Source: an uncultured Christensenellaceae bacterium
Lineage (GTDB): Bacteria; Bacillota; Clostridia; Christensenellales; Aristaeellaceae
Assembly: GCA_905234985.1 (NCBI GenBank)
Contig: CAJOJQ010000032.1
Coordinates: 9,915-73,914, forward strand
Direction of reading: 5' to 3'
DNA: 64,000 nucleotides
The translations under genes were made by a program, and so were the position numbers. Under the pieces are notes generated by a model. It was given only the letters and a program-made list of their open reading frames with translations, was not told where the DNA came from and made no database searches. Below are positions 1-64,000 of the stretch, one piece after another; positions within the stretch are counted from its first letter, which is position 1, and each line of letters opens with the position of its first letter.

Positions 1-2547
1 TACCGCTTCTTCTTCATGAAAGCGCTGGGGCAGTACACCCTGCAATTCACCGACGGCAACGGCTTTAGCAAGACTGTGCTGGTTCGCGTAGAGACGCCCG
101 CTACAGCCATTCATCCTGAACAGGACACGGTCGTCGTCCAGGTAGGGCAGACCGTGCCCGTCCGGTACACAATGGAGGGCGGAACGTATTACGATCCCTT
201 TCCAAACTACACTTCAAGCGCCCTTTTCTTTGATCCGGCGGGCGAAACGCCCACCGTCACCGGCCTGCGGACGGGCTTCTATCAGGTCACGGCCAGAGAT
301 CGGCTCGCTTCCTTCGGCGTTTTTGTGGTGGACGCCTGCGAAGGGGTGAAGCTGCATATGCCGTATGACAAAGGCACCGTAGGCTATTCCTTTCCCATCA
401 CGACCACGGACCGGCAGGGAAAAACGGTCTATGCCCGCGTTGAACTGACCGAGGGGGAAGACTGCGCCGAGCTCTGCCGCGATGGCGGCAGTATCAGCCT
501 GAAGGGAAAAGCGGCGGGCTGGGTCACCGTGAAAGCCTACGGCACGGACGGCAGCACGGACGAAGCGCGCCTGCGGATTTACGAATCGCCCACCGATGTG
601 CATGTCACCCTTTCTTCCCAAACGATTCCCGCGGGGGAACGCCTTACGGTCAGCGCCGAGTACGAGCCCGCGGGCGCCTGGTATCCTCTGAAAATAAGCA
701 GTCATAACCCCGACGCAGAAGGACTGGAGGGCCCTGTGGCCGTCGTTGACGGCAACGTGATCATCGGGATCACGCCCGGCGTCTGCACCTTGGAGGTCTA
801 CGCCGCCGGCTCCCGTGAGTATTATCCCATCAAGGTAACCGACAGCGATCAGGCCCTGGTTTTTGACCGTCCGCAGCCCTATCTGAATTATGGGAAACCT
901 TATCAGCTTTCCGTTCATACCCGGGCGGGCGAGCTCGTTCCCGCCGAATACAGCGTGGAGGGCGCTTCCGTCAGCGTGACCGGGGACGGCCTGCTGTCCG
1001 CCTCCACTTCCCATGCGATCGGCTATGTAACGGTAACGCTGCAAAGCGGCCTTACCTACAGATTTCGCGTGGAGGCGGCGGAATGTCCCGCGTGGCTGGC
1101 CCCGGAAGCAGAGATCATCTCCATGCCCATCGATATCATCAGCTGTGATATGTGCTGTATCAAGTCCGACATGTCGGACATCGTGTCCATTACGGATCTG
1201 GTGCTTTGCAGCAGCGATGAATCGGTCGTGAAGGTGGATAACTGGCGCATCTATCCCCAATCCGTCGGCACGGCCACGCTGACGGTGTGGAGCCAATACA
1301 ACGATGTTTCCTGCACGGTGCCGGTCGTCGTCACAGAACCGTACGGGCGGCTGTTTGTGGACGGCGTGCCGGACGACGCCTCCATCAGCATCGCCTATAA
1401 CACCACGGTGCCCCTGCCCACCGTGACGGATTATTGGGGCAATCCGGTGAAGGTCACCTGGGAAATCACCCACCAGAGCAGCTACCCCAGCGGCAAGCGC
1501 GTGGTGCAGATCGTAAATGGCAAAAGCCTGAAATGCACCTATTACGACGGCTCCGCGGAGCTGTATGCCACGGCGGCCAGCGGGCAGACGCTTCATTTGA
1601 CCGTGTTCGCCTACCAGCGCGACACCACCTGCTCCTTCCGGGAAAGCGAGTACACGGTGACCACAGGCTCCTTTGTCCAGGTGGATTTCCAATACGGCAA
1701 TGATCTGAGCAACCCCAAGACGCTGGAGCCGCAGGACGTGACCTTCACCGTGACGGGGGATACGGACTGCGTGATCGTGGATTCCCAGTTTTCCCATCAT
1801 ACCTTTACCGGCCTGCGGGAAGGCACCGTAACGCTGACGGCCAAGCTGTACAACGGCAAAACGGCCAAGGCGGTGATCCATGTGGTCCTGCCCGAAAGCT
1901 GCAAGAACGGCCACGATCCCGAATGGTACGTGCGGGAGGCGCCCACCGCCATCCTGAACGGCGTGCGGGCGCTTCGATGCAGCCGCTGCCGCGTCCCGCT
2001 GGGGCAGGAGGAAGCCATTCCCTGCACGGGTGCGCTGGGCTTTGCGCTGCCGGACGTCTATCTGAAGGAAGGCGGGGTCGCTGTGCTGACCGCCACCCTG
2101 AACGGCAACCCCAAAGAGTCCTTTACCTACCGTTCCTCCAATCCTGACGCCGCGCGGGTGGTGGGCAGCGTGGTGATGGGCGTCGGTCTTGGCACGGCGG
2201 ACATTACCGTCACCAAAGGCGACTGCGAGCCCGCTGTGTGCCGGGTACACGTCATTCCGGTCACCACGCTGACGCTGCCCGCCGGGCTGCTTCATATTGA
2301 GGACGGCGCTTTCCAGGGCGTATCCGTGACCCGCATCGTCCTGCCCGAGCATGTGACAGCCATCGGCGCTTACGCCTTCGCGGACTGCCCCCGCCTGATG
2401 GAACTGGCCATCCCGGTCAGCGTGACGCAGATCGGGGAAAACGCCTTTGCCCATGACCCGTTCCTCACGCTCACCGTTACCCCCGGAAGCTTCGCGGAGC
2501 AGTACTGCATCGCCCGTAAGCTGGCCTATCGGTATGCGGGCGACTGA
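1..2547 (+). CDS. Cell-surface protein with Ig-like beta-rich repeats and C-terminal BspA-type leucine-rich repeats; 5' partial
   Basis: Track ORF 16..2547; the same frame has no stop back to base 1. C-terminus carries repeated LPxxLxxIxxxAFxxC-type LRR units. Confidence 0.7.
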   Translation, partial: YRFFFMKALGQYTLQFTDGNGFSKTVLVRVETPATAIHPEQDTVVVQVGQTVPVRYTMEGGTYYDPFPNYTSSALFFDPAGETPTVTGLRTGFYQVTARDRLASFGVFVVDACEGVKLHMPYDKGTVGYSFPITTTDRQGKTVYARVELTEGEDCAELCRDGGSISLKGKAAGWVTVKAYGTDGSTDEARLRIYESPTDVHVTLSSQTIPAGERLTVSAEYEPAGAWYPLKISSHNPDAEGLEGPVAVVDGNVIIGITPGVCTLEVYAAGSREYYPIKVTDSDQALVFDRPQPYLNYGKPYQLSVHTRAGELVPAEYSVEGASVSVTGDGLLSASTSHAIGYVTVTLQSGLTYRFRVEAAECPAWLAPEAEIISMPIDIISCDMCCIKSDMSDIVSITDLVLCSSDESVVKVDNWRIYPQSVGTATLTVWSQYNDVSCTVPVVVTEPYGRLFVDGVPDDASISIAYNTTVPLPTVTDYWGNPVKVTWEITHQSSYPSGKRVVQIVNGKSLKCTYYDGSAELYATAASGQTLHLTVFAYQRDTTCSFRESEYTVTTGSFVQVDFQYGNDLSNPKTLEPQDVTFTVTGDTDCVIVDSQFSHHTFTGLREGTVTLTAKLYNGKTAKAVIHVVLPESCKNGHDPEWYVREAPTAILNGVRALRCSRCRVPLGQEEAIPCTGALGFALPDVYLKEGGVAVLTATLNGNPKESFTYRSSNPDAARVVGSVVMGVGLGTADITVTKGDCEPAVCRVHVIPVTTLTLPAGLLHIEDGAFQGVSVTRIVLPEHVTAIGAYAFADCPRLMELAIPVSVTQIGENAFAHDPFLTLTVTPGSFAEQYCIARKLAYRYAGD

Positions 2548-2570
2548 TATGATCCGACAAAGCATCCATG

Positions 2571-2605
2571 AAAAAAACGCTGATCCGCGCGGGTCAGCGT
2601 TTTTT
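2571..2605. terminator. Bidirectional intrinsic terminator between convergent genes
   Basis: AAAAAAACGCTGA-TCCGCGCGGG-TCAGCGTTTTTT: a stem flanked by an A-run and a T-run. Confidence 0.7.
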
Positions 2606-2621
2606 CATAGATCGTTCCGCT

Positions 2622-3377
2622 TTACGCCTGCAATACCAGCTCCACCGGGCAATGGTCAGAGCCGAAAATTTCCGGGTGGATGCACGCGGAAACCAGCCGG
2701 GGGGTGAGGGCCTGGGACACGATGAAGTAATCGATGCGCCAGCCGGCGTTGTTTTCCCGGGCGTGGAAGCGGTAGCTCCACCAGCTGTAAGCGCCGGTCG
2801 CGTCGGGGTGGAAATGGCGAAAAGTGTCCACGAAGCCGCTGTCCAGCAGGGCGGTCATTTTGTCCCGTTCCTCCTGGGTAAAGCCCGCGTTGCGGATATT
2901 TGCTTTGGGGTTCTTGATGTCGATTTCCCGGTGGGCCACGTTCAGGTCGCCGCAGAACACCACGGGCTTTTCCTGTTCCAGGCCTTTCAGATAAGCCAAG
3001 AAAGCGTCCTCCCACTGCATGCGGTAGGGCAGGCGGGCCAGGCCGTCCTGGGAATTGGGGGTGTACACGGTGATGAAAAAGAAGTCCGGGAACTCCAGGG
3101 TGATCACCCGGCCCTCGTGGTCAAATTCATCCACGCCGATGCCATACTTGACGGACAGGGGTTCCTGCCTGGTGAACACCGCCGTGCCGGAATAGCCCTT
3201 CTTTTCGGCGTAATTCCAGTATTGATGATAGCCCGGCAGGTCCAGCGCGATCTGCCCGGCCTGCAGCTTGGTTTCCTGGAGGCAGAAAATGTCCGCGTCC
3301 AGGGCGCTGAACGTATCCTGAAAGCCCTTGCCCATCACAGCCCGCAGGCCGTTCACGTTCCATGAAATCAGCTTCAT
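2622..3377 (-). CDS. xth: Exodeoxyribonuclease III (AP endonuclease)
   Basis: 251 aa. MKLISWNVNGLRA...CLQETK...GDLNVAHxEIDxxN...SDHCPV are hallmark ExoIII/EEP motifs. Confidence 0.92.
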   Translation of the reverse strand: MKLISWNVNGLRAVMGKGFQDTFSALDADIFCLQETKLQAGQIALDLPGYHQYWNYAEKKGYSGTAVFTRQEPLSVKYGIGVDEFDHEGRVITLEFPDFFFITVYTPNSQDGLARLPYRMQWEDAFLAYLKGLEQEKPVVFCGDLNVAHREIDIKNPKANIRNAGFTQEERDKMTALLDSGFVDTFRHFHPDATGAYSWWSYRFHARENNAGWRIDYFIVSQALTPRLVSACIHPEIFGSDHCPVELVLQA

Positions 3378-4030
3378 ACTTTTACCTCTTTCCAGCGCAC
3401 CGTTTCCATCTCCGGCGCGGCTTTCCGCAGGGCTTTTTTAGGGTTCACCTGCACTGGATGGCCGCACAGAAGCAGCATGGGCAGGTCGCTTTTGCTGTCG
3501 CCATAGGCAAAGGAGGCGGCAAAGTCCGCTTCCCGGCCCGTATCCCGCAGCCAGTCCCGGATGCGGCGGGGCTTTTCTTCCCCTTTGCAATTTTCGCCCA
3601 CGGTGCCGTCGGGGTTCAGGGGCGTGGCCAGCAGGGCGGAAAAGCCCAGCGCCTCCGCCGCAAAACGCATATAGTTTTCCGTGGAGGCGGTCACCAGCAC
3701 AGTTTCGCGGCCCGCCTGCCGGTGAAGGTCAAGGCAGGCTTTCCCCCGGGGATAGACCCGGGGCAGCAGACAGTCCCGCACAAAGTCCCGTTCCAGGGCT
3801 TCCCGATCCGCCGGGCTCAGCTTCATGCGAAAGCGCAGGGCGGCGTTTTTGCTGTCCGCCGCGTTTTTTACGCCCAGCACGAAGCCCGCCGCCGCCAGCA
3901 TTGTCCGCGCATATTCCTTCCGGGGCATGAATCCCCGTTTCCGGGCATAGCGCACAAAGGCGACGATGCTGTCCCCCGAAATCAGGGTGCCGTCAAAGTC
4001 AAAAAAAGCGAACGACTGCGTTTCTTTCAT
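3374..4030 (-). CDS. HAD-superfamily hydrolase, subfamily IB-like
   Basis: FDFDGTL motif I at the N-terminus and GDSxSDLPML motif IV. 4-nt ATGA overlap with xth. Confidence 0.8.
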   Translation of the reverse strand: MKETQSFAFFDFDGTLISGDSIVAFVRYARKRGFMPRKEYARTMLAAAGFVLGVKNAADSKNAALRFRMKLSPADREALERDFVRDCLLPRVYPRGKACLDLHRQAGRETVLVTASTENYMRFAAEALGFSALLATPLNPDGTVGENCKGEEKPRRIRDWLRDTGREADFAASFAYGDSKSDLPMLLLCGHPVQVNPKKALRKAAPEMETVRWKEVKV

Positions 4031-4110
4031 ACAGCGAAAACCTCTTTGCCGCTCGCCATTAACCCCATTGGGAAAAATGACGGAGTTGGGGATCGCAGGG
4101 GGATTGTTAA

Positions 4111-4436
4111 GGGGAGCGCCCCTTGACTGAAATCCGCACCGGCGGCGTGTACGCCGGGAGGACGGAAAATTTCAGGAAGGAGCGAAGACGACTGGATGAA
4201 ATTTTCCTGCCTTGCGGTTTTTCCGCCCGGGAGCCCTTAGCGTCGAGCGAAGCGAGACTGCGGGCGAGAGGAAAAACCGTAGGGGACGAACCGCCGATGA
4301 CCGCCTGCGGCGGGAATCTCATCGGCGGTGAGATCAGCCGAAAGGGAGCAATCTCCCCATGAAGGGGAGTTGCGACCTTTATTCCGTAAGGGGGAAGGAT
4401 TCCCCCTTACGCGCCATTCAGCGCAAGCTGAATGGC
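4111..4436 (+). ncRNA. Unclassified structured RNA of about 330 nt (copy A of a 4-member family in this window)
   Basis: No credible ORF. Nested hairpins. Alignable along its whole length to the reverse complement of 35545..35871 with compensatory stem changes (GGAAAAUUUC/GAAAUUUUCC vs GAAAAAUUUC/GAAAUUUUUC; CUCCCC/GGGGAG vs GUCCGC/GCGGAC). Confidence 0.5.
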
Positions 4437-4438
4437 AA

Positions 4439-7426
4439 TTACTTTGCCATAGCCTGGGTGATTTCCCAGCCCCAGTTGATTTCGTTCTGGTGGCTGACGG
4501 CGTAGGGGCCGGTGGCTTCCGCCTCGGACATTTTCCGGGGGAAGTGGAGGCAGATATGGCCTGCCAGGTCGTTATTGGGGGTATGGTCCACCTCATGGCC
4601 GTGGCTGTGGATGGAGCCGATATACACCTGCCCGTCGGGGAAGATGACCCACACATACTTGGGCGTCCAGTTGTTCACGCCCACGATCTGGTTCAGGATG
4701 GCGGTATCCGCCGCGGTGGGGGGTTCGGAATCGGCATGCTTGCCGAAGGAGAACATATGCAGGTTAAAGTGCAGGCCGGAGTCCGGATCGTAAATCACCA
4801 CGTCGGGCATGCTGCGGGCGATGGGGCGGATCACGCTCTCCCAGTTGGCGTACTTCACCCGGGAAGCGGCGGGGGCGGTAAAGGCCGTGCTGCCGCTGTT
4901 ATTCGTATTGGTATTCGTACCCGTATTGGTGCTGGGCAGACCCGCCACGCCGGAGGCGGGCACGGCGCTGCTGGAGCTGATGCGATTCAGGGTCATGGTA
5001 CCCGCGATGCCGTCGGAGGTCAGGCCGTTCTGCTTCTGGAAGGCCGCCACGGCGTTCACGGTCTTGGGTCCGTAAATGCCGTCCGCCGCGGTCAGGTAGC
5101 CCAGCTGCACCAGGCGCTGCTGCAAAGCCTTGACCGCCGCGCCGCTGTCGCCCCTTTGCAGGAGCTTGGCGTTGATCTTGACCGCCGTGGCGGCAGAGGT
5201 GGCGGAGGGCTTGGGCGTGGCCGTGGGCTTGGGGGTGGCGGCGGCAATCGCCGTGCCGCTGACGTACAGGCGGGTCAGGGTCTGAGAGCCTGCCACGCCG
5301 TCGGGGTTGAGGCCGTTGGCCCGCTGGAAGTTCTTCACCGCCTGGGCGGTGCCGCTGCCGTACTGGCCGTCCACGGTGCCGGTAAAGTAGCCCAGGGCTT
5401 TCAGCCGGGTTTGCAGGGCGGAGACCAGCTCGCCGCTGCTGCCGGTTTTCAGGGTCTGGTTCACGGGATAAGGCGTGCTGGCCACGATGGGCGTGGGCGA
5501 TACGGAGGCCACGGGCAGGGGCGTGAAGGCGGCCACGGCGGAGGCGGCGTACAGGGCCTGCTGGGTCGCCAGACCGGCCACGCCGTCCACGGAGAGGCCG
5601 TTCTTGCGCTGGAATTCCTTGACGGCTTCGATTTCGTCGCTGTCATATACGCCGTCGGCGCGGCAGTTGTAGTAGCCCAGCTCCATGAGCCGGTATTGCA
5701 GCTTGGTCACTTCCGTGCCCTTGGTGCCGTTCTTCATCACCACCACGTTCTTGGCCGTCAGGGGGGTGGAGGTGGCGGCGGGAACGACGGCGGCGGCCTT
5801 CGGGGAGGGCGTGGGGGTGACGGCCAGCAGGCTCAGCAGGCGCATGGTTTTTTTGCCCGCCACGCCGTCCACGGTCAGCTTATGGTCGGTCTGGAATTTC
5901 TTCACCGCGTTCTGGGTGGCGGCGTCGTACACGCCGGAGGGGGTGGCGGCGGTATAATAGCCCAGGGCTTTCAGGGTGTTTTGCAGCTCGGTCACCTGCC
6001 AGCCCTTATCGCCCACGCTGAATTCCTCCACGGCGTAATTGGGCAGGATGGCCACGCTGACCTTCTTGCCCCGGGCGTTCAGGGGCTTGCCCTCAAAAAT
6101 CAATTTCTGCACCTCGGGGGAAGCGACGCTGTCCTGCCGGATGCCGTTCTTCTTCTGGAACGCCTTCACAGCGGCGGCGGTGTTGGCCCCGTAGCTGCCG
6201 TCCGCCGCCCCGGCGTAAAACTCCAGCTCCCTTAAGGCTTCCTGGAGTACGGACACGTTTTTGCCCGTGCTGCCGGTTTGCAGATAGGCGTAATGCTGCT
6301 GGGCGTCGGCGTCGGTGGACAGCGCCTTGCCGGGGGCGTACTGGGCGGGCACGTGGGCATAATCGGCCACGATGTAGCCCGTATAGGATTTATATTTGAC
6401 GTTCAGGAAATCCCCGGTGATCGCCAGCACCGAAATTTCCGCGCCCTTGGGCACGGTGAGCAGGCGCTGGGAGGAGGTGGAGGCGGATTTCCGCAGGTTC
6501 ACGGAGGCGGTGGTGTAGGTGGTAAAGGGGAAGGTGGCCTTGCCTTCCGTGGGGGGATTGGTGGGAATGGTGGTGGGGGTGGCGGTGGGCTTGGGCGTGG
6601 CGGTGGCCTTGGCGCTGATGGCCGTGGCCGCGTACAGCGCCCTCTGGGTGGCCGCGTCCGCCGTGCCGGTCTGGGTCAGGCCGTTCTTTTTCTGGAACGC
6701 CTTGATGGCGCTCACCGTGGCGCTGCCCGCCGCGCCGTCCACCGTGCCGGTGTAATAGCCCAGCTCTTTCAGCCGGTTTTGCAGGCGCGTCACCGCGTCG
6801 CCCTTGCTGCCGGAGGAGATGGACGCGCCCTCCACGTAGGACACCGTTTTCACAGCGGCGGCCTTGCCCTTGCTGTTCTTGGGCTTTCCTTCAAACAGCA
6901 GGGTCTGGGTGGCGCTGTCCGCCGTGCCGGTCTGGGAAAGGCCGTTCATGCTCTGGAAGGCGGTCACAGCGCCGCGGGTGCCGGAGCCGAAGCTGCCGTC
7001 CACCGCGCCGGTATAAAAGCCTAATTCCTTCAGCGCTTCCTGCACGGCCTTCACCGCGTCCCCCTTGCTGCCGGAATAGAGCAGCTTATAGGCGGAGGAC
7101 GCTCCGGCGGCGGCGGCGGGGGTGGGGGTAATGGCGGGCACGTCGGCGTTTCCGCTGGACGTTTGCAGATACTGCTTCAAGGCGTAGCCCTGTACGCCCT
7201 CATAAACGGCGATATAATAGCCGCCGCTTTCTCCGGTGATCACCGCCATATCCCCGGCGGGGATGGTGGTAAGCACTTTCGCGGAGCTGCTGGGCGACTG
7301 GCGCAGGTTCAGCGCTTCGGTAACGTAGGCCGTGAAGGGATAAGTATCCCCCATCGCGGGCACGGCCCCCAGCAGCAAAGCGGCTGCGATCAGAAAAGCG
7401 CAAACGCGGACGGTAACGGTACGCAT
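4439..7426 (-). CDS. Secreted cell-wall protein: signal peptide, 2 SH3-like domains, 7 peptidoglycan-binding (PG_binding_1-type) repeats, and a C-terminal His-rich domain of unknown type
   Basis: Track ORF 4439..7507. Start moved to the ATG at 7426, preceded by GGAGG and followed by a hydrophobic signal sequence. Seven units match G(S/D)xGxxVxxLQxxLxxLGYYxG...DGxxG. Confidence 0.8.
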   Translation of the reverse strand: MRTVTVRVCAFLIAAALLLGAVPAMGDTYPFTAYVTEALNLRQSPSSSAKVLTTIPAGDMAVITGESGGYYIAVYEGVQGYALKQYLQTSSGNADVPAITPTPAAAAGASSAYKLLYSGSKGDAVKAVQEALKELGFYTGAVDGSFGSGTRGAVTAFQSMNGLSQTGTADSATQTLLFEGKPKNSKGKAAAVKTVSYVEGASISSGSKGDAVTRLQNRLKELGYYTGTVDGAAGSATVSAIKAFQKKNGLTQTGTADAATQRALYAATAISAKATATPKPTATPTTIPTNPPTEGKATFPFTTYTTASVNLRKSASTSSQRLLTVPKGAEISVLAITGDFLNVKYKSYTGYIVADYAHVPAQYAPGKALSTDADAQQHYAYLQTGSTGKNVSVLQEALRELEFYAGAADGSYGANTAAAVKAFQKKNGIRQDSVASPEVQKLIFEGKPLNARGKKVSVAILPNYAVEEFSVGDKGWQVTELQNTLKALGYYTAATPSGVYDAATQNAVKKFQTDHKLTVDGVAGKKTMRLLSLLAVTPTPSPKAAAVVPAATSTPLTAKNVVVMKNGTKGTEVTKLQYRLMELGYYNCRADGVYDSDEIEAVKEFQRKNGLSVDGVAGLATQQALYAASAVAAFTPLPVASVSPTPIVASTPYPVNQTLKTGSSGELVSALQTRLKALGYFTGTVDGQYGSGTAQAVKNFQRANGLNPDGVAGSQTLTRLYVSGTAIAAATPKPTATPKPSATSAATAVKINAKLLQRGDSGAAVKALQQRLVQLGYLTAADGIYGPKTVNAVAAFQKQNGLTSDGIAGTMTLNRISSSSAVPASGVAGLPSTNTGTNTNTNNSGSTAFTAPAASRVKYANWESVIRPIARSMPDVVIYDPDSGLHFNLHMFSFGKHADSEPPTAADTAILNQIVGVNNWTPKYVWVIFPDGQVYIGSIHSHGHEVDHTPNNDLAGHICLHFPRKMSEAEATGPYAVSHQNEINWGWEITQAMAK

Positions 7427-7645
7427 GGGCTTGAACCTCCATACAGCGGCGCGCGAAAAACGCGCCGGAATCCATTCTTTGGGCAAAAAGTGTGGATAAT
7501 GATCCAAGTCTATTTTATTTCAATACCGTAACAATGTCAAGATTTTTATCGCTTTTGCGTAATAATTTTGAAACAAATTCAACTCCCACATCAAGAAAGC
7601 CGCCGGAAAACTCCGACGGCTGGGTATTATCGAATGTAAGGCGGA

Positions 7646-9100
7646 TCAGATTTCCTGCTTGGAACGCACCTGATCGAACAGCTTCACCACGTCCTCGCCG
7701 GGGGCTTTGCCCATGAGCGACACCGCCACGGCGGCCAGGCAGCCGCACAGGAAGCCGGGCACGATCTCGTACACGCCCGTGGAGCTTAAGAACGCCAGCC
7801 ACAGGATATCCACCGCCGCGCCCACCACGATGCCCGCCACGGCGCCGCCGAAGGTGAACCGACGCCAGAACAGGGAAAGCAGGATGACCGGGCCGAAGGC
7901 CGCGCCGAACACGCCCCAGGCGTTGGAAACCAGGTCCATGATGCTGCCGCTGTCCGGGTTGGAAGCGATCAGCAACGCGGCAACAGCCACGGCCAGCACC
8001 ACCGCGCGGCCCATCCACAGCATTTCCTTGTCGCTGGCCTTGCCCTTGCGGATCACGGGCTTATACACGTCGCTGGCAAAGGCGGAGGCGCTGGAAAGCA
8101 GCTGGCTGTCCGCCGTGGACATGGAGGCCGCCAGAATAGCGGACAGCAGCACGCCGCTGATGACCGGCGGGAACATTTTGCGCACCATCTGGATGAACAC
8201 GGTGGACGTATCGGCGATTTCGCCTAAGTACATGCGGCCGATCAGACCGGCGATGACGGCGAAGCCTAAGATCAGCACCGTCCAGGAGATGCCGATGGCG
8301 GCGCTCTTTTTCATGTCCTTATCGGAGCGCACAGCCATGAAGCGGATGATGATGTGGGGCATGCCAAAGTAGCCCAGGCCCCAGCCCAGGCCGGACACCA
8401 CGTCCTGCCAGTTGGTGAACAGCTTCCAGTAGCCCGCGCCCACCTGATCCATGGCGGACGCGCCCTGGCCGGACTGCACCAGCGCCAGGGCGAAAATGGG
8501 GGCGATCAGCAGGGCCGCCAGCATGAGCATGCCCTGGAAGAAATCGGTCCAGGACACGGCGGAGAAGCCGCCGAGGAAGGTGTAGGAAACGATGATCACC
8601 GCCGCCACGTACATGGCCGCGTTGGCATCCACGCCCACCACCGTGTTGAACAGCGTGCCGCAGGCCTTGATGCTGCTGGCCGCGTAAACGGTGTAGGCCA
8701 CCAGGAAAATCACCGCGCAGATCACCTGCATGACCTTGCTCTTGGACAGGAAACGGTTGGTCAGGTATTGGGGAATGGTGATGGAATCCTTGGCCGCGAT
8801 GGAATAGCGGCGCAGGCGGGGCGCTTCCAAAATCCAGCTCAGGGCATAGCCGATGGCTAGGCCGATGGCGATCCACGTCTGCCCCATGCCCAGGGCGTAC
8901 ACCGACGCGGGCAGGCCCATGAGGGACCAAGCGCTCATATCCGACGCGCCCGCGCTCAGGGCCGACACCCACGGCCCCATCTGACGGCCGCCCAAGAAGT
9001 AATCCTTTTCGCCGCCGCTGCGCATGCGCAGGAAGAAATATACGCCGATCCCTAACATAAAAATCAGGTATACGATGAATACGATGAGTTCAATGTTCAT
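7646..9100 (-). CDS. putP: Sodium:solute (proline) symporter, SSF family
   Basis: 484 aa polytopic membrane protein. N-terminus ...DYFLGGRxMGPWVSALSAGASDMSAW is typical of PutP. Confidence 0.85.
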   Translation of the reverse strand: MNIELIVFIVYLIFMLGIGVYFFLRMRSGGEKDYFLGGRQMGPWVSALSAGASDMSAWSLMGLPASVYALGMGQTWIAIGLAIGYALSWILEAPRLRRYSIAAKDSITIPQYLTNRFLSKSKVMQVICAVIFLVAYTVYAASSIKACGTLFNTVVGVDANAAMYVAAVIIVSYTFLGGFSAVSWTDFFQGMLMLAALLIAPIFALALVQSGQGASAMDQVGAGYWKLFTNWQDVVSGLGWGLGYFGMPHIIIRFMAVRSDKDMKKSAAIGISWTVLILGFAVIAGLIGRMYLGEIADTSTVFIQMVRKMFPPVISGVLLSAILAASMSTADSQLLSSASAFASDVYKPVIRKGKASDKEMLWMGRAVVLAVAVAALLIASNPDSGSIMDLVSNAWGVFGAAFGPVILLSLFWRRFTFGGAVAGIVVGAAVDILWLAFLSSTGVYEIVPGFLCGCLAAVAVSLMGKAPGEDVVKLFDQVRSKQEI

Positions 9101-9259
9101 TCTTTCCCCCGTCCTTTCGTAAAAACATGCATAAAATGCATATTATTCATTATAGAGCTTTTCCAGAAGATTACAAGGGCAGAACAAAAAAGATACATTC
9201 CCGCAGACGGCAGGTTTATTTTTCCCGTTTCCGCACACAATAGAGCCGGAAAGGATGGG

Positions 9260-9922
9260 ATGACGGTGAAAAGGAAACGGGTGGCGCTATTGCTTTCACT
9301 GCTTTGCCTGACGGTGTGGACGGGGGCGGCCAGCGCCGCCGTGGCCTGGGGCGACCGGGGGGCGGACGTGACGAAGATCCAGCAGCGCCTGCGGCAATAC
9401 GGCTACATGGACGCTCCGGCGGACGGCATTTACGGCCAGGCCACCTATGAGGCGGTGGTGTGGTTTCAGCGGAAAAACGGTCTGAAAGCCGACGGGGTGG
9501 TGGGGCCTGCCACGGCGGCGGCATTGGGCGTCACCCTGAACGGCGGCAGCGCGGCAGCCGCCAGCGCCAGCGACAGCGAAATCTATACTCTGGCCCGGCT
9601 GGTTCACGCCGAGGCCCGGGGCGAACCCTATTTGGGCAAGGTGGCGGTGGCGGCGGTGGTGCTGAACCGGGTGCGCTCCGCTTCCTTCCCCAACACCATC
9701 AGCGGGGTGATTTACCAGGCCGGGGCCTTTGACTGCGTGGCGGACGGCCAAATCAATTTGGCCCCGGACAATGATTCCCTCCGCGCCGCCCGGGACGCCA
9801 TGAACGGCTGGGACCCCACCGGCGGATGCGTGTATTACTACAACCCCGCCACCGCCACCAGCGCCTGGATCTGGAGCCGGGAGGTCAGATTGAGCATTGG
9901 GGCGCATAGCTTTGCCGTATGA
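9260..9922 (+). CDS. sleB: Spore cortex-lytic enzyme SleB (PG-binding domain plus Hydrolase_2 domain)
   Basis: Signal peptide, PG-binding repeat, then ARLVHAEARGEPYxGKVAVAAVVLNRV...VIYQxGAF motifs. Confidence 0.88.
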   Translation: MTVKRKRVALLLSLLCLTVWTGAASAAVAWGDRGADVTKIQQRLRQYGYMDAPADGIYGQATYEAVVWFQRKNGLKADGVVGPATAAALGVTLNGGSAAAASASDSEIYTLARLVHAEARGEPYLGKVAVAAVVLNRVRSASFPNTISGVIYQAGAFDCVADGQINLAPDNDSLRAARDAMNGWDPTGGCVYYYNPATATSAWIWSREVRLSIGAHSFAV

Positions 9923-9930
9923 CACATTAA

Positions 9931-10054
9931 GCAGGTAGGAGGTAGGAAGTAGGAGGTAGGAGGTTTATTTTGCTCAAAAGTCCAAGCAAGGTGCCGGGTT
10001 CCTTTGGTAGACTATATAAAACTTCCTACCTCCTACCTCCTACTTCCTACCTGC
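9931..10054. repeat. Heptad-armed long hairpin element, GTAGGAG family (copy H1)
   Basis: Left arm gcaGGTAGGAGGTAGGAAGTAGGAGGTAGGAGGT; right arm is its near-complement. About 56-nt loop ending in GACTATATAAAA. Confidence 0.85.
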
Positions 10055-10086
10055 TATAAATCATCAGTTATTACGAGGTGCATCCT

Positions 10087-11382
10087 ATGGCAAAAAGCCG
10101 TTTTTCCTTGGGCGTTTTCGCCCTGCTTTTAGCGTTGGCGGCGGTGTCCGGGCTGGCGTTCCGGTTCAAGGGCGAGCGGGACGGGTACGCGGCGCGTCTG
10201 CGGGAGGTATACGACGGGACGGTGCTTTCGGCCCTTAGGCAGATGGAAGATATGGAATTGGCCTTAGGCAAGGCCTTGCTGTCCCAGGCCGACGGGGCGG
10301 AAAACCAATACCTGAATCAGGTGAGCGCCGGGGCGGCCCAGGTGCAGCGCAGTTTGTCCCTGCTGCCCCTGTCCCACACCGCCACCCAGCGGGCCATGAA
10401 GTTCGCCAATCAGGCGGCGGATTACAGCGGCGCGCTGCTCCGGGCGGGGGAAATCACCCCGGAGGACGCGGCGAAGCTGAACAGCCTCCTGTCCGCATGC
10501 CGGGAATACGCTTCCGCCCTTGCCCAGAGCCGGGAAAGCCTGACGGCCCAGGCCAGCGCGGGGACCGCCGCCTTTTATCCCGTGGGCAGCGAACCGGAAG
10601 CCCCGGCCTATGACAGCGCCGTGAGCTACCCCACCTTGATTTACGACGGGCCTTTTTCCGACGCCCGGCAGACCGGCCAGGCCCTGGCCTTGGGCACCAA
10701 GGTGATCTCCCAGGAGGAGGCTATGACCATCGCCCGGGATTTCGTGGGCGACCGGGTGAAGCGGGCCGCGCCGGGGGCGTCCACCGGCGGCAGCATCCCC
10801 TGCTGGGGCGTGACGCTGGATTTGGGCGACGTGACCCTCCAGGCCGCCGTGACCCGGCAGGGCGGCAAAATTCTGTGGATGGCCCCGGACGCGGCGGATT
10901 TCCCCGTGGAAAAGAGCGTGGAGGAATGCAGGGAAAACGCCCTGCTGTTCCTGGAAGCCCGGGGCTTTCAAAGCATGAAAGCCACCTACTTCCAGGTATA
11001 TCAGGGCGTTGCGGTGATTTCCTTCGCCGCCTCCCAGGGCGATACGCTGCTGTACCCCGATCTCATCAAGGTGCAGCTGCGCATGGACACCGCCCAGGTG
11101 GTGGGCGTCGAGGCCCGGAATTACTGGCAGAACCATGCCGCCCGGGGGCTGCTGGCCCCCACCCTCACCGAGGAGGAGGCGAGAAGCCGCGTGGGCCAGC
11201 GCTTGAACGTGCAGTCCGGTCAGCTGTGCCTGATCCCCACGGAAAGCGGCGAAAGGCTGTGCTACGAGTTCAAGGGCGAGTTCGGCGGCCACACCTATCT
11301 GAGCTACATCAGCGCCCTGGACGGAAAACAGGAGGAGCTGTTAAAAGTGGTGGAAAGCGATACGGGGCTGGAAACAGTGTAA
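10087..11382 (+). CDS. ypeB: Germination protein YpeB (PepSY domains)
   Basis: Directly follows sleB. N-terminal TM segment. ATG at 10087 preceded by GAGGTG. Length and position are typical of YpeB. Confidence 0.82.
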   Translation: MAKSRFSLGVFALLLALAAVSGLAFRFKGERDGYAARLREVYDGTVLSALRQMEDMELALGKALLSQADGAENQYLNQVSAGAAQVQRSLSLLPLSHTATQRAMKFANQAADYSGALLRAGEITPEDAAKLNSLLSACREYASALAQSRESLTAQASAGTAAFYPVGSEPEAPAYDSAVSYPTLIYDGPFSDARQTGQALALGTKVISQEEAMTIARDFVGDRVKRAAPGASTGGSIPCWGVTLDLGDVTLQAAVTRQGGKILWMAPDAADFPVEKSVEECRENALLFLEARGFQSMKATYFQVYQGVAVISFAASQGDTLLYPDLIKVQLRMDTAQVVGVEARNYWQNHAARGLLAPTLTEEEARSRVGQRLNVQSGQLCLIPTESGERLCYEFKGEFGGHTYLSYISALDGKQEELLKVVESDTGLETV

Positions 11383-11384
11383 AT

Positions 11385-11423
11385 GAACAAAGCCGGAGAG
11401 CGTCGCGCTCTCCGGCTTTGTTC
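11385..11423. terminator. Bidirectional intrinsic terminator
   Basis: GAACAAAGCCGGAGAGCG-TCGC-GCTCTCCGGCTTTGTTC between convergent ypeB and 11433..11816. Confidence 0.75.
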
Positions 11424-11432
11424 ATTGATCTG

Positions 11433-11816
11433 TTATTCTTCCGCCCCGTAGGTGCACAGGCTGCCGAAATCGAAATCGGCGATGTTCATGATTTCCACGC
11501 CGCCCTCTAAGTTTTCATACAGGAATACCACCTTCCAGGCGGGCTGAGCGCCGGGATATACCACCGTGGTCTGGCACAGGATGGCGTGATTGGTACCGGC
11601 TACCACCTGGGAACCCAAGTAAGCCACGGGCACGTAATTCACGCCCACCAGGCCTTCCATGGCCTTGTCAAACAGGGCGCGCACATCTTCCGTAATCGCG
11701 GCGTCTTCGGCAGCCGTCCAGCCGCCCATCAAAGGAGTTTCCGCCAGGGCGCAGCCCATCGTCAGAGAGGATGCCAGGATCATTACGGTAAGCATCAAAG
11801 CGAAAATCTTCTTCAT
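11433..11816 (-). CDS. Lipoprotein with stefin/cystatin-like domain (QVVAG motif)
   Basis: Lipobox LTMGC. ...YLGSQVVAGTNHAIL... and PAW further on parallel the cystatin QxVxG and PW motifs. Confidence 0.6.
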   Translation of the reverse strand: MKKIFALMLTVMILASSLTMGCALAETPLMGGWTAAEDAAITEDVRALFDKAMEGLVGVNYVPVAYLGSQVVAGTNHAILCQTTVVYPGAQPAWKVVFLYENLEGGVEIMNIADFDFGSLCTYGAEE

Positions 11817-11975
11817 TTGTTTCTCTTCTTTCCGCGCGCAGGCGCTTTTTCTCGTGGCCTATCGGTCACATTCTATTATACGCATAAAAACCAAAAATGT
11901 TCCATGTTTTTAAAAATTTTTTCACGCTTCGACAAAAAGAGACGCCGGGGCTTCGCGGCTCCGGCGTCTCTCGTT

Positions 11976-14219
11976 TTACTGATTGTGATTCCGGACTTTC
12001 ATGATGACCAGAATCGCCGCGATCAGGGCCGCGGCGCAGACGGCCACCTGGATCCACAGGCCGGTTTGATCCGCCTGCTGTTCAAAGCCGCCGGGGAAGG
12101 ACATACCGCCGGGCATATTGCCGGGCATGCCGCCCTCTCTGGAGAAGCCGCCCCGGCTTTCCCGGGAGGGCTTTTCCGTGGCGTTTTCGGCTGCCGCCGA
12201 TTCCTCGGGCTGGGCCGTGGCGCTGTCGGTGGGCACAGTTTGGTCAGGCTGAGCTGTGGCGTCGGCGTCCGCGCCCGTTGGGGCGGCGCTGCTGCCCGGC
12301 ATGGAACCCGGAGAGAAGGAACCCCTGTCCGGCATGCCCTCGGGCTTGGTAAAGCTGCCGCCGCCCGGCATGGTGAAACCGCCGCCGCTGCTGTCGCCGC
12401 TGTCGGGTCTGGAGAACCCGCCGCTGCCGCCGCCACCGGGCATCGTCATGCCGCCGCCGTTTGTGCTGTTCATGCTGCCCATATCCGCCGTGGAAATTTC
12501 ACTGGCGTCGATGAGAGCGCTGCTGCTGCGCTGTTCGCTGCTGGTGGAGGGAATGGTCCCGTCCAGCTGGCCCCGAACGCTTTCGCCGCGCTTTGCGCAG
12601 AAGGTTTGCAGCGTTTCGATGGCCTTGTTGAATTCATCCATGGTGTAGAAGGCCGAAGGGTCGTTTTCCACGTAGGAAGAGATCATGGCCTGCACCCGGG
12701 CAATTTCGCTTTCCAGCCAGCCGCTTTCGACGCATTCCGCAATGAATCGGCTGTAAGTTTCGTGGTACTGGGCCAGGGCGTCTTCGTCGCTGAAGATCCA
12801 GGCGATCAGGGGCCGGGAGCCGGTGGTGCCGCTGCTCACGGGAGAATCAATGGGAGAGTTCACCGTGGACGTGGCGCTGGAGGAAGCGGAGAAGCCGCCG
12901 AAGGCTAAATTGTAGTCCCAGGGCAGGATGGACAGCTTGCCGTCTTCCTCGTACAGGTAATAGTTATGCACCATCATGCCGGTATAGCTGTCGTCGTTGC
13001 ACAGGAAGTTGTGTACCGCCAAATAGGTGATGACCTCGTCCTTGTTGACCACGCTGTCCAGGTCTTCCTGGGCGTTCAGCTTGCGGATGGACTCGATCAG
13101 GCGGGCCTTGTCCTTCTTGCTCACGTCGGTCTTGGCGTTGTTGAAGATGTTGGAATAGCTGTCGAAATCGTCGTCGGTATAGACCAGCTTCACGTCGTCG
13201 CTGCCCATGCCGAAGTTGAACCCGCCGAAGCCGCCGCCCCCGCCGCTGAACAGGCTGCTGGGGTCAAAATCGCCGCTGGGGGCTTCGCCCATTTCGGGCA
13301 TGTTCTCCGGCATGGTGAACCCCTCACCGCCGCCGGGGAAGGAGAAATTCCCGCCGGACATATCAGGAAAACTCATGCCGCTGGGCATTTGGGGCCTGGA
13401 CCCGCTGTCCGAACCGCTTCCGGGCATGCCGGGGAAATTGCCGAAGGACATGCCGCCCGTTTGACTGGGCGCGGTCGTGGCTTCGGGCGCGGCGGTAGCT
13501 TCCGTTTCCAGCGCGGCGGTGGCGCTTTCCCCGGTTTCCTCGTCGTCCTTCACCCGGAACTGCTCCATATCGAAATCCCGGCCATTGCCGCGGCCGCCGC
13601 CGAAGCTCAGGCTGTCGGGCTTGTACAGCTCGCCCTTAGTCATCCCATTGCGTTCCATGAAGGCGTCTTCCAGGCCCTCCACCGCAAGGTACAGGCCCCA
13701 GGACTCGCCGTTGACGCTGATCTGCACATAGCTGCACAGGGAGGAGGGCACGCCCATTTTGTTCATCAGGGTGTAGGCTAAATAGTCCTTCATCATGGTG
13801 GCGTCCTGGATCATGTTGTTCAGGCTCAGCTTATCCAGGCCGTGGTAGGTCATGCCCTCCACGTAGTGGTCAAATTCCACCTTGAAGGAATACCGTTCAG
13901 AGTTCAGGGTCGCCACGGAGGACAGGGAGGTGTTGCCCTTGGCGCGGATGGCCACGTGGTTATACTTTTCCCCGTCGATGGTGATGTTGCAGTCCACATA
14001 TTCCTCGGCTGTGGCATTGGCGATGAATTCGTCCCAGCCGTCCATGGTGATGTCAATGGTATGCACGACGCTCTGATCGAACAGGAGGCTTTCGTACCCC
14101 ACGGTATGGCTGCCGTCCCCGCGCACAGATTCCACCACGCCCCACAGCGCCAGCGACAGCACCAGCATCAGCGCCGTAGCCGCGCAGCAGACGCGGTCCA
14201 TGGTTTTCGTTTTCAGCAT
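11976..14219 (-). CDS. CotH-family protein (spore-coat kinase-like) with long low-complexity G/S/P/M-rich C-terminal half and C-terminal TM anchor
   Basis: N-terminal half matches the CotH signature (...RAKGNTSL...YSFKVEFDHY...LSLNNMIQDATMMKDYLAY...). The ATG at 14219 has GGGGTG upstream. The track start is a GTG at 14228. Confidence 0.82.
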   Translation of the reverse strand: MLKTKTMDRVCCAATALMLVLSLALWGVVESVRGDGSHTVGYESLLFDQSVVHTIDITMDGWDEFIANATAEEYVDCNITIDGEKYNHVAIRAKGNTSLSSVATLNSERYSFKVEFDHYVEGMTYHGLDKLSLNNMIQDATMMKDYLAYTLMNKMGVPSSLCSYVQISVNGESWGLYLAVEGLEDAFMERNGMTKGELYKPDSLSFGGGRGNGRDFDMEQFRVKDDEETGESATAALETEATAAPEATTAPSQTGGMSFGNFPGMPGSGSDSGSRPQMPSGMSFPDMSGGNFSFPGGGEGFTMPENMPEMGEAPSGDFDPSSLFSGGGGGFGGFNFGMGSDDVKLVYTDDDFDSYSNIFNNAKTDVSKKDKARLIESIRKLNAQEDLDSVVNKDEVITYLAVHNFLCNDDSYTGMMVHNYYLYEEDGKLSILPWDYNLAFGGFSASSSATSTVNSPIDSPVSSGTTGSRPLIAWIFSDEDALAQYHETYSRFIAECVESGWLESEIARVQAMISSYVENDPSAFYTMDEFNKAIETLQTFCAKRGESVRGQLDGTIPSTSSEQRSSSALIDASEISTADMGSMNSTNGGGMTMPGGGGSGGFSRPDSGDSSGGGFTMPGGGSFTKPEGMPDRGSFSPGSMPGSSAAPTGADADATAQPDQTVPTDSATAQPEESAAAENATEKPSRESRGGFSREGGMPGNMPGGMSFPGGFEQQADQTGLWIQVAVCAAALIAAILVIMKVRNHNQ

Positions 14220-14224
14220 GGGAA

Positions 14225-14896
14225 TCACCCCATATAATCGCCGTTGTAGCTTACCAGCACTGCGCTGCTGACGCCCTCCATCTGGGACAGCTCGGTCACG
14301 AAAGCGGTGTCGTTATTTTTCAGCGTCACTTCGTAGCTCAGTTCGATGTTGCCCGCCTGAGCGCTCTTGCTCTTGACCACGGTCTTGCCGGTGTGGGCGG
14401 TCAGGTACTCGGCCACTTTCTTTTCAGCCGCGCCGTCCGCGCAGTTGATGACGGCGATGAAGGGCTTCTGGATGGCTTTGCGGTTGCAGAACACGATCAT
14501 GATGAGGCCGATGATGATGCTGCCCACGATGGCCAACGGGATCATACCGGCGGCCAGCACGATGCCGCCCGCGATGGACCAGAACAGGAACGCGATGTCC
14601 ATGGGTTCTTTAATGGCGGTACGGAAGCGGACAATGGACAGGGCGCCCACCATGCCCAGGGACAGCACCACGTTGGAGGTGACGGCCAGAATCACCATGG
14701 TGGTGATCATGGTCATGGCGATCAAAGCGCCGCCAAAGGCCCGGGAGAACATGACGCCGGAATAGGTCTTCTTGTACACGAAGTAGATGAACAGGCCCAA
14801 ACAGAAGGACAGCACCAGGGCCAGGGCCATATCGGTGAGGGAAACGGCGGTCACGTTTTCCAGGAACGAGGACTTGAAGATGTCATTGAAGGTCAT
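14225..14896 (-). CDS. DUF4956-like membrane protein
   Basis: 223 aa with 4-5 TM segments. Conserved position between the VTC-domain and CotH genes. Confidence 0.75.
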   Translation of the reverse strand: MTFNDIFKSSFLENVTAVSLTDMALALVLSFCLGLFIYFVYKKTYSGVMFSRAFGGALIAMTMITTMVILAVTSNVVLSLGMVGALSIVRFRTAIKEPMDIAFLFWSIAGGIVLAAGMIPLAIVGSIIIGLIMIVFCNRKAIQKPFIAVINCADGAAEKKVAEYLTAHTGKTVVKSKSAQAGNIELSYEVTLKNNDTAFVTELSQMEGVSSAVLVSYNGDYMG

Positions 14897-14956
14897 GGCT
14901 TCATTCTCCTATCTTTTTATGATTTCTTTCTATATAATATTGGGAACACTTTAGGT

Positions 14957-15066
14957 CAGGTAGGAAGTAGGAGGTAGGAGGTAGGAAGTATATATAGTCC
15001 ATAAAGAGATGAACCCATGCTTCTTGATGAACATGATAAAACCTCCTACTTCCTGCCTCCTACCTG
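14957..15066. repeat. Heptad-armed long hairpin element, GTAGGAG family (copy H2; loop inverted relative to H1)
   Basis: Arms cAGGTAGGAAGTAGGAGGTAGGAGGTAGGAAGT / ACCTCCTACTTCCTGCCTCCTACCTG. Loop begins with TATATATAGTCC, the reverse complement of the shared motif. Confidence 0.85.
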
Positions 15067-15102
15067 CCGTAAAACGACCTTTGGCGCTAAGGCTGGACTT
15101 TT

Positions 15103-15774
15103 TCAGCAGTACACCCTGCACGCCGCGTATTTGGAAAACGCCGTGGGGGTGCGGCCTTTGAGCGCCGCGGCTTGCCGGATGATGGTGGGCAGATATTCGT
15201 CCCACTTGACCTCCAGCAGGGTCACGTCGTCCTCGATGGGCAGGGTCAGGCCCTTGGGGTCCAGGAAATCCCGAGGCGCGCCGGTGCGGATGTCCCAGTC
15301 GATGGTGACGCGCACATTGCCGGGGCCGTATACGAAGGGCACCCGCCGGTACTGCACCACAGTCTTGGGCTGCAAATGGCGCACCTTCATATCCACATAC
15401 AGGGCGACCAGCAGGGGCTTGCCGCTGGCCACCATCCAGCCGATATCGCCCTGGATGATGCGCTGGGTTTCCTCCAGGGTCAGGCGTTCCTGGGGCTTGC
15501 AGCCCACGCCATCCCGCTTCATCTTGCACTCCAGCATTATATAGGAAAGATCGTCGTTGTAATACCGGATGCGGAACTTCCGGCGCTCGTTCACGCCGTC
15601 TAACTTTTCATGCAGGGCCGTATCCAACGGATCGTCAAAGTACAGGCTGCGGATGCAGTAATGGCCGCGTTCCCGGGCGTGGGAATCCAGCTTCGCCACC
15701 GCGGTCAAATTGGCGCGAATGGCCGCCGCGTCCCCAGGGGAAATCATGTGCTTGATTTCATGCCGGTAATCCAT
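15103..15774 (-). CDS. VTC-domain protein (polyphosphate-polymerase-like domain)
   Basis: Start moved to the ATG at 15774 with GGAGG upstream. MDYRHEIKH... N-terminus and its position upstream of DUF4956/CotH. Confidence 0.78.
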   Translation of the reverse strand: MDYRHEIKHMISPGDAAAIRANLTAVAKLDSHARERGHYCIRSLYFDDPLDTALHEKLDGVNERRKFRIRYYNDDLSYIMLECKMKRDGVGCKPQERLTLEETQRIIQGDIGWMVASGKPLLVALYVDMKVRHLQPKTVVQYRRVPFVYGPGNVRVTIDWDIRTGAPRDFLDPKGLTLPIEDDVTLLEVKWDEYLPTIIRQAAALKGRTPTAFSKYAACRVYC

Positions 15775-15883
15775 GGTTCTTACCTCCTTTCCCGAGCATG
15801 GCCCCATGATAGACGCGGAACCTTAGACGAGTCTTAAGAAACGAACAAATTTGAAATATTTTTGGTTCAACGAAAAAGTGAAT

Positions 15884-15924
15884 GGGGGAAACCGCTCTTT
15901 GGATGCCAAAGAACGGTTTCCCCC
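15884..15924. repeat. REP-like hairpin GGGGGAAACCNNTCTTTGG / CCAAAGANNGGTTTCCCCC (full copy)
   Basis: 19-bp arms and a 3-nt loop. A second full copy lies at 45317..45357 with similar flanks in the opposite orientation. Confidence 0.8.
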
Positions 15925-15965
15925 ACACCCCTTTCCGAGAAAGCAACAAAGGAATCCGTTAAAAA

Positions 15966-16043
15966 AGAGTTCAGCGTTCAGATGATATAGCCAACTTGAC
16001 GGACTATATTCATCTCAACGCTCAACTATCCACTCTGAACTTT
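15966..16043. repeat. Heptad-armed hairpin element, GAGTTGA family (degenerate copy H3)
   Basis: Arms AGAGTTCAGCGTTCAGATGA / TCATCTCAACGCTCAACTATCCACTCTGAACT. Loop contains GGACTATATTC. Confidence 0.6.
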
Positions 16044-16049
16044 GTTTTC

Positions 16050-16886
16050 TTAAAAACCCACGATCAGCCCGTGGCGTTCGGCGTAGAAGCTGTCCAGACC
16101 CCGGGTGGGCAGGACGTCGATGACCGCCTGGGGGAACGCGGCAAGCAGCGCGTCCTTAAGCTGCCCCGCCGCTTCCTCGTTCTGGCAATGGGAAATGACG
16201 ATTTCCTTCCCCGCCAGACCGATTTTTTTGATCTCCTCCGCCATGACGCGGATCATGTTCTTCTGGCCCCGGGCCTTGCCGCGCATGGCGATTTCGCCCT
16301 GCTCGTCGCCGACGCCGATGCCCCAGAAGCCCAAATGCCCGGCCAGCAGGCCCACCAGACGGTTCACCCGCCCGTTCTTCATCAGATTGTGATAGGAGGC
16401 CAGGGCAAAAATGATGTGGGTTTTTTCCGCCGTTTCATTCAACTTTTTGACGATCTGGTCGAAGGCCGCGCCGCTTTTGATCAGCTCGCAGGCTTTGCGG
16501 ATGATCAGCACCGTTTCCGGGCCGGTGGCCTTGGTGTCGATCACGGCGATTTTTTTGTCCGGCTCGTCTTCCTGGATCATCTTTTGGGCCGTACACGCGC
16601 TGTTATAGCTGCCGGACAGATTGCTGGAAATGGTAAAGGCCAGCACGTTTCCCTGGGGCGCGAATTTCTCCGCCCAGTCCTGGGGGCCGGGGCAGGCCGT
16701 GCGTCCTGCTTCCCGGCTGTTTTCATTGGCCGTCAGCATTTTATCAACGGAAATATCCGGGGTATCAATATATTCGTTTTCGCCGATGCGGATGGAAAAA
16801 GGAACGGCGGCAAAATCCGTGTCCGGTGTTTCCACAGGCAGGTCGAATAAATCACAGCTGGTGTCCGCCACAATGTGCCAGTTCAT
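16050..16886 (-). CDS. DegV-family fatty-acid-binding protein
   Basis: MNWHIVADTSCDL... and overall length about 278 aa. ATG at 16886. Confidence 0.85.
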   Translation of the reverse strand: MNWHIVADTSCDLFDLPVETPDTDFAAVPFSIRIGENEYIDTPDISVDKMLTANENSREAGRTACPGPQDWAEKFAPQGNVLAFTISSNLSGSYNSACTAQKMIQEDEPDKKIAVIDTKATGPETVLIIRKACELIKSGAAFDQIVKKLNETAEKTHIIFALASYHNLMKNGRVNRLVGLLAGHLGFWGIGVGDEQGEIAMRGKARGQKNMIRVMAEEIKKIGLAGKEIVISHCQNEEAAGQLKDALLAAFPQAVIDVLPTRGLDSFYAERHGLIVGF

Positions 16887-17049
16887 AAAGCAAATCTCCC
16901 TTCGCTGATGGCTCGCGGACATTATACAATAAATGGATATTCATTGCAAGGCGGGAAACGCCGGAAATACGGCGGAAATAGGGCGAAGAAATCGCTTTGC
17001 AAAGCCCCGCGATCATGCTACAATAGCATCAGCTTTTCAGAAGGGCGGT

Positions 17050-17481
17050 ATGATTATGAACAATTTGGAACGGTCCTGCGGCGCTATCGTGTTTACCCGG
17101 AAGGAGGGCCGGCCCCTTTTCGTGATCGTGCGGGAAATGGCGGGGGCGTACAGCTTCCCCAAGGGGCACATGGAGGGAAACGAAACGGAAGAAGAAACAG
17201 CCCGCCGGGAAATCTTTGAGGAAACCGGCCTGCGTCCCCGGTTCCTGCCCGGCTTCACGCAGCAGGACGAATATGACTTAGCCGAAAGGCCCGGGTTCCG
17301 CAAGCGCGTCACCTATTTCCTGGCGGAATTTGAGGGCGGGACTCTCGCACCCCGTCCCGGCGAGATCCGGGAGATCCTGCTGCTGCCCTACGAGCAGGCC
17401 CTGACTTATTTCGAGCATGAAAGCACCCGGCGCATCCTGGCCGCGGCTAATGATTTTCTGACTGTGGTTCACCCCGTATAA
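17050..17481 (+). CDS. NUDIX hydrolase
   Basis: Nudix box GHMEGNETEEETARREIFEETGL. Confidence 0.85.
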   Translation: MIMNNLERSCGAIVFTRKEGRPLFVIVREMAGAYSFPKGHMEGNETEEETARREIFEETGLRPRFLPGFTQQDEYDLAERPGFRKRVTYFLAEFEGGTLAPRPGEIREILLLPYEQALTYFEHESTRRILAAANDFLTVVHPV

Positions 17482-19145
17482 TCCGCGCTGCGCATCCATT
17501 GGGCGGCTTTCATGACGGCGGGGATCAGCTGCTTTTTCCGGGAGACCACGCCAGGCAAATGGAACGCGCCGTTTTCCGGCTGGGTCTTGAACGCCACGGA
17601 AATGAGCTTTTCGCTGTCCTGGCCGTAATAGATCAGCTCGGTGGATTCCTCCAAAATGTTGGTGAGCATGAAGTACACCTTGGGTACCCGCTGCTTTTCG
17701 CTTTCCGTTTTCAGGAAGGGGGTCAGCTTTTCCCGGATCATGCGCAAATCGTCCTCGTCCATGGAGCTGATCTGGCCCACCCCGAACACCAAATCCCCTT
17801 CGGCGGTGAAGCGCTTGAAATCTTGATAGAAGATCTGATCCTGGGTTTTGCCGCCTAAGTTGCTGCCCGCCCGGAACATTTCTTTGGCCAGCTGGGTGAT
17901 TTCCACCCCTGCGTTCAGGGCCAAGGCTCCCGCCGCCATCTTGTCGAAGATGGTGCAGGTGGGGGAGCGGAACATGAGGGTGTCCGAAATGATGGCGGAA
18001 CAGAGCAGGCCCGCGATATTCGGCGGGATATCCAGCTTCTGTTCGCCGTACATCTGGTACATGATGGTGCAGGTGCAGCCCACGGGCTGATTGCGGAAGG
18101 TGATGGGCGTCATGGTTTCCAGAGAGCCTAACTTGTGGTGGTCGATGATCTCCAAAATATCCGCGTTGTCGGCGTTGTCCGCAGCCTGGTCTTTTTCGTT
18201 GTGATCCACTAAGATGATCTTCTTTTTCTTGGGGTCGATCAGGTTGCGCCGGGAGATGGTGCCCACGCACTTTCCCTGGGGATCCAGCACGGGGAAGGCG
18301 TGGAACCGGCTGTTTTTCATGGTGTCGTGAATGTCCTCTGTGAAATCCTCCGTGGAAAAGGTGATCAGGTGATCCCGGATCATCACGTAGCCCACGGGGA
18401 TGCTCTGGTTGATCAGCCGGGCGATGGTGAAGGTGTCCAGCACGGAGGAAATGACCACCACGCCCTTTTCCGCCGCCAGGGCCAGCACCCGGTCGGAGAT
18501 TTCCATGTTCAGGCCCACCACGATGCAGCTCACGTTCTGGTTCACGGCCTCCAGCTGATCCCCTTCCCGGTCGCCGAGGATCACCATATCCCCTTCTTCT
18601 AAAATGGCGCTGAGCAGCTCGGGGTTGGCCGTGCCCACCAGCACGCGGCCCCGGGTGAAGAACCGGTTTTCGTCCCCCACCCGGACGTCGCCTCGGATGG
18701 TTTCGGCGATCCAGCGGTACTGGGTTTGGGCATTGGAGAGCAGCAGGCTGTCCTCCGTATCCATAAACACCCGGGAAATATCGTTGTCCGTAATGATGCC
18801 TTCCAGATGGCCGTCCCCGTCCACCACGGGCAGGGTGCTGATCCCGTTTTCCTTCATCATATCCCACGCCCGCTTGATGGACATGGTTTTTTCCAGGCGG
18901 GGCGTGCGGTAAATGTCCGTATCCTTCACCTGGGTGCCCACGTTGGGCATATAGCCGGGCTGGGAAAAGCCGAAACGCTTGAGTACATACTCCGTTTCTT
19001 CGTTGATCTGCCCGGCCCGCCGGGGAATGAAGGCTTCGCCCTTGGACGTTCTGTTTCGGATATCGGCATAGGCGATGGCGGAGCAAATGGAGTCCGTATC
19101 GGGGTTCTTATGGCCGAGGATATACACGTTTTCCTGCTGCGGCAT
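17469..19145 (-). CDS. CBS-domain-containing family II (DHH/DHHA2) inorganic pyrophosphatase
   Basis: N-terminal YILGHKNPDTDSICSAIAY (DHH), an internal CBS pair, and ...DHHKLG... / DHHA2 at the C-terminus. Confidence 0.85.
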   Translation of the reverse strand: MPQQENVYILGHKNPDTDSICSAIAYADIRNRTSKGEAFIPRRAGQINEETEYVLKRFGFSQPGYMPNVGTQVKDTDIYRTPRLEKTMSIKRAWDMMKENGISTLPVVDGDGHLEGIITDNDISRVFMDTEDSLLLSNAQTQYRWIAETIRGDVRVGDENRFFTRGRVLVGTANPELLSAILEEGDMVILGDREGDQLEAVNQNVSCIVVGLNMEISDRVLALAAEKGVVVISSVLDTFTIARLINQSIPVGYVMIRDHLITFSTEDFTEDIHDTMKNSRFHAFPVLDPQGKCVGTISRRNLIDPKKKKIILVDHNEKDQAADNADNADILEIIDHHKLGSLETMTPITFRNQPVGCTCTIMYQMYGEQKLDIPPNIAGLLCSAIISDTLMFRSPTCTIFDKMAAGALALNAGVEITQLAKEMFRAGSNLGGKTQDQIFYQDFKRFTAEGDLVFGVGQISSMDEDDLRMIREKLTPFLKTESEKQRVPKVYFMLTNILEESTELIYYGQDSEKLISVAFKTQPENGAFHLPGVVSRKKQLIPAVMKAAQWMRSADYTG

Positions 19146-19284
19146 ATGCGCTTCTCCTTTCCGTTTCCTGTGGAGTGGGGCAGACCTTATTGATGGGGTA
19201 TGAAGGTATAAGCATCGCTTCTTTAATCAATTCCAGTATAGCATAAAATGGCGGGCGCTACAACTGCCGCAATGAAATGATTGC

Positions 19285-19313
19285 TTGACAGGGAAAGTGT
19301 TTTCGTCTAAAAT
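19285..19313 (+). promoter_or_regulatory. Sigma-A-type promoter for 19357..20574
   Basis: TTGACA-17 nt-TAAAAT, followed by the inverted repeat TTCGTCT...AGACGAA. Confidence 0.55.
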
Positions 19314-19356
19314 AATATTGAATATTAAATGAGACGAATTTTCAGGAGGCAATGGC

Positions 19357-20574
19357 ATGTATATCAGGCGGCACGCGGAAGCGACCATACAGGCTTTGGC
19401 GAAGCAATTCGGCGCGGTACTGGTGACGGGACCCCGGCAAGTAGGCAAAACCACCATGCTGCAAAATATCTTAGACGATATAAATTACGTCACCATGGAC
19501 GACGCCATCCTTCGGGCGGCAGCGGTGGAAAACACCAACACGTTCATCAAGGACAACCCGCCGCCGCTGTTCATCGACGAGGTTCAGAAAGCGCCGGAAG
19601 TATTTCCGGCCATCAAAATGTCCCTGGACGCCAGCCGGAAAAAGGGACAATTCTTCCTCACCGGTTCCCAACAGTTCAGGATGATGAAGCACGTCAGCGA
19701 ATCGTTAGCCGGGCGGGTCGGCATCCTGAATCTGTTGGGGCTGTCCATGCGGGAAATCAGCGGCGTGGAGGATCAAACAACCTTCCTTCCCACCGAGGAT
19801 TATTTTTCCAGCCGCAAAAAGCAATTGTCCCCCTTGGATTACGACGCCGTTTGGAAGCTGATTTGGCGGGGGTGTATGCCGGAACTGACCGCGAATCCAG
19901 AATTTGACTGGCAGATGTTTTACGGGGCGTATGTGACCACCTATGTGGAGCGGGACGTGAAGGAACTGGCCCAGGTGGGGGATGAAGTGAAATTCACCCG
20001 CTTCATGACGGTGCTGGCGGCCCGCAACGGGCAATTGCTGAACCTGCACTCCGCCGCTAATGACGTTGGCATCAGCCAGCCCACCGCCGACCGGTGGCTA
20101 TCCATCCTGAAAGCTTCTCATATCGTGTATCTGCTCCCGCCCTATTCCAACAACCGCACCACCCGGGCGGTGAAATCGCCCAAAATGTATTTCCTGGATA
20201 CCGGGCTGGCGGCCTATCTCAGCCGCTGGAACACGGTGGAAACCCTGAAAAACGGGGCCATGGCCGGGGCGTTCTTTGAGGCGTTCGTGCTTTCGGAAAT
20301 CGTGAAGAGCTATTACAACCGGGGCGTTCTGGAGCCGCCTCTGTATTTCTATCGGGACAAGGACAAGAAGGAAATCGACGTCCTGATCGAAGAAAACGGC
20401 GTCCTGTACCCCCTGGAAGTAAAAAAACACGCCGACCCCAGCGTTCACGACCTGGACAATTTCAGCGTGCTGGATCGCTTCGCCGACCGAGGCCCCGGCG
20501 GCGTGATTTGTCTGTATGACCGGCTCATCACCCTGCGGGGGCAGGATCGAGCGATTCCCGTTTGTTATCTTTAA
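19357..20574 (+). CDS. AAA+ ATPase with C-terminal DUF4143-like domain (paralog 1)
   Basis: Walker A GPRQVGKTT, Walker B LFIDEVQ. The C-terminal half resembles the DUF4143 architecture. Confidence 0.8.
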   Translation: MYIRRHAEATIQALAKQFGAVLVTGPRQVGKTTMLQNILDDINYVTMDDAILRAAAVENTNTFIKDNPPPLFIDEVQKAPEVFPAIKMSLDASRKKGQFFLTGSQQFRMMKHVSESLAGRVGILNLLGLSMREISGVEDQTTFLPTEDYFSSRKKQLSPLDYDAVWKLIWRGCMPELTANPEFDWQMFYGAYVTTYVERDVKELAQVGDEVKFTRFMTVLAARNGQLLNLHSAANDVGISQPTADRWLSILKASHIVYLLPPYSNNRTTRAVKSPKMYFLDTGLAAYLSRWNTVETLKNGAMAGAFFEAFVLSEIVKSYYNRGVLEPPLYFYRDKDKKEIDVLIEENGVLYPLEVKKHADPSVHDLDNFSVLDRFADRGPGGVICLYDRLITLRGQDRAIPVCYL

Positions 20575-21033
20575 TCTTTTACCGCAAAGCACAGCCGAAA
20601 TCCCTGCTTTTCCTTGCAAATCGCTTGCATAAATTTTTCCAGCTTCAACTATTGCCTTAGAGTAAACCTCAAGGTTTAAGATGGGAACAACAGGAAATCT
20701 TCTCCTTGTTCGTCCTGATTTTCAACCGTTGAAAGGGGTTAAAGTCATGTATCTGACGCGAACGTCTTTTATTCGGAAGGAGAAAAAAACGATGGGCAAT
20801 TACCGGCGTTTTACCTTGACCACCTATTTCGTGGCCCACGCCGCCGCCCGGGTAACGGAAGCGCAGTTGGAGGAACTCGGGTACACGTAAAAGGCGCCTC
20901 CGCCCTGCGCGTCCCCGGAAAGGAAAAGACGATCCCGCCCCTGTACCGGGACGGCGAAGACGCCGTGTTCGAGCTGCCCGCCATGCCGGGCAGGTTCACG
21001 GTGTATCAAAAAACGAAGCAGCCTTCCTCTTAT

Positions 21034-21069
21034 GGCTTTCTTGGGCCTGGGGGGGAAACCTTCTTTGGG
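21034..21069. repeat. Truncated (left-half) copy of the GGGGGAAACC REP-like hairpin
   Basis: GGCTTTCTTGGGCCTGGGGGGGAAACCTTCTTTGGG matches the flank plus left arm of 45290..45335. The right arm is missing. Confidence 0.6.
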
Positions 21070-21110
21070 TTAATTAATTTCAAGTGTTCCAACAAATCAT
21101 AAAATAGCAA

Positions 21111-21139
21111 TTGACACCATTCGACAATTCCTATACAAT
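21111..21139 (+). promoter_or_regulatory. Consensus promoter of small-ORF transcript B
   Basis: TTGACA-17 nt-TACAAT. Confidence 0.7.
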
Positions 21140-21145
21140 AAAATT

Positions 21146-21323
21146 GCCCCTTCGGGGGCCGAGAGTGAACACAAACGCGCAGGTGGACGAACCGCCGATG
21201 ACCGCCTGTGGCGGGAATTTCATCGGCGGTGAGATCAACCGAAACAAGCAATGTCCGCATGAAGCGGACTTGCGCCGATTGAGGTTGCGGAACGCTCCAT
21301 CCTCCCGAAAGGAGGTGGTGCGA
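21146..21323 (+). ncRNA. Structured 5' leader (copy B of the RNA family) ending in an SD-sequestering hairpin
   Basis: GCCCCUUCGGGGGC hairpin. Conserved core GACGAACCGCCGAUGACCGCCUG...GGUGAGAUCA...GCAAU-stem-CAUGAAG-stem-UUGCG. CCAUCCUCC-CGAAA-GGAGGUGG pairs the SD. Confidence 0.5.
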
Positions 21324-21416
21324 ATGCGTCTTACTTTTCATGTATGGAAGTACACGATAACGATTGTTATTCGTGAAACGCATCGCAAAAAGAACAACCG
21401 CCACTCTGCCAAGTGA
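21324..21416 (+). CDS. 30-aa cationic small protein (candidate type I toxin-like peptide), copy B
   Basis: GGAGGTGGTGCGA-ATG. MRLTFHVWKYTITIVIRETHRKKNNRHSAK. Paralog at 21759..21851 differs mostly by conservative substitutions. Confidence 0.45.
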   Translation: MRLTFHVWKYTITIVIRETHRKKNNRHSAK

Positions 21417-21489
21417 CGGTTGAACTTGCGATGTAGCATCGCGACCTAAACCTAACTTCAAGAGCAACCGCGTGCGTGGTTCACTCTTC
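21386..21489 (-). ncRNA. Predicted cis-antisense RNA to the 3' end of ORF B (about 105 nt)
   Basis: Bounded by the promoter at 21496..21523 and the hairpin AACCGUCACU-UGGCAG-AGUGGCGGUU plus GUUCUUUUU. Confidence 0.45.
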
Positions 21490-21500
21490 GCTTTTATTAT
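21459..21500 (+). terminator. Intrinsic terminator of transcript B
   Basis: AAGAGCAACC-GCGTGCG-TGGTTCACTCTT followed by CGCTTTTATTAT. Confidence 0.6.
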
Positions 21501-21523
21501 ACCCGCTTTTGCGAACTTGTCAA
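21496..21523 (-). promoter_or_regulatory. Consensus promoter of antisense RNA B
   Basis: Minus strand reads TTGACA-16 nt-TATAAT. Confidence 0.7.
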
Positions 21524-21648
21524 GTGCCGCGCGTTGCCGGAACGTTCTTTTCCTCCCCCTGAAACGCCCGAAAATCCCGCCCCCCTGCCCAAATGCGTTA
21601 ATTCTCAAAGCAAGCAGCGGAAAAGCCAGCAAAAACCACGTGCAACCA

Positions 21649-21676
21649 TTGACATTTCTTCAAATTTGGTTATAAT
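21649..21676 (+). promoter_or_regulatory. Consensus promoter of antisense RNA C
   Basis: TTGACA-16 nt-TATAAT. Confidence 0.7.
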
Positions 21677-21713
21677 TAATAACGAAGAGCGAACCACGCA
21701 CGCGGTTGCTCGT
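21672..21713 (-). terminator. Intrinsic terminator of transcript C
   Basis: Minus strand GAGCAACC-GCGTGCGT-GGTTCGCTC then TTCGTTATTAATT. Confidence 0.55.
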
Positions 21714-21787
21714 CAGTGCAAACTTATCGTCGTGATCTTGCGATCACAGGGACAGCCGTCACTTGGCAGAGTGGCGGTTGTTCTTTT
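21683..21787 (+). ncRNA. Predicted cis-antisense RNA to the 3' end of ORF C (about 105 nt)
   Basis: Starts after the promoter at 21649..21676. Ends at AGCCGUCACU-UGGCAG-AGUGGCGGUU plus GUUCUUUUC. Confidence 0.45.
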
Positions 21788-21851
21788 CGCGATGCGTTTT
21801 CTGGATGACAATCGTCACCGTGTACTTTCCAATGTGGAAGGTAAGACGCAT
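21759..21851 (-). CDS. 30-aa cationic small protein, copy C
   Basis: GGGGGTGATGCGT-ATG. MRLTFHIGKYTVTIVIQKTHREKNNRHSAK. Confidence 0.45.
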   Translation of the reverse strand: MRLTFHIGKYTVTIVIQKTHREKNNRHSAK

Positions 21852-22030
21852 ACGCATCACCCCCTTTCGGGAGGATGGAGCGTTCCGCAACCTCAATCGG
21901 CGCAACTCCCCTTCATGGGGAGATTGCTTGTTTCGGTTGATCTCACCGCCGATGAAAATCCCGCCACAGGCGGTCATCGGCGGTTCGTCCGCCTGCGCGT
22001 TTGTGTTCACTCTTCGGCCCCCGAAGGGGC
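21852..22030 (-). ncRNA. Structured 5' leader (copy C of the RNA family)
   Basis: Mirror image of 21146..21323 with the same core and an SD-pairing hairpin. Confidence 0.5.
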
Positions 22031-22036
22031 GCTTCC

Positions 22037-22065
22037 ATTGTATAGGAAATGTCGATTGGTGTCAA
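22037..22065 (-). promoter_or_regulatory. Consensus promoter of small-ORF transcript C
   Basis: Minus strand TTGACA-17 nt-TACAAT. Confidence 0.7.
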
Positions 22066-22100
22066 TTGCTTTTTCGTCATCGTTTCGGGAATCATCTTGC

Positions 22101-22129
22101 AAAAAACGCCCGCCATGACAGCGGGCGCT
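22101..22129 (-). terminator. Intrinsic terminator downstream of the Rpn-like gene
   Basis: Minus strand CAGCGCCCGC-TGTCAT-GGCGGGCG-TTTTTT. Confidence 0.7.
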
Positions 22130-22246
22130 GAATGTTTTTGGGGAAGCGGTTCAGGCAATTCCCTATTCCTTGGACAGTTTCATCGTCAAACAGCACCATT
22201 GTAGTATGAGCCATGTTATCCTCCGGTTGTTATCGCTTCAAGCGGT

Positions 22247-23215
22247 TCACGCGATACCCAATTCCTTGCAAAGTTTTTCCCTGTATTCAGGATCGTTGGC
22301 GGCTTTTTCCAAATCTTTTGCCCGTCCCAGGGAAAGCAGCCTGGAAATCAGCGTGGACATTTTGCTTTCACCTTCCGCTCTGCCTTCCACTTTGCCCTCC
22401 GCTCTTCCTTCCGCTCTTCCTTCCGCTCTTCCTTCCGCTCTTCCTTCCGCTCTTCCTTCCGCTCTGCTTTCCCGCCGGATTTGCGCGTCGTGATTTCTCA
22501 TGACGGTTTCATCGTCAAACAACAGCATCATAAGGCTTGTTACCTCCTCTATTCCTTTGGTCAGCAAATAATTTTTCAGGGCGTTATGCTCCACGCAGTA
22601 GTGATATGTTGCCCGCATCGCCTCCGGTGCGTAGCCATATTTCTGAATGTTCTGATCCAGCGTGTGGGCAAACGTCATATACTGGTCGATGATGTCCCCT
22701 TCTTTTCCTTGCTGCACGATTTTAGCGGTGATCTCCACATCGGGCGTATCGCCCGGAAAGAACTCCCTGGCAAAGGACAGCTGTTCAGGCCGTTCTCCCT
22801 TTCCCGTATATATCACGAAAAATTCCGGCTTGGGCAGGGATACGCGCTTCTCGCTGTACACGTCCAGCTCGTGGGCGGTGATGTAGTTTTTGTAGGTGTA
22901 CGCCAGATAGATCAGGATGCGGATCAGGATGTTCACGGACCAGGTGGATTGCGCTTCCACCAGGATCACGAATTTATCCCGCGCCAGAATGCCCAGGTCG
23001 TTATAGGACTTGTTGGTCAGGATATTTCTGATCGTTACGGTGGAAATATCATCCTCCGTGTAATCCGAAAGCTCCGGGTGGAGGGCTTTCAGCAATTCCA
23101 GGCCGTAAGCGGGCGTGCCGAATACCTCCGTGAAAATGGACGCCTTTGCTTCGCGTTTGGCGGTCATACCATCGCCGTTGTTCATCAGCTCGATGAACCG
23201 TTCCTCGTGCTGCAT
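22247..23215 (-). CDS. Rpn-family (YhgA-like, PD-(D/E)XK) recombination-promoting nuclease / putative transposase
   Basis: Start moved to the ATG at 23215 behind GGGGGGTGGA. The family assignment rests on the overall look of the N-terminal region plus the C-terminal (AEGR)n low-complexity tail that I recall as typical of this family. No catalytic residues were identified. Confidence 0.65.
   Translation of the reverse strand: MQHEERFIELMNNGDGMTAKREAKASIFTEVFGTPAYGLELLKALHPELSDYTEDDISTVTIRNILTNKSYNDLGILARDKFVILVEAQSTWSVNILIRILIYLAYTYKNYITAHELDVYSEKRVSLPKPEFFVIYTGKGERPEQLSFAREFFPGDTPDVEITAKIVQQGKEGDIIDQYMTFAHTLDQNIQKYGYAPEAMRATYHYCVEHNALKNYLLTKGIEEVTSLMMLLFDDETVMRNHDAQIRRESRAEGRAEGRAEGRAEGRAEGRAEGKVEGRAEGESKMSTLISRLLSLGRAKDLEKAANDPEYREKLCKELGIA
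22371..22472. repeat. 12-bp tandem repeat (CCTTCCGCTCTT)n encoding (AEGR)n
   Basis: About 8 consecutive near-identical units inside the Rpn-like CDS. Confidence 0.85.
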
Positions 23216-23354
23216 TTCGTCCACCCCCCTTTTTCCACCATCCTGTGGCTTTATTATACCTCTTTGAGCAGAATTATTCAAGGCCTTTGATTTTTCCGGA
23301 TAAAAAAGCCGCTCGGACAGGTTCTTTATGTGAACCCTCCGCGCGGCGTTTTGT

Positions 23355-23909
23355 TTACTGCTCCATTTGGCGGCCAACGATGCCTGCCGCCGTTTCCGCT
23401 ACCTTGATTTCCGTATCGCCCATGCGCGCGCCCTGCTCCCGGGAAAGCAGCAGCACCGCGCCGATGGCCTCCCCGTCCGCGATGATGGGGGACACCACCT
23501 GGGCCGTGTAGCCGGACACGTCCTCCTCGTTGGTCACGGGCACGATTTTGCCGCCGCCCGTGCGGTTGCTGCTCACCGTCTGCCGCGCCTGAATGGCGCT
23601 TTCCAAATCGGGGCTGATGGGCTTATCCCACAGCTCTTTTTTGCTCACGCCGCTGGCCGCCACCACTTGATCCCGGTCCACGATGCACGCGATGTGCCCC
23701 AGGGAGCGGAACAACGATTCCGTGTAGTCCTTGGCAAAGGAACTCATCTCCCCAATGGGGGAATACTTCTTCAAAATCACTTCGCCGTCCCGATCTGTGT
23801 AAATTTCCAGCGGGTCACCCTCGCGGATGCGCAGGGTGCGGCGGATTTCCTTGGGGATCACCACGCGGCCCAGCTCGTCAATCCTTCTTACGATACCTGT
23901 CGCTCGCAA
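23355..23909 (-). CDS. spoVT: Stage V sporulation protein T (AbrB-family regulator)
   Basis: MRATGIVRRIDELGRVVIPKEIRRTLRIREGDPLEIY... SpoVT/AbrB swapped-hairpin N-terminus plus a GAF-like C-terminus. Confidence 0.9.
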   Translation of the reverse strand: MRATGIVRRIDELGRVVIPKEIRRTLRIREGDPLEIYTDRDGEVILKKYSPIGEMSSFAKDYTESLFRSLGHIACIVDRDQVVAASGVSKKELWDKPISPDLESAIQARQTVSSNRTGGGKIVPVTNEEDVSGYTAQVVSPIIADGEAIGAVLLLSREQGARMGDTEIKVAETAAGIVGRQMEQ

Positions 23910-24105
23910 TTTCTCGCGCCTCCTTGACTGTTATCAGCCATAGGTTTTCCATGGAAACGGGTTTTATGCGAAAGGAAAGGGCGGGAAGATTTGGAAAGCT
24001 GGGGAACAAAAGACAAGAAAGAAAACGTAAGTTTCGTTTGAAAAGATAGCCGAAAAATTTGAGGGCAGCGGCGCATCCAGGGCGGAACGTGCCTACAAAC
24101 GAGCC

Positions 24106-24441
24106 GTGGAAAACCTGTTGCTGGAACTGGTCAGACTTGGTCAGCTTCATTGCGTGCGCCTCAAGCAAATCTCCGTGCAGCATGAAGACAAAAAAACAAC
24201 CGCCGCCGTCTACGCTTATCAGGTAGACAACAGCGGAGAATGGGTTGAGATTCAATTCGATCTGGAGAAAGGCACGGCCTGGGTGGAGACATTCGCGGAG
24301 AATGATCCCTGTGATACATTGGGTCGTGATTTTTCAAGATTTCCTTCGGCAGTTTTTTGTGTTGAACAAAAATCAGCCGAAAACACTTTTGCTGAGGGAT
24401 CGTATTGTCGGATAAAATGTCTGAAAATCATCCAAAAATGA
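24106..24441 (+). CDS. Hypothetical protein (GTG start; weak call)
   Basis: Only an ORF. The frame stays open upstream into the repeat at 24037..24108. Confidence 0.25.
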   Translation: MENLLLELVRLGQLHCVRLKQISVQHEDKKTTAAVYAYQVDNSGEWVEIQFDLEKGTAWVETFAENDPCDTLGRDFSRFPSAVFCVEQKSAENTFAEGSYCRIKCLKIIQK

Positions 24442-24509
24442 TTGAAAATAGAGCTTCGATTTGCTATAATCATCCTATAAGTTATAATAAGTAAATGAGG
24501 AGAAAAACT

Positions 24510-24779
24510 ATGGCGGTATGTTATAAAAAGCTGTGAAAGCTACTCATCGACAAAGACATGAAAAAGAGCGATCTTGAGCGCGAAGCCAAGATTTCTCATT
24601 ATGCTTTGGGGAAGCTGTCTCAGGGGAAGGATGTTTCTACAGAAGTTTTGGGGAAAATCTGTGAAACGCTTCATTGCACCATTGACGATATTATGGAATT
24701 CGTACCAGAGGAAGGGAAAAGACATGCGATCAATAGAATTGTCCAGTATCAAGATCAACCACCAAAAGAGAACATATAG
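24510..24779 (+). pseudogene. XRE-family HTH regulator with in-frame TGA at codon 9 (Trp position)
   Basis: GGAG-N8-ATG GCG GTA TGT TAT AAA AAG CTG TGA AAG CTA CTC ATC GAC AAA GAC ATG... The track ORF 24558..24779 is the part downstream of the stop. Confidence 0.55.
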
Positions 24780-25063
24780 AACAGGTTGAAATCAAAGGGA
24801 CAACATTCCCATTAGGGGAAATATGGTGCTTTTGCATGTAAATATGGAGGAATTATATATGGAAATAAACGATATTCAGTATAACGAGAATGGTGAAATC
24901 ATTGATGTCAAAAGCTGATTTACAGATACGGGACGATGGATTTGATTCGATGATCTGATGGCGGAAAGGGATTTGACCAAGGATTCGTTGTTGTAACTTA
25001 TACAACAACTGCGGCGGACGGGATCATGACCAAGACGGGAATTTGAAAAGGGAGAAAAACACG

Positions 25064-25669
25064 ATGGGTTCCTGCGATTGGGGCTTCGCCTTTGAAGCCA
25101 TGAAAACATACCACGACACTGAATGGGGCGTGCCGGTACACGACGACCGGGTGATGTTTGAACATCTTATGATGGAGGCTATGCAATGCGGCCTCAGTTG
25201 GAGCCTGATGCTCAAGAAGCGGGAGATTTTTCGCGCCTGCTTTGACGGCTTCGATTATGACAAAATCGCCGCTTACACCGCAGACGACATAGAACGCATC
25301 CTGAATTTTGACGGCATGATCCGCTCCCGCCGGAAGATCGAAGCGGTGATCAACAACGCCCGGTGCTTCCAGAAAATCCAGCGGGAACACGGCAGCTTTT
25401 GCGATTGGCTGTGGGCCCATTCCGGCAGGAAGACCATCCTGTATATAGGCCACGAAAAGGGAAAAATCCCCGTCAGCAACGGCCTGTCCGACCAGATCGC
25501 CAAGGAGCTGAAGGCATACGGCTTTAAATATATGGGCACGGTGACGGTGTATGCCCACCTGCAGGCCTGCGGCATCGTCAACGATCATGGCGACGCCTGC
25601 CCTTGCTATCATGCCATCAACGCGCAATACCCTACGGCTCGGAAAAGGCGGCATCTGGAAAAGCCATAA
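25064..25669 (+). CDS. tag: DNA-3-methyladenine glycosylase I
   Basis: ...YHDxEWGVPVHDDRxxFExLxxExxQxGLSW... hallmark Tag motifs. Confidence 0.9.
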   Translation: MGSCDWGFAFEAMKTYHDTEWGVPVHDDRVMFEHLMMEAMQCGLSWSLMLKKREIFRACFDGFDYDKIAAYTADDIERILNFDGMIRSRRKIEAVINNARCFQKIQREHGSFCDWLWAHSGRKTILYIGHEKGKIPVSNGLSDQIAKELKAYGFKYMGTVTVYAHLQACGIVNDHGDACPCYHAINAQYPTARKRRHLEKP

Positions 25670-25772
25670 AAAGCGGGGAAGCATCCCTTTATACTGATAC
25701 ATAAACTGTCATGTTGAATTCCATACTATAGAATACCGGAACAGCTTTCGGTATTTTTGTTACGCTCTGCTT

Positions 25773-25814
25773 TTATTGAGAAGTTACGACGCAAACGGTC
25801 TTAATTCTCAATAA
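25773..25814. promoter_or_regulatory. Operator-like repeat 1 (contains inverted TTATTGAGAA...TTCTCAATAA)
   Basis: TTATTGAGAAGTTACGACGCAAACGGTCTTAATTCTCAATAA. A near-repeat lies at 25850..25886. Confidence 0.5.
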
Positions 25815-25819
25815 AAGTA

Positions 25820-25848
25820 TTGACATTCCCTCCTCGTTGCCTTATCAT
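25820..25848 (+). promoter_or_regulatory. Promoter of 25903..27183
   Basis: TTGACA-17 nt-TATCAT, sandwiched between the two operator-like repeats. Confidence 0.6.
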
Positions 25849-25849
25849 C

Positions 25850-25886
25850 TTATTGAGAGGTTACGACGTAACGGACGTTCATTCTC
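25850..25886. promoter_or_regulatory. Operator-like repeat 2
   Basis: TTATTGAGAGGTTACGACGTAACGGACGTTCATTCTC, immediately after the -10. Confidence 0.5.
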
Positions 25887-25902
25887 TGTCAGGAGGTGCC
25901 TT

Positions 25903-27183
25903 ATGATCGCAAGAGATTTATACCTGCGCCAGCTGATCGACTACATGGGAGACGGACAGATCAAGGTTATCACCGGTATTCGCAGGTGCGGAAAATCCGT
26001 GCTTTTGTTCCATCTTTTTTATGATTATCTGATCGCGTCCGGTGTGCCTGCCGATCATATCCTGCAAATCGCCCTGGACAAACGAAAGGACGCAAAGTAC
26101 AGGAACCCGATCGCCCTTTCCGACAAGGTCAGCGAGTGGGTCAGGGAAGATGAAGGGAAATACTATCTTTTTATCGACGAAATCCAGATGGCCTATTCCG
26201 TGCCCGATCCGGACAATCCCGGCCACGAGATCACGGTTTATGACATGCTGAACGAGCTGAAGGATTATCCCAATTTAGATGTGTACGTGACCGGCAGCAA
26301 TTCCAAAATGCTGTCCAGGGATATCGCCACCCAGTTTCGGGGGCGGGCTTCGCACGTGCATGTGTACCCGCTTTCCTTTTCCGAGTATCACCAAGCCGTG
26401 GGCGGCGATAAGCGCGATAACTTTGACCGCTTTCTGATTTACGGCGGCATGCCCTACCTTCTGAACCTCAAGACGGACCGGCAGCGGCAGGATTATCTGA
26501 CCTCCCTCTTTCAGGAGGTGTACATCAGCGATATCGTGGAACGGAATCACCTGGAACGCCGGGATGTGCTGGAAGACATGCTGGATTTCTTAGGTTCTTC
26601 CATCGGTTCTCTCACCAATCCCACGAACATCGCAAATACCCTGAACAGCGTCAAGCACGCCGGCGTCAGCGGCAATACAGTCAGCGCCTATTTGGGATTT
26701 ATCATGGATGCGTTTCTGGTCTGCGAAGCGCGCCGGTATGATATCAAGGGGAAGTCCTATTTTGATTTTCCCAACAAGTATTATTTCACCGACGTTGGCC
26801 TGCGCAACGCCCGGCTCAGCTTTCGCCAGATCGATCCGGGACATATGATGGAAAACGTGATTTACATGGAGCTGCTGCGCCGTGGGTACGCCGTGGATGT
26901 GGGCGTGGTGACAGACCGGCGGAACGGCCAGAACAAGCAGAAGGAAGTGGATTTTGTCGTCAACAGCGGCGATAAGCGCATGTATATCCAATCCGCATGG
27001 CAGATGCCGGAAGACAAAAAAGAAATCGCGGAGACTGATTCGCTTCGTCTCACAAACGATTTCTTCAAACGCATCATCATTCAATCCGACATTCCCGGCG
27101 TGATCACCGATGAGGAAGGCATCATTCACTGCAACATCATTGATTTCCTGATGAGCGATGATGAAAACGCAGGGTTCATTTGA
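25903..27183 (+). CDS. AAA+ ATPase with C-terminal DUF4143-like domain (paralog 2)
   Basis: AGGAGG-N7-ATG at 25903. Walker A GIRRCGKS, Walker B LFIDEIQ. Confidence 0.8.
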   Translation: MIARDLYLRQLIDYMGDGQIKVITGIRRCGKSVLLFHLFYDYLIASGVPADHILQIALDKRKDAKYRNPIALSDKVSEWVREDEGKYYLFIDEIQMAYSVPDPDNPGHEITVYDMLNELKDYPNLDVYVTGSNSKMLSRDIATQFRGRASHVHVYPLSFSEYHQAVGGDKRDNFDRFLIYGGMPYLLNLKTDRQRQDYLTSLFQEVYISDIVERNHLERRDVLEDMLDFLGSSIGSLTNPTNIANTLNSVKHAGVSGNTVSAYLGFIMDAFLVCEARRYDIKGKSYFDFPNKYYFTDVGLRNARLSFRQIDPGHMMENVIYMELLRRGYAVDVGVVTDRRNGQNKQKEVDFVVNSGDKRMYIQSAWQMPEDKKEIAETDSLRLTNDFFKRIIIQSDIPGVITDEEGIIHCNIIDFLMSDDENAGFI

Positions 27184-27297
27184 AGGACTGGCCGGTAAAC
27201 AAGATCGAAAACGTGGGATTTATTTGAAGGGCTGGCCGAAAAACAATTCGAGGGCGGCGGCGCGTTCGGAGCGGAACGGGCGAACAAAAAGCAGCGG

Positions 27298-28692
27298 TTA
27301 CGGTGCTTCGCCGATCAGCAAGATTTCGCCCGCCGCGCCTGTCTGAAATTCCACCCGCATTTCGGAAACTGTACGGGCTTTAAAGGGCAGGATCACGGCC
27401 TGGCCGGGCTTCCCGTCCGCAGGCAGGGAAAAGGAGGCGGTCAGCGTGCCGTTGAAGGTGACTTTTCCTGAAAGGGCCTGGCCGGGAGCGGGGTAGATGA
27501 TCAGCAAATCGGCGCTGACCGGTTCATCCCAGCGGTAGGACACGCTGCTTCCCCGCCATATATAGGCTTCCGAGGCGGCGCTTATGCAGTAATCGCCGTC
27601 GGTGAGCAGGCCCTGGGCGTCTCTCGCACAGGCGGCCAGGGGCAGCACGTTCCGGCAGCCGATCTCCTTGAGGGGTCGAAGCTGCGGGGCCAGGGTGGGG
27701 CCGTTGATGAAGGCCGTGCCGTCGGCGTGAAACCCGGCCCGATCCACGCACAATTGCCGGTTGCCCGAAGGGGCCTGGGGATAAGTGTGGGTATGGTAGG
27801 AAGTGAACAACTCATCCCCCACAGTAAAGAAGGCGTTGTGGCCGGGGCCGGATACCGTTACGCCCTTTTCGTTCTCCGCGTATACCAGCAAGGGATTGTT
27901 TTCTTGCTTCGTGTAAGGCCCCAGGGGCGCGTCCGCCACAGCCACGCTGACGGAATATTCCTTCATCCAATAGCCGTTGACGCTGTAAAACAGATAATAC
28001 TTGCCGTCGTGCTTCACCACCGCGGGGCCTTCGTTCCACAGGGGATCGCCGGACCGGGTTTCCCATTCTCCCTCGGGCTTCAGCAGCAGCACCGGGTCCC
28101 CCTGCACGGACAGCAGATCGTCCGAAAGGCGCACGCCGTAAATATGGCTTTCCTGGCGCCCGTTTTCAAAGTTTTCCGAGCAGTCCCGCACATAGATCAG
28201 ATAGGGATTTCCCGCGTCGTCCCAGCTCAGGGTGGCGTCGATAGTGGCGTAGCCGAAATCCATCAGAGGCTTTCCCAGCGGGTCTTCATAGGGGCCTTGG
28301 GGGGAACTGGCAAAGGCGACGCCGGTGCGCAGGCTGCCGTTTTCCCGCATGCGGGCGGTGAACAGCATCACGTATTGTTCGCCCACCTTGTAGACCTCCG
28401 GCGCCCAGTAATCCCCAGACGCCCAATTGACTTTTTTCAGCGCTTTGGATTTCTCAAAGGTGCGCAAATTCCCGCTGCGCCACACGTTGAAGCCGATGGA
28501 GCCGCCGGTGGCGAACAGGTAATAGCCGCTTCCCTCCGCCAAAACAAAGGGGTCGCCGATATCCTTCACGTCACGGGGATTGGACACGAAGCGGTTTTTC
28601 ACCGCGCTGTAATCCAGTACCCGCAGGTTTTCTCCCTGGGCGCTCAGAGGCAGCAGCAGCAAAACCGACAGCAAGATCAACATATTCCGCAT
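27298..28692 (-). CDS. Secreted glycoside hydrolase family 43-like (beta-xylosidase / arabinofuranosidase type) with C-terminal beta-sandwich
   Basis: Signal peptide. DPFVL...YYLFATG..., DYWAPEV..., and five-bladed propeller-type repeats. Confidence 0.8.
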   Translation of the reverse strand: MRNMLILLSVLLLLPLSAQGENLRVLDYSAVKNRFVSNPRDVKDIGDPFVLAEGSGYYLFATGGSIGFNVWRSGNLRTFEKSKALKKVNWASGDYWAPEVYKVGEQYVMLFTARMRENGSLRTGVAFASSPQGPYEDPLGKPLMDFGYATIDATLSWDDAGNPYLIYVRDCSENFENGRQESHIYGVRLSDDLLSVQGDPVLLLKPEGEWETRSGDPLWNEGPAVVKHDGKYYLFYSVNGYWMKEYSVSVAVADAPLGPYTKQENNPLLVYAENEKGVTVSGPGHNAFFTVGDELFTSYHTHTYPQAPSGNRQLCVDRAGFHADGTAFINGPTLAPQLRPLKEIGCRNVLPLAACARDAQGLLTDGDYCISAASEAYIWRGSSVSYRWDEPVSADLLIIYPAPGQALSGKVTFNGTLTASFSLPADGKPGQAVILPFKARTVSEMRVEFQTGAAGEILLIGEAP

Positions 28693-28707
28693 AACGATTC
28701 CTCCTGA

Positions 28708-29589
28708 TTATCCCTTCACGCCCGCCTGCACGGAAATGCCTTGCAGGAAATACTTCTGGGCCACCAGATACAGGATGAAGGGCGGCAGCATGGACACCAG
28801 GCACGAGGCGATCATGTGCGCCCATTTCTGTTCGTACTGGCCGCTGAGCAGGCGCAGACCGGCGGTGAGCGTCTGATTCTGCACGTCGGTCATGACGATG
28901 GAGGGCCAGAGGAAATCGTTCCACGCGCCGTTGAAGGAGAACAGCGCCACCACGATCATCACCGGGAAAATAGAGGGCAGGATCACGTGGATGTATACCT
29001 GCAGGCTGTTGGCCCCGTCGATGGTGGCGGCCTCGTCCAGCACCTTGGGAATGCCCCGCATGAAATTGCGGATCAGGAAAATATTGAATACCCCGGCCAG
29101 GCTGGGCCAGATCAGGGCGTTCAGGTTGTTGATCCACCCCAGAGCGTTGGCGATGCGGAACATGGGCAGCAGGTTCACAACGTTGGGGAACATGCTCATG
29201 TACATCAGCGCCCAGAAAATCTTTTCCCCGCCCTTGAAATGCAGCCGCTCATAGGCGTAGGCGGACAGGGAGGTGATGAACACGGCGCACACCGTGACGG
29301 TAACGGACACGATGAAGGAATTTTTGAACATGGACAGGATGTTGGCGGTGGTATTGGTGCCGCTGCCGCCCACGAACATTTCGATATAATTGACCACCGT
29401 CCACTGCCGGGGCACCAGGCGGGTGAGATAATCCCAGGGGCCGGTGACCGTGGCGAAGGACGTGATGAAATCCGAATCCGTCTTAAAGGAGTTCAGCACC
29501 AGCCACAGGATGGGCACGATCCACGCCACGCCCAAGAGAATCATGAAGGTCAGCGCCGCGCGCTTTCCCGCTTTTCCGGATACCATCAA
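28708..29589 (-). CDS. Carbohydrate ABC transporter permease (MalG-type)
   Basis: 6 TM segments. EAA-like loop ...LDEAATIDGAN... Confidence 0.88.
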   Translation of the reverse strand: MMVSGKAGKRAALTFMILLGVAWIVPILWLVLNSFKTDSDFITSFATVTGPWDYLTRLVPRQWTVVNYIEMFVGGSGTNTTANILSMFKNSFIVSVTVTVCAVFITSLSAYAYERLHFKGGEKIFWALMYMSMFPNVVNLLPMFRIANALGWINNLNALIWPSLAGVFNIFLIRNFMRGIPKVLDEAATIDGANSLQVYIHVILPSIFPVMIVVALFSFNGAWNDFLWPSIVMTDVQNQTLTAGLRLLSGQYEQKWAHMIASCLVSMLPPFILYLVAQKYFLQGISVQAGVKG

Positions 29590-29604
29590 TCAGCCCCTCC
29601 TTTC

Positions 29605-30990
29605 TCAATCGGGCGCGTTGGAGCGCATGAGCTTCAGCTGGAAGAACGAAACGATCATGATGCACACGCCCAGCACCAGCGCCATGGCGGCGGACATGCC
29701 CGCCACCTGCTTTTTCACGGCGTTTTCCTGAATGTACATCAGCAGCACCGCGTTGGCTTCCCGATTGGCAAAGCCGGTGAGGATCAGGGGCTGGCCGTAG
29801 ATGTTGAACTGGGCCACCACGGAGGTGACGAAGGTGTACATCAGGGGATAGCGCATGCCGGGCAGAGTGATATGCAGGAATTTCTGCCACGCGCCCGCGC
29901 CGTCCACGGAGGCGGCCTCGTAATGATCCTGGGGGATGGAGGCCAGGGCGCTCTGGTAAATGACCATGGTGGAGCCTGTACACCACCACACCGTGACCAC
30001 CACGATCACGATCCAGGAATAGGGCGGGGTGAACCAGTTTTCCGTGGAGCCGAAGAAGCGGTTCATCACGCCGTAGTCCGGGCTGAACATATAGCGCCAG
30101 CTCAGGGTCACGGTGGTGATGGACAGCAGACTGGGGAAATAATAGATGGCCTGGAAGAACTTGCTTCCCTTCGCTTTCGCGTGCAGGGCCAGGGCCAGGG
30201 TCAGCGGCACGGCGATGCAGAAGGGCACGGAATAAAGCACGAACTTCACCGTGTTCCACAGGCCGTTCCTCAGCTGCCGGTAATACGTGTTCTGGCTGTC
30301 AAAGAGCATGGTTTTGAAGTTGTCCAGCCCGATGAACACAGGCTCGTTGAACAGATCCCACTTGGTAAAGGCGGCGTAAACGCCGTAGACCGCCGGGGTG
30401 ATGAAGAAAATGATGAAAAAGAATAGATGGGGAGCGATGTAGGCGTAGGGCAGCAGATCGTGCCCCACGCGCCGCCACTCCTGCTCCTTGCGCCACTTCG
30501 GCATGCACAGCAGGGCGGTCAGCCCGCACGCGGCCAGGGCCATAAACGCGCCGGGTGAAAAGGAAGTTTCGATGCCCTTTACGTCCCGCTTCTTGAATTT
30601 CACGCCCGCGTTCTTCAGCGCCTCGCTCAGGGGCGTATACAGGGCGGAGTTCATTTGTTCCCTGGAAAAGAAAATCAGGAACAGGCCGAAGGCCAGGAAG
30701 GCGACCAGCGAAAACATCATGGCCACGTTCCGCTGACGGCCCACTGTGGCGATCAGGGTACACAGCATGCACACCAGCGCCACGGGGATCAGCAGGATGC
30801 TGGCGCTGGACAGGGAGAAGAAAAGCTGGGGCAGCGGCATGGACGTGCTGACCGTGGTTTCCTTCAAGGTGGTGCTGGCATTCACGCCCGACAGGGCGAA
30901 GAAAACGAAGAAGGCCAGCGCCAACAGGATCGCGCCCAGCGCGTTTGGCGTCATCGCCTGTTTCCTGGCGGCGGATACCGTCTGACTCAT
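29605..30990 (-). CDS. Carbohydrate ABC transporter permease (MalF-type, extended N-terminus)
   Basis: ATG at 30990. ...YEAASVDGAGAWQKFxxITLP... EAA motif. Confidence 0.85.
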   Translation of the reverse strand: MSQTVSAARKQAMTPNALGAILLALAFFVFFALSGVNASTTLKETTVSTSMPLPQLFFSLSSASILLIPVALVCMLCTLIATVGRQRNVAMMFSLVAFLAFGLFLIFFSREQMNSALYTPLSEALKNAGVKFKKRDVKGIETSFSPGAFMALAACGLTALLCMPKWRKEQEWRRVGHDLLPYAYIAPHLFFFIIFFITPAVYGVYAAFTKWDLFNEPVFIGLDNFKTMLFDSQNTYYRQLRNGLWNTVKFVLYSVPFCIAVPLTLALALHAKAKGSKFFQAIYYFPSLLSITTVTLSWRYMFSPDYGVMNRFFGSTENWFTPPYSWIVIVVVTVWWCTGSTMVIYQSALASIPQDHYEAASVDGAGAWQKFLHITLPGMRYPLMYTFVTSVVAQFNIYGQPLILTGFANREANAVLLMYIQENAVKKQVAGMSAAMALVLGVCIMIVSFFQLKLMRSNAPD

Positions 30991-31076
30991 CCGGGAAACA
31001 CCTCTTTCCAAAGCGGTTGGGAATTCAAAGGAGGGGGCGAAGGGAGTTCCCTTCGCCCCGAAAACGGTTTGTAGTA

Positions 31077-32315
31077 TTACTGCGCGGCGATGGCGTCGGC
31101 GATTTCCTGGTCGATCTGGGCCAGCGCGTCGTCAATGGAGATGGTGCCGTCCACGAAGTCCCAGCCTACGCGGGAGAACGCAGTGTCGAACAGGCCCCAG
31201 TACAGATACTTGTAGATGGCCAGCTCGTCGGAACGGGCGGGATCAGCCAGGAAGGCCTGGGGATATTCGGTGAATTCCGCCACGTCGTTGATGGACAGGT
31301 GGGCGGGGCACTGGCCGGCGTCCTTGGCCCACGTCAGGCTGTTTTCGCCCATGAAGTTGATGAACTTGGCCACGGCCAGGTCTTCTTCTTCGGTACGGTT
31401 TTCATCGGCGAACTGCACGAAGTTGTGAGAGGAGGTCCAGCTCATGCAGGTTTCGGGGGTGTAGCAGATGGCGGGCAGCATGCCAAATTCGATGCCGGCG
31501 TCCACCACGGCGGCCTTCATCCAGATGCCTTCGGACCACACCAGCATGTTGCCGGAATAGAATTCAGAGGAATAGTCCGTGTTCTTGACGGAGGTGTAGC
31601 CGCCTTCCCACAGTTCCTTCATGGTCTCGAAAACCTTGCGCATGTTGGCGTTGTTGATGGAGGGATTCACGCCGTCTTCGCTCAGGGTCAGGTTGGGATC
31701 CAGCTGGCCGTAGTAGCACAGCAGCTGCGCGCGCATCCAGCCCAGGTCGGTCACATAGCCGGTGAAGCCCGCGGCCTTGGCCTTGTCGCCCAGCTCCTTC
31801 ACTTCGTCGAAGGTCAGGTAGCCGTCTTCCACATAGCTGTTCAGGTCATACTGGGCAAACAGGTCCTTGTTGTAATAGGTCACATAGGAGTGTACGTCCA
31901 GCGGGATGCCGTAATGCTCGCCGTCGATATCGGTGCGGGCCCAGGCGGCGGCGTTATAGTTTTCTTCCTTCACGCCCGCTTCGGCAATCAGGTCCAGGTC
32001 ATAGGAATACAGCATTTCCTGGTTCACAAAGTTGGGGATGCGCTCGATGTGTACGATGCACACGGAGGGGATGCCGGTGCCGGTCTGCACGGTGAGGGGG
32101 ATTTTCTGGTACAGGTCGTCGGCGGTCATGGGGGTGTGGGTCACATGCACTTCATCCTGGGACGCGTTGAACGCGTCTACCATGGCCTGCATGGTCGCGC
32201 CGTCCGCGCCGGTGAATACGGACCAGTAGGTGATTTCGATGGGTTCCGCGTGGGCCACAGCGGCCAGGGACAGCACCATCATCAGGGACAGTACCAGGGC
32301 CAGGAACTTTTTCAT
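31077..32315 (-). CDS. ABC transporter extracellular solute-binding protein (family 1)
   Basis: Signal peptide MKKFLALVLSLMMVLSLAAVAHA. Position in the operon with the two permeases. Confidence 0.88.
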   Translation of the reverse strand: MKKFLALVLSLMMVLSLAAVAHAEPIEITYWSVFTGADGATMQAMVDAFNASQDEVHVTHTPMTADDLYQKIPLTVQTGTGIPSVCIVHIERIPNFVNQEMLYSYDLDLIAEAGVKEENYNAAAWARTDIDGEHYGIPLDVHSYVTYYNKDLFAQYDLNSYVEDGYLTFDEVKELGDKAKAAGFTGYVTDLGWMRAQLLCYYGQLDPNLTLSEDGVNPSINNANMRKVFETMKELWEGGYTSVKNTDYSSEFYSGNMLVWSEGIWMKAAVVDAGIEFGMLPAICYTPETCMSWTSSHNFVQFADENRTEEEDLAVAKFINFMGENSLTWAKDAGQCPAHLSINDVAEFTEYPQAFLADPARSDELAIYKYLYWGLFDTAFSRVGWDFVDGTISIDDALAQIDQEIADAIAAQ

Positions 32316-32366
32316 GGGGATACCTCCTTTTATTTTCTACCGCGTTCTTCGCGGTAAAATACGATA

Positions 32367-34175
32367 TTAGGATACCTGATTGGTATTCACGTCCGGATTG
32401 CGGTTCAGGGCGGCGAAGCGCTTGGGGTCGATCTTGGGCTTGCGGTCCGGGGTGACCAGGCCGTTTACTTCCTGCATCACGTCGGTCAATTGGGTGTAGC
32501 AGTAGCCCTGGCAGTAGGGGATGCGCCGGATGGCGTCGGTGACGCTTTGGAACCGGGCGAAGAAGGCCTCTTCATCCGTCACCTTGTCGTGATAGCCCCA
32601 GCTTTCCATGCCGCCCGCGTCGCCCTGCAGGCCGATGCTGGAGAAGGCGATGCCGCCGTATTCCGTCACGAGAAAGGCTTCCTTTCCCGTGGGCTGAACG
32701 CCCAGGGCGTAGCAGGGCCGCCAGTCGCAGGCGTGCTTTTCCACCTGCTCCCGGGAGGCGAAGTGGGCCGCGATCACCGCGCCCTCCGCCGCGTAATCGT
32801 GCAGGGCGCAGATGTCCGTTTCCACCTGCTCCCAGCCGTCGTTGACGGACACCAGCCGCGTGCCGTCCAGGGCCTTGGCGGTATGGTACAGCATCCGGGC
32901 CAGGGCCTGCTGGCGTTTGTCGGTGTAAATTTGCCTTACGCCCCAGCTTTCGTTCAGGGGCACCCAGGCGATAATGGAGGGATGGTTGAAATCCCGGTCG
33001 ATGAAGCCGCTTAAGGTTTCATACAGATTGTTGACGGAATCGTCGCAGAATTCATAGGGGCTGGGGATCTCGCCCCACACCAGCAGGCCCATTTTGTCCG
33101 CCCAGTAGTAGTAGCGGGGGTCTTCTAACTTTTGGTGCTTCCGGGCGCCGTTGTAGCCGAAGGTTAGCGTCAGGCGAATATCCTCCTGAATGGCTTCGTC
33201 GCTGGGCGGGGTGATGAGGGAATCGGGCCAGTAGCCCTGATCCAGCACCAGCCGCTGGTACAGGGGGCAGTTGTTCAGGTACACCTTGCCGTCCTTGACT
33301 TCGACTTTGCGCATGCCGAAGTAGGTGCGCACATGGTCGATCGCTTCGTTTCCCCGCCGGAGGAAAATATCTACGTCGTACAGATCGGGATGATCCGGCG
33401 TCCATACGTGCAAAGGCTCCAGGGAACCCTGCACGATCAGGTCCATGGGGATGGAAACGCGGCGGGACTGCTCTTTCATCCGCAGGGAGCGCACGGGCCG
33501 CCCTTCAAAGCTCAAGGCCACCTCAATGTCCAGCGCTTCTTCCGGCGTCCGGTCCAGCTCCAAGTCCACGGTACACTGGTGCCGGTCAAAATCCGGGGTG
33601 ACGTGGGCGCGGGTCAGGGCCGTTTCGCCCACCGCTTCCAGGTACACCGTCTGCCAGATGCCGCTGACCGGGGTGTACCAGCAGCCCATCAGGCCCCGCT
33701 GCCAGTATTGCTTGCCCCGGGGCTGGGCGCAGTCGGGCCGGTCCTCCACCCGCAGGCACAGGTCGTTTTCCCCCGCCTTCAGCAGGGCGGTGATATCGAA
33801 GCCGAAGGGGGTGTAGCCGCCCCGGTGGCTGCCCGCCAGCTGGCCGTTCACATAGACCCGGGCCTCAAAGTCCACCGCGCCGAAGCGCAGCAGCACCCGT
33901 TGGCCCGCCATGGCCTGGGGAACTGCAAAGGAACGCCGGTACCACAGGATGGGGTGGAGTTCGTCCGTGGGCCCGATGCCGCTCAGCTTCGTCTGATACG
34001 CGAAGGGCACGGTGATCCGCTGGTCAAAAGCGCGGCCCTGCGCGTACCACCGGGAAGAAAGCCCCTCGTCCCCGTCGTCAAAGGCAAACTGCCATTCGCC
34101 GTTCAAGTTTTCAAAGGCGTCTCGCTGGAAATCGGGACGGGGATGCTCCGGGCGAAATATGGAATGAATATTCAT
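32367..34175 (-). CDS. Glycoside hydrolase family 2-like
   Basis: ATG at 34175 behind GGAGG. Sugar-binding, Ig-like and TIM-barrel order, with ...NHPSIIAWxxxNE... motif. Confidence 0.8.
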   Translation of the reverse strand: MNIHSIFRPEHPRPDFQRDAFENLNGEWQFAFDDGDEGLSSRWYAQGRAFDQRITVPFAYQTKLSGIGPTDELHPILWYRRSFAVPQAMAGQRVLLRFGAVDFEARVYVNGQLAGSHRGGYTPFGFDITALLKAGENDLCLRVEDRPDCAQPRGKQYWQRGLMGCWYTPVSGIWQTVYLEAVGETALTRAHVTPDFDRHQCTVDLELDRTPEEALDIEVALSFEGRPVRSLRMKEQSRRVSIPMDLIVQGSLEPLHVWTPDHPDLYDVDIFLRRGNEAIDHVRTYFGMRKVEVKDGKVYLNNCPLYQRLVLDQGYWPDSLITPPSDEAIQEDIRLTLTFGYNGARKHQKLEDPRYYYWADKMGLLVWGEIPSPYEFCDDSVNNLYETLSGFIDRDFNHPSIIAWVPLNESWGVRQIYTDKRQQALARMLYHTAKALDGTRLVSVNDGWEQVETDICALHDYAAEGAVIAAHFASREQVEKHACDWRPCYALGVQPTGKEAFLVTEYGGIAFSSIGLQGDAGGMESWGYHDKVTDEEAFFARFQSVTDAIRRIPYCQGYCYTQLTDVMQEVNGLVTPDRKPKIDPKRFAALNRNPDVNTNQVS

Positions 34176-34474
34176 TCGCACATCTACCTCCATTCAGGCG
34201 TTCGTTTTCGATAGCTCCATGAATAATGTATTAGTAAGGCTGTTTATTGCAGAAATTGTTCAAATAAACGCCGTTTGACGCTTGTTTGCAACAAGTTTTC
34301 TGTTGATAAGAGAATAGCACGAATGATTTGGGCTGTCAATAGGTTTTTGGAATTCCATAAAACTCGTATATTCAAACACATTAAGTTCAAAAATCATGGA
34401 GTAAATGACGACAAAAAAAGAACCCAACCCTGTTTGGAAGAACAGGATCAGGTTCTCGTCATTTTGCAGGCCGG

Positions 34475-35422
34475 TCAGCCGTGGAAGTGATAGCCCACGC
34501 GCAGCTTCAGCGCCTGGGGATAATCGCCGAATTTTTCGCCGAACAGGTTCAGGCCGCCCACGTTCTCCGCGTCCGCGGGCACGCCGATGCGCACGCTGAT
34601 ATAATGGTACGGGTCCAGCGCCAGATCCTGAATACGCACGTCGCTGATCTTCTGGTTATCCAAATAGCTGCCGCTGCCGTCCACCCGCCAGATTTTCAGG
34701 AAGCCGAATTGGGTGCTTGATTCGCTCCACCATTCCGGGGTCAGGATGCCCCGGCGGCCGCCGCAGTCGCAGGGGGAGGTCCAAATGCCCAAGCGCTTAC
34801 CATTCACCTCCACCGCGATGTCGCTCTTCCAGGGATCCCGGTACATGGGGGCCTCCGAGCAGGCTTCAAAAGAGATTTCCAGCCAGTCCACGCCGGTATA
34901 TAGGGGATCCACGGCGGAAAACCGGTATTCCAGAAAGCCCTGCTGCATCCAGATCAGCTGGGCGGAAAAGCGCTCCGGCAGATAAAAGGAGGCGGGCACA
35001 TCCATCATGCCGATCAGGGTGTTGGCCCCCGCCAGGCCGCAGGTGGGCTTCACCCCCTCGGCCATGCTGTAGCCGCCAATGGGCATACTGTAGGCGATGC
35101 TCTGCTCCGGCGAGTCGTCCGGCAGATCCAGGCTGATGTTCACCCGGTCCAGCCGCCGGGAACACAGCTTCATGGTGCCGCGCATGCCGGGCTGGTTTTC
35201 CGTGGTGATCACCCCTGCCTTTTTCAGCACCTGCACCGCCAGCGCGGCGGTGGACATGGGCAGATCCAGCGCCTCCGCGATTTCCCCGATGCTCATGCTT
35301 TTCCGCCCCAGCAGCCGCATCACGTCCAGCCGGATAGGGGACGACAGCGCGTGGCAGATGGCGGCGAGGGTTTCCGGATCATCCAGCCCTAATTGGGCGA
35401 TTTTTCCTTGGATATCACTCAC
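34475..35422 (-). CDS. ArsR-type HTH transcriptional regulator with large C-terminal domain
   Basis: GTG at 35422 behind GGAGG. ...LSSPIRLDVMRLLGRKSMSIGEIAEALDLPMSTAALAVQVLKKAG... Confidence 0.72.
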   Translation of the reverse strand: MSDIQGKIAQLGLDDPETLAAICHALSSPIRLDVMRLLGRKSMSIGEIAEALDLPMSTAALAVQVLKKAGVITTENQPGMRGTMKLCSRRLDRVNISLDLPDDSPEQSIAYSMPIGGYSMAEGVKPTCGLAGANTLIGMMDVPASFYLPERFSAQLIWMQQGFLEYRFSAVDPLYTGVDWLEISFEACSEAPMYRDPWKSDIAVEVNGKRLGIWTSPCDCGGRRGILTPEWWSESSTQFGFLKIWRVDGSGSYLDNQKISDVRIQDLALDPYHYISVRIGVPADAENVGGLNLFGEKFGDYPQALKLRVGYHFHG

Positions 35423-35496
35423 GTTTTGAAGCCTCCAATGCGCCCGCACACGGCAGGCAAATCCCCAAATCAATCAGCCTTGATTTCCGTTCCATT

Positions 35497-35565
35497 CTAC
35501 CACAAAAGCCTGGCCGCATCAAGCGCCTTGCAAGGGCGGACACGGTTCACGCATGAATGAGAAGT
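35497..35565. repeat. Left copy of an imperfect direct repeat of about 70 bp flanking the EPS island
   Basis: CTACCACAAAAGC...CAAGCGCC...GCGGACACGGTTCACGCATGAATGAGAA. Compare 44638..44706. Confidence 0.55.
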
Positions 35566-35871
35566 TACCATTCAGCCTGCGGGTTCATAGTAACGCGCGG
35601 GCGGGTATTGCATACCCCCCGCGAATCCGCAGGCTCAATAGTCGCAAGTCCGCTTCATGCGGACATTGCTCCTTTTCGCCTGATCTCACCACAGGCGGTC
35701 ATCGGCGGTTCGTCCCCCCGCCCGGTTTTTCCTAAAATCCCTATGGGATTTCCGGGCGGAAAAACCGCAAGGTAGAAAAATTTCCTTTGGTCGTCTTCGT
35801 TCCCTTCAGAAATTTTTCGTCCTCCCGGCGTACACGCCGCCGGCGCGGATTACAGTCGGGGGAGTACCCCC
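35545..35871 (-). ncRNA. Unclassified structured RNA (copy D of the family; long form)
   Basis: Its reverse complement aligns with 4111..4436 end to end. It lacks about 20 nt of the core hairpin present in copies A-C. Confidence 0.5.
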
Positions 35872-36013
35872 GACGCCCCCCTCCGATGGTATGCCGCTTG
35901 ACTGTTATTCAGATACGTGAATGGTTACAATGAGAAATTGAGAGTTGACGGGGAGAGGGTAATGAGGTTGATGATCGCCATCAGGAGGCGGGCATTTTCC
36001 ATCCGGGCGCGAA

Positions 36014-37528
36014 TTACCTGCCGGATGTGATCAAACGCTTAATAAACTGACGTAATTCCAAGCATTCTTTTCTGTAGAAAAGCAAAGAGACGCCGCCGAC
36101 GATGGCAAAGCATCCCAGACAAATCAGGCATGAGAAAAGGCCCCAGGATAAATAGCTCGAAAAAGAAACCGCCGGGATCAGCTTCGCAAATAATATGATG
36201 AGACCGATTTCAAGGGCGGTGATCCCCGCCCGGAGGATTTCTGATTTTAACCCTTCCTTGTCTTGCAAGAGCTTCACTTGATAGTACCAGATATACTGAA
36301 CCGTTCTGAAAAGCATCGAAACCAGCGTTCCGATGGCGACGCCGATCAGGCCATAGTAAAACACGAGTATGACGGAGAGAACGATATTCAATACCGCTTC
36401 CAAAATGGCGCCGTTTCTCGTCTGCTTAAAATGCCCGGCGGCATACACCGCCGATTGATAGGGCAGCCGTACACAGTAAAAACCCTCCGCGATCAGCATG
36501 ACGACACCGAACGCAGGCCGTAAATAGTTTACGTCCGTGACCCCTCGGGTGTAGAGCTTTATGAAGGGCGAAACCGCAATCGCCGCTGTGGAAAAGAGAA
36601 TGACGGCGATCTGGATCGTTAATGTGGAGCAAAGCCGGACTCTTTTCTTCAGCGTTTCTTTCTCGCCCTTTGCGATCATGTTTCCAAAAGCCGGTTCCAG
36701 GCTGGATGAAAAGATGTTCACAACCTTTGAACATCCTGAAACCGCCAGCATATACACAGAATATACGGACACTTCCTTTACATTGGCCAGAACGGTCAAT
36801 ACGGCGATATCCGTGTTCTTATGAATGAAGAACGCTATATGCTGCGCCAGGCCGTCCCAGCGCTGCTTCAAAATCTCGTTTCGAGGCTTTGCCTTTTTAT
36901 CCAGCCGATAATGGCGTTTGACATAGCAGTAGAGTACCATGGGCCGGATCGCGTAGGCTGCCGCGGACCCGATTTTTACCGTGTGAACGCTTGCCCCAAG
37001 CCGGATCATGACGATGGTAAGGATCATATTCAGGAAAAGCGTGAGCGCCTGCAGAAGCGAAACGATGTATTTTCTTTGGTCGGCCTGAATGACCGTCTGA
37101 TGCGTGATTCCGAAGTAGTACTGGATAAACGTGCTGAAGGCAAGAATGACAATGAGCGCCGCTGTATACAGCCAGTCAAAGTCCTGATTGACCAGAAGGG
37201 GAAACAGAACCGAAAGAACAGCGACGTAAAGAAGAAAGATATAGGAGACCCTTCGATAAAAGTTTTCCAGGGCCCTGGCGTTTCCGCTCAGGGCAGCCGT
37301 GTCCTTTTCCGCCAAAGGCTTGTACAGGCTTGCCCGCCCGATAGCCCCGATCCCGGACTCTATCAGGGCGATATAGCTCAAAAACTGCGTAATGGAGGAA
37401 ATCAGTCCATTGACGCCGGAGCCGTATGTCAGAATGATATAATGCGGAACGACGAAACTGGTAACGGTCGCAACGATCAATTCCGCAATGGCCGCCAGAA
37501 AATTATAAAACGCTTTTTTGCTTCTCAT
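36014..37528 (-). CDS. Polysaccharide flippase (Wzx / MOP superfamily)
   Basis: 504 aa, about 14 TM segments, in the EPS cluster. Confidence 0.78.
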   Translation of the reverse strand: MRSKKAFYNFLAAIAELIVATVTSFVVPHYIILTYGSGVNGLISSITQFLSYIALIESGIGAIGRASLYKPLAEKDTAALSGNARALENFYRRVSYIFLLYVAVLSVLFPLLVNQDFDWLYTAALIVILAFSTFIQYYFGITHQTVIQADQRKYIVSLLQALTLFLNMILTIVMIRLGASVHTVKIGSAAAYAIRPMVLYCYVKRHYRLDKKAKPRNEILKQRWDGLAQHIAFFIHKNTDIAVLTVLANVKEVSVYSVYMLAVSGCSKVVNIFSSSLEPAFGNMIAKGEKETLKKRVRLCSTLTIQIAVILFSTAAIAVSPFIKLYTRGVTDVNYLRPAFGVVMLIAEGFYCVRLPYQSAVYAAGHFKQTRNGAILEAVLNIVLSVILVFYYGLIGVAIGTLVSMLFRTVQYIWYYQVKLLQDKEGLKSEILRAGITALEIGLIILFAKLIPAVSFSSYLSWGLFSCLICLGCFAIVGGVSLLFYRKECLELRQFIKRLITSGR

Positions 37529-37572
37529 TGTTCCTTACCATTTCCGGTGAATTTCATCACAGCGCGAAAGGG

Positions 37573-38871
37573 CTATTTCACCCGTTTTTTGTTTCCCATG
37601 CACGCCAGGCGGCAAAGGAAAATTGACAGAAACACGACGCGGACCGTTGAAACGAACAAGGTGTTCAGGGATTCTCTGAACGAAAAAACGACCGTCGTGA
37701 TGGTATAGATATATGCGCACAGACCGTATATGCCATGCGTGGACCGTTTATAAATCGTGCGTACAAACAATCCAACGACAACAAAAACGACGATGACCCC
37801 CAACAGTCCGTCTATGATATATCCCGTCCCGACCAGGGTGAAAGCATATCCTTTGAACGTTCCTGTATGGACTTCATAATTAAACCAGCGATCCGGATTG
37901 AAGAATAATCCGCCCGGAACAAAGGGATATAACATCTCCGTAAGGATCAGCAGGTAATTTCGGCAGCCCTTCGTCCAGGGGTTGTTCAATAAATACTGAA
38001 AATTTCTGCCCTGAGAGATAAAATCGGTTTTTAAAAACTGGTATAATATGCCGCCATCTCGATCCGCGGTATTGATTATGCCGGAGGAAAAGTAATACTT
38101 AAAATACACAGATAAGATCATTACCAGGACGAAAAGCGGAATAAGAATCAGAAAATGCCTTTTCTTTATGATTTTCAAGTAGAAAAGAGCGAACACGATC
38201 ACAACGGTAAATCTTATGAACGCGTCTCTTTCTCCCGTATATAAGGTAAACAAAAGGGTAGGCAGGGCAAAGAGCAGGATTTGCAGCTTTCCGTTCTTAA
38301 AGCGATCCTTCTTTTTTATGGAGGAGCATACTTTAAGCAGAACAAAAAAAGTCAGGTATCTCGCGCAATAAACGCCGATCCGATAAAAAGGATCGTTCGC
38401 CTGCTTCATCTCGGATTTTCCGCCGTATCCGGATAAAACAAGGGCAGCCACGCAGGCAAACAGCAAGGCTGTCAATATCCAAGAGCATACATCCACAAAC
38501 TTATAGGGAAATTTCGCGTTCAGATCAATATCCTTCACCTTATAGGATTTGTCGCCCATGGCTGTTAAGGCGACAAGCATGGCGATCATAGGATACAAGA
38601 CATTTTCTTTATTATAGCCGTTGGTCGCCAGGCCCATGCAGTACACCATCGCATATGCCGTACTGTACAGCGTGAAGCCCCCGGAAAACCATACGAAGGG
38701 ATGCGACAGCTCAAATTTTATCGACGCCATCGCCACAATACAAAACGCCCACATCACGCAGATATGGATGATGGCGTCGTCAAGACACCACGCGGCAAAA
38801 CAGCTTAACACCCCAACCAATATGACCAGTAAAAAACGGAGCTTTTTCTTCGTCCATGCCATTTTCGGCAA
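37573..38871 (-). CDS. O-antigen/EPS polymerase-like polytopic membrane protein (Wzy-like)
   Basis: 432 aa, more than 10 TM segments, with a large loop. Called from context. Confidence 0.6.
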   Translation of the reverse strand: MPKMAWTKKKLRFLLVILVGVLSCFAAWCLDDAIIHICVMWAFCIVAMASIKFELSHPFVWFSGGFTLYSTAYAMVYCMGLATNGYNKENVLYPMIAMLVALTAMGDKSYKVKDIDLNAKFPYKFVDVCSWILTALLFACVAALVLSGYGGKSEMKQANDPFYRIGVYCARYLTFFVLLKVCSSIKKKDRFKNGKLQILLFALPTLLFTLYTGERDAFIRFTVVIVFALFYLKIIKKRHFLILIPLFVLVMILSVYFKYYFSSGIINTADRDGGILYQFLKTDFISQGRNFQYLLNNPWTKGCRNYLLILTEMLYPFVPGGLFFNPDRWFNYEVHTGTFKGYAFTLVGTGYIIDGLLGVIVVFVVVGLFVRTIYKRSTHGIYGLCAYIYTITTVVFSFRESLNTLFVSTVRVVFLSIFLCRLACMGNKKRVK

Positions 38872-38923
38872 CTCCTCTAAATCGTCAGCTTCTGAGGCCG
38901 GCGTGGTCGCAAACAGCGAACGT

Positions 38924-39805
38924 CTATTTGACGAATTTCTTTTTCCAATACGCGCCCAGGGCGATTCCGGGCAGATACGCGATTTTGCTGAACGCCTTCA
39001 AATATTCGTTGCCCTGCACGTTCTTTCCGCCGATGGAAGCGTAGGCGTATCCCATGGCCGAGTATTTCAGCCTGTTGAAAAAAGAGGAACCGTTTCCCTG
39101 CATCAGCCCGCAATACTCCACCATGCCGTTGGGGCTTTTTACTTTGAGCCTGCGCCCCTGCTTCGTTATGCCGCCTTCGAGAAATTCCGTGGTTCCAATG
39201 ATTTCGCGGCACCAAAGCAGCCGCTGATTCTTCGCCGTGGCTTTCATCATCAGGGTAGAGGGCGCGATGTACCTTTCACCTTTATAAATGGTAAAACGCA
39301 CTCCCCCTAACTTCTTCACAAAATAGCCGATATAGCCGCCCGTCGTCCTTTTCCTGGAGATGTGTTCCTGCACGGACATGAAATAATCCTGATCGACGTA
39401 GGGGGCCGGCGCAATTCCGCCCTTTTCATCCCGTCGGCAGAAATTCATGGCAACGCAGTCAGAATCCCTGTACGTCTCCGCATATTTCCAGATCACATCC
39501 ACCGCGCTTGGAGACAGAACCTCATCGTCGTCGATCACCGCAAAAAATTCCACCTCAGGCGTCAGCACGTCAATGGCCGTGTTGGTCGCCCTCCCCTTCC
39601 CCGAATTTTCCTGTTTCATCACGAAGACGTCCAGCAGCTTCTCTTTTTGTATTTCCCTGCACACTTCTTCCGTTTCAGGCCCGCTTCCGTCGTCTACGAT
39701 GACCCAGGAAAATTCTTTCTTCTCCTGATTCAGCAGGGATTTGTACAGCTCCCGGAGCTGATCGGGGTGGTTGTAGGTGGCGGTGAAAATAACGATTGGT
39801 TTCAT
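38924..39805 (-). CDS. Glycosyltransferase family 2
   Basis: ...FTATYNHPDQL...VIVDDGS...DDDE... GT-A motifs. Confidence 0.82.
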   Translation of the reverse strand: MKPIVIFTATYNHPDQLRELYKSLLNQEKKEFSWVIVDDGSGPETEEVCREIQKEKLLDVFVMKQENSGKGRATNTAIDVLTPEVEFFAVIDDDEVLSPSAVDVIWKYAETYRDSDCVAMNFCRRDEKGGIAPAPYVDQDYFMSVQEHISRKRTTGGYIGYFVKKLGGVRFTIYKGERYIAPSTLMMKATAKNQRLLWCREIIGTTEFLEGGITKQGRRLKVKSPNGMVEYCGLMQGNGSSFFNRLKYSAMGYAYASIGGKNVQGNEYLKAFSKIAYLPGIALGAYWKKKFVK

Positions 39806-39809
39806 TTGC

Positions 39810-41015
39810 TTATGTCCCTCCGTTCCCGCGGCGGCGTCTTCCCCAATGTACGAGCTTTCTTATGAAATTATGGATATGAAGCAAATGCAGCGCGCGCCTT
39901 GCTCCGCGCTTCAATCTGACGCTGAAATTGATAGGCGTGTATTTCTTAACGAACTGTTTCGGCGTCAGTGAATCGCAGTCCTGATACAGCGTTTTCATAT
40001 CGGTTTTCGCCCGGCCCAGCGGTTTTCTGTTCAGCTTGTCTTTCACAGAATCCAGGGGTATTTCCTTATACCGCATGTACCCGACGGACGAAGCGACCAG
40101 CTCGCCGCCCTTTTTCGTCCAAACCGCCATGGCTGTCGTGCCCTTGTTGTCGTTCCACTCCGGCGCGTAGTTCTGGACGTCCCAGCAATCCCAAATCGTT
40201 ATATCGGATGCTCTTGTACCCGTCTGATAAGGACACCCATAGCACAATTCCCGATTGCAGAAGCCGCCTAAGAACAGGCGATACCAGGGGTCTGATTCGC
40301 TGCTGCCCCTGTACAATACCTTTTCTCCCTGGCAGAGCGCCATGCAGGAATAGAAATAACCGCGGCTCTTATCCCTAAAGAAGATGCGGTCGAAGGTAGG
40401 ATACTTTTCTTTCTGATACGCCAAATACTTCTGAAACACTTTCGGCGACGGCGCCGACTTGCACACAAGGTCCACGGTGAACAGGTTCTCATACTCCCTG
40501 CCCAAATACCGCTTCAAGCCGTATATCTGGCAGGGCGTGCCGCTGAAGCAGACCGGCCTGCCCGCCTGCAGGAGCTTTTCCGCCTCCCTGTACGTCAGGC
40601 CAATCCAGCTCTGCACATATTTGGAGCCGCGGAACCGGGCCAAATCGCTTTCCCTGTCCGCGCAAACGTGGGAAACCCTGCCGTCTTTGTCTATGGCCGC
40701 CCCGAAAACCGCTCCGCCCTTTTCGATCACGGCCTTCGCAAGGGCCGTAAAGGCTCCGCCGCTTGAGGACTGTCTGCGAATTTCTTCCTCTTTATTCTGG
40801 ACAATATACGCTTTCGGCGCTTCGCTCTGATATGCGGGCTTTTCCAAAGCGGGGCATGCCCGCGCGCACGCGCCGCATTCCACGCATTTTTCCTGCGCGA
40901 TGACCGGGAACCAGAAGCCCGTTTCGTCGGGTTCCATGGAAAGAGCGCCCGTCTTACAGGCGTTCAGGCACGCGGAACAGCCGCTGCATTTTTCTTTCGG
41001 AACAAGTGCGATCAT
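39810..41015 (-). CDS. FrhB/FdhB-like (coenzyme F420 hydrogenase beta-like) 2x[4Fe-4S] protein
   Basis: CSGCSACLNAC and CVECGACARACP ferredoxin motifs, then an FrhB-like body. ATGA overlap with the pyruvyl transferase gene. Confidence 0.78.
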   Translation of the reverse strand: MIALVPKEKCSGCSACLNACKTGALSMEPDETGFWFPVIAQEKCVECGACARACPALEKPAYQSEAPKAYIVQNKEEEIRRQSSSGGAFTALAKAVIEKGGAVFGAAIDKDGRVSHVCADRESDLARFRGSKYVQSWIGLTYREAEKLLQAGRPVCFSGTPCQIYGLKRYLGREYENLFTVDLVCKSAPSPKVFQKYLAYQKEKYPTFDRIFFRDKSRGYFYSCMALCQGEKVLYRGSSESDPWYRLFLGGFCNRELCYGCPYQTGTRASDITIWDCWDVQNYAPEWNDNKGTTAMAVWTKKGGELVASSVGYMRYKEIPLDSVKDKLNRKPLGRAKTDMKTLYQDCDSLTPKQFVKKYTPINFSVRLKRGARRALHLLHIHNFIRKLVHWGRRRRGNGGT

Positions 41016-42199
41016 TGCTTTTCACCATTCTCCAACGCGTTCTTAAGATAGTCCATTGATTCGGCTCTTTTCATGGCGACCCTATTCAGCGCTTCCTGCC
41101 AGGCCGCGGGCATTTTCATGCACGTCTTTACGTCTTCATCCCCCCGAAGCATCCGTTCAGTAAGCCCGGTCCACGTAAGAAGCGTATACAGCCGGTCGTT
41201 GGTGGAAAACCCGCTGCCGTCCTCAAACCGCCTGAACGTGAAGAAGGGCGTGCAGTTCAGGATGGAAAAAACCGTGCCATGGAAGGAGTCTGTACACATG
41301 TATTTGGCGTGGCGGATGAGATTGACGAATTCCCCCGGCCCCACGTTGTACGGCTCCTCATCCGCCAGGCCCTCATCCGAAGGCACATAGGTCGCCCCGT
41401 GCATCAGCCCGACGATCTTGTACCCCGTCTCCGCCTTGAGCTTCTTTACAAATTCCCTGTGCAGCGGGTTGTCCCCCATAAAATAGACCAGGATATAGTC
41501 GCCGTCCATAAAAGGCTTTTCCGCCTGGATTTCGCGCCACTGCTCCGCGTCCAGCAGCATGGTGGGATCGCAGACCACGGGCACGTCCCGCCCCGTAAGC
41601 GCCTGAACGATCTTCTTCCCGGTTTCCTCGCGCACGCTGATGCTGTCGATGCGGTTCAGGAATTGGGCGGCATGCCTGCGAAGCCCTTTGGGCAGCTCGC
41701 TGACGCCGAAGGAGGTGGACAGGGCGATTTTGTCCACGGTATCGGGAACAAATTCCAGGGTGAAATAGCCGCCCGCAATATTGGAGGGCCGCCACAGCTG
41801 ATCGGAGCCGACCACCACGTGGCCGCACCCGGCGCTCTGCTGGCGAAGCGCGTTCCATCCGTTGACCCTGGGCAGGAATTTCAGCCGCATTTTATTGAAA
41901 TCCTGATACATCTGATGGCGGATGCGCATGTTTTCGGCGTACCTGTCGCTGAACACGTTCGTTTTCTTTCTTCCGCGGCTCAAAAGGCTGTCCAGCAGGT
42001 ACTTCCTTTCATCCTTTTGAAAAATCCGGGTGAGATAGTACCCGATCTTTTTCCTGTTGACGTCGCGATGAACCCCTTGAATATCAAAAATGCCCGTTTC
42101 GTAGCCCAAATCGTTCAGCACGCGCTGCGTCGCGTAGGTTTGCAGCGCGCTGCCGAAGTTGTCCTTGTAGGTGACAACCGCCAATCCGACCGTTTGCAT
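41012..42199 (-). CDS. Polysaccharide pyruvyl transferase
   Basis: ATG at 42199 behind GGAGGA. ...NFGSALQTYA...GSDQLW... motifs. Confidence 0.8.
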   Translation of the reverse strand: MQTVGLAVVTYKDNFGSALQTYATQRVLNDLGYETGIFDIQGVHRDVNRKKIGYYLTRIFQKDERKYLLDSLLSRGRKKTNVFSDRYAENMRIRHQMYQDFNKMRLKFLPRVNGWNALRQQSAGCGHVVVGSDQLWRPSNIAGGYFTLEFVPDTVDKIALSTSFGVSELPKGLRRHAAQFLNRIDSISVREETGKKIVQALTGRDVPVVCDPTMLLDAEQWREIQAEKPFMDGDYILVYFMGDNPLHREFVKKLKAETGYKIVGLMHGATYVPSDEGLADEEPYNVGPGEFVNLIRHAKYMCTDSFHGTVFSILNCTPFFTFRRFEDGSGFSTNDRLYTLLTWTGLTERMLRGDEDVKTCMKMPAAWQEALNRVAMKRAESMDYLKNALENGEKQ

Positions 42200-42218
42200 T
42201 GCTTTCCTCCAGCCAGGG

Positions 42219-43376
42219 TCAGGCGTCCCTGATTTTTTTCGCTTCCGCATAGAGCGCCAAATGTCCTGATATATTCTTTTCGAGCGAGTATGCTTCCCTC
42301 ACCCGCCGGAAATTTCGCTCTTTCTCCATCGCTAATTTCTCTTTGTCCCGGGACCAAATCAGCATATGATCCGCAAATTCCTTCGCGGTGCTGTGTACCG
42401 TGGCGGGATTGTTCACCACCTCCACAGCGCCTCCGGCGTCGGTGGTCAAAACGGCGGTTTTGCGGCTCATGGCTTCCGCCAGCGTCCTGCCAAAGGACTC
42501 CGTTTGGGGCCGTGAGGTGAGAATGAACACGTCGATATCGTAGTAAAAATCCTCCATCTCTTTGAACGGAACGTTGATCCTTCCCCGGAATCTGTCGCCG
42601 TATTTGGATTTCATTCTTTCAAACATCGCCCGGGTTTTTGCTTCATCCGCCGCGTCGAAGCATACGACGTACATCACATAATGGGCGGCGGGATCGTTCC
42701 GATCCGTTTCTTCACAGATGCGCTCGGCCAGGGGCCAATCCTTCCAATCGCACATTCTTCCCGCAAATCCGATCGTCAGGTAATCGTTGTTTGGCAGACT
42801 GGCCTCGTCGATCGTCTCATAGATTTCGCCCGCCGTATTCCCAATGACCGCATACAGCAGCTTGATTCCCTTCTTCCGGTTCGCTTCCTCCCAGCACCGC
42901 CTGTTGAATTCCGTCGTGGTGACAAGCACGTCCAAATATCTGAAGGAAAACTGAAACAGCCATCGAAAGAATCCGTTGTATTTGGTGTAAAGGCCTCTGT
43001 CCGTATGAATGAACACGATGTCTCTGGGTATTCTTCTCAATCTGCACAGCAGCATCACCATAAAGAAGCTGACCTGACTGTTGGTATGAATCACCCTCGG
43101 ATCAATTTCCCGGATCCGTCTGCCCACTTTAAAGATATAAGAGATAAAAGCAAACGGATGCTTGATCAAATACTTCGTTCTTTCATATTTCGTTTCGTGA
43201 TAAAACGGCACGTTTGACGGGCTTTCGTCATGGGAACCGGGCTGAATGACGGCCAGCTTATATTTTTGCGACACCCCGTTGAGAATGATCGTCAGGGATT
43301 CTTTTTCGCCGCCTTCGATTTTCATGCTGTTATCCGTTAAATAAACGATATCCGCATGTTTATTGCTTTCGCTCAT
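42219..43376 (-). CDS. Glycosyltransferase family 4 (GT-B)
   Basis: C-terminal ...ESFGRTLAEAMSxxTAVLTTDAGG... E-x7-E-type motif. Confidence 0.82.
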   Translation of the reverse strand: MSESNKHADIVYLTDNSMKIEGGEKESLTIILNGVSQKYKLAVIQPGSHDESPSNVPFYHETKYERTKYLIKHPFAFISYIFKVGRRIREIDPRVIHTNSQVSFFMVMLLCRLRRIPRDIVFIHTDRGLYTKYNGFFRWLFQFSFRYLDVLVTTTEFNRRCWEEANRKKGIKLLYAVIGNTAGEIYETIDEASLPNNDYLTIGFAGRMCDWKDWPLAERICEETDRNDPAAHYVMYVVCFDAADEAKTRAMFERMKSKYGDRFRGRINVPFKEMEDFYYDIDVFILTSRPQTESFGRTLAEAMSRKTAVLTTDAGGAVEVVNNPATVHSTAKEFADHMLIWSRDKEKLAMEKERNFRRVREAYSLEKNISGHLALYAEAKKIRDA

Positions 43377-43525
43377 TTAGCATGCTGTCCTTTCTGTGCT
43401 TGATGCAAAGGAATGATCCCAAAATCTGATAAAAAGCAGATAAGGCCCCGCGCCTTTTTCGTTCCAGCGACGCTGAACGCGAAAGACGCGGCAGCCCGGG
43501 CCGAAATGAAACGGGAACGGAGCCT

Positions 43526-44329
43526 TTAGAGAATGTCGTCTTCTTTCCAGAACACGTGAAAGCTGCCCAGGCAGCATTTGCAATCCATTTTGAAGCTCAA
43601 ATGCTTCGTATACTCCCCGTCCAGCCTGGACTTTTCCGGAATTTCAAGCCTGTCCCGACCATTGATCTGCGCCCAGCCGGTGAGGCCGGGCTTGATGTCG
43701 TTCGCGCCCCACTTATCCCTTTCCGCCGTAAGCAGCTCCTGATTCCACAGCCCGGGGCGCGGCCCGACGATGCTCATGTTTCCGATGAAGATATCCCATA
43801 ATTGAGGAAGCTCGTCCAGGCTGTGCGCGCGCATGAACCGTCCCGATTTTGTCAGATATTGTTCCGATTTTTTCAGCATGTGCGTGGGAACGTTATGGGG
43901 CGCGTCGCGCTTCATGGACCTGAATTTGTGCAGCTTGAAATACTGCTTGTCCTTCCCGATTCTTTTCTGGGTGAATATGACGGCTCCCGGGTCTTCGATC
44001 AGGATCCAGAGGGAAAGAAAAAGAAATACGGGCGAAAGAATAATCATTCCGCAAAAAGACACAATAATATCCAGCATTCGCTTGAATACTTTTTCATACA
44101 GGCCGGCCTGATGACAGCTGTTTCCAACCGCCTCCAGATGCCCCCTCACACCGTCGGCATTTTCTTCTTCCGCTTCGTTCTCCACAAACCGAACCATCTT
44201 CCCCTGCATGGGGTTCTGCTGGCTTTTATCATTCTTATATACGCTTCCCGGCTTTTTGAGGACGGCCACGATCCCCATCAATACAAAAAGCCCGGCGATT
44301 ATCCATAAAAATACGAACCACGGGTTCAT
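43526..44329 (-). CDS. Undecaprenyl-phosphate sugar phosphotransferase (bacterial sugar transferase, priming enzyme)
   Basis: ...KRxxDIxxS...PxFxQxRxGxxGxxFxxxKFRSM...DELPQLWxxxxGxMSxVGPRP... Confidence 0.88.
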   Translation of the reverse strand: MNPWFVFLWIIAGLFVLMGIVAVLKKPGSVYKNDKSQQNPMQGKMVRFVENEAEEENADGVRGHLEAVGNSCHQAGLYEKVFKRMLDIIVSFCGMIILSPVFLFLSLWILIEDPGAVIFTQKRIGKDKQYFKLHKFRSMKRDAPHNVPTHMLKKSEQYLTKSGRFMRAHSLDELPQLWDIFIGNMSIVGPRPGLWNQELLTAERDKWGANDIKPGLTGWAQINGRDRLEIPEKSRLDGEYTKHLSFKMDCKCCLGSFHVFWKEDDIL

Positions 44330-44637
44330 ATGCTTTCCATCCTGTTCTAAAATTTTCCCTGCATACCCAAAGGCTTTCCGCAGGCGCTCCCTTGCGCCTC
44401 TATGCAAAATAGCTTCGCCATAACGGCAGGGCGATCCCCGCCGCGAAGCGACCCTATGAATGGAATGCCTGTCAATCCGGCAAGTGTCATCGGTATTGCA
44501 GCATCATCCCGCTTGATTTCAGAATTTGCGCCGCTGTCCATTGGCGGGATGCCCGCATCCGGCCCTTCGCCTCCCTTCTTCCCGCGTTTTGCAAACGCGC
44601 CGTGCCATGAATGCATTACATATAAATACATCTTATT

Positions 44638-44706
44638 TTACCACATCCGCAAAAGCAAGTCAACCGCCGCGCCGCTCTGCGGCACGGCTCACGCATGAAT
44701 GAAAAA
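44638..44706. repeat. Right copy of the imperfect direct repeat of about 70 bp flanking the EPS island
   Basis: TTACCACATCCGCAAAAGC...CAACCGCC...GCGGCACGGCTCACGCATGAATGAAAA. Confidence 0.55.
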
Positions 44707-44772
44707 TCACGCATGAACAGCGTTTTTCCGGGCATGCTAAGGGGTGAAAACAAGGAAGGAGGCGAAAAGCGC

Positions 44773-44976
44773 ATGGTGGATAAAATCGCGCTGCTGCTGG
44801 TGATCATCGGGGCCGTCAACTGGGGGCTGATCGGTGTGTTCCAGTTCGATCTGGTGTCCTACATTTTCGGCGGCCAAGGCGCGCTGATCAGCCGCATCAT
44901 CTATACGCTGGTGGGCGCAGCAGGCCTGTGGAGCATTTCTCTGCTGTTCCGGGATCGGGACCCGGTAAAAGACTGA
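44773..44976 (+). CDS. DUF378-like small membrane protein
   Basis: GGAGG-N9-ATG. MVDKIALLLVIIGAVNWGLIGxFxFDLV... is typical. Confidence 0.78.
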   Translation: MVDKIALLLVIIGAVNWGLIGVFQFDLVSYIFGGQGALISRIIYTLVGAAGLWSISLLFRDRDPVKD

Positions 44977-44993
44977 CGGACAGCAAAAACAAA

Positions 44994-45022
44994 CCCGCCG
45001 GGCGCGTTCCGGCGGGCTTTTT
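44994..45022 (+). terminator. Intrinsic terminator
   Basis: CCCGCCGG-GCGCGTT-CCGGCGGG-CTTTTT. Confidence 0.75.
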
Positions 45023-45042
45023 GCGTATCTCGCATGAATTGC

Positions 45043-45255
45043 TCAAGGCAGTTCTGAATAGCTCATATCCTTGTTGTCCCCGCGCAATGACGGCGGAATA
45101 ATCTCCCCGGTTATTTGAAAGCGCGGCTCCTCGTACAGCAGCCCCTTCGGATATTTCTTTGAGAATTCTTCCCACTCTCTGTCGAATGCTTGAAGGGCTT
45201 CTTCCTCCGTCATTTTCTCCAATTCCTCGGGCGTGACTTCCTTGTACTTCTTCAT
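45043..45255 (-). CDS. Hypothetical acidic small protein
   Basis: ORF only. ATG at 45255 behind GGAGAG. Confidence 0.35.
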   Translation of the reverse strand: MKKYKEVTPEELEKMTEEEALQAFDREWEEFSKKYPKGLLYEEPRFQITGEIIPPSLRGDNKDMSYSELP

Positions 45256-45316
45256 TTCAATACGTCTCTCCATGAGGAAATTGCCTTTCCTTTACGGCTT
45301 TCTTGGATGGGGGTCT

Positions 45317-45357
45317 GGGGGAAACCATTCTTTGGCCCCCAAAGAATGGTTTCCCCC
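45317..45357. repeat. REP-like hairpin GGGGGAAACCATTCTTTGG / CCAAAGAATGGTTTCCCCC (full copy)
   Basis: 19-bp perfect arms and a 3-nt loop, just downstream of the dnaA stop. Confidence 0.8.
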
Positions 45358-45366
45358 AGAAAAATC

Positions 45367-46689
45367 CTATCGTTCCTGAAGCTGCTGCGTCAGGTCGCTG
45401 ACCAGGGTGGTGAGGGCGGGGGAGGTTTTCATATCACCGGATACCTTCTGGCAGGCGTGGTTCACGGTGGAATGGTCGCGCCCGCCGAAGGAATCGCCGA
45501 TGAGGGTCAGGGGCGCGCCCACGATTTCCCTTGCGATATACATGGCGATCTGCCGGGGCACGGCCACGTCGCGGCTGCGGCGGGGGCCTTTCAAATCGTC
45601 CACGGACACGCTGTAATAAGCGGCCACAGCCTCCATCACGTCGTCGCAGGTGACGCGGCGGGGTTCGGAGCGGGCGAAGATTTCCCGAAGCGCGTCCTCA
45701 GCCAGGCGCTGATCCACGGGCTTGCCCGTTAGGGAGGAATAGGCCACCAGGCGGGTGAGGCACCCTTCCAGCTCCCGCACGTTGTTGGAAACCCGCTCGG
45801 CGATCATGGTAAGGACGGCGTTATCCACTTTCATCAGTTCTTCATCGGCCTTCTGCCGAAGGATGGCCACCCGGGTCTCCAGGTCAGGCTTGGAAATATC
45901 GGCCACCAGGCCCCACTCAAAGCGGCTGCGGAGCCGTTCTTCTAACTTGGCGATTTCCCGGGGCGGCTTGTCCGAGGATAGGATGATCTGCTTTCCGGCG
46001 GTATGCAGGGCGTTGAAGGTGTGGAAAAATTCTTCCTGGGTGCCCGCTTTGCCAGTGAGGAACTGAATATCGTCCACCATCAGCACGTCGATGTTCCGGT
46101 ATTTTTCCCGGAACTCGGCCTGGGTCTTTTTGTTCAGGGAGTTCACCATTTCGTTCATGAACAGCTCGCAGGTGACGTACTTCACCCGCAGCGTGGGCTT
46201 CTGGGACAGCATGTAGTGCCCGATGGCGTGCATCAGGTGGGTCTTGCCCAGCCCCACGCCGCCGTAAATGAACAGGGGATTGTAAGCGTCCGCCGGGGAT
46301 TCCGCCACCGCCAGCGCCGCCGCGTGGGCAAAGCGGTTATTATTGCCCACCACGAAGGTGTCGAAGGTATACTTGGGGTTCAGGCTGCTGTCATCCGCCG
46401 GTTTTTCGCCAGGGGTCACGCCCGCCCGGTACTCATCCGCCTGGGCGGGGGTCAGGAAAATAGCCTTCAGGGGCCGTCCCGCCGCCTCGGACAGGGAATT
46501 GCTCACCAGCACGGCGTAGCGCGGCACCACGAACTGATGGTAGAAATCCGTTACCGCTTCGATAAAGAATTGATCGCCGGAAACGCCCAGCGGACGCAGG
46601 GCGGTGCGGATCCAGGTATTAAAGGTTACTTCCGTCATTTCCAGGTGCATGATCTGGCATGCCTGATCCCAAAGAGCCTGTTTATCCAA
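45367..46689 (-). CDS. dnaA: Chromosomal replication initiator protein DnaA
   Basis: 440 aa. ...NPLFIYGGVGLGKTHLMHAIG... and the C-terminal DnaA-box-binding ...IAMYIAREI...GGRDHSTV.... Confidence 0.95.
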   Translation of the reverse strand: MDKQALWDQACQIMHLEMTEVTFNTWIRTALRPLGVSGDQFFIEAVTDFYHQFVVPRYAVLVSNSLSEAAGRPLKAIFLTPAQADEYRAGVTPGEKPADDSSLNPKYTFDTFVVGNNNRFAHAAALAVAESPADAYNPLFIYGGVGLGKTHLMHAIGHYMLSQKPTLRVKYVTCELFMNEMVNSLNKKTQAEFREKYRNIDVLMVDDIQFLTGKAGTQEEFFHTFNALHTAGKQIILSSDKPPREIAKLEERLRSRFEWGLVADISKPDLETRVAILRQKADEELMKVDNAVLTMIAERVSNNVRELEGCLTRLVAYSSLTGKPVDQRLAEDALREIFARSEPRRVTCDDVMEAVAAYYSVSVDDLKGPRRSRDVAVPRQIAMYIAREIVGAPLTLIGDSFGGRDHSTVNHACQKVSGDMKTSPALTTLVSDLTQQLQER

Positions 46690-47150
46690 TGTGCGTCTCT
46701 CCGCTTCTGTTCCATGACTTGTGCATGTTTATTGGGGCGCAAGGCCGCGGCAAACGTGGAAAAAACAAAACCCGCCGGGCAAACGCCCAACGCGGGGTGT
46801 GGATAACTTTTTGTGGAAAACTTATCGTTCCCCAGCCGCTGCCTTATCATAGCAGATTTTCCGCCGTTTTTCAAGGGCGCTTTTGGGGGCCTCTCCGCGT
46901 TCGCGTTCATGCAGCCGGAAAAACTGTTGATAACTTTCCTCCGCTATCCCTTGTGGTACGTTCGCTTACGCACTACAAGCCATGGCGGAAAAGAAAGTTC
47001 GAGATAGAATTTTTATTCATTATTTGCATTTATATGCGCAATGTTCAGGGAAGATTCTTTCAAAAAACCTATTTTGACCCCCGCCCTGCGCCAATTTTCA
47101 AAAGGTGAAACAAAACCGTATCAAAGTGGAAAACATATGTAATGGAAATG
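46690..47150. other. Putative oriC (DnaA boxes plus AT-rich unwinding stretch)
   Basis: Perfect TGTGGATAA at 46798..46806. One-mismatch boxes at 46812..46820 (TGTGGAAAA) and 46925..46933 (TGTTGATAA). AT-rich run at about 47005..47075. Immediately upstream of dnaA. Confidence 0.6.
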
Positions 47151-47352
47151 AAAAATGTGTTCTTATTGATGCGGGGTACGTTGGGGGCGCTCCGCCCCCA
47201 AGCCCCCGACCAGGGGCGTGACGCCCCTGGACCCTCGCTTGCGGAAATATCTTGATGCTTTTGTACAAGTTATTTCGCCAGGTGTGGGTCCAGGGAGGTC
47301 ACCTCCCTGAGCGTCTTCCCCTTGCTTTTTTCGTCAGCAGCCTCCGTCCGGG

Positions 47353-47381
47353 TTGACAATTGGCAAAAATGGGCATATACT
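47353..47381 (+). promoter_or_regulatory. Promoter of the mgtE leader
   Basis: TTGACA-17 nt-TATACT. Confidence 0.6.
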
Positions 47382-47507
47382 GAAAACAGCAAAATACATG
47401 GGAGGTGACAGTCAATGGGCGACGGCGAGAGATGCACAGTGAGCGAAGGCGTGCCGCGATCGTGGACGGCGCGCTCGTTGGCGCGTCATTCATAATTCGG
47501 TTCGTCC

Positions 47508-47568
47508 CCCTCTTGCATCGCTGAACGTCGTAACAGCGGGAAAGGCATAGCACGAAGAGGGCTTTTTT
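47508..47568 (+). terminator. Leader terminator/attenuator upstream of mgtE
   Basis: CCCTCTT...(internal hairpin CGCTG/CAGCG)...AAGAGGG followed by CTTTTTT, about 60 nt before the mgtE start. Confidence 0.5.
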
Positions 47569-47630
47569 GCGTGCGTGCGTTTCCTATGATCTGCGGGTTC
47601 GTGTTCAAAAGAAAAGGGGAGGTGAATCCC

Positions 47631-49016
47631 ATGGAGTGGGAAGCCATTCAGAAACGCCTGAACGACCTGTTGGAGAAGGGGCGGCACGGCGAGCTTCGCG
47701 GAGCGATGATGATGCTCAACGAAGTGGACATCGCCCAATACATGGAAGGGCTGGATAAGGAAAAGCTGCTGCTGGTATTCCGCATCCTGCCCAAGGATAT
47801 TTCGGCGGACGTGTTCAGCTACATGTCCGACGAGCAGAAGCAGACACTGATCGAGTCCATCGGCGATCAGGAGATCCGCGCCCTGATCGACGATATGTTC
47901 CTGGACGACGCGGTGGACTTTTTGGAGGAAATGCCCTCCAGCGTGGTGCGGCGCGTATTGCAGACCACCGACACGGAAAAGCGCAACCTGATCAACCAGT
48001 TCCTGCGCTATCCCGATAATTCCGCCGGATCCCTGATGACCATCGAATACCTGGAATTTTTCAGCGACGTCACCGTTCGGGGAGCCATGGACATTATTCG
48101 CCGCGAGGGCCTGGACAAGGAAACCATTTACACCCTGTACATCGTCGACAGCACCCATCACCTGATCGGCACCCTGGCCCTGCGGAGAATGATCCTGGCC
48201 AGCGAGGACACGGTGCTGTCCGATATCATGGACCGCAATCCCGTATTCGTTCACACCCTGGACGACCAGGAAAAGGTCGCCGAGGTGGTGCGCCATTACG
48301 ACTTGATGGCTATTCCCGTGGTGGATAAGGAAGACCGATTGGTTGGTATCATCACGGCGGACGACATCATGGACGTCATCGAAGAAGAGACCACGGAAGA
48401 CTTTGAAAAGATGGCCGCTTTGACGCCGTCCGACGACGAATACCTGAAAACGTCCCCCTTCAAGCTGGCGCTGAACCGTATTCCCTGGCTGCTGGTCATG
48501 GCCATCATCGCCATTTTTACCGGCCTGATCATCACCCAGTACGAGGACGTGCTGCAGGCCACCGGCAGCGTGGGCATCATCCTCACCTCCTGCATCCCCA
48601 TGCTGATGGATACGGGCGGCAACTGCGGCGCGCAAAGCTCCACCCTGATCATCCGCGGCCTTTCCCTGGGTCAGATCACCTTGAAGGATTTCTTTAAGGC
48701 CCTGTGGAAGGAATTCCGGGTGGCGGTCATCGTGGGCGCGGTGCTGTTCGTGTTCACGCTGTTCCGGGTGAAGTTCATCAATCCCCTGTTCATGGAGGAC
48801 GGCAGCGGCATTACCTGGGCGGTGGCGTTCGTGGTGGCGGCGGCGCTGTTTGGCACCATCATGCTGGCGAAGGCCTTGGGCTGCGCTATGCCTATGCTGG
48901 CCAAGCGCCTGAAGCTGGACCCCGCCCTCATGGCCAGCCCCATGATCACCACCGTGGTGGATATGAGTTCCCTGTTCATTTATTTCTCGATTGCAAAGGC
49001 CGTATTAAAGATTTGA
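47631..49016 (+). CDS. mgtE: Magnesium transporter MgtE
   Basis: GGGGAGG-N8-ATG. MgtE N-domain, CBS pair, 5 TM segments with ...MDTGGNxGxQSST.... Confidence 0.92.
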   Translation: MEWEAIQKRLNDLLEKGRHGELRGAMMMLNEVDIAQYMEGLDKEKLLLVFRILPKDISADVFSYMSDEQKQTLIESIGDQEIRALIDDMFLDDAVDFLEEMPSSVVRRVLQTTDTEKRNLINQFLRYPDNSAGSLMTIEYLEFFSDVTVRGAMDIIRREGLDKETIYTLYIVDSTHHLIGTLALRRMILASEDTVLSDIMDRNPVFVHTLDDQEKVAEVVRHYDLMAIPVVDKEDRLVGIITADDIMDVIEEETTEDFEKMAALTPSDDEYLKTSPFKLALNRIPWLLVMAIIAIFTGLIITQYEDVLQATGSVGIILTSCIPMLMDTGGNCGAQSSTLIIRGLSLGQITLKDFFKALWKEFRVAVIVGAVLFVFTLFRVKFINPLFMEDGSGITWAVAFVVAAALFGTIMLAKALGCAMPMLAKRLKLDPALMASPMITTVVDMSSLFIYFSIAKAVLKI

Positions 49017-49040
49017 AAGGCTGGTATTCAGCAGGGTAAG

Positions 49041-49190
49041 AAAAGGCGCTTGAAGTCAGAGTTGAGAGCGGAGAGTTGAGAGTTGAGATGATATAGTGTT
49101 TCAAGAGAATCCTGTTTGATCGACTATATAAAATCTCAACTCTTCACTCTCAACGCTCAACTCTTTCGCTGACTGAAAGCGCCCCTTTTC
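49041..49190. repeat. Heptad-armed long hairpin element, GAGTTGA family (copy H4)
   Basis: AAAAGGCGCT..CAGAGTTGAGAGCGGAGAGTTGAGAGTTGAGAT / ATCTCAACTCTTCACTCTCAACGCTCAACTCT..AGCGCCCCTTTT. Loop carries GACTATATAAAA. Confidence 0.85.
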
Positions 49191-49212
49191 AATACTCTGG
49201 TTAAACAATGCT

Positions 49213-49989
49213 ATGAAAAAGGGATTTACAGAATTTCTGCGCTCCCTCCTGCCCCGCATGACGGCGCTGCCGGGGGAAATCAGCGTATACGGCAAGGATC
49301 TAAAAACCGATGAAAAATGGGCGTATCAGGCGGACATTTCCCTGGTGGCGGCAAGCGTGATCAAGCTGCCCATCTTGGTGGAAGCGTTTCGTCAGGCCCG
49401 GGACGGCCTGGTTTCCATGGACGAAAGCGTGTCCATTCGCCCGGAGCAGAAAATGCCCTCCTGCGGGGCGCTGACCTACCTGCACGACGGGCTGACCGTC
49501 ACCCTGCGGGACCTGTGTGTACTCATGATGATTGTCAGCGACAACACCGCCACTAATATCCTGATCCAGCGGCTGGGCATGGAAAACGTAAACGCCGGGA
49601 TGCGCAAATTGGGCCTTCAAAAATCCACCCTGCGCCGCCTGCTGTTCGATTCCGAGGCGTCTGCAAGGGGCCTGGAAAACACCGTCACGGCCTGGGAAAT
49701 GGGCCAATTGCTGGAAATGCTGTACAAGGGCGAATGCGTGTCTCCCGAGGCCGACGCGGAGATGCTGAGTATCCTTCGGGATCAGCGGCTCAACGGCAAA
49801 ATGCCCTTCTTCCTCCACAATCTAAAAATCGCCCACAAAACCGGCGAGGACGACGGCATCACCCATGACGTGGGCATTGTGTACGCCGACCATCCCCTAA
49901 TCCTGTGCTTCGCCTCCAACCATACCGACGTGCCCGCCTTTGAGCGCTTCATTCAGGACGCGGCGCGGGACTTTATTCAGTGGATATGA
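49213..49989 (+). CDS. Class A beta-lactamase-like serine hydrolase
   Basis: SVIK (SxxK), SDN and KTG motifs in canonical order. Confidence 0.78.
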   Translation: MKKGFTEFLRSLLPRMTALPGEISVYGKDLKTDEKWAYQADISLVAASVIKLPILVEAFRQARDGLVSMDESVSIRPEQKMPSCGALTYLHDGLTVTLRDLCVLMMIVSDNTATNILIQRLGMENVNAGMRKLGLQKSTLRRLLFDSEASARGLENTVTAWEMGQLLEMLYKGECVSPEADAEMLSILRDQRLNGKMPFFLHNLKIAHKTGEDDGITHDVGIVYADHPLILCFASNHTDVPAFERFIQDAARDFIQWI

Positions 49990-49998
49990 CATGCTATT

Positions 49999-50116
49999 AA
50001 GGTAGGAGGTAGGAAGTAGGAGGTTTATTTTGTGGAAACAAATACACAAAATTGGACTTGGTTCATTTTGGAGGACTATATAAAACCTCCTACTTCCTAC
50101 CTTCTACCTCCTACCT
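49999..50116. repeat. Heptad-armed long hairpin element, GTAGGAG family (copy H5)
   Basis: AAGGTAGGAGGTAGGAAGTAGGAGGT / ACCTCCTACTTCCTACCTTCTACCTCCTACCT. Loop is similar to H1 and ends in GGACTATATAAAA. Confidence 0.85.
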
Positions 50117-50152
50117 CTCCAAATTCCAATTAGTAAATCTTAGTGGTGTGAT

Positions 50153-50569
50153 ATGATTTTATTTGTATGTACGGGCAACACCTGCCGGAGTCCCATGGCC
50201 TGCGCCCTGGCACGGGCCGCCGGGGTGGACGCCCAATCCGCCGGGCTGCACGCCTTTCCCGGCGCGCCCGCCTCGCCCAAGGCCATTCGCGCCGCCAAGC
50301 TGTACGGGGCCGATCTCACGGGCCATAAGGCGCGCATGCTGGATGAAAGCATGCTGCGGGACGCGGAGGAAGTGTGGGTCATGACCGAGGCCCACGAAGC
50401 GATGCTGAACATGATGTTTCCCCAATACTCCCGCAAAATCAGCGTGCTTTGGCCCCCCATCCCCGACCCCTACGGCGGCGATGACAGGGACTATGAGAAG
50501 TGCGCTAAGAGGTTGATGGAAGCGATGCAAAGGGCGGGAATACTGCCGAAAGACAGAGTTGAGAGTTAA
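50153..50569 (+). CDS. Low-molecular-weight protein tyrosine/arginine phosphatase
   Basis: VCTGNTCRSPMA (CX5R-S) P-loop at the N-terminus. DPYG motif. Confidence 0.85.
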   Translation: MILFVCTGNTCRSPMACALARAAGVDAQSAGLHAFPGAPASPKAIRAAKLYGADLTGHKARMLDESMLRDAEEVWVMTEAHEAMLNMMFPQYSRKISVLWPPIPDPYGGDDRDYEKCAKRLMEAMQRAGILPKDRVES

Positions 50570-50655
50570 GAGTTGAGAGTTGAGATTTATATGGCCGGAA
50601 TATCCAGAATCTGCAATGTGCGGACCGCAATATCTCAACTCTCCGCTCTCAACTC
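50555..50655. repeat. Heptad-armed long hairpin element, GAGTTGA family (copy H6, loop inverted)
   Basis: AGAGTTGAGAGTTAAGAGTTGAGAGTTGAGAT / ATCTCAACTCTCCGCTCTCAACTC. The left arm overlaps the last 5 codons and the stop of the phosphatase gene. Confidence 0.8.
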
Positions 50656-50711
50656 GCCTTATCAAAAAGGACTGCCGCAACCGCGACAGCCCTTTTCATG
50701 ATATGCTTGTT

Positions 50712-52214
50712 TTAGTCCTCCCTGGCTTCCTGTTCCGCCTGAATTTCGGGGAAAGCGGAATACATGGGTTCCAGGTCGGGCTGTTTTTTGGTGATCTTGC
50801 GGTCGGAGTAGTTCTTGGTGATCCTCACCACCAGGCCGCTCAAGCACACCACGCCGATCAGGTTGGGGATGGCCATGAGGCCGTTGAAGGTATCGGAGAG
50901 GTCGATAGCCAGGGACACGTCGATGATCGCGCCCACAGCGACCATGGCGATGAAAGCGATTTTATAGGCCAGGGTGGATTTGGTGCCGAAGAGGTATTCC
51001 CAGGCCTTGGTGCCGTAGTAGCTCCAGCCTAAGATGGTGGTGAAGGCGAACAGGCACACGGCTACGGACAGGAACACGCCGCCGAAGGTGCCGAAGGTCT
51101 TGGTAAAGGCTTCCGTCGCCAGACCTAACTTGGTCGCGCCGGAGAGGGACGCGCCGGTTTCCATGTCCACCACGCCGGAGGTGAGGATCACCAGGGCGGT
51201 GCAGGTACACACGATGATGGTATCAGCGAACACTTCAAAGATGCCCCACAGGCCCTGCACCACCGGCTCCTTCACGTTGGAGGCGGAGTGTACCATGACG
51301 GAGGAGCCGAGGCCCGCTTCGTTGGAGAACACGCCGCGCTTGAAGCCCCAGGTCATGGCCTGGGCGATGATGGCGCCGCCCACGCCGCCGGCGGCGGACT
51401 TGAAGTTGAACGCGCCCGCGAAAATCGCGCCGAAAGCGGCGGGCACCTTGGCGATGTTCAGGATGATGATGATCAGGGAGCCAATGACGAAGAACACGGC
51501 CATGAAGGGCACGATGCGCTCGTTGGTGGTGGCGATGCGCTTGAGGCCGCCCAAGATCACCAGGGACGCCAGCACGATGATCACCAGGGCGGTGAACAGG
51601 TTCACGGTGGTGGGTTCCACGGGGATCAGGGTGTTGATGCTCTCGGTGATGGAAACCACCTGGCCCATGTTGCCGATGCCGAAGGAGGCGATGACGGCAA
51701 AGAATGAGAACAGGGCCGCCAGTACCGTGCCGGCCGCCTTGCCGTACTTCATCTTGCCCACGCCGTCTTTCAGGTAGTACATGGCGCCGCCGCTCCATTC
51801 GCCTTTTTCGTTCCGGCGGCGGAAGAAGATGCCCAGCACGTTTTCGGAATAGTTGGTCATCATGCCCACGATGGCGGCGATCCACATCCAGAACACGGCG
51901 CCGGGGCCGCCCATGGTGATGGCGTAGGCCACGCCCGCGATGTTGCCCGTGCCGATGGTGGCGGACAGGGCGGTGCATAGGGACTGGAACTGGGAAATGG
52001 AATGCTTATCCTTGCTTTGGGTAATGCTCTTGTTGCTGAACAGGCCGCCGATGGTGTTTTTCCACATGTGGCCAAAGCGCCGGAACTGGAAGAATTTCGT
52101 CAGTACCGTCATCAGCACGCCGGTGCCGATGAGCAGAACCAGGGCGGGTACGCCCCATACGATGCCGTTTACCGCGTCGTTGACCGATGCGATGTTCTGG
52201 GTGATGCTGTCCAT
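50712..52214 (-). CDS. Alanine/glycine:cation symporter (AGCS family)
   Basis: ATG at 52214. ...FxSxxTALSATIGTGNIAGVAxAIxxGGPGAxFWMW.... Confidence 0.88.
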   Translation of the reverse strand: MDSITQNIASVNDAVNGIVWGVPALVLLIGTGVLMTVLTKFFQFRRFGHMWKNTIGGLFSNKSITQSKDKHSISQFQSLCTALSATIGTGNIAGVAYAITMGGPGAVFWMWIAAIVGMMTNYSENVLGIFFRRRNEKGEWSGGAMYYLKDGVGKMKYGKAAGTVLAALFSFFAVIASFGIGNMGQVVSITESINTLIPVEPTTVNLFTALVIIVLASLVILGGLKRIATTNERIVPFMAVFFVIGSLIIIILNIAKVPAAFGAIFAGAFNFKSAAGGVGGAIIAQAMTWGFKRGVFSNEAGLGSSVMVHSASNVKEPVVQGLWGIFEVFADTIIVCTCTALVILTSGVVDMETGASLSGATKLGLATEAFTKTFGTFGGVFLSVAVCLFAFTTILGWSYYGTKAWEYLFGTKSTLAYKIAFIAMVAVGAIIDVSLAIDLSDTFNGLMAIPNLIGVVCLSGLVVRITKNYSDRKITKKQPDLEPMYSAFPEIQAEQEARED

Positions 52215-52322
52215 GATGCACGATCCTTTCCAAATGAGAATAAAAAGAAGAGCCCGCCGAAGCAAAGCTCCCTCAAACCAATGCGACAAAACGATTTCGA
52301 TCCAAAACGGAAAGGATCGTCG

Positions 52323-52488
52323 CCTCTGTCCTTTTGCCTGAGAGATTAGCCCTTTTCGGGCTTTGCACCTTCGGCCCCCGGTCTTTCTCCGGGCTTCTCC
52401 AGAGTGTCATCCGCATACAGTCCCGCCGCCCTTGGCAGCGCCTGAGAGTGTTGCTCCTTCGGCTATCCTTTGGGATATTTCCTGCATG
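52323..52488 (-). ncRNA. Tandem glycine riboswitch
   Basis: Minus strand, aptamer I: CAUGCAG-GAAA-UAUCC..GGAUA-GCCGAAGGAGCAAC-ACUCUCAGGC..GGGACUGUAUG. Aptamer II: CUCUGGAGA..GCCGAAGGUGCAA..CUCUCAGGCAAAAGGACAGAG. Upstream of an AGCS transporter gene. Confidence 0.8.
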
Positions 52489-52506
52489 CTTCGCATGACA
52501 GAATGT

Positions 52507-52535
52507 ATTTTACTATACAGAAAAACACCGGTCAA
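52507..52535 (-). promoter_or_regulatory. Promoter of the glycine-riboswitch transcript
   Basis: Minus strand TTGACC-17 nt-TAAAAT. Confidence 0.55.
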
Positions 52536-52554
52536 GAGGAAAAGGCCCTTGACC
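52521..52554 (-). terminator. Intrinsic terminator after the ATPase cassette
   Basis: Minus strand GGTCAAG-GGCCTTTTCCT-CTTGACC-GGTGTTTTT. Confidence 0.7.
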
Positions 52555-52608
52555 GATGTTTTTTCCCTGTACTGCGCTGTCATTGAGGCGTCGCGGACGA
52601 TACCGCGA

Positions 52609-53037
52609 TCAGAAAGCATGCTTCAGGGAAAACTTGGTTTTCCCGTCGGCGGTCGAGCTGTCCAACTCCATCATATCTTCCTGGCTGAGCATCAGCCCCG
52701 TTGGGTTTCTGCCGATCAGGATATACTGATTTTTCCCATCCGTGGCAATATACCAGCGCATGGCGTCGTCCAGAAGAATGTCGGCGTTGTCGATAATAAA
52801 CAGTTTTTCTTTTGAGCGCTTGATGGAGGTCTTATATCCCTTTTTCTGGTCAAGATAATTGAAGCACAGGATGGACTTGTTTTCCGCCGCCATTTCCTGA
52901 AGGAAGGAATAAACGGCGGATTTCCCTGTGCCCGAATCCCCGATGATAAAGGTGACGTTGTTTTCGATGGCAAAATCGACTTCAAACGACGTATGATTCG
53001 TTTGAATCCGGTCAAACAGGATCGGTTTCATTTTCAT
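52609..53037 (-). CDS. Minimal P-loop ATPase (142 aa)
   Basis: Walker A GDSGTGKS and Walker B KLFIIDNAD. 26-nt overlap with the upstream gene. Confidence 0.65.
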   Translation of the reverse strand: MKMKPILFDRIQTNHTSFEVDFAIENNVTFIIGDSGTGKSAVYSFLQEMAAENKSILCFNYLDQKKGYKTSIKRSKEKLFIIDNADILLDDAMRWYIATDGKNQYILIGRNPTGLMLSQEDMMELDSSTADGKTKFSLKHAF

Positions 53038-53467
53038 TCGCCCACCACGCCTTCAATTCCTCGTAGGAGTCGATCTCACGAACGCCCTTTTTGCCGCCGA
53101 TCTTCACTTTCTCCATTTCAAACGAAATGAGCGGGTAATCGCAGTATACGTTTCCGCACGGCAAAGCGTAAATCACATCCAGCGCGTTGTCGCCGCATTC
53201 CCGGATATCAAACACCTTGTCCTGATTGTACAGCACGTTCAGGGCCGTCTTGCATCCGGTGGAAAGCTTATCAATGTTTAACGCCATACCGTCGAACCTT
53301 GAACGGATTTGGAACGGACTGAGCAGCTCGGAATGGTCGATCCTTCGGATGATTTCCGCCGCCCTGCCGTCAAGACGCAGCGCGGTGCTTTTGTTAAAGA
53401 ACAGATCGTTTAGAGCAACCAGCTCCAAACTTTTGGGCACCGTCCCTTTTTTATAAACCGTGATCAT
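53012..53467 (-). CDS. ABC-signature-like small protein (recalls DUF4869; unverified)
   Basis: ...DKLSTGCKTALNVL...VFDIRECGDNALD..., i.e. an LSGGQ-like motif plus an acidic Walker-B/D-loop-like motif without a P-loop. Confidence 0.55.
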   Translation of the reverse strand: MITVYKKGTVPKSLELVALNDLFFNKSTALRLDGRAAEIIRRIDHSELLSPFQIRSRFDGMALNIDKLSTGCKTALNVLYNQDKVFDIRECGDNALDVIYALPCGNVYCDYPLISFEMEKVKIGGKKGVREIDSYEELKAWWANENETDPV

Positions 53468-54157
53468 TTACAAGCCCGCCCCTTCAAAAGCTTCTTTCAG
53501 CACAGAACGCTCCACCAATAGCTTTGCCTTTTCATCCGCGCTTATTCTATGGGCGTCAAGTCCGCAGTGATCGTCGCTTTGGCGGCCGTCCCGTTCACAG
53601 CAGGAAAGGATAAAGCAATCGCCCAGGCGGGTCTTGCCCGTTTCAAAACCCGTGTTCCGCGTGATTTCAAACAGCAGCTTTGCCGCGATTTGTTCAGAAT
53701 TCTTGCTTTCATACGCGTCAAACGCTTCCCTGAACGCCTGTAAATCAGCGCCGTTTCCACCGGACGAAAAAAGCCTGATAAACAGCTTTCTGGCGTTCAG
53801 CAGCGCCTGCCTTTTATCCCGCAGAGGATCTCCCGGCGCAAATATCCACTGTTCCAGCAATTCAAAGGATAAAAGCGCGTATTCAAAGGAATGCAGACGG
53901 ATGGCGCGGACATTGCTCTTTCCCGCGATACAGGCGTTTAGGCGTTTTGTTTCTCTGAGTACGTCGGGATTATCCAGCGCCGCGTCCATGATCAGATAGT
54001 ATTCATTTCCGTCGGCTGTGATTTTTTCCGCGGCTTTTCTCAATCTTGTGTTGCTGCCCTTGGTTTCCACGGTAAAATCCGGGAAAAGAACGCCGAAAAC
54101 CGCGTGCCAGAACTGATAGCCCGATTTGCTGTCCTCACACCATAAGAACTTACGCAT
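53468..54157 (-). CDS. Hypothetical protein with Toprim-like N-terminal signature
   Basis: Start placed at the ATG at 54157 (MRKFLWCEDSKSGYQFW...YYLIMDAALDN...), which overlaps the purA stop as ATGCGTAA. The longer track ORF would overlap purA by about 125 nt. Confidence 0.5.
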   Translation of the reverse strand: MRKFLWCEDSKSGYQFWHAVFGVLFPDFTVETKGSNTRLRKAAEKITADGNEYYLIMDAALDNPDVLRETKRLNACIAGKSNVRAIRLHSFEYALLSFELLEQWIFAPGDPLRDKRQALLNARKLFIRLFSSGGNGADLQAFREAFDAYESKNSEQIAAKLLFEITRNTGFETGKTRLGDCFILSCCERDGRQSDDHCGLDAHRISADEKAKLLVERSVLKEAFEGAGL

Positions 54158-55433
54158 TTTTCCGATAAATGATCTCTTCCCGCTTGGGGCCGTTGGAGAG
54201 CATGGTGAGGGGACATTCGATTTCCTTTTCGATGAATTCCACGTACTGGCGGCATTTTTCAGGCAGGTCGGCATAATTGGTCAGGCCCCGGATATCCTGC
54301 TTCCAGCCGGGCAGCGTGACGTAGACGGGCTTGGCCTTATCCAGCAGGGGGGTAACGGGGAAATCCCGCACTTCTTTGCCGTCGATCTCGTAGGCCACGC
54401 ACACCTTGATTTCATCCAGGTAGCCCAGCACGTCCAAATTGGTCATCACGCAGTCCGTTGCCCCCTGCACCATGCAGCCGTAGCGGGTAGCCACCGCGTC
54501 GAACCAGCCCACGCGCCGGGGACGGCCCGTTTTCGCGCCGTACTCGCCCGCGTCGCCGCCGCGCTTGCGCAGCTCTTCCGCCTCGTCCCCGAACAGCTCG
54601 GTGGTGAAGGGGCCTGCGCCCACGCAGGAGGAATAGGCCTTGGTCACGGCAATCACCTGTTCAAAGGCGGTCACCGGCAGGCCCGCGCCCACCGCGCCGA
54701 AGCCTGCCAGGGGCGAGGAGGAGGTGGTGAAGGGAAAAATGCCGTGGTCCGGGTCCCGCAGGGTCCCCAGCTGGCCTTCCAGCAGGATGCGCTTGCCCTC
54801 CTTCACGGCCTTGTGCAGGTACTGGGCCACGTCGCCCACCATGGGTTCGATCTGCTTGGCCAAAGCGTAATACTTTTCGGTCAAAGCGTCCACGTCCAGC
54901 AGGGGCTTGTGGTACAGGCTTTCCAGCATGGCGTTTTTCAGCTTCGCCGCGTTGGTCAGCCGCTGGCGCAAAATCTCCTTGTCCAGCATCTGGCACACCT
55001 GCACGCCGATCTTCATGTACTTGTCCCCATAAAACGGCGCGATGCCGCTCTTGGTGCTGCCGAAGGAGGCCTTGCCAAGCCGTTCTTCCTCGTAGCAGTC
55101 GAAAGCCACGTGGTATTCCATCAGCACCTGCGCCCGGTCGGAGATCAGCAGCTTGGGCGCAGGCACGCCGCGATCCGTCAGCGTTTTGATTTCGCTGAGC
55201 AGCGCCTCGATGTCCAGCGCCACGCCGGGGCCGATCACGTTCAGCACGTGGCTGTGGCACGCCCCGGAGGGCAGCAGATGCAGGGCGAACTTGCCGTAGT
55301 TGTTGATGATGGTGTGGCCCGCGTTGGCCCCGCCCTGAAACCGGATCACGATGTCGCTGTTCTCCGCCAACATATCGGTGATTTTGCCTTTTCCTTCGTC
55401 GCCCCAATTGGCGCCCACGATTGCCCGTACCAT
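54150..55433 (-). CDS. purA: Adenylosuccinate synthase
   Basis: ...GANWGDEGKGKITD...GGANAGHT... hallmark motifs. Confidence 0.95.
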   Translation of the reverse strand: MVRAIVGANWGDEGKGKITDMLAENSDIVIRFQGGANAGHTIINNYGKFALHLLPSGACHSHVLNVIGPGVALDIEALLSEIKTLTDRGVPAPKLLISDRAQVLMEYHVAFDCYEEERLGKASFGSTKSGIAPFYGDKYMKIGVQVCQMLDKEILRQRLTNAAKLKNAMLESLYHKPLLDVDALTEKYYALAKQIEPMVGDVAQYLHKAVKEGKRILLEGQLGTLRDPDHGIFPFTTSSSPLAGFGAVGAGLPVTAFEQVIAVTKAYSSCVGAGPFTTELFGDEAEELRKRGGDAGEYGAKTGRPRRVGWFDAVATRYGCMVQGATDCVMTNLDVLGYLDEIKVCVAYEIDGKEVRDFPVTPLLDKAKPVYVTLPGWKQDIRGLTNYADLPEKCRQYVEFIEKEIECPLTMLSNGPKREEIIYRKNA

Positions 55434-55484
55434 AAACTCACCTCATAAAAGTATTTCCGGAGGATAAAGAATCTGCTATAAGGG

Positions 55485-55781
55485 TTATATTGCCATTTCG
55501 TCGTATGCGAAGCTGTCAGCATACATGGTTTCCGGGGCGATGTCGATTTCCCCGTCCATCCATGTGACCACGCCGTGGTCTACCTGAACCGCCCGGAACA
55601 CGTTCTCATCCCGCAGGGGCTGAAACGCTGGAAAGGAAAGCAGCGGGGTCACGTCGTACAGCCGCTTTTCGCCGGGAGAAAACGTAACAAGCAGCATCCC
55701 ATCCGCCAAAGGTTTTACGGCAAGCACCCTTTTGTCCGTACCTGCGGTTCCAGCGTATGCGATTCCGTTTAGAATGTACAT
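55485..55781 (-). CDS. DUF2442-like protein
   Basis: 98 aa. ...VKPLxDxxLLVTFSxGExRLYDV...IDIAPE... pattern. Confidence 0.75.
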   Translation of the reverse strand: MYILNGIAYAGTAGTDKRVLAVKPLADGMLLVTFSPGEKRLYDVTPLLSFPAFQPLRDENVFRAVQVDHGVVTWMDGEIDIAPETMYADSFAYDEMAI

Positions 55782-55793
55782 ACAGAAAACCTC

Positions 55794-56060
55794 CTATTCC
55801 AAGGGCTTGATTTTGTCAAAAGGTTCGTTCCGTACTGCTTTATTCCAGGCGGCATATGCTTCCTCCTCGTGCATTGCCAGCCACCCGATCACCATTTTTA
55901 ACTGCCTGACGGGCAGGGAACCCGCCAACAGCTCTCCATCAATTCCGACGGATGCTTCATATTCCCCATAGTAGACATGCACATGGGGCTTATGATGCTG
56001 TTTGGTATCGTCGAACAGCATTTTGATGATGATTCCAGCGAATCGGCTCAGTTCCGGCAT
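55794..56060 (-). CDS. DUF4160-like protein
   Basis: GGAGGAAAAAA-ATG. MPELSRFxGIIIxMxxxDxxxHHxPHVHVxYGEYEA... Confidence 0.75.
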   Translation of the reverse strand: MPELSRFAGIIIKMLFDDTKQHHKPHVHVYYGEYEASVGIDGELLAGSLPVRQLKMVIGWLAMHEEEAYAAWNKAVRNEPFDKIKPLE

Positions 56061-56095
56061 TTTTTTCCTCCACAATTATTCAGTAGGGGCAATCT

Positions 56096-57304
56096 TTACA
56101 GCACATCCACGATTCTACGAACGGCTTCCCTCGTCTTTTCCAGCGTATTGAACGCGGTCAACCGGAAGTACCCCGCGCCGCTGGGGCCGAAGCCCTCGCC
56201 GGGGGTGCCCACCACGTGGGCTTTATCCAGCAGCAGGTCGAAGAAATCCCAGCCGGAGAGGCTGCCGGGGGTTTTGAGCCAGATATAGGGGGCGTGTTCT
56301 CCGCCGAACACCCGCATGCCCGCGCTGGCGAGGCCCTCCCGGATCACCTTGGCGTTTTCCCGGTAGTAGGCGATGTTTTCCATGATCTGCTTTTGGCCCG
56401 CCTCGGTGTACACGGCGGCGGCGGCCTTCTGGGTCACGTAGGACACGCCGTTGAACTTGGTGGCCTGGCGGCGGCCCCAGATGCGGTTCAGGGAAACGCC
56501 GTCGAACACCAATTCCTTGGGCACCACGGTGTAGGCGCAGCGGGTGCCGGTAAAGCCCGCCGTCTTGGAGAAGGAGCAGCACTCCACGGCGCACTGCTTC
56601 GCGCCGGGAATTTCATAAATGCTCCGGGGAACGTCGGGGCCGCTGATAAACGCCTTGTAGGCCGCGTCGTACACGATCAGGGCGTTGTGGGCCTGCGCCC
56701 AGTCCACGAAGACCTTTAACTGCTCCTTGGTCAGCACCGTGCCGGTGGGGTTGTTGGGGTAGCACAGATAAACAACGTCAATATCATCCTCGGGCAGCGG
56801 GGGCACGAAGCTGTTTTCCGCCGTGCAGGGCAGATAATTGAGGTTCGTCCACTGGCCGTTTTCATAAGCGCCTAAGCGGCCCGCCATGGCGTTGGAATCC
56901 ACGTAAACGGGATAGACCGGGTCGGTCACGGCGATTTTGGCGTCCGGGCCGAACAGCTCCTGCAAATTGCCCACGTCGGACTTGGCGCCATCAGAGACAA
57001 AAACTTCATCCCGGCCCATTTCGATGCCCCGGCTGGCATAATCCCCGGCGATGATGGCGTCGATGAGCCAGTCGTAGCCGAAATCCGGGCCGTAGCCGTG
57101 GAAGCCGGACAGGGTGCCCATTTCATCGGCGGCGACTTTCATGGCGTCCACCACGGCGGGCACAAGGGGCAGGGTCACGTCGCCGATACCCAGGCGCAAA
57201 ATGTCGGCGTCGGGATGGGCAGCGGAATATTCCTTCACGCGCTTGGCGATCTCGGCAAATAAGTATCCGGCGGGCAGCGCGGCAAGGTTCTGGTTGATTT
57301 TCAT
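56096..57304 (-). CDS. dapL: LL-diaminopimelate aminotransferase
   Basis: [23 protein letters not shown]... and the ...[15 protein letters not shown]... PLP-lysine motif. Confidence 0.88.
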
Positions 57305-57455
57305 GGGACAGCCTCCCTTAATTTTTTGGAAAGCCGAAACCCATGGTTTTCGATTTCGGTCAGACCTTATTTAGTATATCTCACAATTCGCTGAAAAGAA
57401 ACCACCGGACGGTTCTTTTTTGGTATTGCTTTTACCATCAAAACGGCCAAATCTA

Positions 57456-58487
57456 TCAGCAGAATATTTCTTTAAAGATATTTGCCAAACTGTTTGCTAA
57501 CTTATCGACGGCACGATCCACCCGAAGGAGTATAAACAATCGCAAACGAATGACATCAATCAATAAGCATACCAGAAAAATTCCCAGTGAGCAACCTAAA
57601 ACCAAGGGAATCAAAATCCATGGGCTTGAGGATGCAATCCAGGCAAAGGAGCCGCAAAAATAATAGTCCCAAATTACAAAATGTAAATGAATCAAATATA
57701 CGCCAAATGCGGAAGGAGCAAAAAAACGAATCAACTTTTGACATTTTTCATTGAAAGATAATGTGCAAAAAAAACAAATACAGCACACTGAAGCCAGTAA
57801 CATGGTAGGGCTAATATTATTTATAAGCTTTTCGGGAATAACTGGTGAAAATATTTTCCAAAGCCAAGTAAGTATAATACATCCAAAGAAAATGAGAATC
57901 CACATAACAGGTTTCATTTTATTATAAATCTTGTTGATCTTTATCCAAGCGCCAATTACATACAGGAAGACCAGCCATGCGAAGCTTTTACCACCATTCA
58001 TCTCGAAAGTGTCTTTAATTGTCCCGAACACAGCAAGAAGGAATAGAGTGATTGCCAACATAGTACATTCTTTTTTTGATAAGTTGCGCAGTAGTTTATT
58101 CAGCCAGGGGATAACAAAAAACAAGCCTGTATAAGCACGAAAATACCAATAATACCCCGTTAAAACAGGAAAACCAGATTTGAGCAATGTTTTTAACGAT
58201 ACCGGTTCTTGTGACGGCAATCTAAATAAATAAAAAATGAAAGTAATTCCGAAATTGTAAATAAATACCTGTAGCCAAAATAAAATATATTTTCGGTAAC
58301 GATAGCGCCTTTCCTGCTCCGTATAGCCGACAAATCCACTAATGAGGCCAAAGCAATTAACAGCGCAATAAGCACCAATTTCTTGCAGCCATGCCAATGA
58401 ATAATTTAAATCCTTTGCATTATTTAATACTCCGCCTTGCCCCAATACATGTAAAATCAAGATCAGGAACATGGAGTATAAACGCAA
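57456..58487 (-). CDS. Acyltransferase family 3 (O-acyltransferase), N-terminus interrupted by (GACA)9; coordinates are the track ORF (TTG start)
   Basis: 10-TM acyltransferase_3-like protein. The frame continues upstream through NSGIDLL and the repeat to a TAG at 58544..58542. AT-rich relative to its neighbours by eye. Confidence 0.7.
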   Translation of the reverse strand: MRLYSMFLILILHVLGQGGVLNNAKDLNYSLAWLQEIGAYCAVNCFGLISGFVGYTEQERRYRYRKYILFWLQVFIYNFGITFIFYLFRLPSQEPVSLKTLLKSGFPVLTGYYWYFRAYTGLFFVIPWLNKLLRNLSKKECTMLAITLFLLAVFGTIKDTFEMNGGKSFAWLVFLYVIGAWIKINKIYNKMKPVMWILIFFGCIILTWLWKIFSPVIPEKLINNISPTMLLASVCCICFFCTLSFNEKCQKLIRFFAPSAFGVYLIHLHFVIWDYYFCGSFAWIASSSPWILIPLVLGCSLGIFLVCLLIDVIRLRLFILLRVDRAVDKLANSLANIFKEIFC

Positions 58488-58506
58488 TAAATCAATGCCG
58501 GAATTA

Positions 58507-58544
<38 letters not shown>

Positions 58545-58572
58545 ATTATATCACGAATCATTGCTTAGTCAA
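58545..58572 (-). promoter_or_regulatory. Consensus promoter directly abutting the (GACA)9 tract
   Basis: Minus strand TTGACT-16 nt-TATAAT. The -10 ends 2 nt before the first GACA. Confidence 0.55.
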
Positions 58573-58661
58573 TTCCTTTTGTAAAATTTTAATAAAATCA
58601 TTTGAAAAAATGAATACATTTTATTCGATATTTTTGCGTATTTTAACAGGAAAACAGGATA

Positions 58662-58719
58662 CGCTTATGGCTTTTTTGGAAGGAGTTCTGGGGGGAAACC
58701 ATTTCAATCAGTCCCCCAG
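58662..58719. repeat. Variant copy of the GGGGGAAACC REP-like element overlapping the dapF stop
   Basis: ATGGCTTTTTTGGAAGGAGTTCTGGGGGGAAACCATTT matches the flank plus left arm. The right side is replaced by CAATCAGTCCCCCAG. Confidence 0.5.
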
Positions 58720-59544
58720 CCATTCCCCATCATAAACAAACGCCGCGGGGCCGGTCTGGTACACGTGGTTATCCTCGGCGCTCCATTGCAATTGCAGGTT
58801 GCCGCCGGAGAGCTTCATTTGCACCGTGCGGTTGGAAAGGCCCCCCAGCACGGCGGCCACCAGGGACGCGCACGCGCCGGTGCCGCAGGCCAGGGTTTCG
58901 CCCGCGCCGCGCTCCCACACGCGCATTTGCAGGATGTTGCGGTCGATGACCCGCACGAATTCCACGTTGGTGCGACGGGGGAACAGAGGATGATGCTCGA
59001 TCATGGGGCCGATGGTGGGCAGGTCGATGACTTCCGGGTCGCGGACGAAGACCACGGAATGGGGGTTGCCCATGTTGACGCAGGTGATGAACCAGGTCTG
59101 GCCCAAAATTTGCAGCCGATGGCGCAACACCAGTTCCCCGGGCAAATCCACGGGGATCAGGCGGGGGTTCAGCTCCGGCGTGCCCATATCGGCTTTGACG
59201 CGGGCCACCTTGCCGTTTTCCACGGTCAGCCACAGCTGCTTCACGCCGCCCTTGGTTTCAATGGTCAGCTCGGTTTTGTCGGTCATGCCCCGATCGTACA
59301 CGTACTTGCCGATGCAGCGCAGGGCGTTGCCGCACATTTCGGCCTCGCTGCCGTCGGCGTTGAAGATGCGCATGGCGAAATCCGCCCCGTCCGCCGGTTC
59401 GATCAGCACTATGCCGTCCGCCCCCGCGCCGAAATGGGGTTTGGACATGACGATGGCCATCCGCTCCGGGTTTTCGATCACTTCCTCAAAACAGTTGACG
59501 AACAGATAATCGTTGCCGATGCCGTGCATTTTCGTGAATTTCAT
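58708..59544 (-). CDS. dapF: Diaminopimelate epimerase
   Basis: ATG at 59544 behind GGGGGG. MKFTKMHGxGNDY...CGNALRC...ACGTGA catalytic Cys motifs. Confidence 0.93.
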   Translation of the reverse strand: MKFTKMHGIGNDYLFVNCFEEVIENPERMAIVMSKPHFGAGADGIVLIEPADGADFAMRIFNADGSEAEMCGNALRCIGKYVYDRGMTDKTELTIETKGGVKQLWLTVENGKVARVKADMGTPELNPRLIPVDLPGELVLRHRLQILGQTWFITCVNMGNPHSVVFVRDPEVIDLPTIGPMIEHHPLFPRRTNVEFVRVIDRNILQMRVWERGAGETLACGTGACASLVAAVLGGLSNRTVQMKLSGGNLQLQWSAEDNHVYQTGPAAFVYDGEWLGD

Positions 59545-59566
59545 GTCACGAACCCCCCTTTTAAGC

Positions 59567-59655
59567 AGAGTGGAGAGTTGAGAGTGGAGAGTTGAGATTA
59601 ATAGCGGAATATCAGACAAAATCAATCTCAACTCTCAACTCTCAACTCTCAACTC
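59567..59655. repeat. Heptad-armed hairpin element, GAGTTGA family (copy H7, short loop)
   Basis: AGAGTGGAGAGTTGAGAGTGGAGAGTTGAGAT / ATCTCAACTCTCAACTCTCAACTCTCAACTC with a 26-nt loop. Confidence 0.85.
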
Positions 59656-59690
59656 CCATGATATTCTGTATGCTGTGCAGGACTTTTAGG

Positions 59691-61403
59691 TTACATGCGT
59701 TCCGGCGCGTCCAGCCCGATCAGGTACAGGCCGGTCTTGATGGTCTGGCGGCAGGCGTCGGTCAATTGCAGGCGCGCGGCCGTGGCGGCGGGATCGTCGT
59801 CTAAGATGCGATGCTCGTAGTAATATTTGTTGTACGCCTTGGCGATTTCCGTGGTGGCGCGGGTGACGATGGAGGGTTCGTTGCGCAGGCACGCTTCCGC
59901 CACCGCCTCCGGGAACCGGGAAAGCAGCCGCAGCAGCGCCTGGGCCTCGTCGTCGGTCAGCGCCGCGTAATCGGGGGCCGCCGTGGTTTCCGGGGCTTTG
60001 CGCAGCACGGAGCAGCACCGGGCGAAGGTGTACTGCACATAGGGACCCGTTTCGCCGTCGAAGTTCAGGGCGCGATCCCACCAGAAGTCGATGTCCTTGA
60101 TGCGGTTGTTTTGCAGGGTCGCGTACACCACCGCGCCCACGCCCACCTGCCGGGCCACTTCTTCCTTGTTTTCCAGGCCGGGGGACTTTTCGTTGATGAT
60201 GTCCAAAGCCCGCTCTTGGGCGCGGGTGAGCAATTCGTCCAGCAGGATCATCACGCCCTTGCGGGTGGAAAGCGCCTGCCCCTCGTAGCTGACCATGCCG
60301 AAAGCCACGTGCTTGCACTGGTCCTTGGCCCAATCGTAGCCCATCAGCTCCAGCACCTTGAAAAGCTGCTTGAAATGCAGATCCTGCTGGTACGCCACCA
60401 CATACAGGCACTGGTCGAAATGATAGGTGTCCTTGCGATACAGGGCGGCCGCCAGGTCCCGGGTGTGGTACAGGGTAGCCCCGTCGGATTTCAGGATCAG
60501 GCAGGGCGGCATGCCGTATTCTTCCAGATCCACGATCTTGGCCCCGTCGGAATCCCTGAGCAGGCCCTTTTCCTCCAGCTCCCGCACCACGCGGCCCGTC
60601 TTGTCCGCGTAAAAGCTTTCCCCGGCATAGCTGTCAAAATGCACGCCCAGGATATCGTACACCCGCAGGGCGTCCTTGAGGGTGACCTCCTTGAACCAGC
60701 GGAAAATCTCCATGGCCTCGGGATCGCCCTGTTCAATTTTTTTGAACCAAGCCCGCCCCTCGTCCTCCAGCTCGGGATGCTGCTCGGCCTCCTTGCCGAA
60801 GAGGACGTAGAGCCGGGTCATTTCGTCCACGCCGCCCGCCTCCACCGCGGCCTTGTCGCCCCAATGCTTGTAGGCGGCGATCATTTTGCCGAACTGGGTG
60901 CCCCAGTCCCCCAAATGGTTGATGGACACGGTCTGCCAGCCCTGGAAATCGTAGATGCGCTTCAGGGAATTGCCGATCACCGTGGTGGACAGGTGGCCAA
61001 TATGAAACCGCTTGGCGATATTGATGCTGGAATAATCCAGGCACACCGTTTTGCCTTCGCCGTCCCGGCTTGCGCCCCACTTTTCCGGCGCGGCCATGAT
61101 GGCGGAAAGCAGCTCCCGGGCGAAGTTTTCCCGGTTGAAAAAGAAATTCAGATAGCCGCCCACGCATTCCACCCGGGCGATTTCCGGCTTGTCCGCCGCC
61201 GCCGCCAATCTTTGGGCGATCATGGGCGGGCCCATGCGCAGGGCCTTGCTCAATTTAAAGCAGGGAAAGGCGTAATCCCCCATGCTCTTTTCCGGGGGCA
61301 CCTCCAAAAGCGCCGCTAAATCCTCCGGCAGCCCCTGGGCCTCCGGAAACGCCGCATGCAGCATTTCGCCCGCCAAATCGCCGATGCGCTGTCTCATATC
61401 CAT
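59691..61403 (-). CDS. argS: Arginine--tRNA ligase
   Basis: ATG at 61403 behind GGGAGGA. HIGH-type ...FHIGHL... and the C-terminal anticodon-binding domain. Confidence 0.95.
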   Translation of the reverse strand: MDMRQRIGDLAGEMLHAAFPEAQGLPEDLAALLEVPPEKSMGDYAFPCFKLSKALRMGPPMIAQRLAAAADKPEIARVECVGGYLNFFFNRENFARELLSAIMAAPEKWGASRDGEGKTVCLDYSSINIAKRFHIGHLSTTVIGNSLKRIYDFQGWQTVSINHLGDWGTQFGKMIAAYKHWGDKAAVEAGGVDEMTRLYVLFGKEAEQHPELEDEGRAWFKKIEQGDPEAMEIFRWFKEVTLKDALRVYDILGVHFDSYAGESFYADKTGRVVRELEEKGLLRDSDGAKIVDLEEYGMPPCLILKSDGATLYHTRDLAAALYRKDTYHFDQCLYVVAYQQDLHFKQLFKVLELMGYDWAKDQCKHVAFGMVSYEGQALSTRKGVMILLDELLTRAQERALDIINEKSPGLENKEEVARQVGVGAVVYATLQNNRIKDIDFWWDRALNFDGETGPYVQYTFARCCSVLRKAPETTAAPDYAALTDDEAQALLRLLSRFPEAVAEACLRNEPSIVTRATTEIAKAYNKYYYEHRILDDDPAATAARLQLTDACRQTIKTGLYLIGLDAPERM

Positions 61404-61689
61404 AAAAACCAATTCCTCCCAGAATCCATAATGGAAAATACGCTTTCATGATACCATATTGTGCCCCGTTTCGCAACAGCGCAAACGGCGGAAATTGCGG
61501 AAAATGCACGGTTTTGCAATGTTTCCAATTCCTCATACGCGATTGTCGTCTTATTTTCTTTTTCGTACACAGAGCGAAAATAAATCCGCTTGACAAAAAA
61601 ATATTGGCCCCGTATGGCTTTGCGACCTCTTCCCGACCATTTTGCCGTCAAACTCCCGGCCAATTCCGTGCCAATTCTTCCTTCAACAC

Positions 61690-61718
61690 TTGCCAATTTG
61701 GGGCAGTTGTAGTATAAT
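61690..61718 (+). promoter_or_regulatory. Promoter of 61846..62394
   Basis: TTGCCA-17 nt-TATAAT. Confidence 0.55.
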
Positions 61719-61845
61719 ATGGAATGGATGATTGTCTTGCGTTTTCGGACTGTCTGCACCCAGTTTCATCAAATGCCCGGCGGTCGCCCGATGCGCCCGG
61801 ATCTGACCGTTTATCTGCCGACCGATTCAGGAAAGGAGGAACAAG

Positions 61846-62394
61846 ATGAAAAGCCGCATAGCGTCTTTGCTTTTTCTCTCGGCAATCATATTGCTCCTCT
61901 GCCTTGGAACGGCGGCGGGAGAGGAAGGGCCGGTCTTTATTCTTCCCGCAGGGCTGCAGGAAATCGAGGAAGGCGCGTTTTCGGGAACGGCGGTTCAGAA
62001 CGTCGTTCTGCCCGACGGCCTGCAAAGCGTTGGAGACAATGCCTTTGAAAACGCCGAAGAACTAAAGGACGTATACGTTCCCTCCTCCGTGGAGACGCTG
62101 TCGGATTCGGCCTTCCCCGAGAACGAGAAGCTGGTGATCCACGGCACGGAGGGGAGCGCCGCCCAGAAATGGGCGGAAAAGCACCGCGTCGCCTTTGCGC
62201 CGAGGAACGCCTGGCGGACAACGGCCCAGGACGAAAAACAAAAAGATCCTCCCGATACAGGGATCGGCTTCCTCCGGAAGGGAGACGGCCTTCCAGGGCC
62301 AGAGAACAGGTTCTCCCGGGCGAGGGCCGACGGAAAGAGTATGCGCCCCCAGGATCGGGCGGAGCTGAACCCCATTGATTACAAGTTCCCGTGA
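61846..62394 (+). CDS. Secreted BspA-type leucine-rich-repeat protein
   Basis: Signal peptide. LPAGLQEIEEGAFSG..., LPDGLQSVGDNAFEN... LRR_5-like units. Confidence 0.68.
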   Translation: MKSRIASLLFLSAIILLLCLGTAAGEEGPVFILPAGLQEIEEGAFSGTAVQNVVLPDGLQSVGDNAFENAEELKDVYVPSSVETLSDSAFPENEKLVIHGTEGSAAQKWAEKHRVAFAPRNAWRTTAQDEKQKDPPDTGIGFLRKGDGLPGPENRFSRARADGKSMRPQDRAELNPIDYKFP

Positions 62395-62485
62395 CCTCCT
62401 GCATGTGAGAAACCCGCTCGTGCGCGGGGAGCCGCGTACCGGCTCAATCCAAACCGCGCATCCATTGCATGATAAGGAGATTTCA

Positions 62486-64000
62486 ATGAAAAACAACCGT
62501 TTATTGAGTTTGATCCTCTCTCTTATGATGCTGTTCACCGTCGTTTTCCCCACCGGCGTGTACGCTGAGGAGCCGGAAGGACAGGAAATCGTCGCCGAAG
62601 CGCAGCCTGCTGCCCCGGAAGCGAAGCCCGCTGCTGAAGAGCAGCCTGCTGCCGAGGAACAGCCCGCTGCTCAGGAGCAGCCCGCCGCTCAGGAACAGCC
62701 CGCCGCTCAGGAGCAGCCCGCCGCCCAGGAGCAGCCCGCCGCCCAGGAGCAGCCCGCCGACGAAGAACAGCCCGCCGCTCAAGAGCAGCCCGCTGCTGAA
62801 GAGCAGCCTGCTGACGAAGAACAGCCCGCTGACGAACAGCAGCCCGCTGACGAACAGCAGCCCGCTGACGAACAGCAGCCCGCTGACGAAGAACAGCCCG
62901 CTGACGAAGAGCAGCCCGCTGATGAAGAACAGCCCGCTGACGAAGAGGCGGAAGAAGAACCCGCGCTTTTTGAACGCGGCTATGTCCGCATGGCGAACGG
63001 CGCGACCACCGTTTACGCTTCCGAATCCAGGCGCGATGAACTGGGCACGCTGGCCGGCGGCTCCGTGGTGTACGCCGTGGTTTCTTCCCGCGCGGCCGAC
63101 GAAGCGGATACCTGGCTGAGGATCGTCTTTGACACCAAGGAAGCCAGGGAAGCGGACGGCGCGCTGGTGAGCGGCTATGTGCAGTTCAAGAGCGTTTCCG
63201 TGCTGTCCGAGGAAGCGGTCGCCCAGCTGCAGCAGTCCCTGAAAAACGATCACGCGGTCCGCAGCTATGGCGACAATCCGCTGCCTGCGGTTTCCTTCAC
63301 TCTGAAAGTGGAAGAAGCTGTTGAACAGCAGCCCGCTGACGAAGAGCAGCCCGCTGACGAACAGCAGCCCGCTGACGAAGAACAGCCCGCTGACGAACAG
63401 CAGCCCGCCGACGAACAGCAGCCCGCTGACGAACAGCAGCCTGCTGACGAAGAGCAGCCCGCCAACGAAGAACAGCCCGCTGACGAACAGCAGCCCGCTG
63501 CTGAAGAGCAGCCCGCTGACGAACAGCAGCCCGCTGCTGAAGAGCAGCCCGCTGACGAACAGCAGCCCGCTGACGAACAGCAGCCCGTCGACGAAGAAGA
63601 ACCCGACGATGATGAAGACGAAGACGACGACGGAGAACCGACCATTGTGATTGGCGCGCTGGAAGGAGAAACGGTAACGGATGATCCGATGGGTTCTCCC
63701 GCCGCTAAGCCCCAATTCACTATCCAGCCGGAAGCCACTATGGTCGAATTAGGCGCAGAAGTCACTTTCACCGCCGCCGCGTCCGACGCTACCAGCTATC
63801 AGTGGCAGATCGACAAGAACAACGGCAAGGGCTGGACCAAGCTGAGCAACGGCACCACCTGGCGGATCGCCGTCACCGACGAAGGAACAACGACTCTTGC
63901 CTTTGACTCGACCGCTGCCAGAGCGACCTACAAATACCGCTGCGTTGCCACCAATTCAAACGGCAGCACCGGCTCCGACGAAGCGACCTTCACCATTGGC
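62486..64000 (+). CDS. Secreted repeat protein: two (E/Q)EQPA(D/A/E) hexapeptide arrays, an SH3-like module, then Ig-like domain(s); 3' partial
   Basis: AAGGAG-N7-ATG. Signal peptide MKNNRLLSLILSLMMLFTVVFPTGVYA. The frame is open to the window end, so it is absent from the ORF track. Confidence 0.75.
   Translation, partial: MKNNRLLSLILSLMMLFTVVFPTGVYAEEPEGQEIVAEAQPAAPEAKPAAEEQPAAEEQPAAQEQPAAQEQPAAQEQPAAQEQPAAQEQPADEEQPAAQEQPAAEEQPADEEQPADEQQPADEQQPADEQQPADEEQPADEEQPADEEQPADEEAEEEPALFERGYVRMANGATTVYASESRRDELGTLAGGSVVYAVVSSRAADEADTWLRIVFDTKEAREADGALVSGYVQFKSVSVLSEEAVAQLQQSLKNDHAVRSYGDNPLPAVSFTLKVEEAVEQQPADEEQPADEQQPADEEQPADEQQPADEQQPADEQQPADEEQPANEEQPADEQQPAAEEQPADEQQPAAEEQPADEQQPADEQQPVDEEEPDDDEDEDDDGEPTIVIGALEGETVTDDPMGSPAAKPQFTIQPEATMVELGAEVTFTAAASDATSYQWQIDKNNGKGWTKLSNGTTWRIAVTDEGTTTLAFDSTAARATYKYRCVATNSNGSTGSDEATFTIG
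62600..62946. repeat. 18-bp tandem repeat array 1 (GAA/CAG CAG CCC GCT GAC GAA type)
   Basis: About 19 consecutive units read directly. Confidence 0.85.
63323..63594. repeat. 18-bp tandem repeat array 2
   Basis: About 15 consecutive units of the same type. Confidence 0.85.

Follow-up and report, generated by a model that had tools for sequence, protein, structure and literature searches.

Bacterial miniature inverted-repeat transposable elements (MITEs), such as MITEAba12 and the Correia elements of Neisseria, are short and ORF-less, carry terminal inverted repeats (TIRs), are flanked by target-site duplications (TSDs) of a fixed length, and occur as many intergenic copies per genome with strongly folding transcripts. 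The pneumococcal BOX elements (boxA-boxB-boxC) and the REP/BIME sequences of E. coli are modular intergenic repeats: they are mosaics in which the number of modules varies and tandem or chimeric arrangements are found, they contain strong hairpins, and they prefer the 3' ends of genes. The HEARO/IscB omega-RNAs and the IS605 TnpB-associated RNAs are multicopy, structured and linked to mobile DNA, and they include ORF-less copies. In earlier cases, structured RNAs that occur in many copies on mobile DNA proved to be ribozymes or guide RNAs. Insertion sequences of the IS66 family have inverted repeats that begin with GTAAGCG or GTAACCG and are accompanied by 8-bp direct repeats (PMC11946415, PMC12888890).

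Here we analysed a stretch of 64,000 nucleotides (the window) that holds four copies of a related sequence. Copies 1 and 2, the long ones, are two decaying copies of an ORF-less MITE family of 280 to 450 bp. What they share with copies 3 and 4 is a cassette (core) of 110 nt, a genuine unclassified nucleic-acid fold with covariation; uncultured rumen Clostridia have dozens of copies of it in each genome. The long units have all the features of bacterial MITEs named above, but optional structured modules make up a mosaic inside them, and the cassette, one of these modules, is also found outside these MITEs, is conserved above the MITE backbone and shows extensive compensatory change. The mosaic of modules in varying number, their tandem and chimeric arrangement, the strong hairpins and the intergenic location at gene 3' ends resemble BOX and REP/BIME, whereas the cassette is longer and more elaborate than those repeats: besides two arms it has non-canonical pairs, and about 30 of its unpaired bases are invariant, an invariance partly imposed by collecting patterns that required the loop sequences. 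Also unlike BOX and REP/BIME, some of its hosts have classical TIR/TSD ends, and no RAYT-type gene was identified. Like the HEARO and IS605 RNAs, the cassette is multicopy, structured and tied to mobile DNA in ORF-less copies; unlike them, it has no Rfam match at E<=10 (chance-level matches only, for copies 1 and 3), no adjacent nuclease gene and no unique guide-like flank, its flanks being repeated classes. As an explanation of the whole, MITE carriers with an optional, constrained cassette is the best one, and we consider it probable.

Four copies in the window and the MITEs that carry two of them

The original prediction described a structured RNA family of about 330 nt with four copies in 64 kb. 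The copy number stands: the 23-mer GACGAACCGCCGATGACCGCCTG has exactly four matches in the window (4285 and 21186 on the plus strand, 21967 and 35692 on the minus strand) and was present in none of 100 shuffles (expected 0). The end-to-end alignment of 4111-4436 with the reverse complement of 35545-35871 could be reproduced as well, with indels, but these are not the boundaries of the repeated units, which are those of copies 1 and 2 in Table 1. The central section does recur in two other places, at copies 3 and 4, although it measures 108 to 111 nt and not about 90 nt. The region of copy 1 had been said to hold no credible ORF, and it contains only short overlapping ORFs of at most 139 aa, which we judged to be high-GC noise.

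Table 1. Positions of the repeats, cassettes and modules discussed in the text, counted from the first letter of the window
Feature	Position	Strand	Remarks
Copy 1, degraded long-form MITE, 391 bp	4051..4441	+	aligns full-length with six TIR/TSD-bounded relatives
Cassette in copy 1, damaged	4281..4391	+	covariance-model match of 102 bits, non-pairs in the arm-2 basal helix
Cassette-less type 1 element	15859..15949	-	GCUUUCUCGGAAAGGGG, then long hairpin GGGGGAAACCG...CGGUUUCCCCC; elsewhere the cassette lies between the two parts
Left small-ORF module	21111..21523	+	promoters, fold, ORF
Copy 3, intact cassette in small-ORF 5' leader	21182..21292	+	134.2 bits, all helices intact
Right small-ORF module, mirror image	21649..22065	-	promoter 22065-22037(-), cassette, ORF, antisense promoter 21649-21676(+)
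Copy 4, intact cassette in mirror-image small-ORF 5' leader	21883..21993	-	131.7 bits
Copy 2, long-form MITE, 365 bp	35564..35928	-	TIRs and TSD, recovered by the unbiased TIR and TSD scan
Cassette in copy 2, damaged	35625..35718	-	covariance-model match of 84.8 bits
Second cassette-less type 1 element	45290..45362	+	directly after the 3' end of a predicted minus-strand gene, about 45367-46650
Head-to-head cassette-less type 2 pair	47180..47330	.	GGGUCCAGGG-hairpin-CCCUGG...; at other loci the first hairpin has the cassette in place of its tip

All fetched DNA (1.2 Mb) was scanned for inverted TIR-like ends that are separated by 150 to 5000 bp and whose 8-bp flanks agree in all positions or all but one. 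This unbiased scan recovered exactly eight elements of 278 to 446 bp, copy 2 and seven relatives, and seven of the eight have a perfect 8-bp TSD (TTCTCATT, CACACTTT, GATCACGT, CATGGAAT, AACAGCAG, ATCCGCAT and ATCTTGCC). The TIR consensus of 12 to 13 bp is GT(T/A)AC(C/T)A(T/C)TCA(C/G), with ends also written GT(T/A)ACCATTCAC; in one element, L042, both TIRs have changed together (GTTACTACTCA / TGAGTAGTAAC). Two of the eight, L012 (279 bp) and L076 (442 bp), have TSDs of their own and no cassette, which indicates that the cassette is dispensable for transposition of the MITE. Among the first 108 cassette loci listed there are at least 10 long-form copies, and their alignment showed sharp ends.

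Copy 2 is bounded by 12-nt TIRs (GTAACCATTCAC... / ...CTGAATGGTAAC, with a right end of the GTGAATGGTAAC type) and by the 8-bp TSD TTCTCATT at 35929-35936 and 35556-35563, so that its junctions, marked here by a slash, read ...caatTTCTCATT/GTAACCATTCACG ... GCTGAATGGTAAC/TTCTCATTcatg. Copy 1 is an older, more degraded MITE copy. Its ends, GCTCGCCATTAAC / GAATGGCAATTA, are degenerate versions of the TIRs, and it is flanked by the 7-nt direct repeat CTTTGCC at 4044-4050 and 4442-4448, slightly out of register. Its last three bases, TTA, form the stop codon TAA of a minus-strand gene for a cell-wall protein (4439-7507), the product of which ends in ...AMAK. In both copies the cassette is broken. 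The arm-2 basal helix of copy 1 has lost its 3' strand, 10 nt with the sequence GAGGCUGCGG, which appears as a gap against the other long-form copies, and an 18-nt deletion in copy 2 has taken away P1's 3' strand along with the inner hairpin, P2, leaving 2 nt for 20 model positions. As decaying MITEs, copies 1 and 2 do not qualify as sRNA genes in their own right. Fragments of a protein-coding mobile element were to count against the original prediction; a mobile element it is, but a non-coding one.

The IS66 family may be the source of the MITE ends, a suggestion drawn from two end features, a start with GTAAC and the 8-bp duplication, most copies starting with GTTAC and not GTAA. A GTAACC start is found in copy 2, L054 and L061, all with 8-bp duplications, and the other scanned elements start with GTTAC. 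IS66 insertion sequences likewise combine an inverted repeat starting with GTAA(G/C)C and an 8-bp duplication (PMC11946415, PMC12888890). They differ from the elements studied here in their inverted repeats of 20 to 30 bp, compared to 12 to 13 bp, and in that no transposase gene was found in or for our elements, next to the prevailing GTTAC start. A DDE transposase encoded elsewhere, TnpC in the case of IS66, probably mobilizes the MITEs in trans. The 1.2 Mb of fetched DNA contained no autonomous element with the same TIRs, and a TIR pattern scan of metagenomes for the MITE end gave 0 matches.

The repeat that bears the cassette breaks assemblies. For many cassette loci a true contig end is no more than 100 nt away, and in other assemblies of the window's own strain the contigs break inside copies 1 and 2. 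Exact-protein look-ups of the flanking genes, made in search of empty sites of these two copies, returned only contigs that end inside the cassette.

An optional cassette with a covarying fold

A degenerate pattern based on the unpaired central parts was run on one genome per species. It found at least 108 loci, all of which, apart from three chance matches, lie in 19 MAGs of uncultured rumen or gut Clostridia. These species-level MAGs thus contain at least 105 cassette loci, with up to at least 19 in one MAG, and a scan of metagenome contigs yielded at least 120 more. Viral contigs, covered by two pattern scans with 0 matches, gave no hint that the cassette came from phages.

As delimited by all-against-all BLAST, the part that every copy shares is about 115 nt long (-50 to +65 relative to GGTGAGATCA), and the flanks fall into subfamilies. 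The cassette is present in at least 40 distinct 5' and at least 42 distinct 3' contexts; at its borders, the two bases before ACGAAC are GG in every case, and the base after UGCGG is usually A. The motifs that flank it also occur without it, in 30 of 41 occurrences for type 1 and 40 of 67 for type 2. Type 2 hosts read CCAGG[core]N5-8CCCUGG with the cassette and CCAGGG-NNN-UCA-NNN-CCCUGG without it, the core replacing the tip of the hairpin. Another host module carries the core in the loop of GGCGGCU-GAA-AGCCGCC, and at several loci a complete core is nested in the P2 loop of a truncated one. One composite repeat of 520 bp has the core between other modules. The hosting spots thereby include the tips of three different host hairpins as well as the leader of a small ORF. 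The cassette is therefore a discrete optional module with sharp boundaries, and homologous hosts exist with and without it. It probably moves or is exchanged as a unit, whether it is read as an RNA-level module or as single-stranded DNA. No consistent target duplication was found for the cassette itself, the junctions of which are G-rich, and no transposase or nuclease recurs as a neighbor of the copies; only paralogues of the ABC-transporter type cluster.

Neighboring genes were predicted from codon usage, by a gene caller for which the fetched loci served as training set. In 63 of 96 cases the downstream neighbor of the cassette is convergent, usually at a distance of 25 to 100 nt, and in the other 33 it has the same orientation, while the upstream genes show no bias (30 in the same and 32 in the opposite orientation). 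The downstream convergence and the unbiased upstream orientation argue against a classical leader or riboswitch and fit repeats that settle at the 3' ends of genes. The genes next to the various copies are mutually unrelated.

The cassette, 108 to 111 nt long, is laid out as GGACGAA, arm 1, GGUGAGAU, arm 2 and CGGA. Arm 1 is helix P1, which encloses hairpin P2 and has a 5-nt bulge. In arm 2, tandem G.A/A.G pairs and two A-U pairs connect a basal helix to hairpin P3. On alignment A2, comprising 72 distinct genome copies, RNAalifold predicted 32 pairs, 14 of them with compensatory changes. When the 31-pair structure was evaluated, 98.6% of the cells in the genome set paired and 14 pairs showed double changes, with 174 double-change cells compared to 45 +/- 4 after shuffling and at most 23 with slid partners. 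Covariance model R1 was then applied to independent metagenome loci, and the 103 matches among those listed contained 98 distinct sequences. In this set 98.7% of the cells paired and double changes were present in 21 of the 31 pairs, with 323 double-change cells compared to 75.5 +/- 6.6 after shuffling and at most 38 in slid controls, for which the paired cells collapsed to 32-45%. The covariation first seen in four copies thus extends over about 170 further distinct ones, although sequence diversity among the copies is low (effective sequence number, 1.03).

Pairing is kept across at least eight P1 sequences (CCGCCGAUGA/UCAUCGGCGG, CCUCGGACGG/CCGUCCGAGG, CCGCAGGCAA/UUGCCUGCGG, CCUCAAGCAA/UUGCUUGAGG and others), four P2 variants and four to five pair types at single positions. 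Two paired substitutions that had been pointed out by eye, GGAAAAUUUC/GAAAUUUUCC versus GAAAAAUUUC/GAAAUUUUUC and CUCCCC/GGGGAG versus GUCCGC/GCGGAC, are present in the alignment of the copies, as is the helix CGGUUUUUCC...GGAAAAACCG with its inserts of variable length. The stem that had been placed around the GGUGAGAUCA loop is in fact the base of the second hairpin arm, CANNC/GNNUG, with a partner strand about 45 nt downstream. Mutual information extended this helix through the tandem G.A/A.G and two A-U pairs into P3 and revealed one extra covarying Watson-Crick pair and one G.A<->A.C exchange. Among the pair types of the genome set, 13 G-U cells and 18 A-C cells (G-U on the other strand) were counted; as these are about equal, they do not reveal the active strand.

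Rfam 15 has no match to the copies. At the gathering threshold the sole match in the whole window is a glycine riboswitch elsewhere, and the copies match none of the self-cleaving ribozyme, riboswitch, HEARO, ROOL, raiA or IS605-orfB families. Three resemblances were rejected. CCGAUGA-stem-GAAU looks by eye like the hammerhead's CUGAUGA-stem II-GAAA, but its bases belong to helix P1, within which they covary, and other copies have different ones in their place. The strand order of the cassette-less type 2 element does not fit an HDV-like fold, and for domain V of group II introns the bulge is on the wrong strand, next to the missing Rfam match.

In the three carriers that were compared between copies, the cassette is the more conserved part. 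For the 520-bp repeat, four copies from one genome gave identities of 96% in the core and 77% in the rest; for seven long-form MITEs the corresponding values are 91% and 72%. Between copies 3 and 4 the core is 95% identical, the ORF 84% and the 3' part 69%. Comparison of the small-ORF module with that of another species gave 87-90% for the core, which is the best-conserved segment of the module, and 80-82% for the ORF. In the score tables, most untruncated covariance-model matches score near the family maximum, and most copies can thus be taken as intact. Selection on a single-stranded nucleic acid is probably what keeps the fold. Alternatively, the higher conservation could result from gene conversion among the many copies instead of from function. 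Different core variants coexist within a single genome, so simple genome-wide homogenization does not explain the conservation pattern.

Small-ORF modules around copies 3 and 4

Copies 3 and 4 lie in the arms of an inverted repeat (21102-21432 / 21743-22074), each in a small-ORF module (Table 1). In the left module, a sense promoter at 21111-21139 matches the consensus at 11 of 12 positions and is followed by a 5' hairpin and then by the cassette. Downstream of these, the hairpin CCUCC-CGAAA-GGAGG covers the Shine-Dalgarno sequence of a 30-aa ORF at 21324-21416 (MRLTFHVWKYTITIVIRETHRKKNNRHSAK). A convergent antisense promoter at 21523-21496(-) matches at 12 of 12 positions, and a terminator-like hairpin at 21422-21395(-) doubles as the coding sequence for the C-terminus of the peptide. 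The ORF of the right module, at 21759-21851(-), encodes MRLTFHIGKYTVTIVIQKTHREKNNRHSAK; between the two small ORFs there are five synonymous changes and six others, most of which are conservative. The antisense promoters with perfect consensus thus stand in the middle of the repeat, facing outward across the 3' ends of the ORFs. A 420-nt module of this kind is found once in another species (L085) with 81% identity, which makes only three copies in all fetched DNA.

The arrangement is like that of type I toxin-antitoxin systems of the bsrG/SR4 type, which have in common with copies 3 and 4 a small ORF, a long structured leader, a Shine-Dalgarno sequence in a hairpin, a convergent antisense promoter, a terminator that overlaps the 3' end of the ORF, and a duplicated locus. 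Type I toxins are usually hydrophobic membrane helices, whereas the 30-aa peptide is basic, and has no long hydrophobic stretch; it has no exact record, is too short for homology search and matches no Pfam or NCBIfam family. The Shine-Dalgarno hairpin gave a sub-threshold match to BsrG (18.4 bits, E = 0.03, gathering score 55).

Possible roles of the cassette

Among the readings of the cassette itself, our best guess, to which we give about even chances, is a role at the RNA level, in which it would be a module for protein binding, processing or stabilization. The case for this is strongest at copies 3 and 4, because of their strong predicted promoters and the toxin-like mRNA leader. A different scale of RNA was at the heart of the original prediction, namely trans-acting structured RNA genes of about 330 nt, with four members in the window that are each a functional transcription unit. 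The long copies do fold far better than shuffled sequences (z = -7.9), several of their helices show paired substitutions, and they have no Rfam name. Much of the fold energy, however, comes from the TIRs pairing with each other, the long units have the TIRs and 8-bp TSDs of MITEs, and no sigma-70-like promoter or convincing terminator of their own was found in copies 1 and 2, which are moreover deleted within their best-conserved part. The long form is also just one of many mosaics built on the same 110-nt core, so that a family of such genes is extremely unlikely. What survives of the claim that this is a functional RNA and no decaying repeat is the cassette, with its unclassified, covarying fold conserved above the carrier repeats; the 330-nt unit is a worn MITE. 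Even for the cassette, it could be argued that covariation arose without function, from a few subfamilies of a recently amplified repeat homogenized by gene conversion, as the low effective sequence number, the many identical copies within a genome and the frequent recombination evident from chimeric and truncated copies would suggest. This is hard to reconcile with the variety of P1, P2 and pair types that all pair, with the excess of double changes over shuffled and slid controls in the metagenome set, and with the coexistence of variants in one genome, and we think it very improbable.

The cassette could also be a tiny mobile element of single-stranded DNA, comparable to minimal IS200/IS605 ends or REP and moved by a Y1 (HUH) transposase, with the two arms as left and right subterminal hairpins and a fold that is kept because the transposase reads it. 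This would suit a sequence that has sharp boundaries but neither TIRs nor a clear target duplication, that consists of two imperfect hairpins and invariant single-stranded linkers, that occurs in at least 40 contexts, among them hairpin tips and, by nesting, another cassette's P2 loop, and in which G-U and A-C cells are equally frequent, as if no RNA strand were favored. Nevertheless, the left flank shows no conserved target of 4 to 5 nt except GG, which possibly belongs to the cassette, and conservation above the host repeats after insertion is unexpected for a purely selfish element. Features such as tandem G.A pairs and a G.A<->A.C exchange are typically seen in RNA motifs, and tblastn with an approximate IS608 TnpA query, which counts as weak evidence, found no Y1 transposase in the 1.2 Mb. 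We therefore regard a single-stranded DNA element as unlikely. Still less likely is a cis-regulatory leader, riboswitch-like or controlling a toxin mRNA, for which the small-ORF 5' untranslated regions would be the home and all other copies dead by-products. At copies 3 and 4 and at L085, the cassette does lie between a near-consensus promoter and the Shine-Dalgarno hairpin of a conserved 30-aa ORF, and it is the best-conserved part of that module; it directly adjoins the start codon of a gene for an ABC-transporter ATPase at L033 and L058. However, the small ORF follows only 3 of about 220 copies listed, a minority of downstream genes is co-oriented and the convergent majority lies close by, the neighboring genes form no coherent set, and most of the many copies are intact.

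What had been claimed as a family of 330-nt RNA genes thus becomes ordinary MITEs with unusual cargo. An optional non-coding cassette that occurs in dozens of contexts and is conserved above its carriers is unexpected for junk repeats, and in this case the fold is backed by 21 covarying pairs. Metagenome assemblies from rumen and gut are the only source from which the clade is known here, and in them such elements can be found only by sequence analysis, and a practical consequence is that the cassette disrupts the short-read assembly of these genomes. The module of small ORF and antisense promoter offers a concrete setting for testing the cassette. It is a long shot, at about the level of the cis-regulatory leader, that the cassette represents a new class of mobile functional RNA that spreads as a discrete unit into hairpin loops and mRNA leaders; HEARO RNAs looked similar before they were recognized as the guide RNAs of IscB. 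If this were true, the cassette might be its own target, which it would process or whose insertion it would guide. Alternatively, it might be a distributed regulator, as in two thirds of the copies read-through from the convergent gene would give RNA antisense to the leader cassette, and together these could form a genome-wide antisense brake on the toxin-like mRNA.

The small-ORF module and its neighbour

Window 21102-22074 holds a small-ORF and antisense module, duplicated as a mirror image. The two 30-aa ORFs are convergent and each lies downstream of a near-consensus promoter, while the two central promoters are perfect matches to the consensus and are directed antisense across the ORF 3' ends. 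Hairpins are predicted to sequester the Shine-Dalgarno sequences of both ORFs. This layout looks like that of a type I toxin-antitoxin pair, although the peptide is basic, which would be atypical for such a pair. The protein encoded by the adjoining ORF showed only a weak, below-cut-off match (PF12784, E = 0.056) to the PD-(D/E)XK nuclease-family transposases.

Other repeats and structured RNA

The long intergenic inverted repeats have arms of low complexity, composed of repeated words: (AGGTAGGAGG)n / (CCTCCTACCT)n and (GAGTTGAGAG)n. Analogous arms made of other words adjoin copies of the cassette, the two-arm folded core, in other genomes (L018, L050, and L080). The structured repeats that lack the cassette are of two types. 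Type 1 reads GCUUUCUYGGAAGGGG followed by a long hairpin, GGGGGAAACC...GGUUUCCCCC, and type 2 reads GGGUCCAGGG-hairpin-CCCUGG followed by the hairpin CUGGGG...CCCCAG. In related genomes, these repeats are commoner than the cassette. The glycine riboswitch is the sole above-threshold Rfam match in the window.

Additional features of the window and of two loci from related genomes
Feature	Position	Strand	Details
Long intergenic inverted repeats	9932-10060, 14950-15072, 49992-50116; also 50556-50599, 59612-59655
18-nt periodic repeat, two blocks	62504-63706		~15 units per block; spacing 399 nt
ORF adjoining the small-ORF module	22247-23377	-	376-aa protein
12-nt tandem repeat within this ORF	22359-22490		codes for (RAEG)n
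Glycine riboswitch aptamer	52316-52412	-	RF00504, 55.8 bits, E = 8.5e-09
Short structured intergenic repeats without cassette	15859-15949(-), 45290-45362(+), 47180-47330, about 58665-58725(+)
Long-form MITE with other optional insert	L076:7302-7743		~160 nt, second hairpin region
Long-form MITE with other optional insert	L036:6772-7217		~90 nt within helix CGGUUUUUCC/GGAAAAACCG

MITE insertion and exchangeable modules

The terminal TTA of MITE copy 1, a degraded long-form MITE, provides the stop codon (4439-4441) of the gene for a 1022-aa cell-wall protein with SleB-like and peptidoglycan-binding repeats. The C terminus of this protein was probably reshaped by the insertion. Two long-form MITEs from related genomes carry optional inserts other than the cassette, and therefore the exchangeable modules of these elements are not limited to the cassette.

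Follow-up and report, generated by a model that had tools for sequence, protein, structure and literature searches.

A type I toxin-antitoxin-like module with a small cationic peptide, present as two inverted copies in an uncultured Clostridia bacterium

Two inverted arms and an inserted repeat

The window analysed here is a stretch of 64,000 nucleotides from an uncultured Christensenellaceae bacterium. A first-pass annotation, made from the letters alone, had pointed to a mirror-duplicated locus with the layout of a type I toxin-antitoxin (TA) system and an atypical cationic peptide. The mirrored arms are indeed there: 21102-21523 (+) and 22074-21649 (-) are inverted copies of one another, with ~86% identity and a 125-bp spacer between them. 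A repeat search paired 21147-21432 with 21743-22028 (88%) and 21102-21162 with 22014-22074 (89%), and BLAST of one arm against the other aligned 407 nt at 85.7% identity (E = 1.7e-131). The features of the locus are as follows.

21034-21075 (+): piece of a different repeat family (GGCTTTCTTGGGCC and the left half of the long CTGGGGGAAACC... hairpin); outside the module, at its border
21111-21139 (+): left sense promoter, TTGACA-17-TACAAT, 11/12 consensus positions; predicted transcription start ~21146
21146-21500 (+): left predicted mRNA, ~355 nt; MFE -151.8 kcal/mol, z = -7.6
21146-21159 (+): left mRNA 5′ cap hairpin, GCCCC/GGGGC
21160-21182 (+): left leader strand A, predicted to pair with the mRNA 3′ end
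21185-21291 (+): left inserted core, a ~105-nt multi-copy structured repeat; nhmmer E = 4.8e-34
21287-21298 (+): left leader strand B, predicted to pair with the mRNA 3′ end
21297-21318 (+): left hairpin sequestering the Shine-Dalgarno (SD) sequence, CCAUCCUCC-CGAAA-GGAGGUGG; SD GGAGG at 21311-21315
21324-21416 (+): left 30-codon ORF, MRLTFHVWKYTITIVIRETHRKKNNRHSAK, plus stop codon; coding signature, family hmmsearch
21386-21489 (-): left predicted antisense RNA, ~104 nt; terminator stem 21422-21395, then U tract
21428-21442 (+): left variable 3′ UTR hairpin, GCGAUG-UAG-CAUCGC; candidate specificity or loop-contact element
21460-21500 (+): left 3′ stem plus U tract; mRNA terminator and 3′ strand of the long-distance helix (partners 21160-21182 and 21287-21298)
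21496-21523 (-): left antisense promoter, TTGACA-16-TATAAT, 12/12; kept in all relatives
21524-21648 (no strand): spacer, 125 bp; no arm-to-arm similarity, feature-free in inspection
21649-21676 (+): right antisense promoter, TTGACA-16-TATAAT, 12/12 by promoter scan
21672-22030 (-): right predicted mRNA; 5′ hairpin 22030-22017
21683-21789 (+): right predicted antisense RNA; variable hairpin GUGAUC-UUGC-GAUCAC 21732-21747, terminator stem 21753-21780 plus U tract
21759-21851 (-): right 30-codon ORF, MRLTFHIGKYTVTIVIQKTHREKNNRHSAK, plus stop codon, from the translation
21857-21878 (-): right SD-sequestering hairpin, from sequence and fold
21884-21990 (-): right inserted core; nhmmer E = 1.4e-33
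22037-22065 (-): right sense promoter, TTGACA-17-TACAAT, 11/12 by promoter scan

The predicted left mRNA thus runs from the cap hairpin through strand A, the core, strand B, the SD hairpin and the ORF to the 3′ UTR hairpin and the 3′ stem with its U tract. We take the two copies to be an old inverted duplication. The arms differ most in the middle of the 3′ UTR, where identity drops to 54% as against 89-97% in the flanking segments; the most diverged element is the hairpin at the centre of the region where sense and antisense RNAs overlap, which may insulate the two pairs in part from each other. At the left border, the half-hairpin GGGGGAAACC (21049-21071) is present and had been read as consistent with insertion, but it is a piece of another repeat family and says nothing about how the locus came to be. 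The motifs of the border fragment are found again beside core copies in other genomes, and a terminator scan gave a terminator-like match at 21044-21071.

The core had been described as a component of the leader that is shared with other sites in the window. The sharing was confirmed, at about 4284-4380 (+) and 35715-35626 (-), whereas the assignment to the leader was not: the core is a separate repeat, inserted here and in one relative, and missing from all other members (loci L111, L113-L117, L122, L123, L125, L127, L129, L130 and L132). It sits in the left arm at the junction of two sub-helices, in the 5′ strand of the long-distance helix described below. Elsewhere there are more than 108 copies, many at contig ends, with similarity confined to about -20 to +120 around the core and covariation in 14 of 29 pairs. 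An exact scan of viral contigs with a core 21-mer returned nothing. The comparison with relatives shows that the core was inserted; we read it as a distinct structured element, mobile or repeated, that is tolerated at a helix junction.

We also considered whether the core is a ligand- or protein-sensing, riboswitch-like RNA that controls the ORF, which would then be an ordinary small gene or leader peptide. In favour of such a reading, the core has a strong structure in which unpaired bases are conserved, and at a few other loci (L039, L102) a gene starts directly downstream of it. Against it, nearly all members of the family do without the core, yet retain promoter, SD hairpin, ORF and antisense gene without change; a role as an integral riboswitch-like leader was rejected on this ground. 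Moreover, the core occurs many times per genome in varied, mosaic contexts that are often not 5′ UTRs. It has no Rfam family: a known riboswitch that would explain the leader, which the first-pass annotation had asked about, was found neither at the gathering threshold nor at E <= 10, where the locus and two other core copies gave nothing meaningful. We regard this explanation as very improbable. The many copies at contig ends also raised the idea of an IS-linked RNA, such as a TnpB/IscB omega-RNA or a fragment of a group II intron. It gained no support: core copies adjoin no conserved ORF, the similarity between them is narrow, and Rfam gave no match.

At the Rfam gathering threshold, the locus is without a match; the sole match in the window is a glycine riboswitch at 52316-52412. 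Below the threshold, the left arm matched BsrG (RF01412) with 18.4 bits (gathering score 55; E = 0.089), over the SD hairpin and the start of the ORF only. We rejected membership in BsrG or BsrE-G-H, since the match is sub-threshold, covers a generic SD hairpin and was not reproduced in a typical family member.

A predicted closed mRNA and a predicted convergent antisense RNA

All four promoters that had been claimed lie where they were placed, and the four promoter-like sites compare with 0.8 +/- 0.9 in shuffles of the region. The -35 and -10 boxes of the sense promoter are conserved in the family alignment (A3). Folding and covariation likewise recovered the 5′ hairpin, the SD hairpin and the compensatory change from GCGAUG/CAUCGC to GUGAUC/GAUCAC between the arms that had been read from the letters. 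In the consensus structure, the SD hairpin (helix 5) is 94% paired with two compensatory pairs, and the variable hairpin (helix 10) has compensatory changes in four of its five pairs. Ensemble folds of the relatives leave the SD mostly paired (mean P(unpaired) 0.01-0.26). The mRNA terminator is present as an imperfect stem followed by CGCUUUUAUUAU, although a simple terminator scan did not flag it.

One conserved element of the fold is absent from the first-pass annotation. The 5′ and 3′ ends of the predicted mRNA can pair over ~24 bp (helices 3 and 4, 24 pairs), and across the relatives these helices are 93-96% paired with five compensatory pairs. For the whole consensus structure, 92.4% of cells are paired, compared with 37-46% when the partners are slid, and double changes affect 16 pairs as against 6.8 +/- 1.8 in shuffles, none of 500 shuffles scoring as high. 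The long-distance helix is preserved in distant subfamilies despite quite different sequences, with energies of -44 to -48 kcal/mol for cognate helices and -20 to -33 for cross-subfamily pairs. Forty distinct helix pairs from viral contigs averaged -44.7 kcal/mol versus -22.4 with shuffled partners; the shuffled control was used here, as non-cognate partners discriminate poorly because the sequences are related and shifted. The SD was not released by 3′ truncation in silico, its P(unpaired) being unchanged after removal of 45 nt, and we therefore do not claim activation through 3′ trimming in the manner of hok or aapA1.

A convergent antisense RNA of ~105 nt, with a terminator of its own and complementarity to the ORF end and 3′ UTR, had also been proposed, and as a predicted RNA it is supported by its promoter, by the terminator scan, which detected the stem at 21422..21395 (-) with its U tract, and by a predicted fold into three hairpins. 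The left RNA would be complementary to the whole 3′ UTR and to the final ~31 nt of the ORF, perfectly so because it is cis-encoded. The antisense terminator stem (helix 9) is 97% paired in the family. The convergent promoter and terminator accompany all 13 full-length relatives and all 81 copies on viral contigs; in each of the latter, an SD and an antisense promoter of the form TTGACA-16..18-TATAAT, 65-75 nt past the stop codon, are found. Among these 13 and 81 copies there is no full-length putative toxin gene without the antisense promoter.

The peptide and its family

The translations of the two ORFs are as first given, while the start lies one base from the position implied. The family consensus is MRIT[FL]HIGxFTVTIIVK...NRHSAK, with lengths of 25-37 aa (a typical 25-aa member is MRITLHIGRFTVTIIVKSRNRHSAK). 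Since the surrounding DNA is GC-rich, which favours spurious ORFs (each arm has 200-aa ORFs on its antisense strand), and the peptide's tail is constrained by an RNA hairpin, we asked whether the locus could be a pure RNA-level sense/antisense pair or structured repeat with a fortuitous ORF. The substitution pattern argues strongly otherwise. Variable sites number 13/5/18 at the three codon positions, and pairwise codon differences in the ORF frame are 460 synonymous versus 429 nonsynonymous, as against 117/764 and 65/821 in the two other frames, which contain stop codons. Indels are in frame, SD-to-start spacing is conserved, and Met1, Arg2, Phe5, His6, Ile14 and Thr19, all outside the antisense overlap, are invariant in 13 aligned loci (in the wider family, invariance is limited to Met1 and Thr4, and Arg2, His6, Thr11 and Ile14 reach >= 90%). 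The pattern that had been named as telling against a coding role, RNA structure kept alongside stops or frameshifts, did not appear: the ORF is intact in every full-length locus. These data support protein-level selection on the predicted ORF and, with the helix covariation, agree with the earlier proposal of selection on both RNA structure and coding sequence; a fortuitous ORF is accordingly the least credible of the explanations considered.

As had been noted, the peptide is cationic and not an obvious membrane toxin. It has no transmembrane helix; the longest hydrophobic run is ~14 residues, broken by Gly-Lys/Arg. An AF2 model, built on a four-sequence alignment, gives a beta-hairpin with two six-residue strands (E2-7 and E10-15) at pLDDT 87 and 79 for residues 1-20. 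The 16-17 conserved N-terminal residues are thus predicted to form an amphipathic beta-hairpin, with Ile/Phe/Tyr/Val on one face and Thr/His/Arg opposite. The C-terminal NRHSAK motif coincides with the antisense terminator stem and, because of this overlap, is not assignable to peptide function; part of the basic tail is dictated by the terminator. Type I toxins are as a rule hydrophobic, with a predicted transmembrane helix and a charged C-terminus, SymE and RalR being exceptions; of these features the peptide has the charged C-terminus.

The homology search suggested at the outset brought out a real family. An hmmsearch returned 115 clusters at 50% identity, and the family is present on 92 IMG/VR contigs, often beside a prophage integrase. 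Members were recovered via two independent DNA anchors, via protein searches (hmmsearch, and a homology search with a 43-aa in-frame extension of the 30-aa peptide) and via a peptide pattern; two of 14 metagenome matches (L120, L121) are chance 20-mer matches. In 18 loci the integrase gene diverges from the module at a distance of ~188 nt. CI-like and ImmA-like genes are also neighbours, and a position between the integrase and these lysogeny genes is frequent. Other copies are chromosomal or on conjugative elements, outside lysogeny modules (PrgI adjoins L123). There are also 5′-truncated remnants of the putative toxin gene, at least one with an intact antisense promoter (L112; also L109, L118 and L128). 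The exact right-copy peptide is already in NCBI and ENA records, without a name. Searches of the peptide against Pfam, NCBIfam, PHROGs, PADLOC and PDB sequences gave no match, nothing in the PADLOC and TA libraries matched, peptide strings were not found in the literature, and BLAST of the ORF-to-terminator segment found no match in PLSDB plasmids or INPHARED phages.

Interpretation and comparison with known systems

We conclude, with a probability of roughly two in three, that the arms are members of an undescribed family of type I TA-like modules in Clostridia and their prophages, whose peptide would inhibit growth. The layout is that of a type I system and is borne out by the relatives, in promoter and terminator conservation, covariation and coding signature; from it we infer the toxin-antitoxin function, and with it transcription, toxicity, the antitoxin action and the RNase involved. 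In the mechanism that we propose, a strong sigma-70-type promoter would give a short mRNA whose first nucleotides form a protective hairpin. The ~24-bp helix between the leader and the extreme 3′ end would stack on the hairpin that buries the SD, and the full-length mRNA would therefore be poorly translated. The 25-37-codon ORF would yield the cationic peptide. From the convergent promoter in the mRNA 3′ end would come the ~105-nt antisense RNA, fully complementary to the ORF end and 3′ UTR, whose 5′ end mimics the mRNA leader and would therefore compete for the 3′ end of the mRNA. If bsrG/SR4, txpA/RatA and the C. difficile systems are a guide, the sense/antisense duplex would undergo RNase III-type decay and peptide synthesis would be prevented. 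The peptide would inhibit growth and stabilise the carrier prophage or island. Indirect hints of toxicity come from the layered repression and from the way in which the remnants have decayed.

An antisense RNA can also just adjust the level of a protein: oop tunes cII in lambda, and sar tunes ant in P22. The peptide might likewise serve a prophage in lysogeny, immunity or superinfection exclusion, or be a small regulator that attaches to a host protein by beta-strand addition, with the antisense RNA only tuning its level. The frequent position between integrase and CI/ImmA genes, the un-membrane-like peptide and the empty PADLOC and TA library searches all fit such a role. What makes it unlikely in our judgement is that every copy combines three tiers of predicted repression, the SD hairpin, the 5′-3′ lock and a perfect-consensus antisense promoter, as is typical of harmful products, that chromosomal and conjugative-element copies extend beyond lysogeny modules, and that the antisense side is retained in 5′-truncated remnants.

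A bolder form of the toxin reading, to which we give somewhat less than even odds, is that the locus founds a new and widespread type I toxin family of Clostridia prophages in gut and rumen, with a cationic amphipathic beta-hairpin of 25-37 aa as effector, a Gram-negative-style lock joined to a Gram-positive-style 3′ antisense RNA, and, in this genome, invasion by the core as a new multi-copy structured RNA or DNA module that folds independently and can lodge in the helix junction of another RNA. If so, the toxic mechanism would be new for type I systems, for example an oligomeric beta-hairpin pore or action on a target inside the cell through beta-strand addition or nucleic-acid binding.

Type I TAs are hard to find because the tiny ORF and the RNA go unannotated, and few are known beyond model Firmicutes and Proteobacteria. 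The family described here is abundant, lies at the ends of prophages in uncultured Clostridia of gut and rumen, and is missing from every curated library tested. Should the peptide be toxic, type I toxin structures would extend beyond membrane helices, and the module would offer a compact, well-constrained model of how a 5′-3′ mRNA lock and a 3′ antisense RNA cooperate, and would provide a marker for the prophages and islands of these bacteria, and possibly a means of stabilising them. With two diverged copies at a single locus, antitoxin specificity has a natural test case. A separate lead is offered by the inserted core, a highly structured repeat with many copies per genome and no known family.

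A type I system pairs a small protein-coding gene under selection, usually of less than 60 aa, with an antisense gene whose RNA pairs with the toxin mRNA; the ORF here is such a gene, its translation being predicted, and its partner is a predicted cis-encoded RNA. In Gram-positive type I families (T1TAdb), the antisense RNA lies on the 3′ side and overlaps the ORF (PMC8594479). The organisation of Fst, TxpA, YonT, SprA1, SprG and BsrE-G-H is found here too, with a predicted overlap of ~104 nt that includes the last 31 nt of the ORF. Firmicute type I TAs are located in prophages, and nearly all type I toxins known have a transmembrane helix (PMC6563280).

Our modules resemble bsrG/SR4, bsrE/SR5, bsrH, txpA/RatA and yonT/SR6 in the convergent mRNA and antisense RNA with a 3′ overlap that includes the ORF end (PMC8594479). 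With these B. subtilis prophage-region families they also share an ORF of < 60 codons, a charged C-terminus, the SD in a hairpin, a prophage or genomic-island location and a strong antitoxin promoter. In contrast, there is no sequence or covariance-model similarity, the peptide has a predicted beta-hairpin in place of a transmembrane helix, and the mRNA has an extensive 5′-3′ long-distance helix, to our knowledge not a described feature of bsrG/txpA/yonT-type families.

Such a helix recalls Gram-negative systems. In H. pylori, a 5′-3′ long-distance interaction reportedly locks the aapA1 toxin mRNA of aapA1/IsoA1. For hok/Sok of plasmid R1, fold-back inhibition of the full-length toxin mRNA is reported (Franch et al. 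1997, cited in PMC8594479). Like both, the predicted full-length mRNA combines SD sequestration with a conserved 5′-3′ pairing, of 24 pairs and with whole-helix covariation across subfamilies. Their antisense RNAs target the 5′ or translation-initiation region, inside the mRNA, whereas here the 3′ end would be targeted; their toxins are hydrophobic, from Gram-negative hosts and without sequence similarity to our family; and in silico 3′ trimming by 45 nt left the SD of our predicted mRNA paired.

Closest in host are the C. difficile systems CD2517.1-RCd8, CD0956.2-RCd10 and those of phiCD630, which are likewise found in Clostridia with convergent transcription and long complementarity. C. difficile type I TAs are prophage-carried and aid mobile-element maintenance (PMC6563280; PMC7699646), and their toxins, of 34-59 aa, share a hydrophobic transmembrane domain at the N-terminus and have a tail rich in Lys (PMC6563280). 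The peptides of our family differ in being 25-37 aa, Thr-rich, beta-prone and non-homologous. An analogy may also be drawn with a different class of peptide. Protegrin, tachyplesin and arenicin are secreted, disulfide-stabilised beta-hairpin peptides of host defence. Although the peptide described here lacks both cysteines and a signal sequence and would work from within the cell, it is similar to them in length and positive charge, and in its predicted two-stranded hairpin with one hydrophobic face.

Two mirrored arms, each with a sense and an antisense gene

The first-pass annotation described the locus as a mirror duplication of ~0.4-kb arms, and two analyses agree with that description. 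A repeat search of the window returned inverted segments at 21147–21432 and 21743–22028 (286 nt, 88%) and a further pair at 21102–21162 and 22014–22074, while BLAST of one arm against the other aligned 407 nt at 85.7% identity (E = 1.7e-131). A promoter scan of 1.6 kb returned four sigma-70-type sites and no others, compared with 0.8 ± 0.9 in shuffles, all where they had been predicted, and the ORFs of both arms translate as originally written.

Features of the mirrored pair
21111–21139 (+), left outer promoter, TTGACA-17-TACAAT
21324–21416 (+), left ORF
21422–21395 (−), left antisense terminator, strong stem plus U tract, faced by the inner promoter
21523–21496 (−), left inner promoter, TTGACA-16-TATAAT, perfect
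21524–21648, spacer between the arms
21649–21676 (+), right inner promoter, TTGACA-16-TATAAT, perfect
21851–21759 (−), right ORF
22065–22037 (−), right outer promoter, TTGACA-17-TACAAT

Since the inner promoters face a stem and U tract, antisense RNAs of ~104 nt are predicted, close to the convergent, self-terminating ~105-nt RNA proposed earlier; on folding, such an RNA forms three hairpins. The predicted left mRNA (21146–21500) has a folding z of −7.6 relative to shuffles.

Identity between the arms is 89–94% across promoter, leader, core (a ~105-nt structured repeat) and Shine-Dalgarno (SD) hairpin, 75% in the first 19 codons, 97% in the antisense terminator, 54% in the middle of the 3′ UTR and 91% in the 3′ stem. 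The peptides differ by six amino-acid changes, and the differences in the central hairpin are, as first noticed, compensatory. Computed cognate antisense/mRNA duplexes (−219 and −235 kcal/mol) are stronger than crossed ones (−151 and −154 kcal/mol), so that partial cross-talk between the two pairs is possible and partial insulation plausible. Among the loci retrieved, this one alone is a mirror pair. At another locus, L138, a complete copy is followed immediately, in tandem, by a 3′-only remnant (3190–3260) comprising antisense terminator and 3′ stem.

The pair is flanked by a DUF4143 ATPase gene and an unannotated (EGRA)n-repeat gene, with spoVT nearby. Paralogous AAA_14/DUF4143 ATPase genes lie on both sides of the region, at 19357–20574 (+) and 25837–27183 (+); between them are:
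23355–23909 (−), SpoVT
24558–24779, Cro/CI-type HTH gene
25043–25669, methyladenine glycosylase gene
The (EGRA)n stretch, close to the C-terminus of a 376-aa protein (ORF 22247–23377, −), is encoded by at least eight copies of the 12-nt tandem repeat CCTTCCGCTCTT (22371–22490); the protein matched nothing in Pfam or PADLOC. The sole Rfam match of the whole window at gathering threshold is a glycine riboswitch aptamer (52316–52412, −; RF00504, 55.8 bits); the leader has no known-riboswitch match at that threshold, in keeping with the initial reading.

A family of small ORFs

Relatives were reached by four independent routes: two DNA 20-mers, a protein search and a profile search. The exact 20-mer covering ORF end and antisense terminator matched 14 metagenome contigs, of which 12 proved to be true relatives, and the 20-mer from the mRNA 3′ stem had matches among IMG/VR contigs. 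The right-arm peptide itself came back from the protein search as an unnamed entry in NCBI and ENA, along with two relatives. With a profile, 115 clusters (E ≤ 1e-3) were recovered from 1.84 billion representative proteins; most are gene calls with a spurious N-terminal extension (‘RKEVxxM’) that is the translated SD hairpin. A peptide-pattern scan of IMG/VR confirmed 92 loci. The consensus is MRIT[FL]HIGx[FY]TVTII[VI]K, a variable basic linker and NRHSAK, and the shortest peptides have 25 aa.

The coding test used the first 19 codons, the portion outside the antisense overlap, of 13 full-length loci. Variable sites numbered 13, 5, and 18 at codon positions 1, 2, and 3. Pairwise codon differences were 460 synonymous and 429 nonsynonymous in the ORF frame, versus 117/764 and 65/821 in the two alternative frames, both of which are interrupted by stop codons. 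Every length difference keeps the frame (25, 29, 30, 34, 36, and 37 aa), and Met1, Arg2, Phe5, His6, Ile14, and Thr19 are invariant. All 81 viral-contig copies carry a GGAGG-type SD. The synonymous excess confined to the ORF frame and the in-frame indels bear out the suggestion of selection on the coding sequence, and on these comparisons we judge the small ORF to be a gene. In seven metagenomic ORFs (P0021, P0041, P0061, P0066, P0093, P0099, P0112), the reading frame shifts at the A-run that precedes the antisense terminator and the usual stop codon is bypassed, giving tails with ..TATLPSDG.. or ..QPPLWQV..; sequencing error in the homopolymer, decay or slippage-prone variation could each account for this.

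The peptide matched nothing in Pfam, NCBIfam, PHROGs, PADLOC or PDB sequences, and no paper among those text-searched contains its strings. It has no stretch of transmembrane-helix length, and AF2, run with a 4-sequence alignment, modeled two strands (residues 2–7 and 10–15; pLDDT 87 and 79 for the first two ten-residue blocks) and a disordered tail (pLDDT 54), which sustains the view that it is not an obvious membrane toxin. Given a two-residue Gly-Lys turn, the alternating residue pattern would place Ile3/Phe5/Ile7/Tyr10/Val12/Ile14 on one face of the hairpin and Arg2/Thr4/His6/Thr11/Thr13 on the other. The basic tail is partly a by-product of the RNA, because the AAAAAG that encodes its Lys residues is complementary to the antisense-terminator U tract, NNRHSAK* is encoded by the terminator stem, and one subfamily (L123, P0003, P0004, P0017, and others) translates the identical stretch, CCGCCACUCUGC, in a different frame, ending in ...SAATLHK*.

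A long-distance helix and an inserted repeat

The 13 loci were aligned, with the core deleted from three, and analyzed with RNAalifold. The resulting structure comprises a 5′ hairpin, the SD hairpin, the antisense-terminator hairpin, a variable 3′ UTR hairpin and a long helix between leader CGAGAGUGAAC...CGCGCAG-GCGG-UUGCUC and 3′ end GAGCAA-CCGC-GUGCGUG-GUUCACUCU. In this structure, derived from the same alignment, 92.4% of pairs are standard, versus 37–46% with partners slid, and 16 pairs show changes on both sides, versus 6.8 ± 1.8 when shuffled (0/500 reaching 16). Distant subfamilies keep the helix by other sequence: GGCGCUGC...GGCGGUCGGC with GCUGACCGC...GCAGCGCC in L129 and L130, and GCAAGAGUAUC with GAUACUCUUGC in L132. 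Their cognate duplexes reach −44 to −48 kcal/mol, versus −20 to −33 across subfamilies, and 40 distinct viral pairs average −44.7 kcal/mol, versus −22.4 for shuffled partners. We regard the distant subfamilies as independent support for the helix; together with the covariation, its persistence upholds the proposed selection on RNA structure. An antisense promoter lies 65–75 nt past the stop codon in 81/81 viral-contig copies, and no full-length copy without one was found among these and the 13 aligned loci.

Fourteen relatives (L111, L113–L117, L122, L123, L125, L127, L129, L130, L132, L138) have an uninterrupted leader, ...AAACGCGCAG followed by GCGGUUGCUCC.... Both window arms and a goat-rumen MAG (L068) carry a ~104-nt insert exactly at that point, the junction of two sub-helices of the long-distance helix, which is still present in the MFE fold of the core-bearing left mRNA. 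The sharing of the core with window elements 4111–4436 and 35545–35871 stands; its proposed role as part of the module does not, given the uninterrupted leaders: the core is an insertion, dispensable for the module.

Core copies in the window
4284–4380 (+)
21185–21291 (+)
21990–21884 (−)
35715–35626 (−)

Elsewhere the core is found at >108 loci spread over ~15 MAGs of rumen Clostridia and Oscillospiraceae; a single genome has many copies, and these frequently lie at the ends of contigs and break assemblies. Similarity among copies is limited to about −20 to +120, with mosaic flanking modules. Its layout (~105 nt) is GGACGAACC-stem-GGUGAGAUCA-NNC-GAAA-hairpin-UUGCG..UUGAG-GNN-UGCGGA, with three stems and compensatory change in 14/29 pairs. 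No Rfam family was found for it; an RNA element, a MITE-like element and a regulatory leader are all candidate identities. In L039 (~150–300) and L102 (~2740–2900) it lies immediately 5′ of a gene start, and so may act as a 5′ leader there; in L102 a hairpin over an SD-like AAGGAAGG follows.

Composite elements of ~330 nt (window 4111–4436, +, and 35545–35871, −; L001, L002, L012, L024, L029, L036, L087, L105) consist of a conserved ~215-nt upstream module (GGGG..CCCCUUGACUG..CCGGCGGCGUGUACGCCGG..UUGCGGUUUUUCCGCCCGG..), the core, and two 3′ hairpins with ..GAAUGGUAAC at the end. Because a related motif, GUAACCAUUCA, lies upstream in some copies, there are hints of terminal repeats. Directly upstream of the left promoter, 21034–21075 holds GGCTTTCTTGGGCC and the left half of a long CTGGGGGAAACC...hairpin; both motifs also occur beside core copies in other genomes, and the segment seems to belong to this core-flanking mosaic system in minimal or decayed form.

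Mobile context, proposed mechanism and known type I systems

Relatives adjoin a phage integrase (L127) or PrgI of a conjugative system (L123); another, L115, lies in a chromosome with an ABC-transporter ATPase gene on one side and metK on the other. Eighteen IMG/VR loci have a divergent tyrosine integrase ~188 nt upstream, with CI-like HTH and ImmA/IrrE genes, or tail genes, close by. Four matches to the RNA-side anchors (L109, L112, L118, L128) have lost leader, SD and start codon and kept the 3′ part, in L112 with a still perfect antisense promoter. The prophage association and one-sided decay match, as indirect evidence, what a toxin with an RNA antitoxin would be expected to show. One viral contig (L143) also carries a RAGATH-31 RNA (RF03101, 82.9 bits; 5617–5670, +) ~2.5 kb from its family member.

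Each arm holds a consensus sense promoter, a conserved small ORF and a convergent antisense gene. In the predicted fold, the 5′ hairpin forms at the first transcribed nucleotides and the long-distance helix stacks on the SD hairpin; the SD stays paired when 45 nt are trimmed in silico from the 3′ end. The 5′ end of the antisense RNA, GAAGAGUGAACCACGCACGCGGUUGCUC, is nearly identical to the leader strand, so that the two must be in competition for the 3′ end of the mRNA. If the locus works like bsrG/SR4, txpA/RatA and the C. difficile systems (PMC6563280; PMC8594479), RNase III would cut the sense/antisense duplex and the mRNA would be degraded; if the antisense RNA fell, the peptide would be made, inhibiting growth and penalizing loss of the element.

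The architecture has good support, and the original call of a type I toxin-antitoxin layout with an atypical peptide fits the convergent, 3′-overlapping antisense RNA and the missing transmembrane helix. We put the probability that the locus functions as such a system, a role argued from analogy, at about two in three. It belongs to no Rfam toxin or antitoxin family; a weak match to BsrG was not reproduced in a typical family member. Gram-positive type I systems share its organization, in which the antisense RNA lies 3′ and overlaps the end of the ORF (PMC8594479), and to this layout is added a 5′–3′ lock of the kind seen in hok and aapA1. The usual type I toxin is hydrophobic and transmembrane (PMC6563280), unlike this peptide. 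We therefore read the locus as a probable type I system outside the Rfam families, combining a Gram-positive-type layout with a hok/aapA1-like lock.

Follow-up and report, generated by a model that had tools for sequence, protein, structure and literature searches.

Our analysis of a 64-kb window (the whole stretch of DNA under study) points to seven giant hairpins, H1–H7, that probably represent a lineage-specific, fast-evolving, non-autonomous, interspersed palindromic repeat of a REP/Correia-like kind, with microsatellite arms, in a clade of uncultured rumen and gut Clostridia. In their behavior they likely parallel the REP/BIME, Correia/NEMIS and other MITE-like elements. This proposal is centered on the following: copies of the whole element are dispersed to different sites; orthologous sites show presence, absence or replacement, along with clade restriction and changes in unit number; the heptads of both arms have changed en bloc in a compensatory manner; and the predicted stability of the hairpins is extreme.

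Seven heptad-armed palindromes with a common architecture

An earlier note on this DNA had listed seven elements with complementary heptad arms, and all were located at the coordinates given there. They measure 80–150 bp, with arms of 23–38 nt that are 82–97% complementary and consist of purine-rich heptads (GTAGGAR or GTTGAGA/GTGGAGA) facing their complements; TRF detects a period-7 array of 3.6–5 copies at every arm. Three consecutive GTWGRRR units, with up to two mismatches, occur 23 times in the window against an expectation of 0.07, with all 23 matches falling within six of the elements, and the looser pattern GTNNRRR x3 adds no further site in the window. The division into two arm types with a common motif, GACTATAT(A/T)NA, in six of the seven elements is likewise borne out: GRCYATATWNA is matched six times in the window (0.43 expected), always inside an element. 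The predicted folding energies span −33 to −75 kcal/mol: the RNA folds of H1, H2 and H4–H7 lie between −43 and −75 kcal/mol (z-scores −5.7 to −9.9), that of the degenerate H3 is −32.7 kcal/mol (z −5.0), and not a single shuffled sequence matches the native energy of any element. The elements and their parts are as follows:

9931..10054, + strand: H1, family 1 (GTAGGAR arms); −75.1 kcal/mol, z −9.9
10010–10020, + strand: H1 motif, GACTATATAAA
14957..15066, − strand: H2, family 1; −53.6 kcal/mol
14989–14999, − strand: H2 motif, a GRCYATATWNA match
15966..16043, + strand: H3, degenerate family-2/GTTCAG-type copy, with a GTTCAG-type left arm; −32.7 kcal/mol
16002–16012, + strand: H3 motif, with the inner palindrome ATATAGCC/GGACTATAT intact
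49041..49190, + strand: H4, family 2 (GTTGAGA/GCGGAGA arms); −70.2 kcal/mol
49058–49089 and 49133–49164, + strand: H4 arms, GTTGAGA/GCGGAGA
49122–49132, + strand: H4 motif, in the inner palindrome GATATAGT/GACTATAT
49999..50116, + strand: H5, family 1; −58.9 kcal/mol
50000–50026 and 50083–50116, + strand: H5 arms, GTAGGAR type
50074–50084, + strand: H5 motif, a GRCYATATWNA match
50555..50655, − strand: H6, family 2, inverted relative to H4
50586–50596, − strand: H6 degenerate motif, GGCCATATAAA
59567..59655, no strand assigned: H7, family 2 (GTGGAGA/GTTGAGA versus TCTCAAC), no motif; −52.4 kcal/mol

The loop motif forms one side, the 3′ half, of an A/T-rich inner palindrome. Its partner in H3 and H4 is an ATATAGT adjoining the 5′ arm, which base-pairs with GACTATAT; family 1 has a degenerate 5′ half (GGTTTATTTTG). 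The ortholog of H6 in the relative L125 carries GACTATATAAA where H6 has GGCCATATAAA. The motif is missing from H7 and from the elements of L028 and L129. H4 is additionally enclosed by an outer GC-rich stem (GGCGCTT..AGTCAG/CTGACT..AAGCGCC) followed by CCCTTTT. We propose that the basic unit would have at its outside three to five tandem purine-rich heptads per arm, paired with their complement; inside these a palindrome rich in A/T, with the conserved “loop motif” as its 3′ half (GACTATATAAAA); and at its tip an apex that diverges fast. The family-1 loops (H1, H2 and H5), previously described as alignable over about 50 nt, do align at both ends but are variable in the middle. The copies in the window are old: their loop middles are only about 50–60% alike, and they do not demonstrate recent transposition. 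The proposed flipping of the loop between copies reduces to the orientation of the element itself, since any palindrome whose 5′ arm is the purine one reads identically on both strands; H2, which lies between two − strand genes, has the same relative orientation as H1.

The family-1 loops H1, H2 and H5 also feature AGGAGG followed, after 7 nt, by ATG or TTG; however, coding by such mini-ORFs can be rejected, given that frames and stops vary between the three copies. The notion of Shine-Dalgarno-like arms with anti-Shine-Dalgarno partners holds for family 1, but the GTTGAGA, GTTCAGA and GTGRAAA arms have no AGGAGG, leaving sequestration of this kind to account for just one of the four heptad types. 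Likewise, binding of the heptads by CsrA (via GGA) does not generalize across the arm types. A GTTGAGA unit resembles the GTTRRRY of integron attC sites, which have the core sites RYYYAAC and GTTRRRY in that order with an integrase nearby. Here, the order is reversed (GTTRRR first, YYYAAC second) and no integrase is present. Binding of heptamers by cold-shock proteins, an idea drawn from PMC4679880, again does not extend to all arm types.

Dispersed copies and their insertion sites

Several features are common to copies at different sites. H1, H5 and the element of L028 have one and the same unit order, GGTAGGA-GGTAGGA-AGTAGGA-GG, together with common loop ends; H4 and H6 both carry a GCGG variant unit on the motif-distal arm, and the 3′ arm of H6 is 100% complementary to the 5′ arm of H4 across 23 nt. 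As unit-variant order, arm asymmetry and loop ends are common to copies at different locations, these are dispersed copies of whole elements rather than local accidents. An alternative is that each hairpin arose where it stands, through heptad slippage combined with an inverted duplication by template switching, so that nothing was copied from site to site. It draws on the over-representation of heptamer repeats among long bacterial SSRs (Mrazek 2007, as cited in PMC4679880 and PMC4692102), on the occurrence across many phyla of arrays and hairpins built from a variety of heptads, and on the differing unit numbers of orthologs. Nevertheless, we consider it very improbable, because independent slippage would not recreate the variant-unit order, the asymmetric mismatches, the loop ends of 10–20 nt and the motif in which the dispersed copies agree.

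All copies are situated just after a stop codon. For example, H1 begins 8 nt past the stop of the upstream + strand gene and ends about 30 nt ahead of the next start, and H7 separates two − strand genes, argS and dapF, 35 nt past the stop of argS and with about 8 nt left to the ribosome-binding site of dapF. The earlier claim that every copy is intergenic stands for H1–H5 and H7 but not for H6, whose left arm overlaps a gene end by 17 nt, encoding the last residues of an LMW phosphatase (PKDRVES) and its stop codon. H6, which thus rewrites a protein C-terminus, also sits at a synteny breakpoint. We propose that whole units would be copied to new places, landing in short gaps within co-directional gene strings, 0–36 nt downstream of stop codons. 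After landing, the arms would act as paired microsatellites, gaining and losing whole heptads while the two arms are homogenized against one another; in consequence, the stem would survive even a change of heptad sequence in every unit.

The family extends beyond this region: relatives, metagenomes and one IMG/VR contig contain orthologous copies as well as further ones. The density of seven copies per 64 kb, together with those in relatives, agrees with the extragenic, many-copy dispersal of REP/REPIN elements, any genome-wide copy number being an extrapolation from about 160 kb of sequence. H1–H7 also display the terminal inverted repeats, the size (within 50–500 bp) and the lack of coding capacity of MITE-type elements, as well as the hallmarks of heptanucleotide SSRs/STRRs, namely at least three tandem 7-nt units, an intergenic location and a unit number that varies among relatives. 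No direct repeats suggestive of a target-site duplication flank H1, H2, H5 or the L028 element, and none emerged on comparing filled and empty sites at H4, H5 and H7. Further, in the fetched loci no arm pairs enclosing a gene, as might be expected of a parent element, were found, and no transposase linked to the elements was detected in the window or in the fetched loci examined.

Presence, absence and replacement at orthologous sites

We compared the orthologous gaps in relatives from ruminant or pig gut metagenomes whose flanking proteins are 87–98% identical; these were reached through homologs, the hydrolase of the window having no exact protein match on record. These gaps vary: the element might be present, absent, shorter by whole heptads, decayed or supplanted by other palindromic elements, constituting an insertion polymorphism of the MITE type, whereas in more distant relatives the gaps are compact with nothing inside. 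At the H4 site, an ortholog is present in L121, and the element is absent in L129, where the flanking genes overlap (ATGA), and in the outgroups L133 and L135, where they are 1–50 nt apart. At the H5 site, L129–L131 have an ortholog with one extra heptad (3.4 versus 4.4 units in the 5′ arm of the compared orthologs), and the gap is empty in L121. Both sites are occupied in L125 and L132, between the same flanks, by a different mosaic element of about 420 nt. H6 has an ortholog in L125 but is absent in L121 and L129, where the phosphatase ends in PPAG(K/N)IF and a stop codon.

At the H7 site, four units in the window correspond to three in L146 (DapF 98% identical); in L126 the 5′ arm has decayed (−24 kcal/mol); and L149 and L153 have no element in a gap of 48–55 nt. 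In L129, both arms have been wholly switched from GAGTTGA/TCAACTC to GAGTTCA/TGAACTC (GAGTTCA x4 facing TCTGAAC), with the G-to-C change in every unit matched by a complementary C-to-G, so that pairing is retained. About 64 kb of outgroup loci yielded no heptad hairpin, versus the seven of the 64-kb window and one to three per close-relative locus.

Possible operon punctuation, promoters and effects on mRNA

It is conceivable that the hairpins are instead selected punctuation of operons (RNase III sites, stabilizers of mRNA 3′ ends or terminators independent of a U-tract), with the motif as a recognition site for a protein or RNase. The arms and 3′ motif are far better conserved than the apex, in paralogs and orthologs alike, and this could stem from selection for a function instead of homogenization. 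Moreover, the stem persists through complete heptad replacement, the location directly past stop codons is constant, relatives bear other hairpin elements at identical 3′-end positions, as if any strong hairpin sufficed, and the TAG and TGA read within GTAGGAR and GTTGAGA supply stops in every frame on entry from either side. Yet the same gaps are empty in relatives that are just as close, as well as in every outgroup, the genes there overlapping or being 1–55 nt apart, and the element in L126 has decayed. GTTCAGA and GTGGAGA units have no stop codons, and the orientation of the motif relative to the flanking genes (four of five) is not significant. Five of the seven elements also have no U-tract; with T-runs only after the outer stem of H4 (TTTT) and, on the − strand, after H3 (T6), and no call at any element in a terminator scan of the window, intrinsic (Rho-independent) termination is rejected. 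On balance, selection for such a role strikes us as unlikely.

A second functional reading holds that the elements are Correia-like promoters, in which the TATAAA of the motif (5/6 match to TATAAT) would be an outward −10 box restoring downstream transcription after insertion. Correia elements do make promoters at their ends (PMC2649163), and the motif is aimed at the downstream gene in H1, H2, H4 and H5. In H3 and H6, however, it has the opposite orientation; it is missing from some elements altogether, there is no conserved −35 at 16–18 nt, and a promoter scan made no call at the motif. Hence, we give this reading almost no weight. Returning to the interspersed repeat that we favor, the stems of 25–37 bp, when transcribed within operons, would be substrates for RNase III and barriers to 3′-exonucleases, thereby uncoupling neighboring cistrons, a possibility for which the hairpins of Correia elements, which are cleaved by RNase III, bind IHF and have promoter effects, offer a precedent (PMC2649163). 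We infer that these effects on mRNA would be a side effect, not the reason for the elements.

Relationship to known repeats and to RAYT transposases

Rfam has no family that any element matches at the gathering threshold (the sole above-threshold match is a glycine riboswitch); the sub-threshold matches are to generic long-hairpin models of miRNA precursors, the one to let-7 reflecting a chance GAGGUAG. We also found no publication with these sequences. To this extent the architecture is undescribed, as the earlier note supposed, but intergenic heptamer repeats, including inverted pairs, are known from Xanthomonas, Nostoc and the cyanobacterial STRRs. Such repeats (e.g., Nostoc GGGGA(C/T)T, Xanthomonas GGGAATC and Beggiatoaceae TAACTGA) are likewise tandem intergenic 7-nt units, whose arrays differ in length from one relative to the next and now and then form inverted pairs with the potential for stem-loops (PMC4692102, PMC4679880). 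The literature describes them mainly as direct arrays without a conserved core. In the present family, by contrast, no array stands unpaired: each forms a hairpin around the conserved inner palindrome, and it is this complete unit that has been scattered as a repeat.

The Correia/NEMIS elements (CREE) of Neisseria are similar in being intergenic palindromes of about 100–150 bp that have a conserved core and inverted arms spanning some 26 bp or more, in their strain-polymorphic insertion and in being transcribed as long hairpins (PMC2649163). They differ in phylum, in having arms of unique sequence rather than tandem heptads, and in their TA target duplication, for which we see no counterpart; conversely, H1–H7 combine several arm sequences around one inner motif. 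The pneumococcal BOX/RUP/SPRITE and enterobacterial ERIC/RU elements are also small, non-coding, mobile-like intergenic hairpins affecting mRNA (PMC2229807, PMC10969869), but have no sequence relationship, no heptad periodicity and other hosts.

With the REP/BIME/REPIN systems the elements have in common their density as extragenic palindromes just 3′ of genes, the coexistence of several families that take each other's place at given sites, the presence of a RAYT-like gene in the clade and the GTAG of one arm type. This raises the possibility that they are REPIN-like and mobilized by a RAYT (Y1 HUH) transposase, which would read GTAG 5′ of the folded single-stranded hairpin and cut at CT. GTAG does lie within the family-1 heptads and CT within their partners; the purine arm is invariably 5′, in keeping with the rule of a 5′ GTAG at the hairpin foot (PMC3479197); and the close relative L132 encodes a 254-aa PF01797 protein, the only RAYT-like one scored against NCBIfam, where it reached 76.1 bits with REP_Tyr_transpos (under the cut-off of 80), from a family widespread and apparently single-copy in Oscillospiraceae/Clostridia. 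On the other hand, REP/REPIN elements have as hallmarks a conserved imperfect palindrome with a 5′ GTAG, or its inverted doublet, and a cognate RAYT gene flanked by its own REPs, neither of which is seen here. REPs are imperfect hairpins of 20–40 nt with a single 5′ GTAG, REPINs being their doublets; in our elements the arms are heptad arrays, not small imperfect palindromes themselves, and three of the four heptad types (GTTGAGA, GTTCAGA and GTGRAAA) have no GTAG. The RAYT-like genes of L132, L156/L157 and L158, in three genomic contexts, are bordered not by heptad hairpins but by a GAACCGT/ACGGTTC motif resembling another palindrome family, and homolog searches found no RAYT in the window, as the earlier note had held, or in any other fetched locus. 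Mobilization by RAYT is, therefore, quite improbable in our estimation.

Heptad hairpins across phyla

A genome scan with a 30-nt heptad pattern, which is not a census of the H1–H7 family, recovered heptad arrays, often as hairpins, at 120 loci or more across many phyla; among the matches listed are GTAGGGA/GTTGGGA arrays and hairpins from genera such as Nostoc, Rivularia and Moorena. Among these listed matches, paired GTWGRRR arrays have the purine arm 5′ in all 18 cases, drawn from Cyanobacteria, Bacteroidota, Verrucomicrobiota, Gemmatimonadota, Selenomonadaceae and Clostridia; as the arrays converge on the loop, the purine arm is 5′ on both strands. One could speculate that heptad-array hairpins form a cross-phylum class of fixed polarity, perhaps made or maintained by a dedicated mechanism acting on single-strand hairpins, with the Clostridia elements as one well-preserved example, though we hold this to be distinctly unlikely. 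The maker in such a case might be a Y1/HUH-type enzyme reading GT(A/T)G on the 5′ arm. Alternatively, templated addition of repeats to DNA ends might precede a head-to-head joining. Conversion between the arms would then explain the en-bloc compensatory heptad switches.

Significance

Other bacteria have REP/MITE-like repeats, junk or regulatory, among which these elements are unusual in having stems made of 7-base microsatellites. If our interpretation is right, they represent a structurally distinct bacterial small palindromic repeat whose stems are themselves microsatellites. A heptad stem would tolerate slippage, as its pairing can re-register by 7 nt, and arms changing in concert would provide an unusually clean natural case of concerted, structure-preserving evolution. 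In practice, the elements would have split once overlapping or tightly coupled genes with hairpins of a predicted −50 to −75 kcal/mol, and they probably fragment the metagenome assemblies of this clade. Finally, the 18 to 0 polarity, if general, would suggest that one common mechanism underlies the surplus of heptamer repeats long noted in bacteria.

Structure of the heptad-armed hairpins

The seven hairpins of the window with tandem-heptad arms (H1–H7) belong to a real family of dispersed palindromic repeats, specific to its clade, in which heptad microsatellites form the stems. The three elements that the earlier note had placed at 49041-50655, and the four others, are borne out as described: all the arms are tandem heptads, with period-7 arrays at each arm (TRF), and the units of both families, namely GGTAGGA/AGTAGGA in family 1 (H1, H2, H5) and GAGTTGA/GAGTGGA/GAGCGGA in family 2 (H4, H6, H7 and the degenerate H3), fit GTWGRRR. 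A pattern search of the window (56.5% G+C) for three such units with up to two mismatches returned 23 matches, confined to the elements (0.07 expected), and the looser GTNNRRR triplet found no site in the window beyond the known elements. The conserved loop motif beside one arm, GRCYATATWNA, likewise matched only within the elements (six times; 0.43 expected). The folding energies of their RNAs lie between -32.7 and -75.1 kcal/mol (z-scores -5 to -10).

Since the purine arm is the 5′ side in every element, whichever strand is read, the loop flipping previously noted between copies reduces to element orientation. The motif forms the 3′ half of an A/T-rich palindrome inside the element: the ATATAGT adjoining the 5′ arm in H3 and H4 pairs with ACTATAT, and the palindrome is retained in the H6 ortholog of L125 (the L numbers denote loci from other genomes and metagenomes; TTTATATAGTC...GTACTAT). 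In family 1 its 5′ half has decayed to GGTTTATTTTG, with the 3′ half GACTATATAAAAC retained. Three features show that homology between sites extends to whole elements and not to the heptads alone: an asymmetric GCGG variant unit common to H4 and H6 on the motif-distal arm; the 100% complementarity of the H6 3′ arm to the H4 5′ arm over 23 nt; and the unit order GGTAGGA-GGTAGGA-AGTAGGA-GG common to H1, H5 and L028, a copy in another Clostridia MAG.

Genomic placement

The elements start 0-36 nt past a stop codon and leave 10-60 nt to the next start; most lie within strings of co-directional genes. T-runs follow just two structures, H3 and the outer H4 stem, and a terminator scan called no terminator at any element. 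The H6 arm encodes the last five codons and stop (50555-50569) of a LMW phosphotyrosine phosphatase, which ends in ...ILPKDRVES* in the window and L125; in L121 and L129 the ending is ...ILPPAG(K/N)IF* and a different gene lies downstream, so H6 marks a synteny breakpoint.

Gain, loss and replacement at orthologous sites

Ruminant and pig gut metagenomes yielded the orthologous loci, which were reached via homologs of the H4–H5 serine hydrolase and of the DapF adjoining H7.

Occupancy of orthologous sites
H4 site (mgtE to hydrolase): element present in the window and L121; absent in L129 (genes overlap, ATGA) and in outgroups L133 and L135 (gap 1-50 nt); in L125 and L132, an unrelated ~420-nt GC-rich mosaic element instead, 3′ flank unchanged
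H5 site (hydrolase to phosphatase): present in the window and L129-131 (5′ arm one heptad longer in L129-131); absent in L121 (TAATGCTATG); in L125 and L132, the 420-nt element in its place, with the flanks unchanged
H7 site (argS to dapF): four units in the window; three and a shorter loop in L146 (DapF 98%); 5′ arm decayed in L126 (-24 kcal/mol); arms GAGTTCA x4 versus TCTGAAC/TCTGTAC in L129; absent in L149 and L153 (gaps 48-55 nt)
dapF to aminotransferase: a fourth heptad type, GTGRAAA, in L129 (-56 kcal/mol); a plain palindrome, GGGGGAAACCGCTCTTTGG/CCAAAGAGCGGTTTCCCCC, in L146 and L126 instead

At the H7 site, the copy in L129 carries a G-to-C change in every unit and the matching C-to-G in every partner unit, and its alternating-mismatch pattern and loop end CAAATCAATCT are identical to those of the window. 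No heptad hairpin occurs in ~64 kb of outgroup loci. These comparisons show that the elements are restricted to the clade, that orthologous sites gain and lose them, and that they and other palindromic elements can replace one another; they evolve by whole-unit slippage and concerted change in both arms.

Other palindromic families and a RAYT-like gene

Two further families were observed. One, interspersed, ~380-450 nt long and without an Rfam match, is built of short hairpins (GGCCTTCGGCC, CCGGATGCAAAGCATCCGG, GGGGTGAAACCCC) in a GC-rich mosaic, their loops being UUCG- or GNRA-like; its copies in L125 and L132 fill exactly the gaps that hold H4 and H5 in the window. The other, GGGGGAAACCG(C/T)TCTTTGG / CCAAAGA(A/G)CGGTTTCCCCC, pairs perfectly over up to 22 bp around a 3-nt loop, and lies past gene ends without a following T-run; at the dapF 3′ end, L129 has a heptad hairpin where L146 and L126 have this palindrome.

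Copies of the two families and RAYT-like genes
L132:9581-10000 and 10745-11213, mosaic family
L125:1663-2043, 3763-4120 and 4973-5409, mosaic family
L127:1724-2108 and L129:5275-5718, mosaic family
Window 47185-47309, mosaic family, partial copy
Window 15880-15925 and 45314-45360, third palindrome family
L146:7860-7905 and L126 (dapF 3′ end), third palindrome family
L132:2990-3754, L156:6001-6756 and L158:2194-2964, RAYT-like Y1 transposase gene (~250 aa)

REP/RAYT biology needs a 5′ GTAG and cleavage at CT (PMC3479197). The earlier lead from the GTAG of the arms to a RAYT is not supported: a search for a co-occurring gene recovered RAYT-like genes in the clade, with no heptad arms nearby in any of the three genomic contexts examined, and no homolog in the 64-kb window or any other locus examined, although the genome may have such a gene outside these 64 kb. 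The L132 protein (254 aa, Y1) matches PF01797 and reaches 76.1 bits with NCBIfam REP_Tyr_transpos, whose cut-off is 80; it belongs to a family widespread in Oscillospiraceae/Clostridia. The RAYT-like transposase of L132, L156 and L158 has a C-terminal HTH-like tail, and its gene looks single-copy, with its own conserved promoter (TTGACAG...GATAAAAT); many of its closest homologs lie on contigs only ~0.9-3 kb long. The third-family palindrome resembles the GAACCGT/ACGGTTC motif bordering these genes (L156, L158) and hence may be the REP of that enzyme.

Distribution beyond the clade

Four GTWGRRR units plus GT, scanned against 185,579 species genomes, gave at least 120 loci; among the matches listed, GTAGGGA, GTTGAGA, GTTGAAA and GTTGGGA arrays occur in Cyanobacteria, Bacteroidota, Verrucomicrobiota, Planctomycetota, Acidobacteriota, Gemmatimonadota and Clostridia. 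For 100 arms among these matches, each flanked by 300 nt or more on either side, a complementary partner lies within 250 nt downstream in 18 and upstream in none. In paired arrays, which come from many phyla, the purine arm is thus always the 5′ one, a count that concerns the GTWGRRR class only and, this class being set by the search pattern, is uninformative about other heptads. In L037 (Chitinophagaceae), two copies have a common conserved sequence between a GTTGGAG and a CTACTCA array, so dispersed repeats with heptads occur in Bacteroidota too.

A combined motif and arm search yielded four more family-1 copies from metagenomes, three chance matches and a single copy on an IMG/VR contig. 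The last (L145:4070-4190; UViG_3300031853_003048), on a contig classed as viral, belongs to family 1 and carries the motif; its 5′ arm contains a nested GC hairpin (GCGGCCTCCGGCCGC). Six of the 11 independent elements found without the motif as query possess it; H7 and its orthologs, both extra L129 elements and L028 lack it.

Other features of the window
52316-52412 (-), glycine riboswitch aptamer (55.8 bits), conserved in L121, L125 and L126, upstream of the Na+/alanine-family symporter gene 50712-52289 (-)
22371-22465, 12-nt tandem repeat (CCTTCCGCTCTT x7.9), (RAEG)n on the - strand within a small ORF
58507-58543, perfect (TGTC)9 microsatellite in the gap downstream of dapF
62597-63636, two long 18-nt (6-codon) tandem arrays at the 3′ end, ~15-18 copies each with 87-88% matches, apparently within a coding region

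Relation to known repeats

None of the elements matches Rfam at the gathering score, the sub-threshold matches being generic miRNA hairpins, and the arm sequences have no match in the literature searched. An excess of heptamer SSRs in bacteria is documented, as are Xanthomonas GGGAATC (with inverted pairs), Nostoc GGGGA(C/T)T, the Calothrix STRR and Beggiatoaceae TAACTGA (PMC4692102, PMC4679880); neither Clostridia nor heptamers figure in a recent MITE review. The heptad hairpins behave like REP and Correia elements but lack the defining features of both families. Correia elements exemplify what transcribed MITE hairpins can do (PMC2649163). Putative effects of the heptad hairpins on mRNA are plausible. 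Most worth pursuing are the polarity rule seen across phyla and the compensatory en-bloc switch of the arms.
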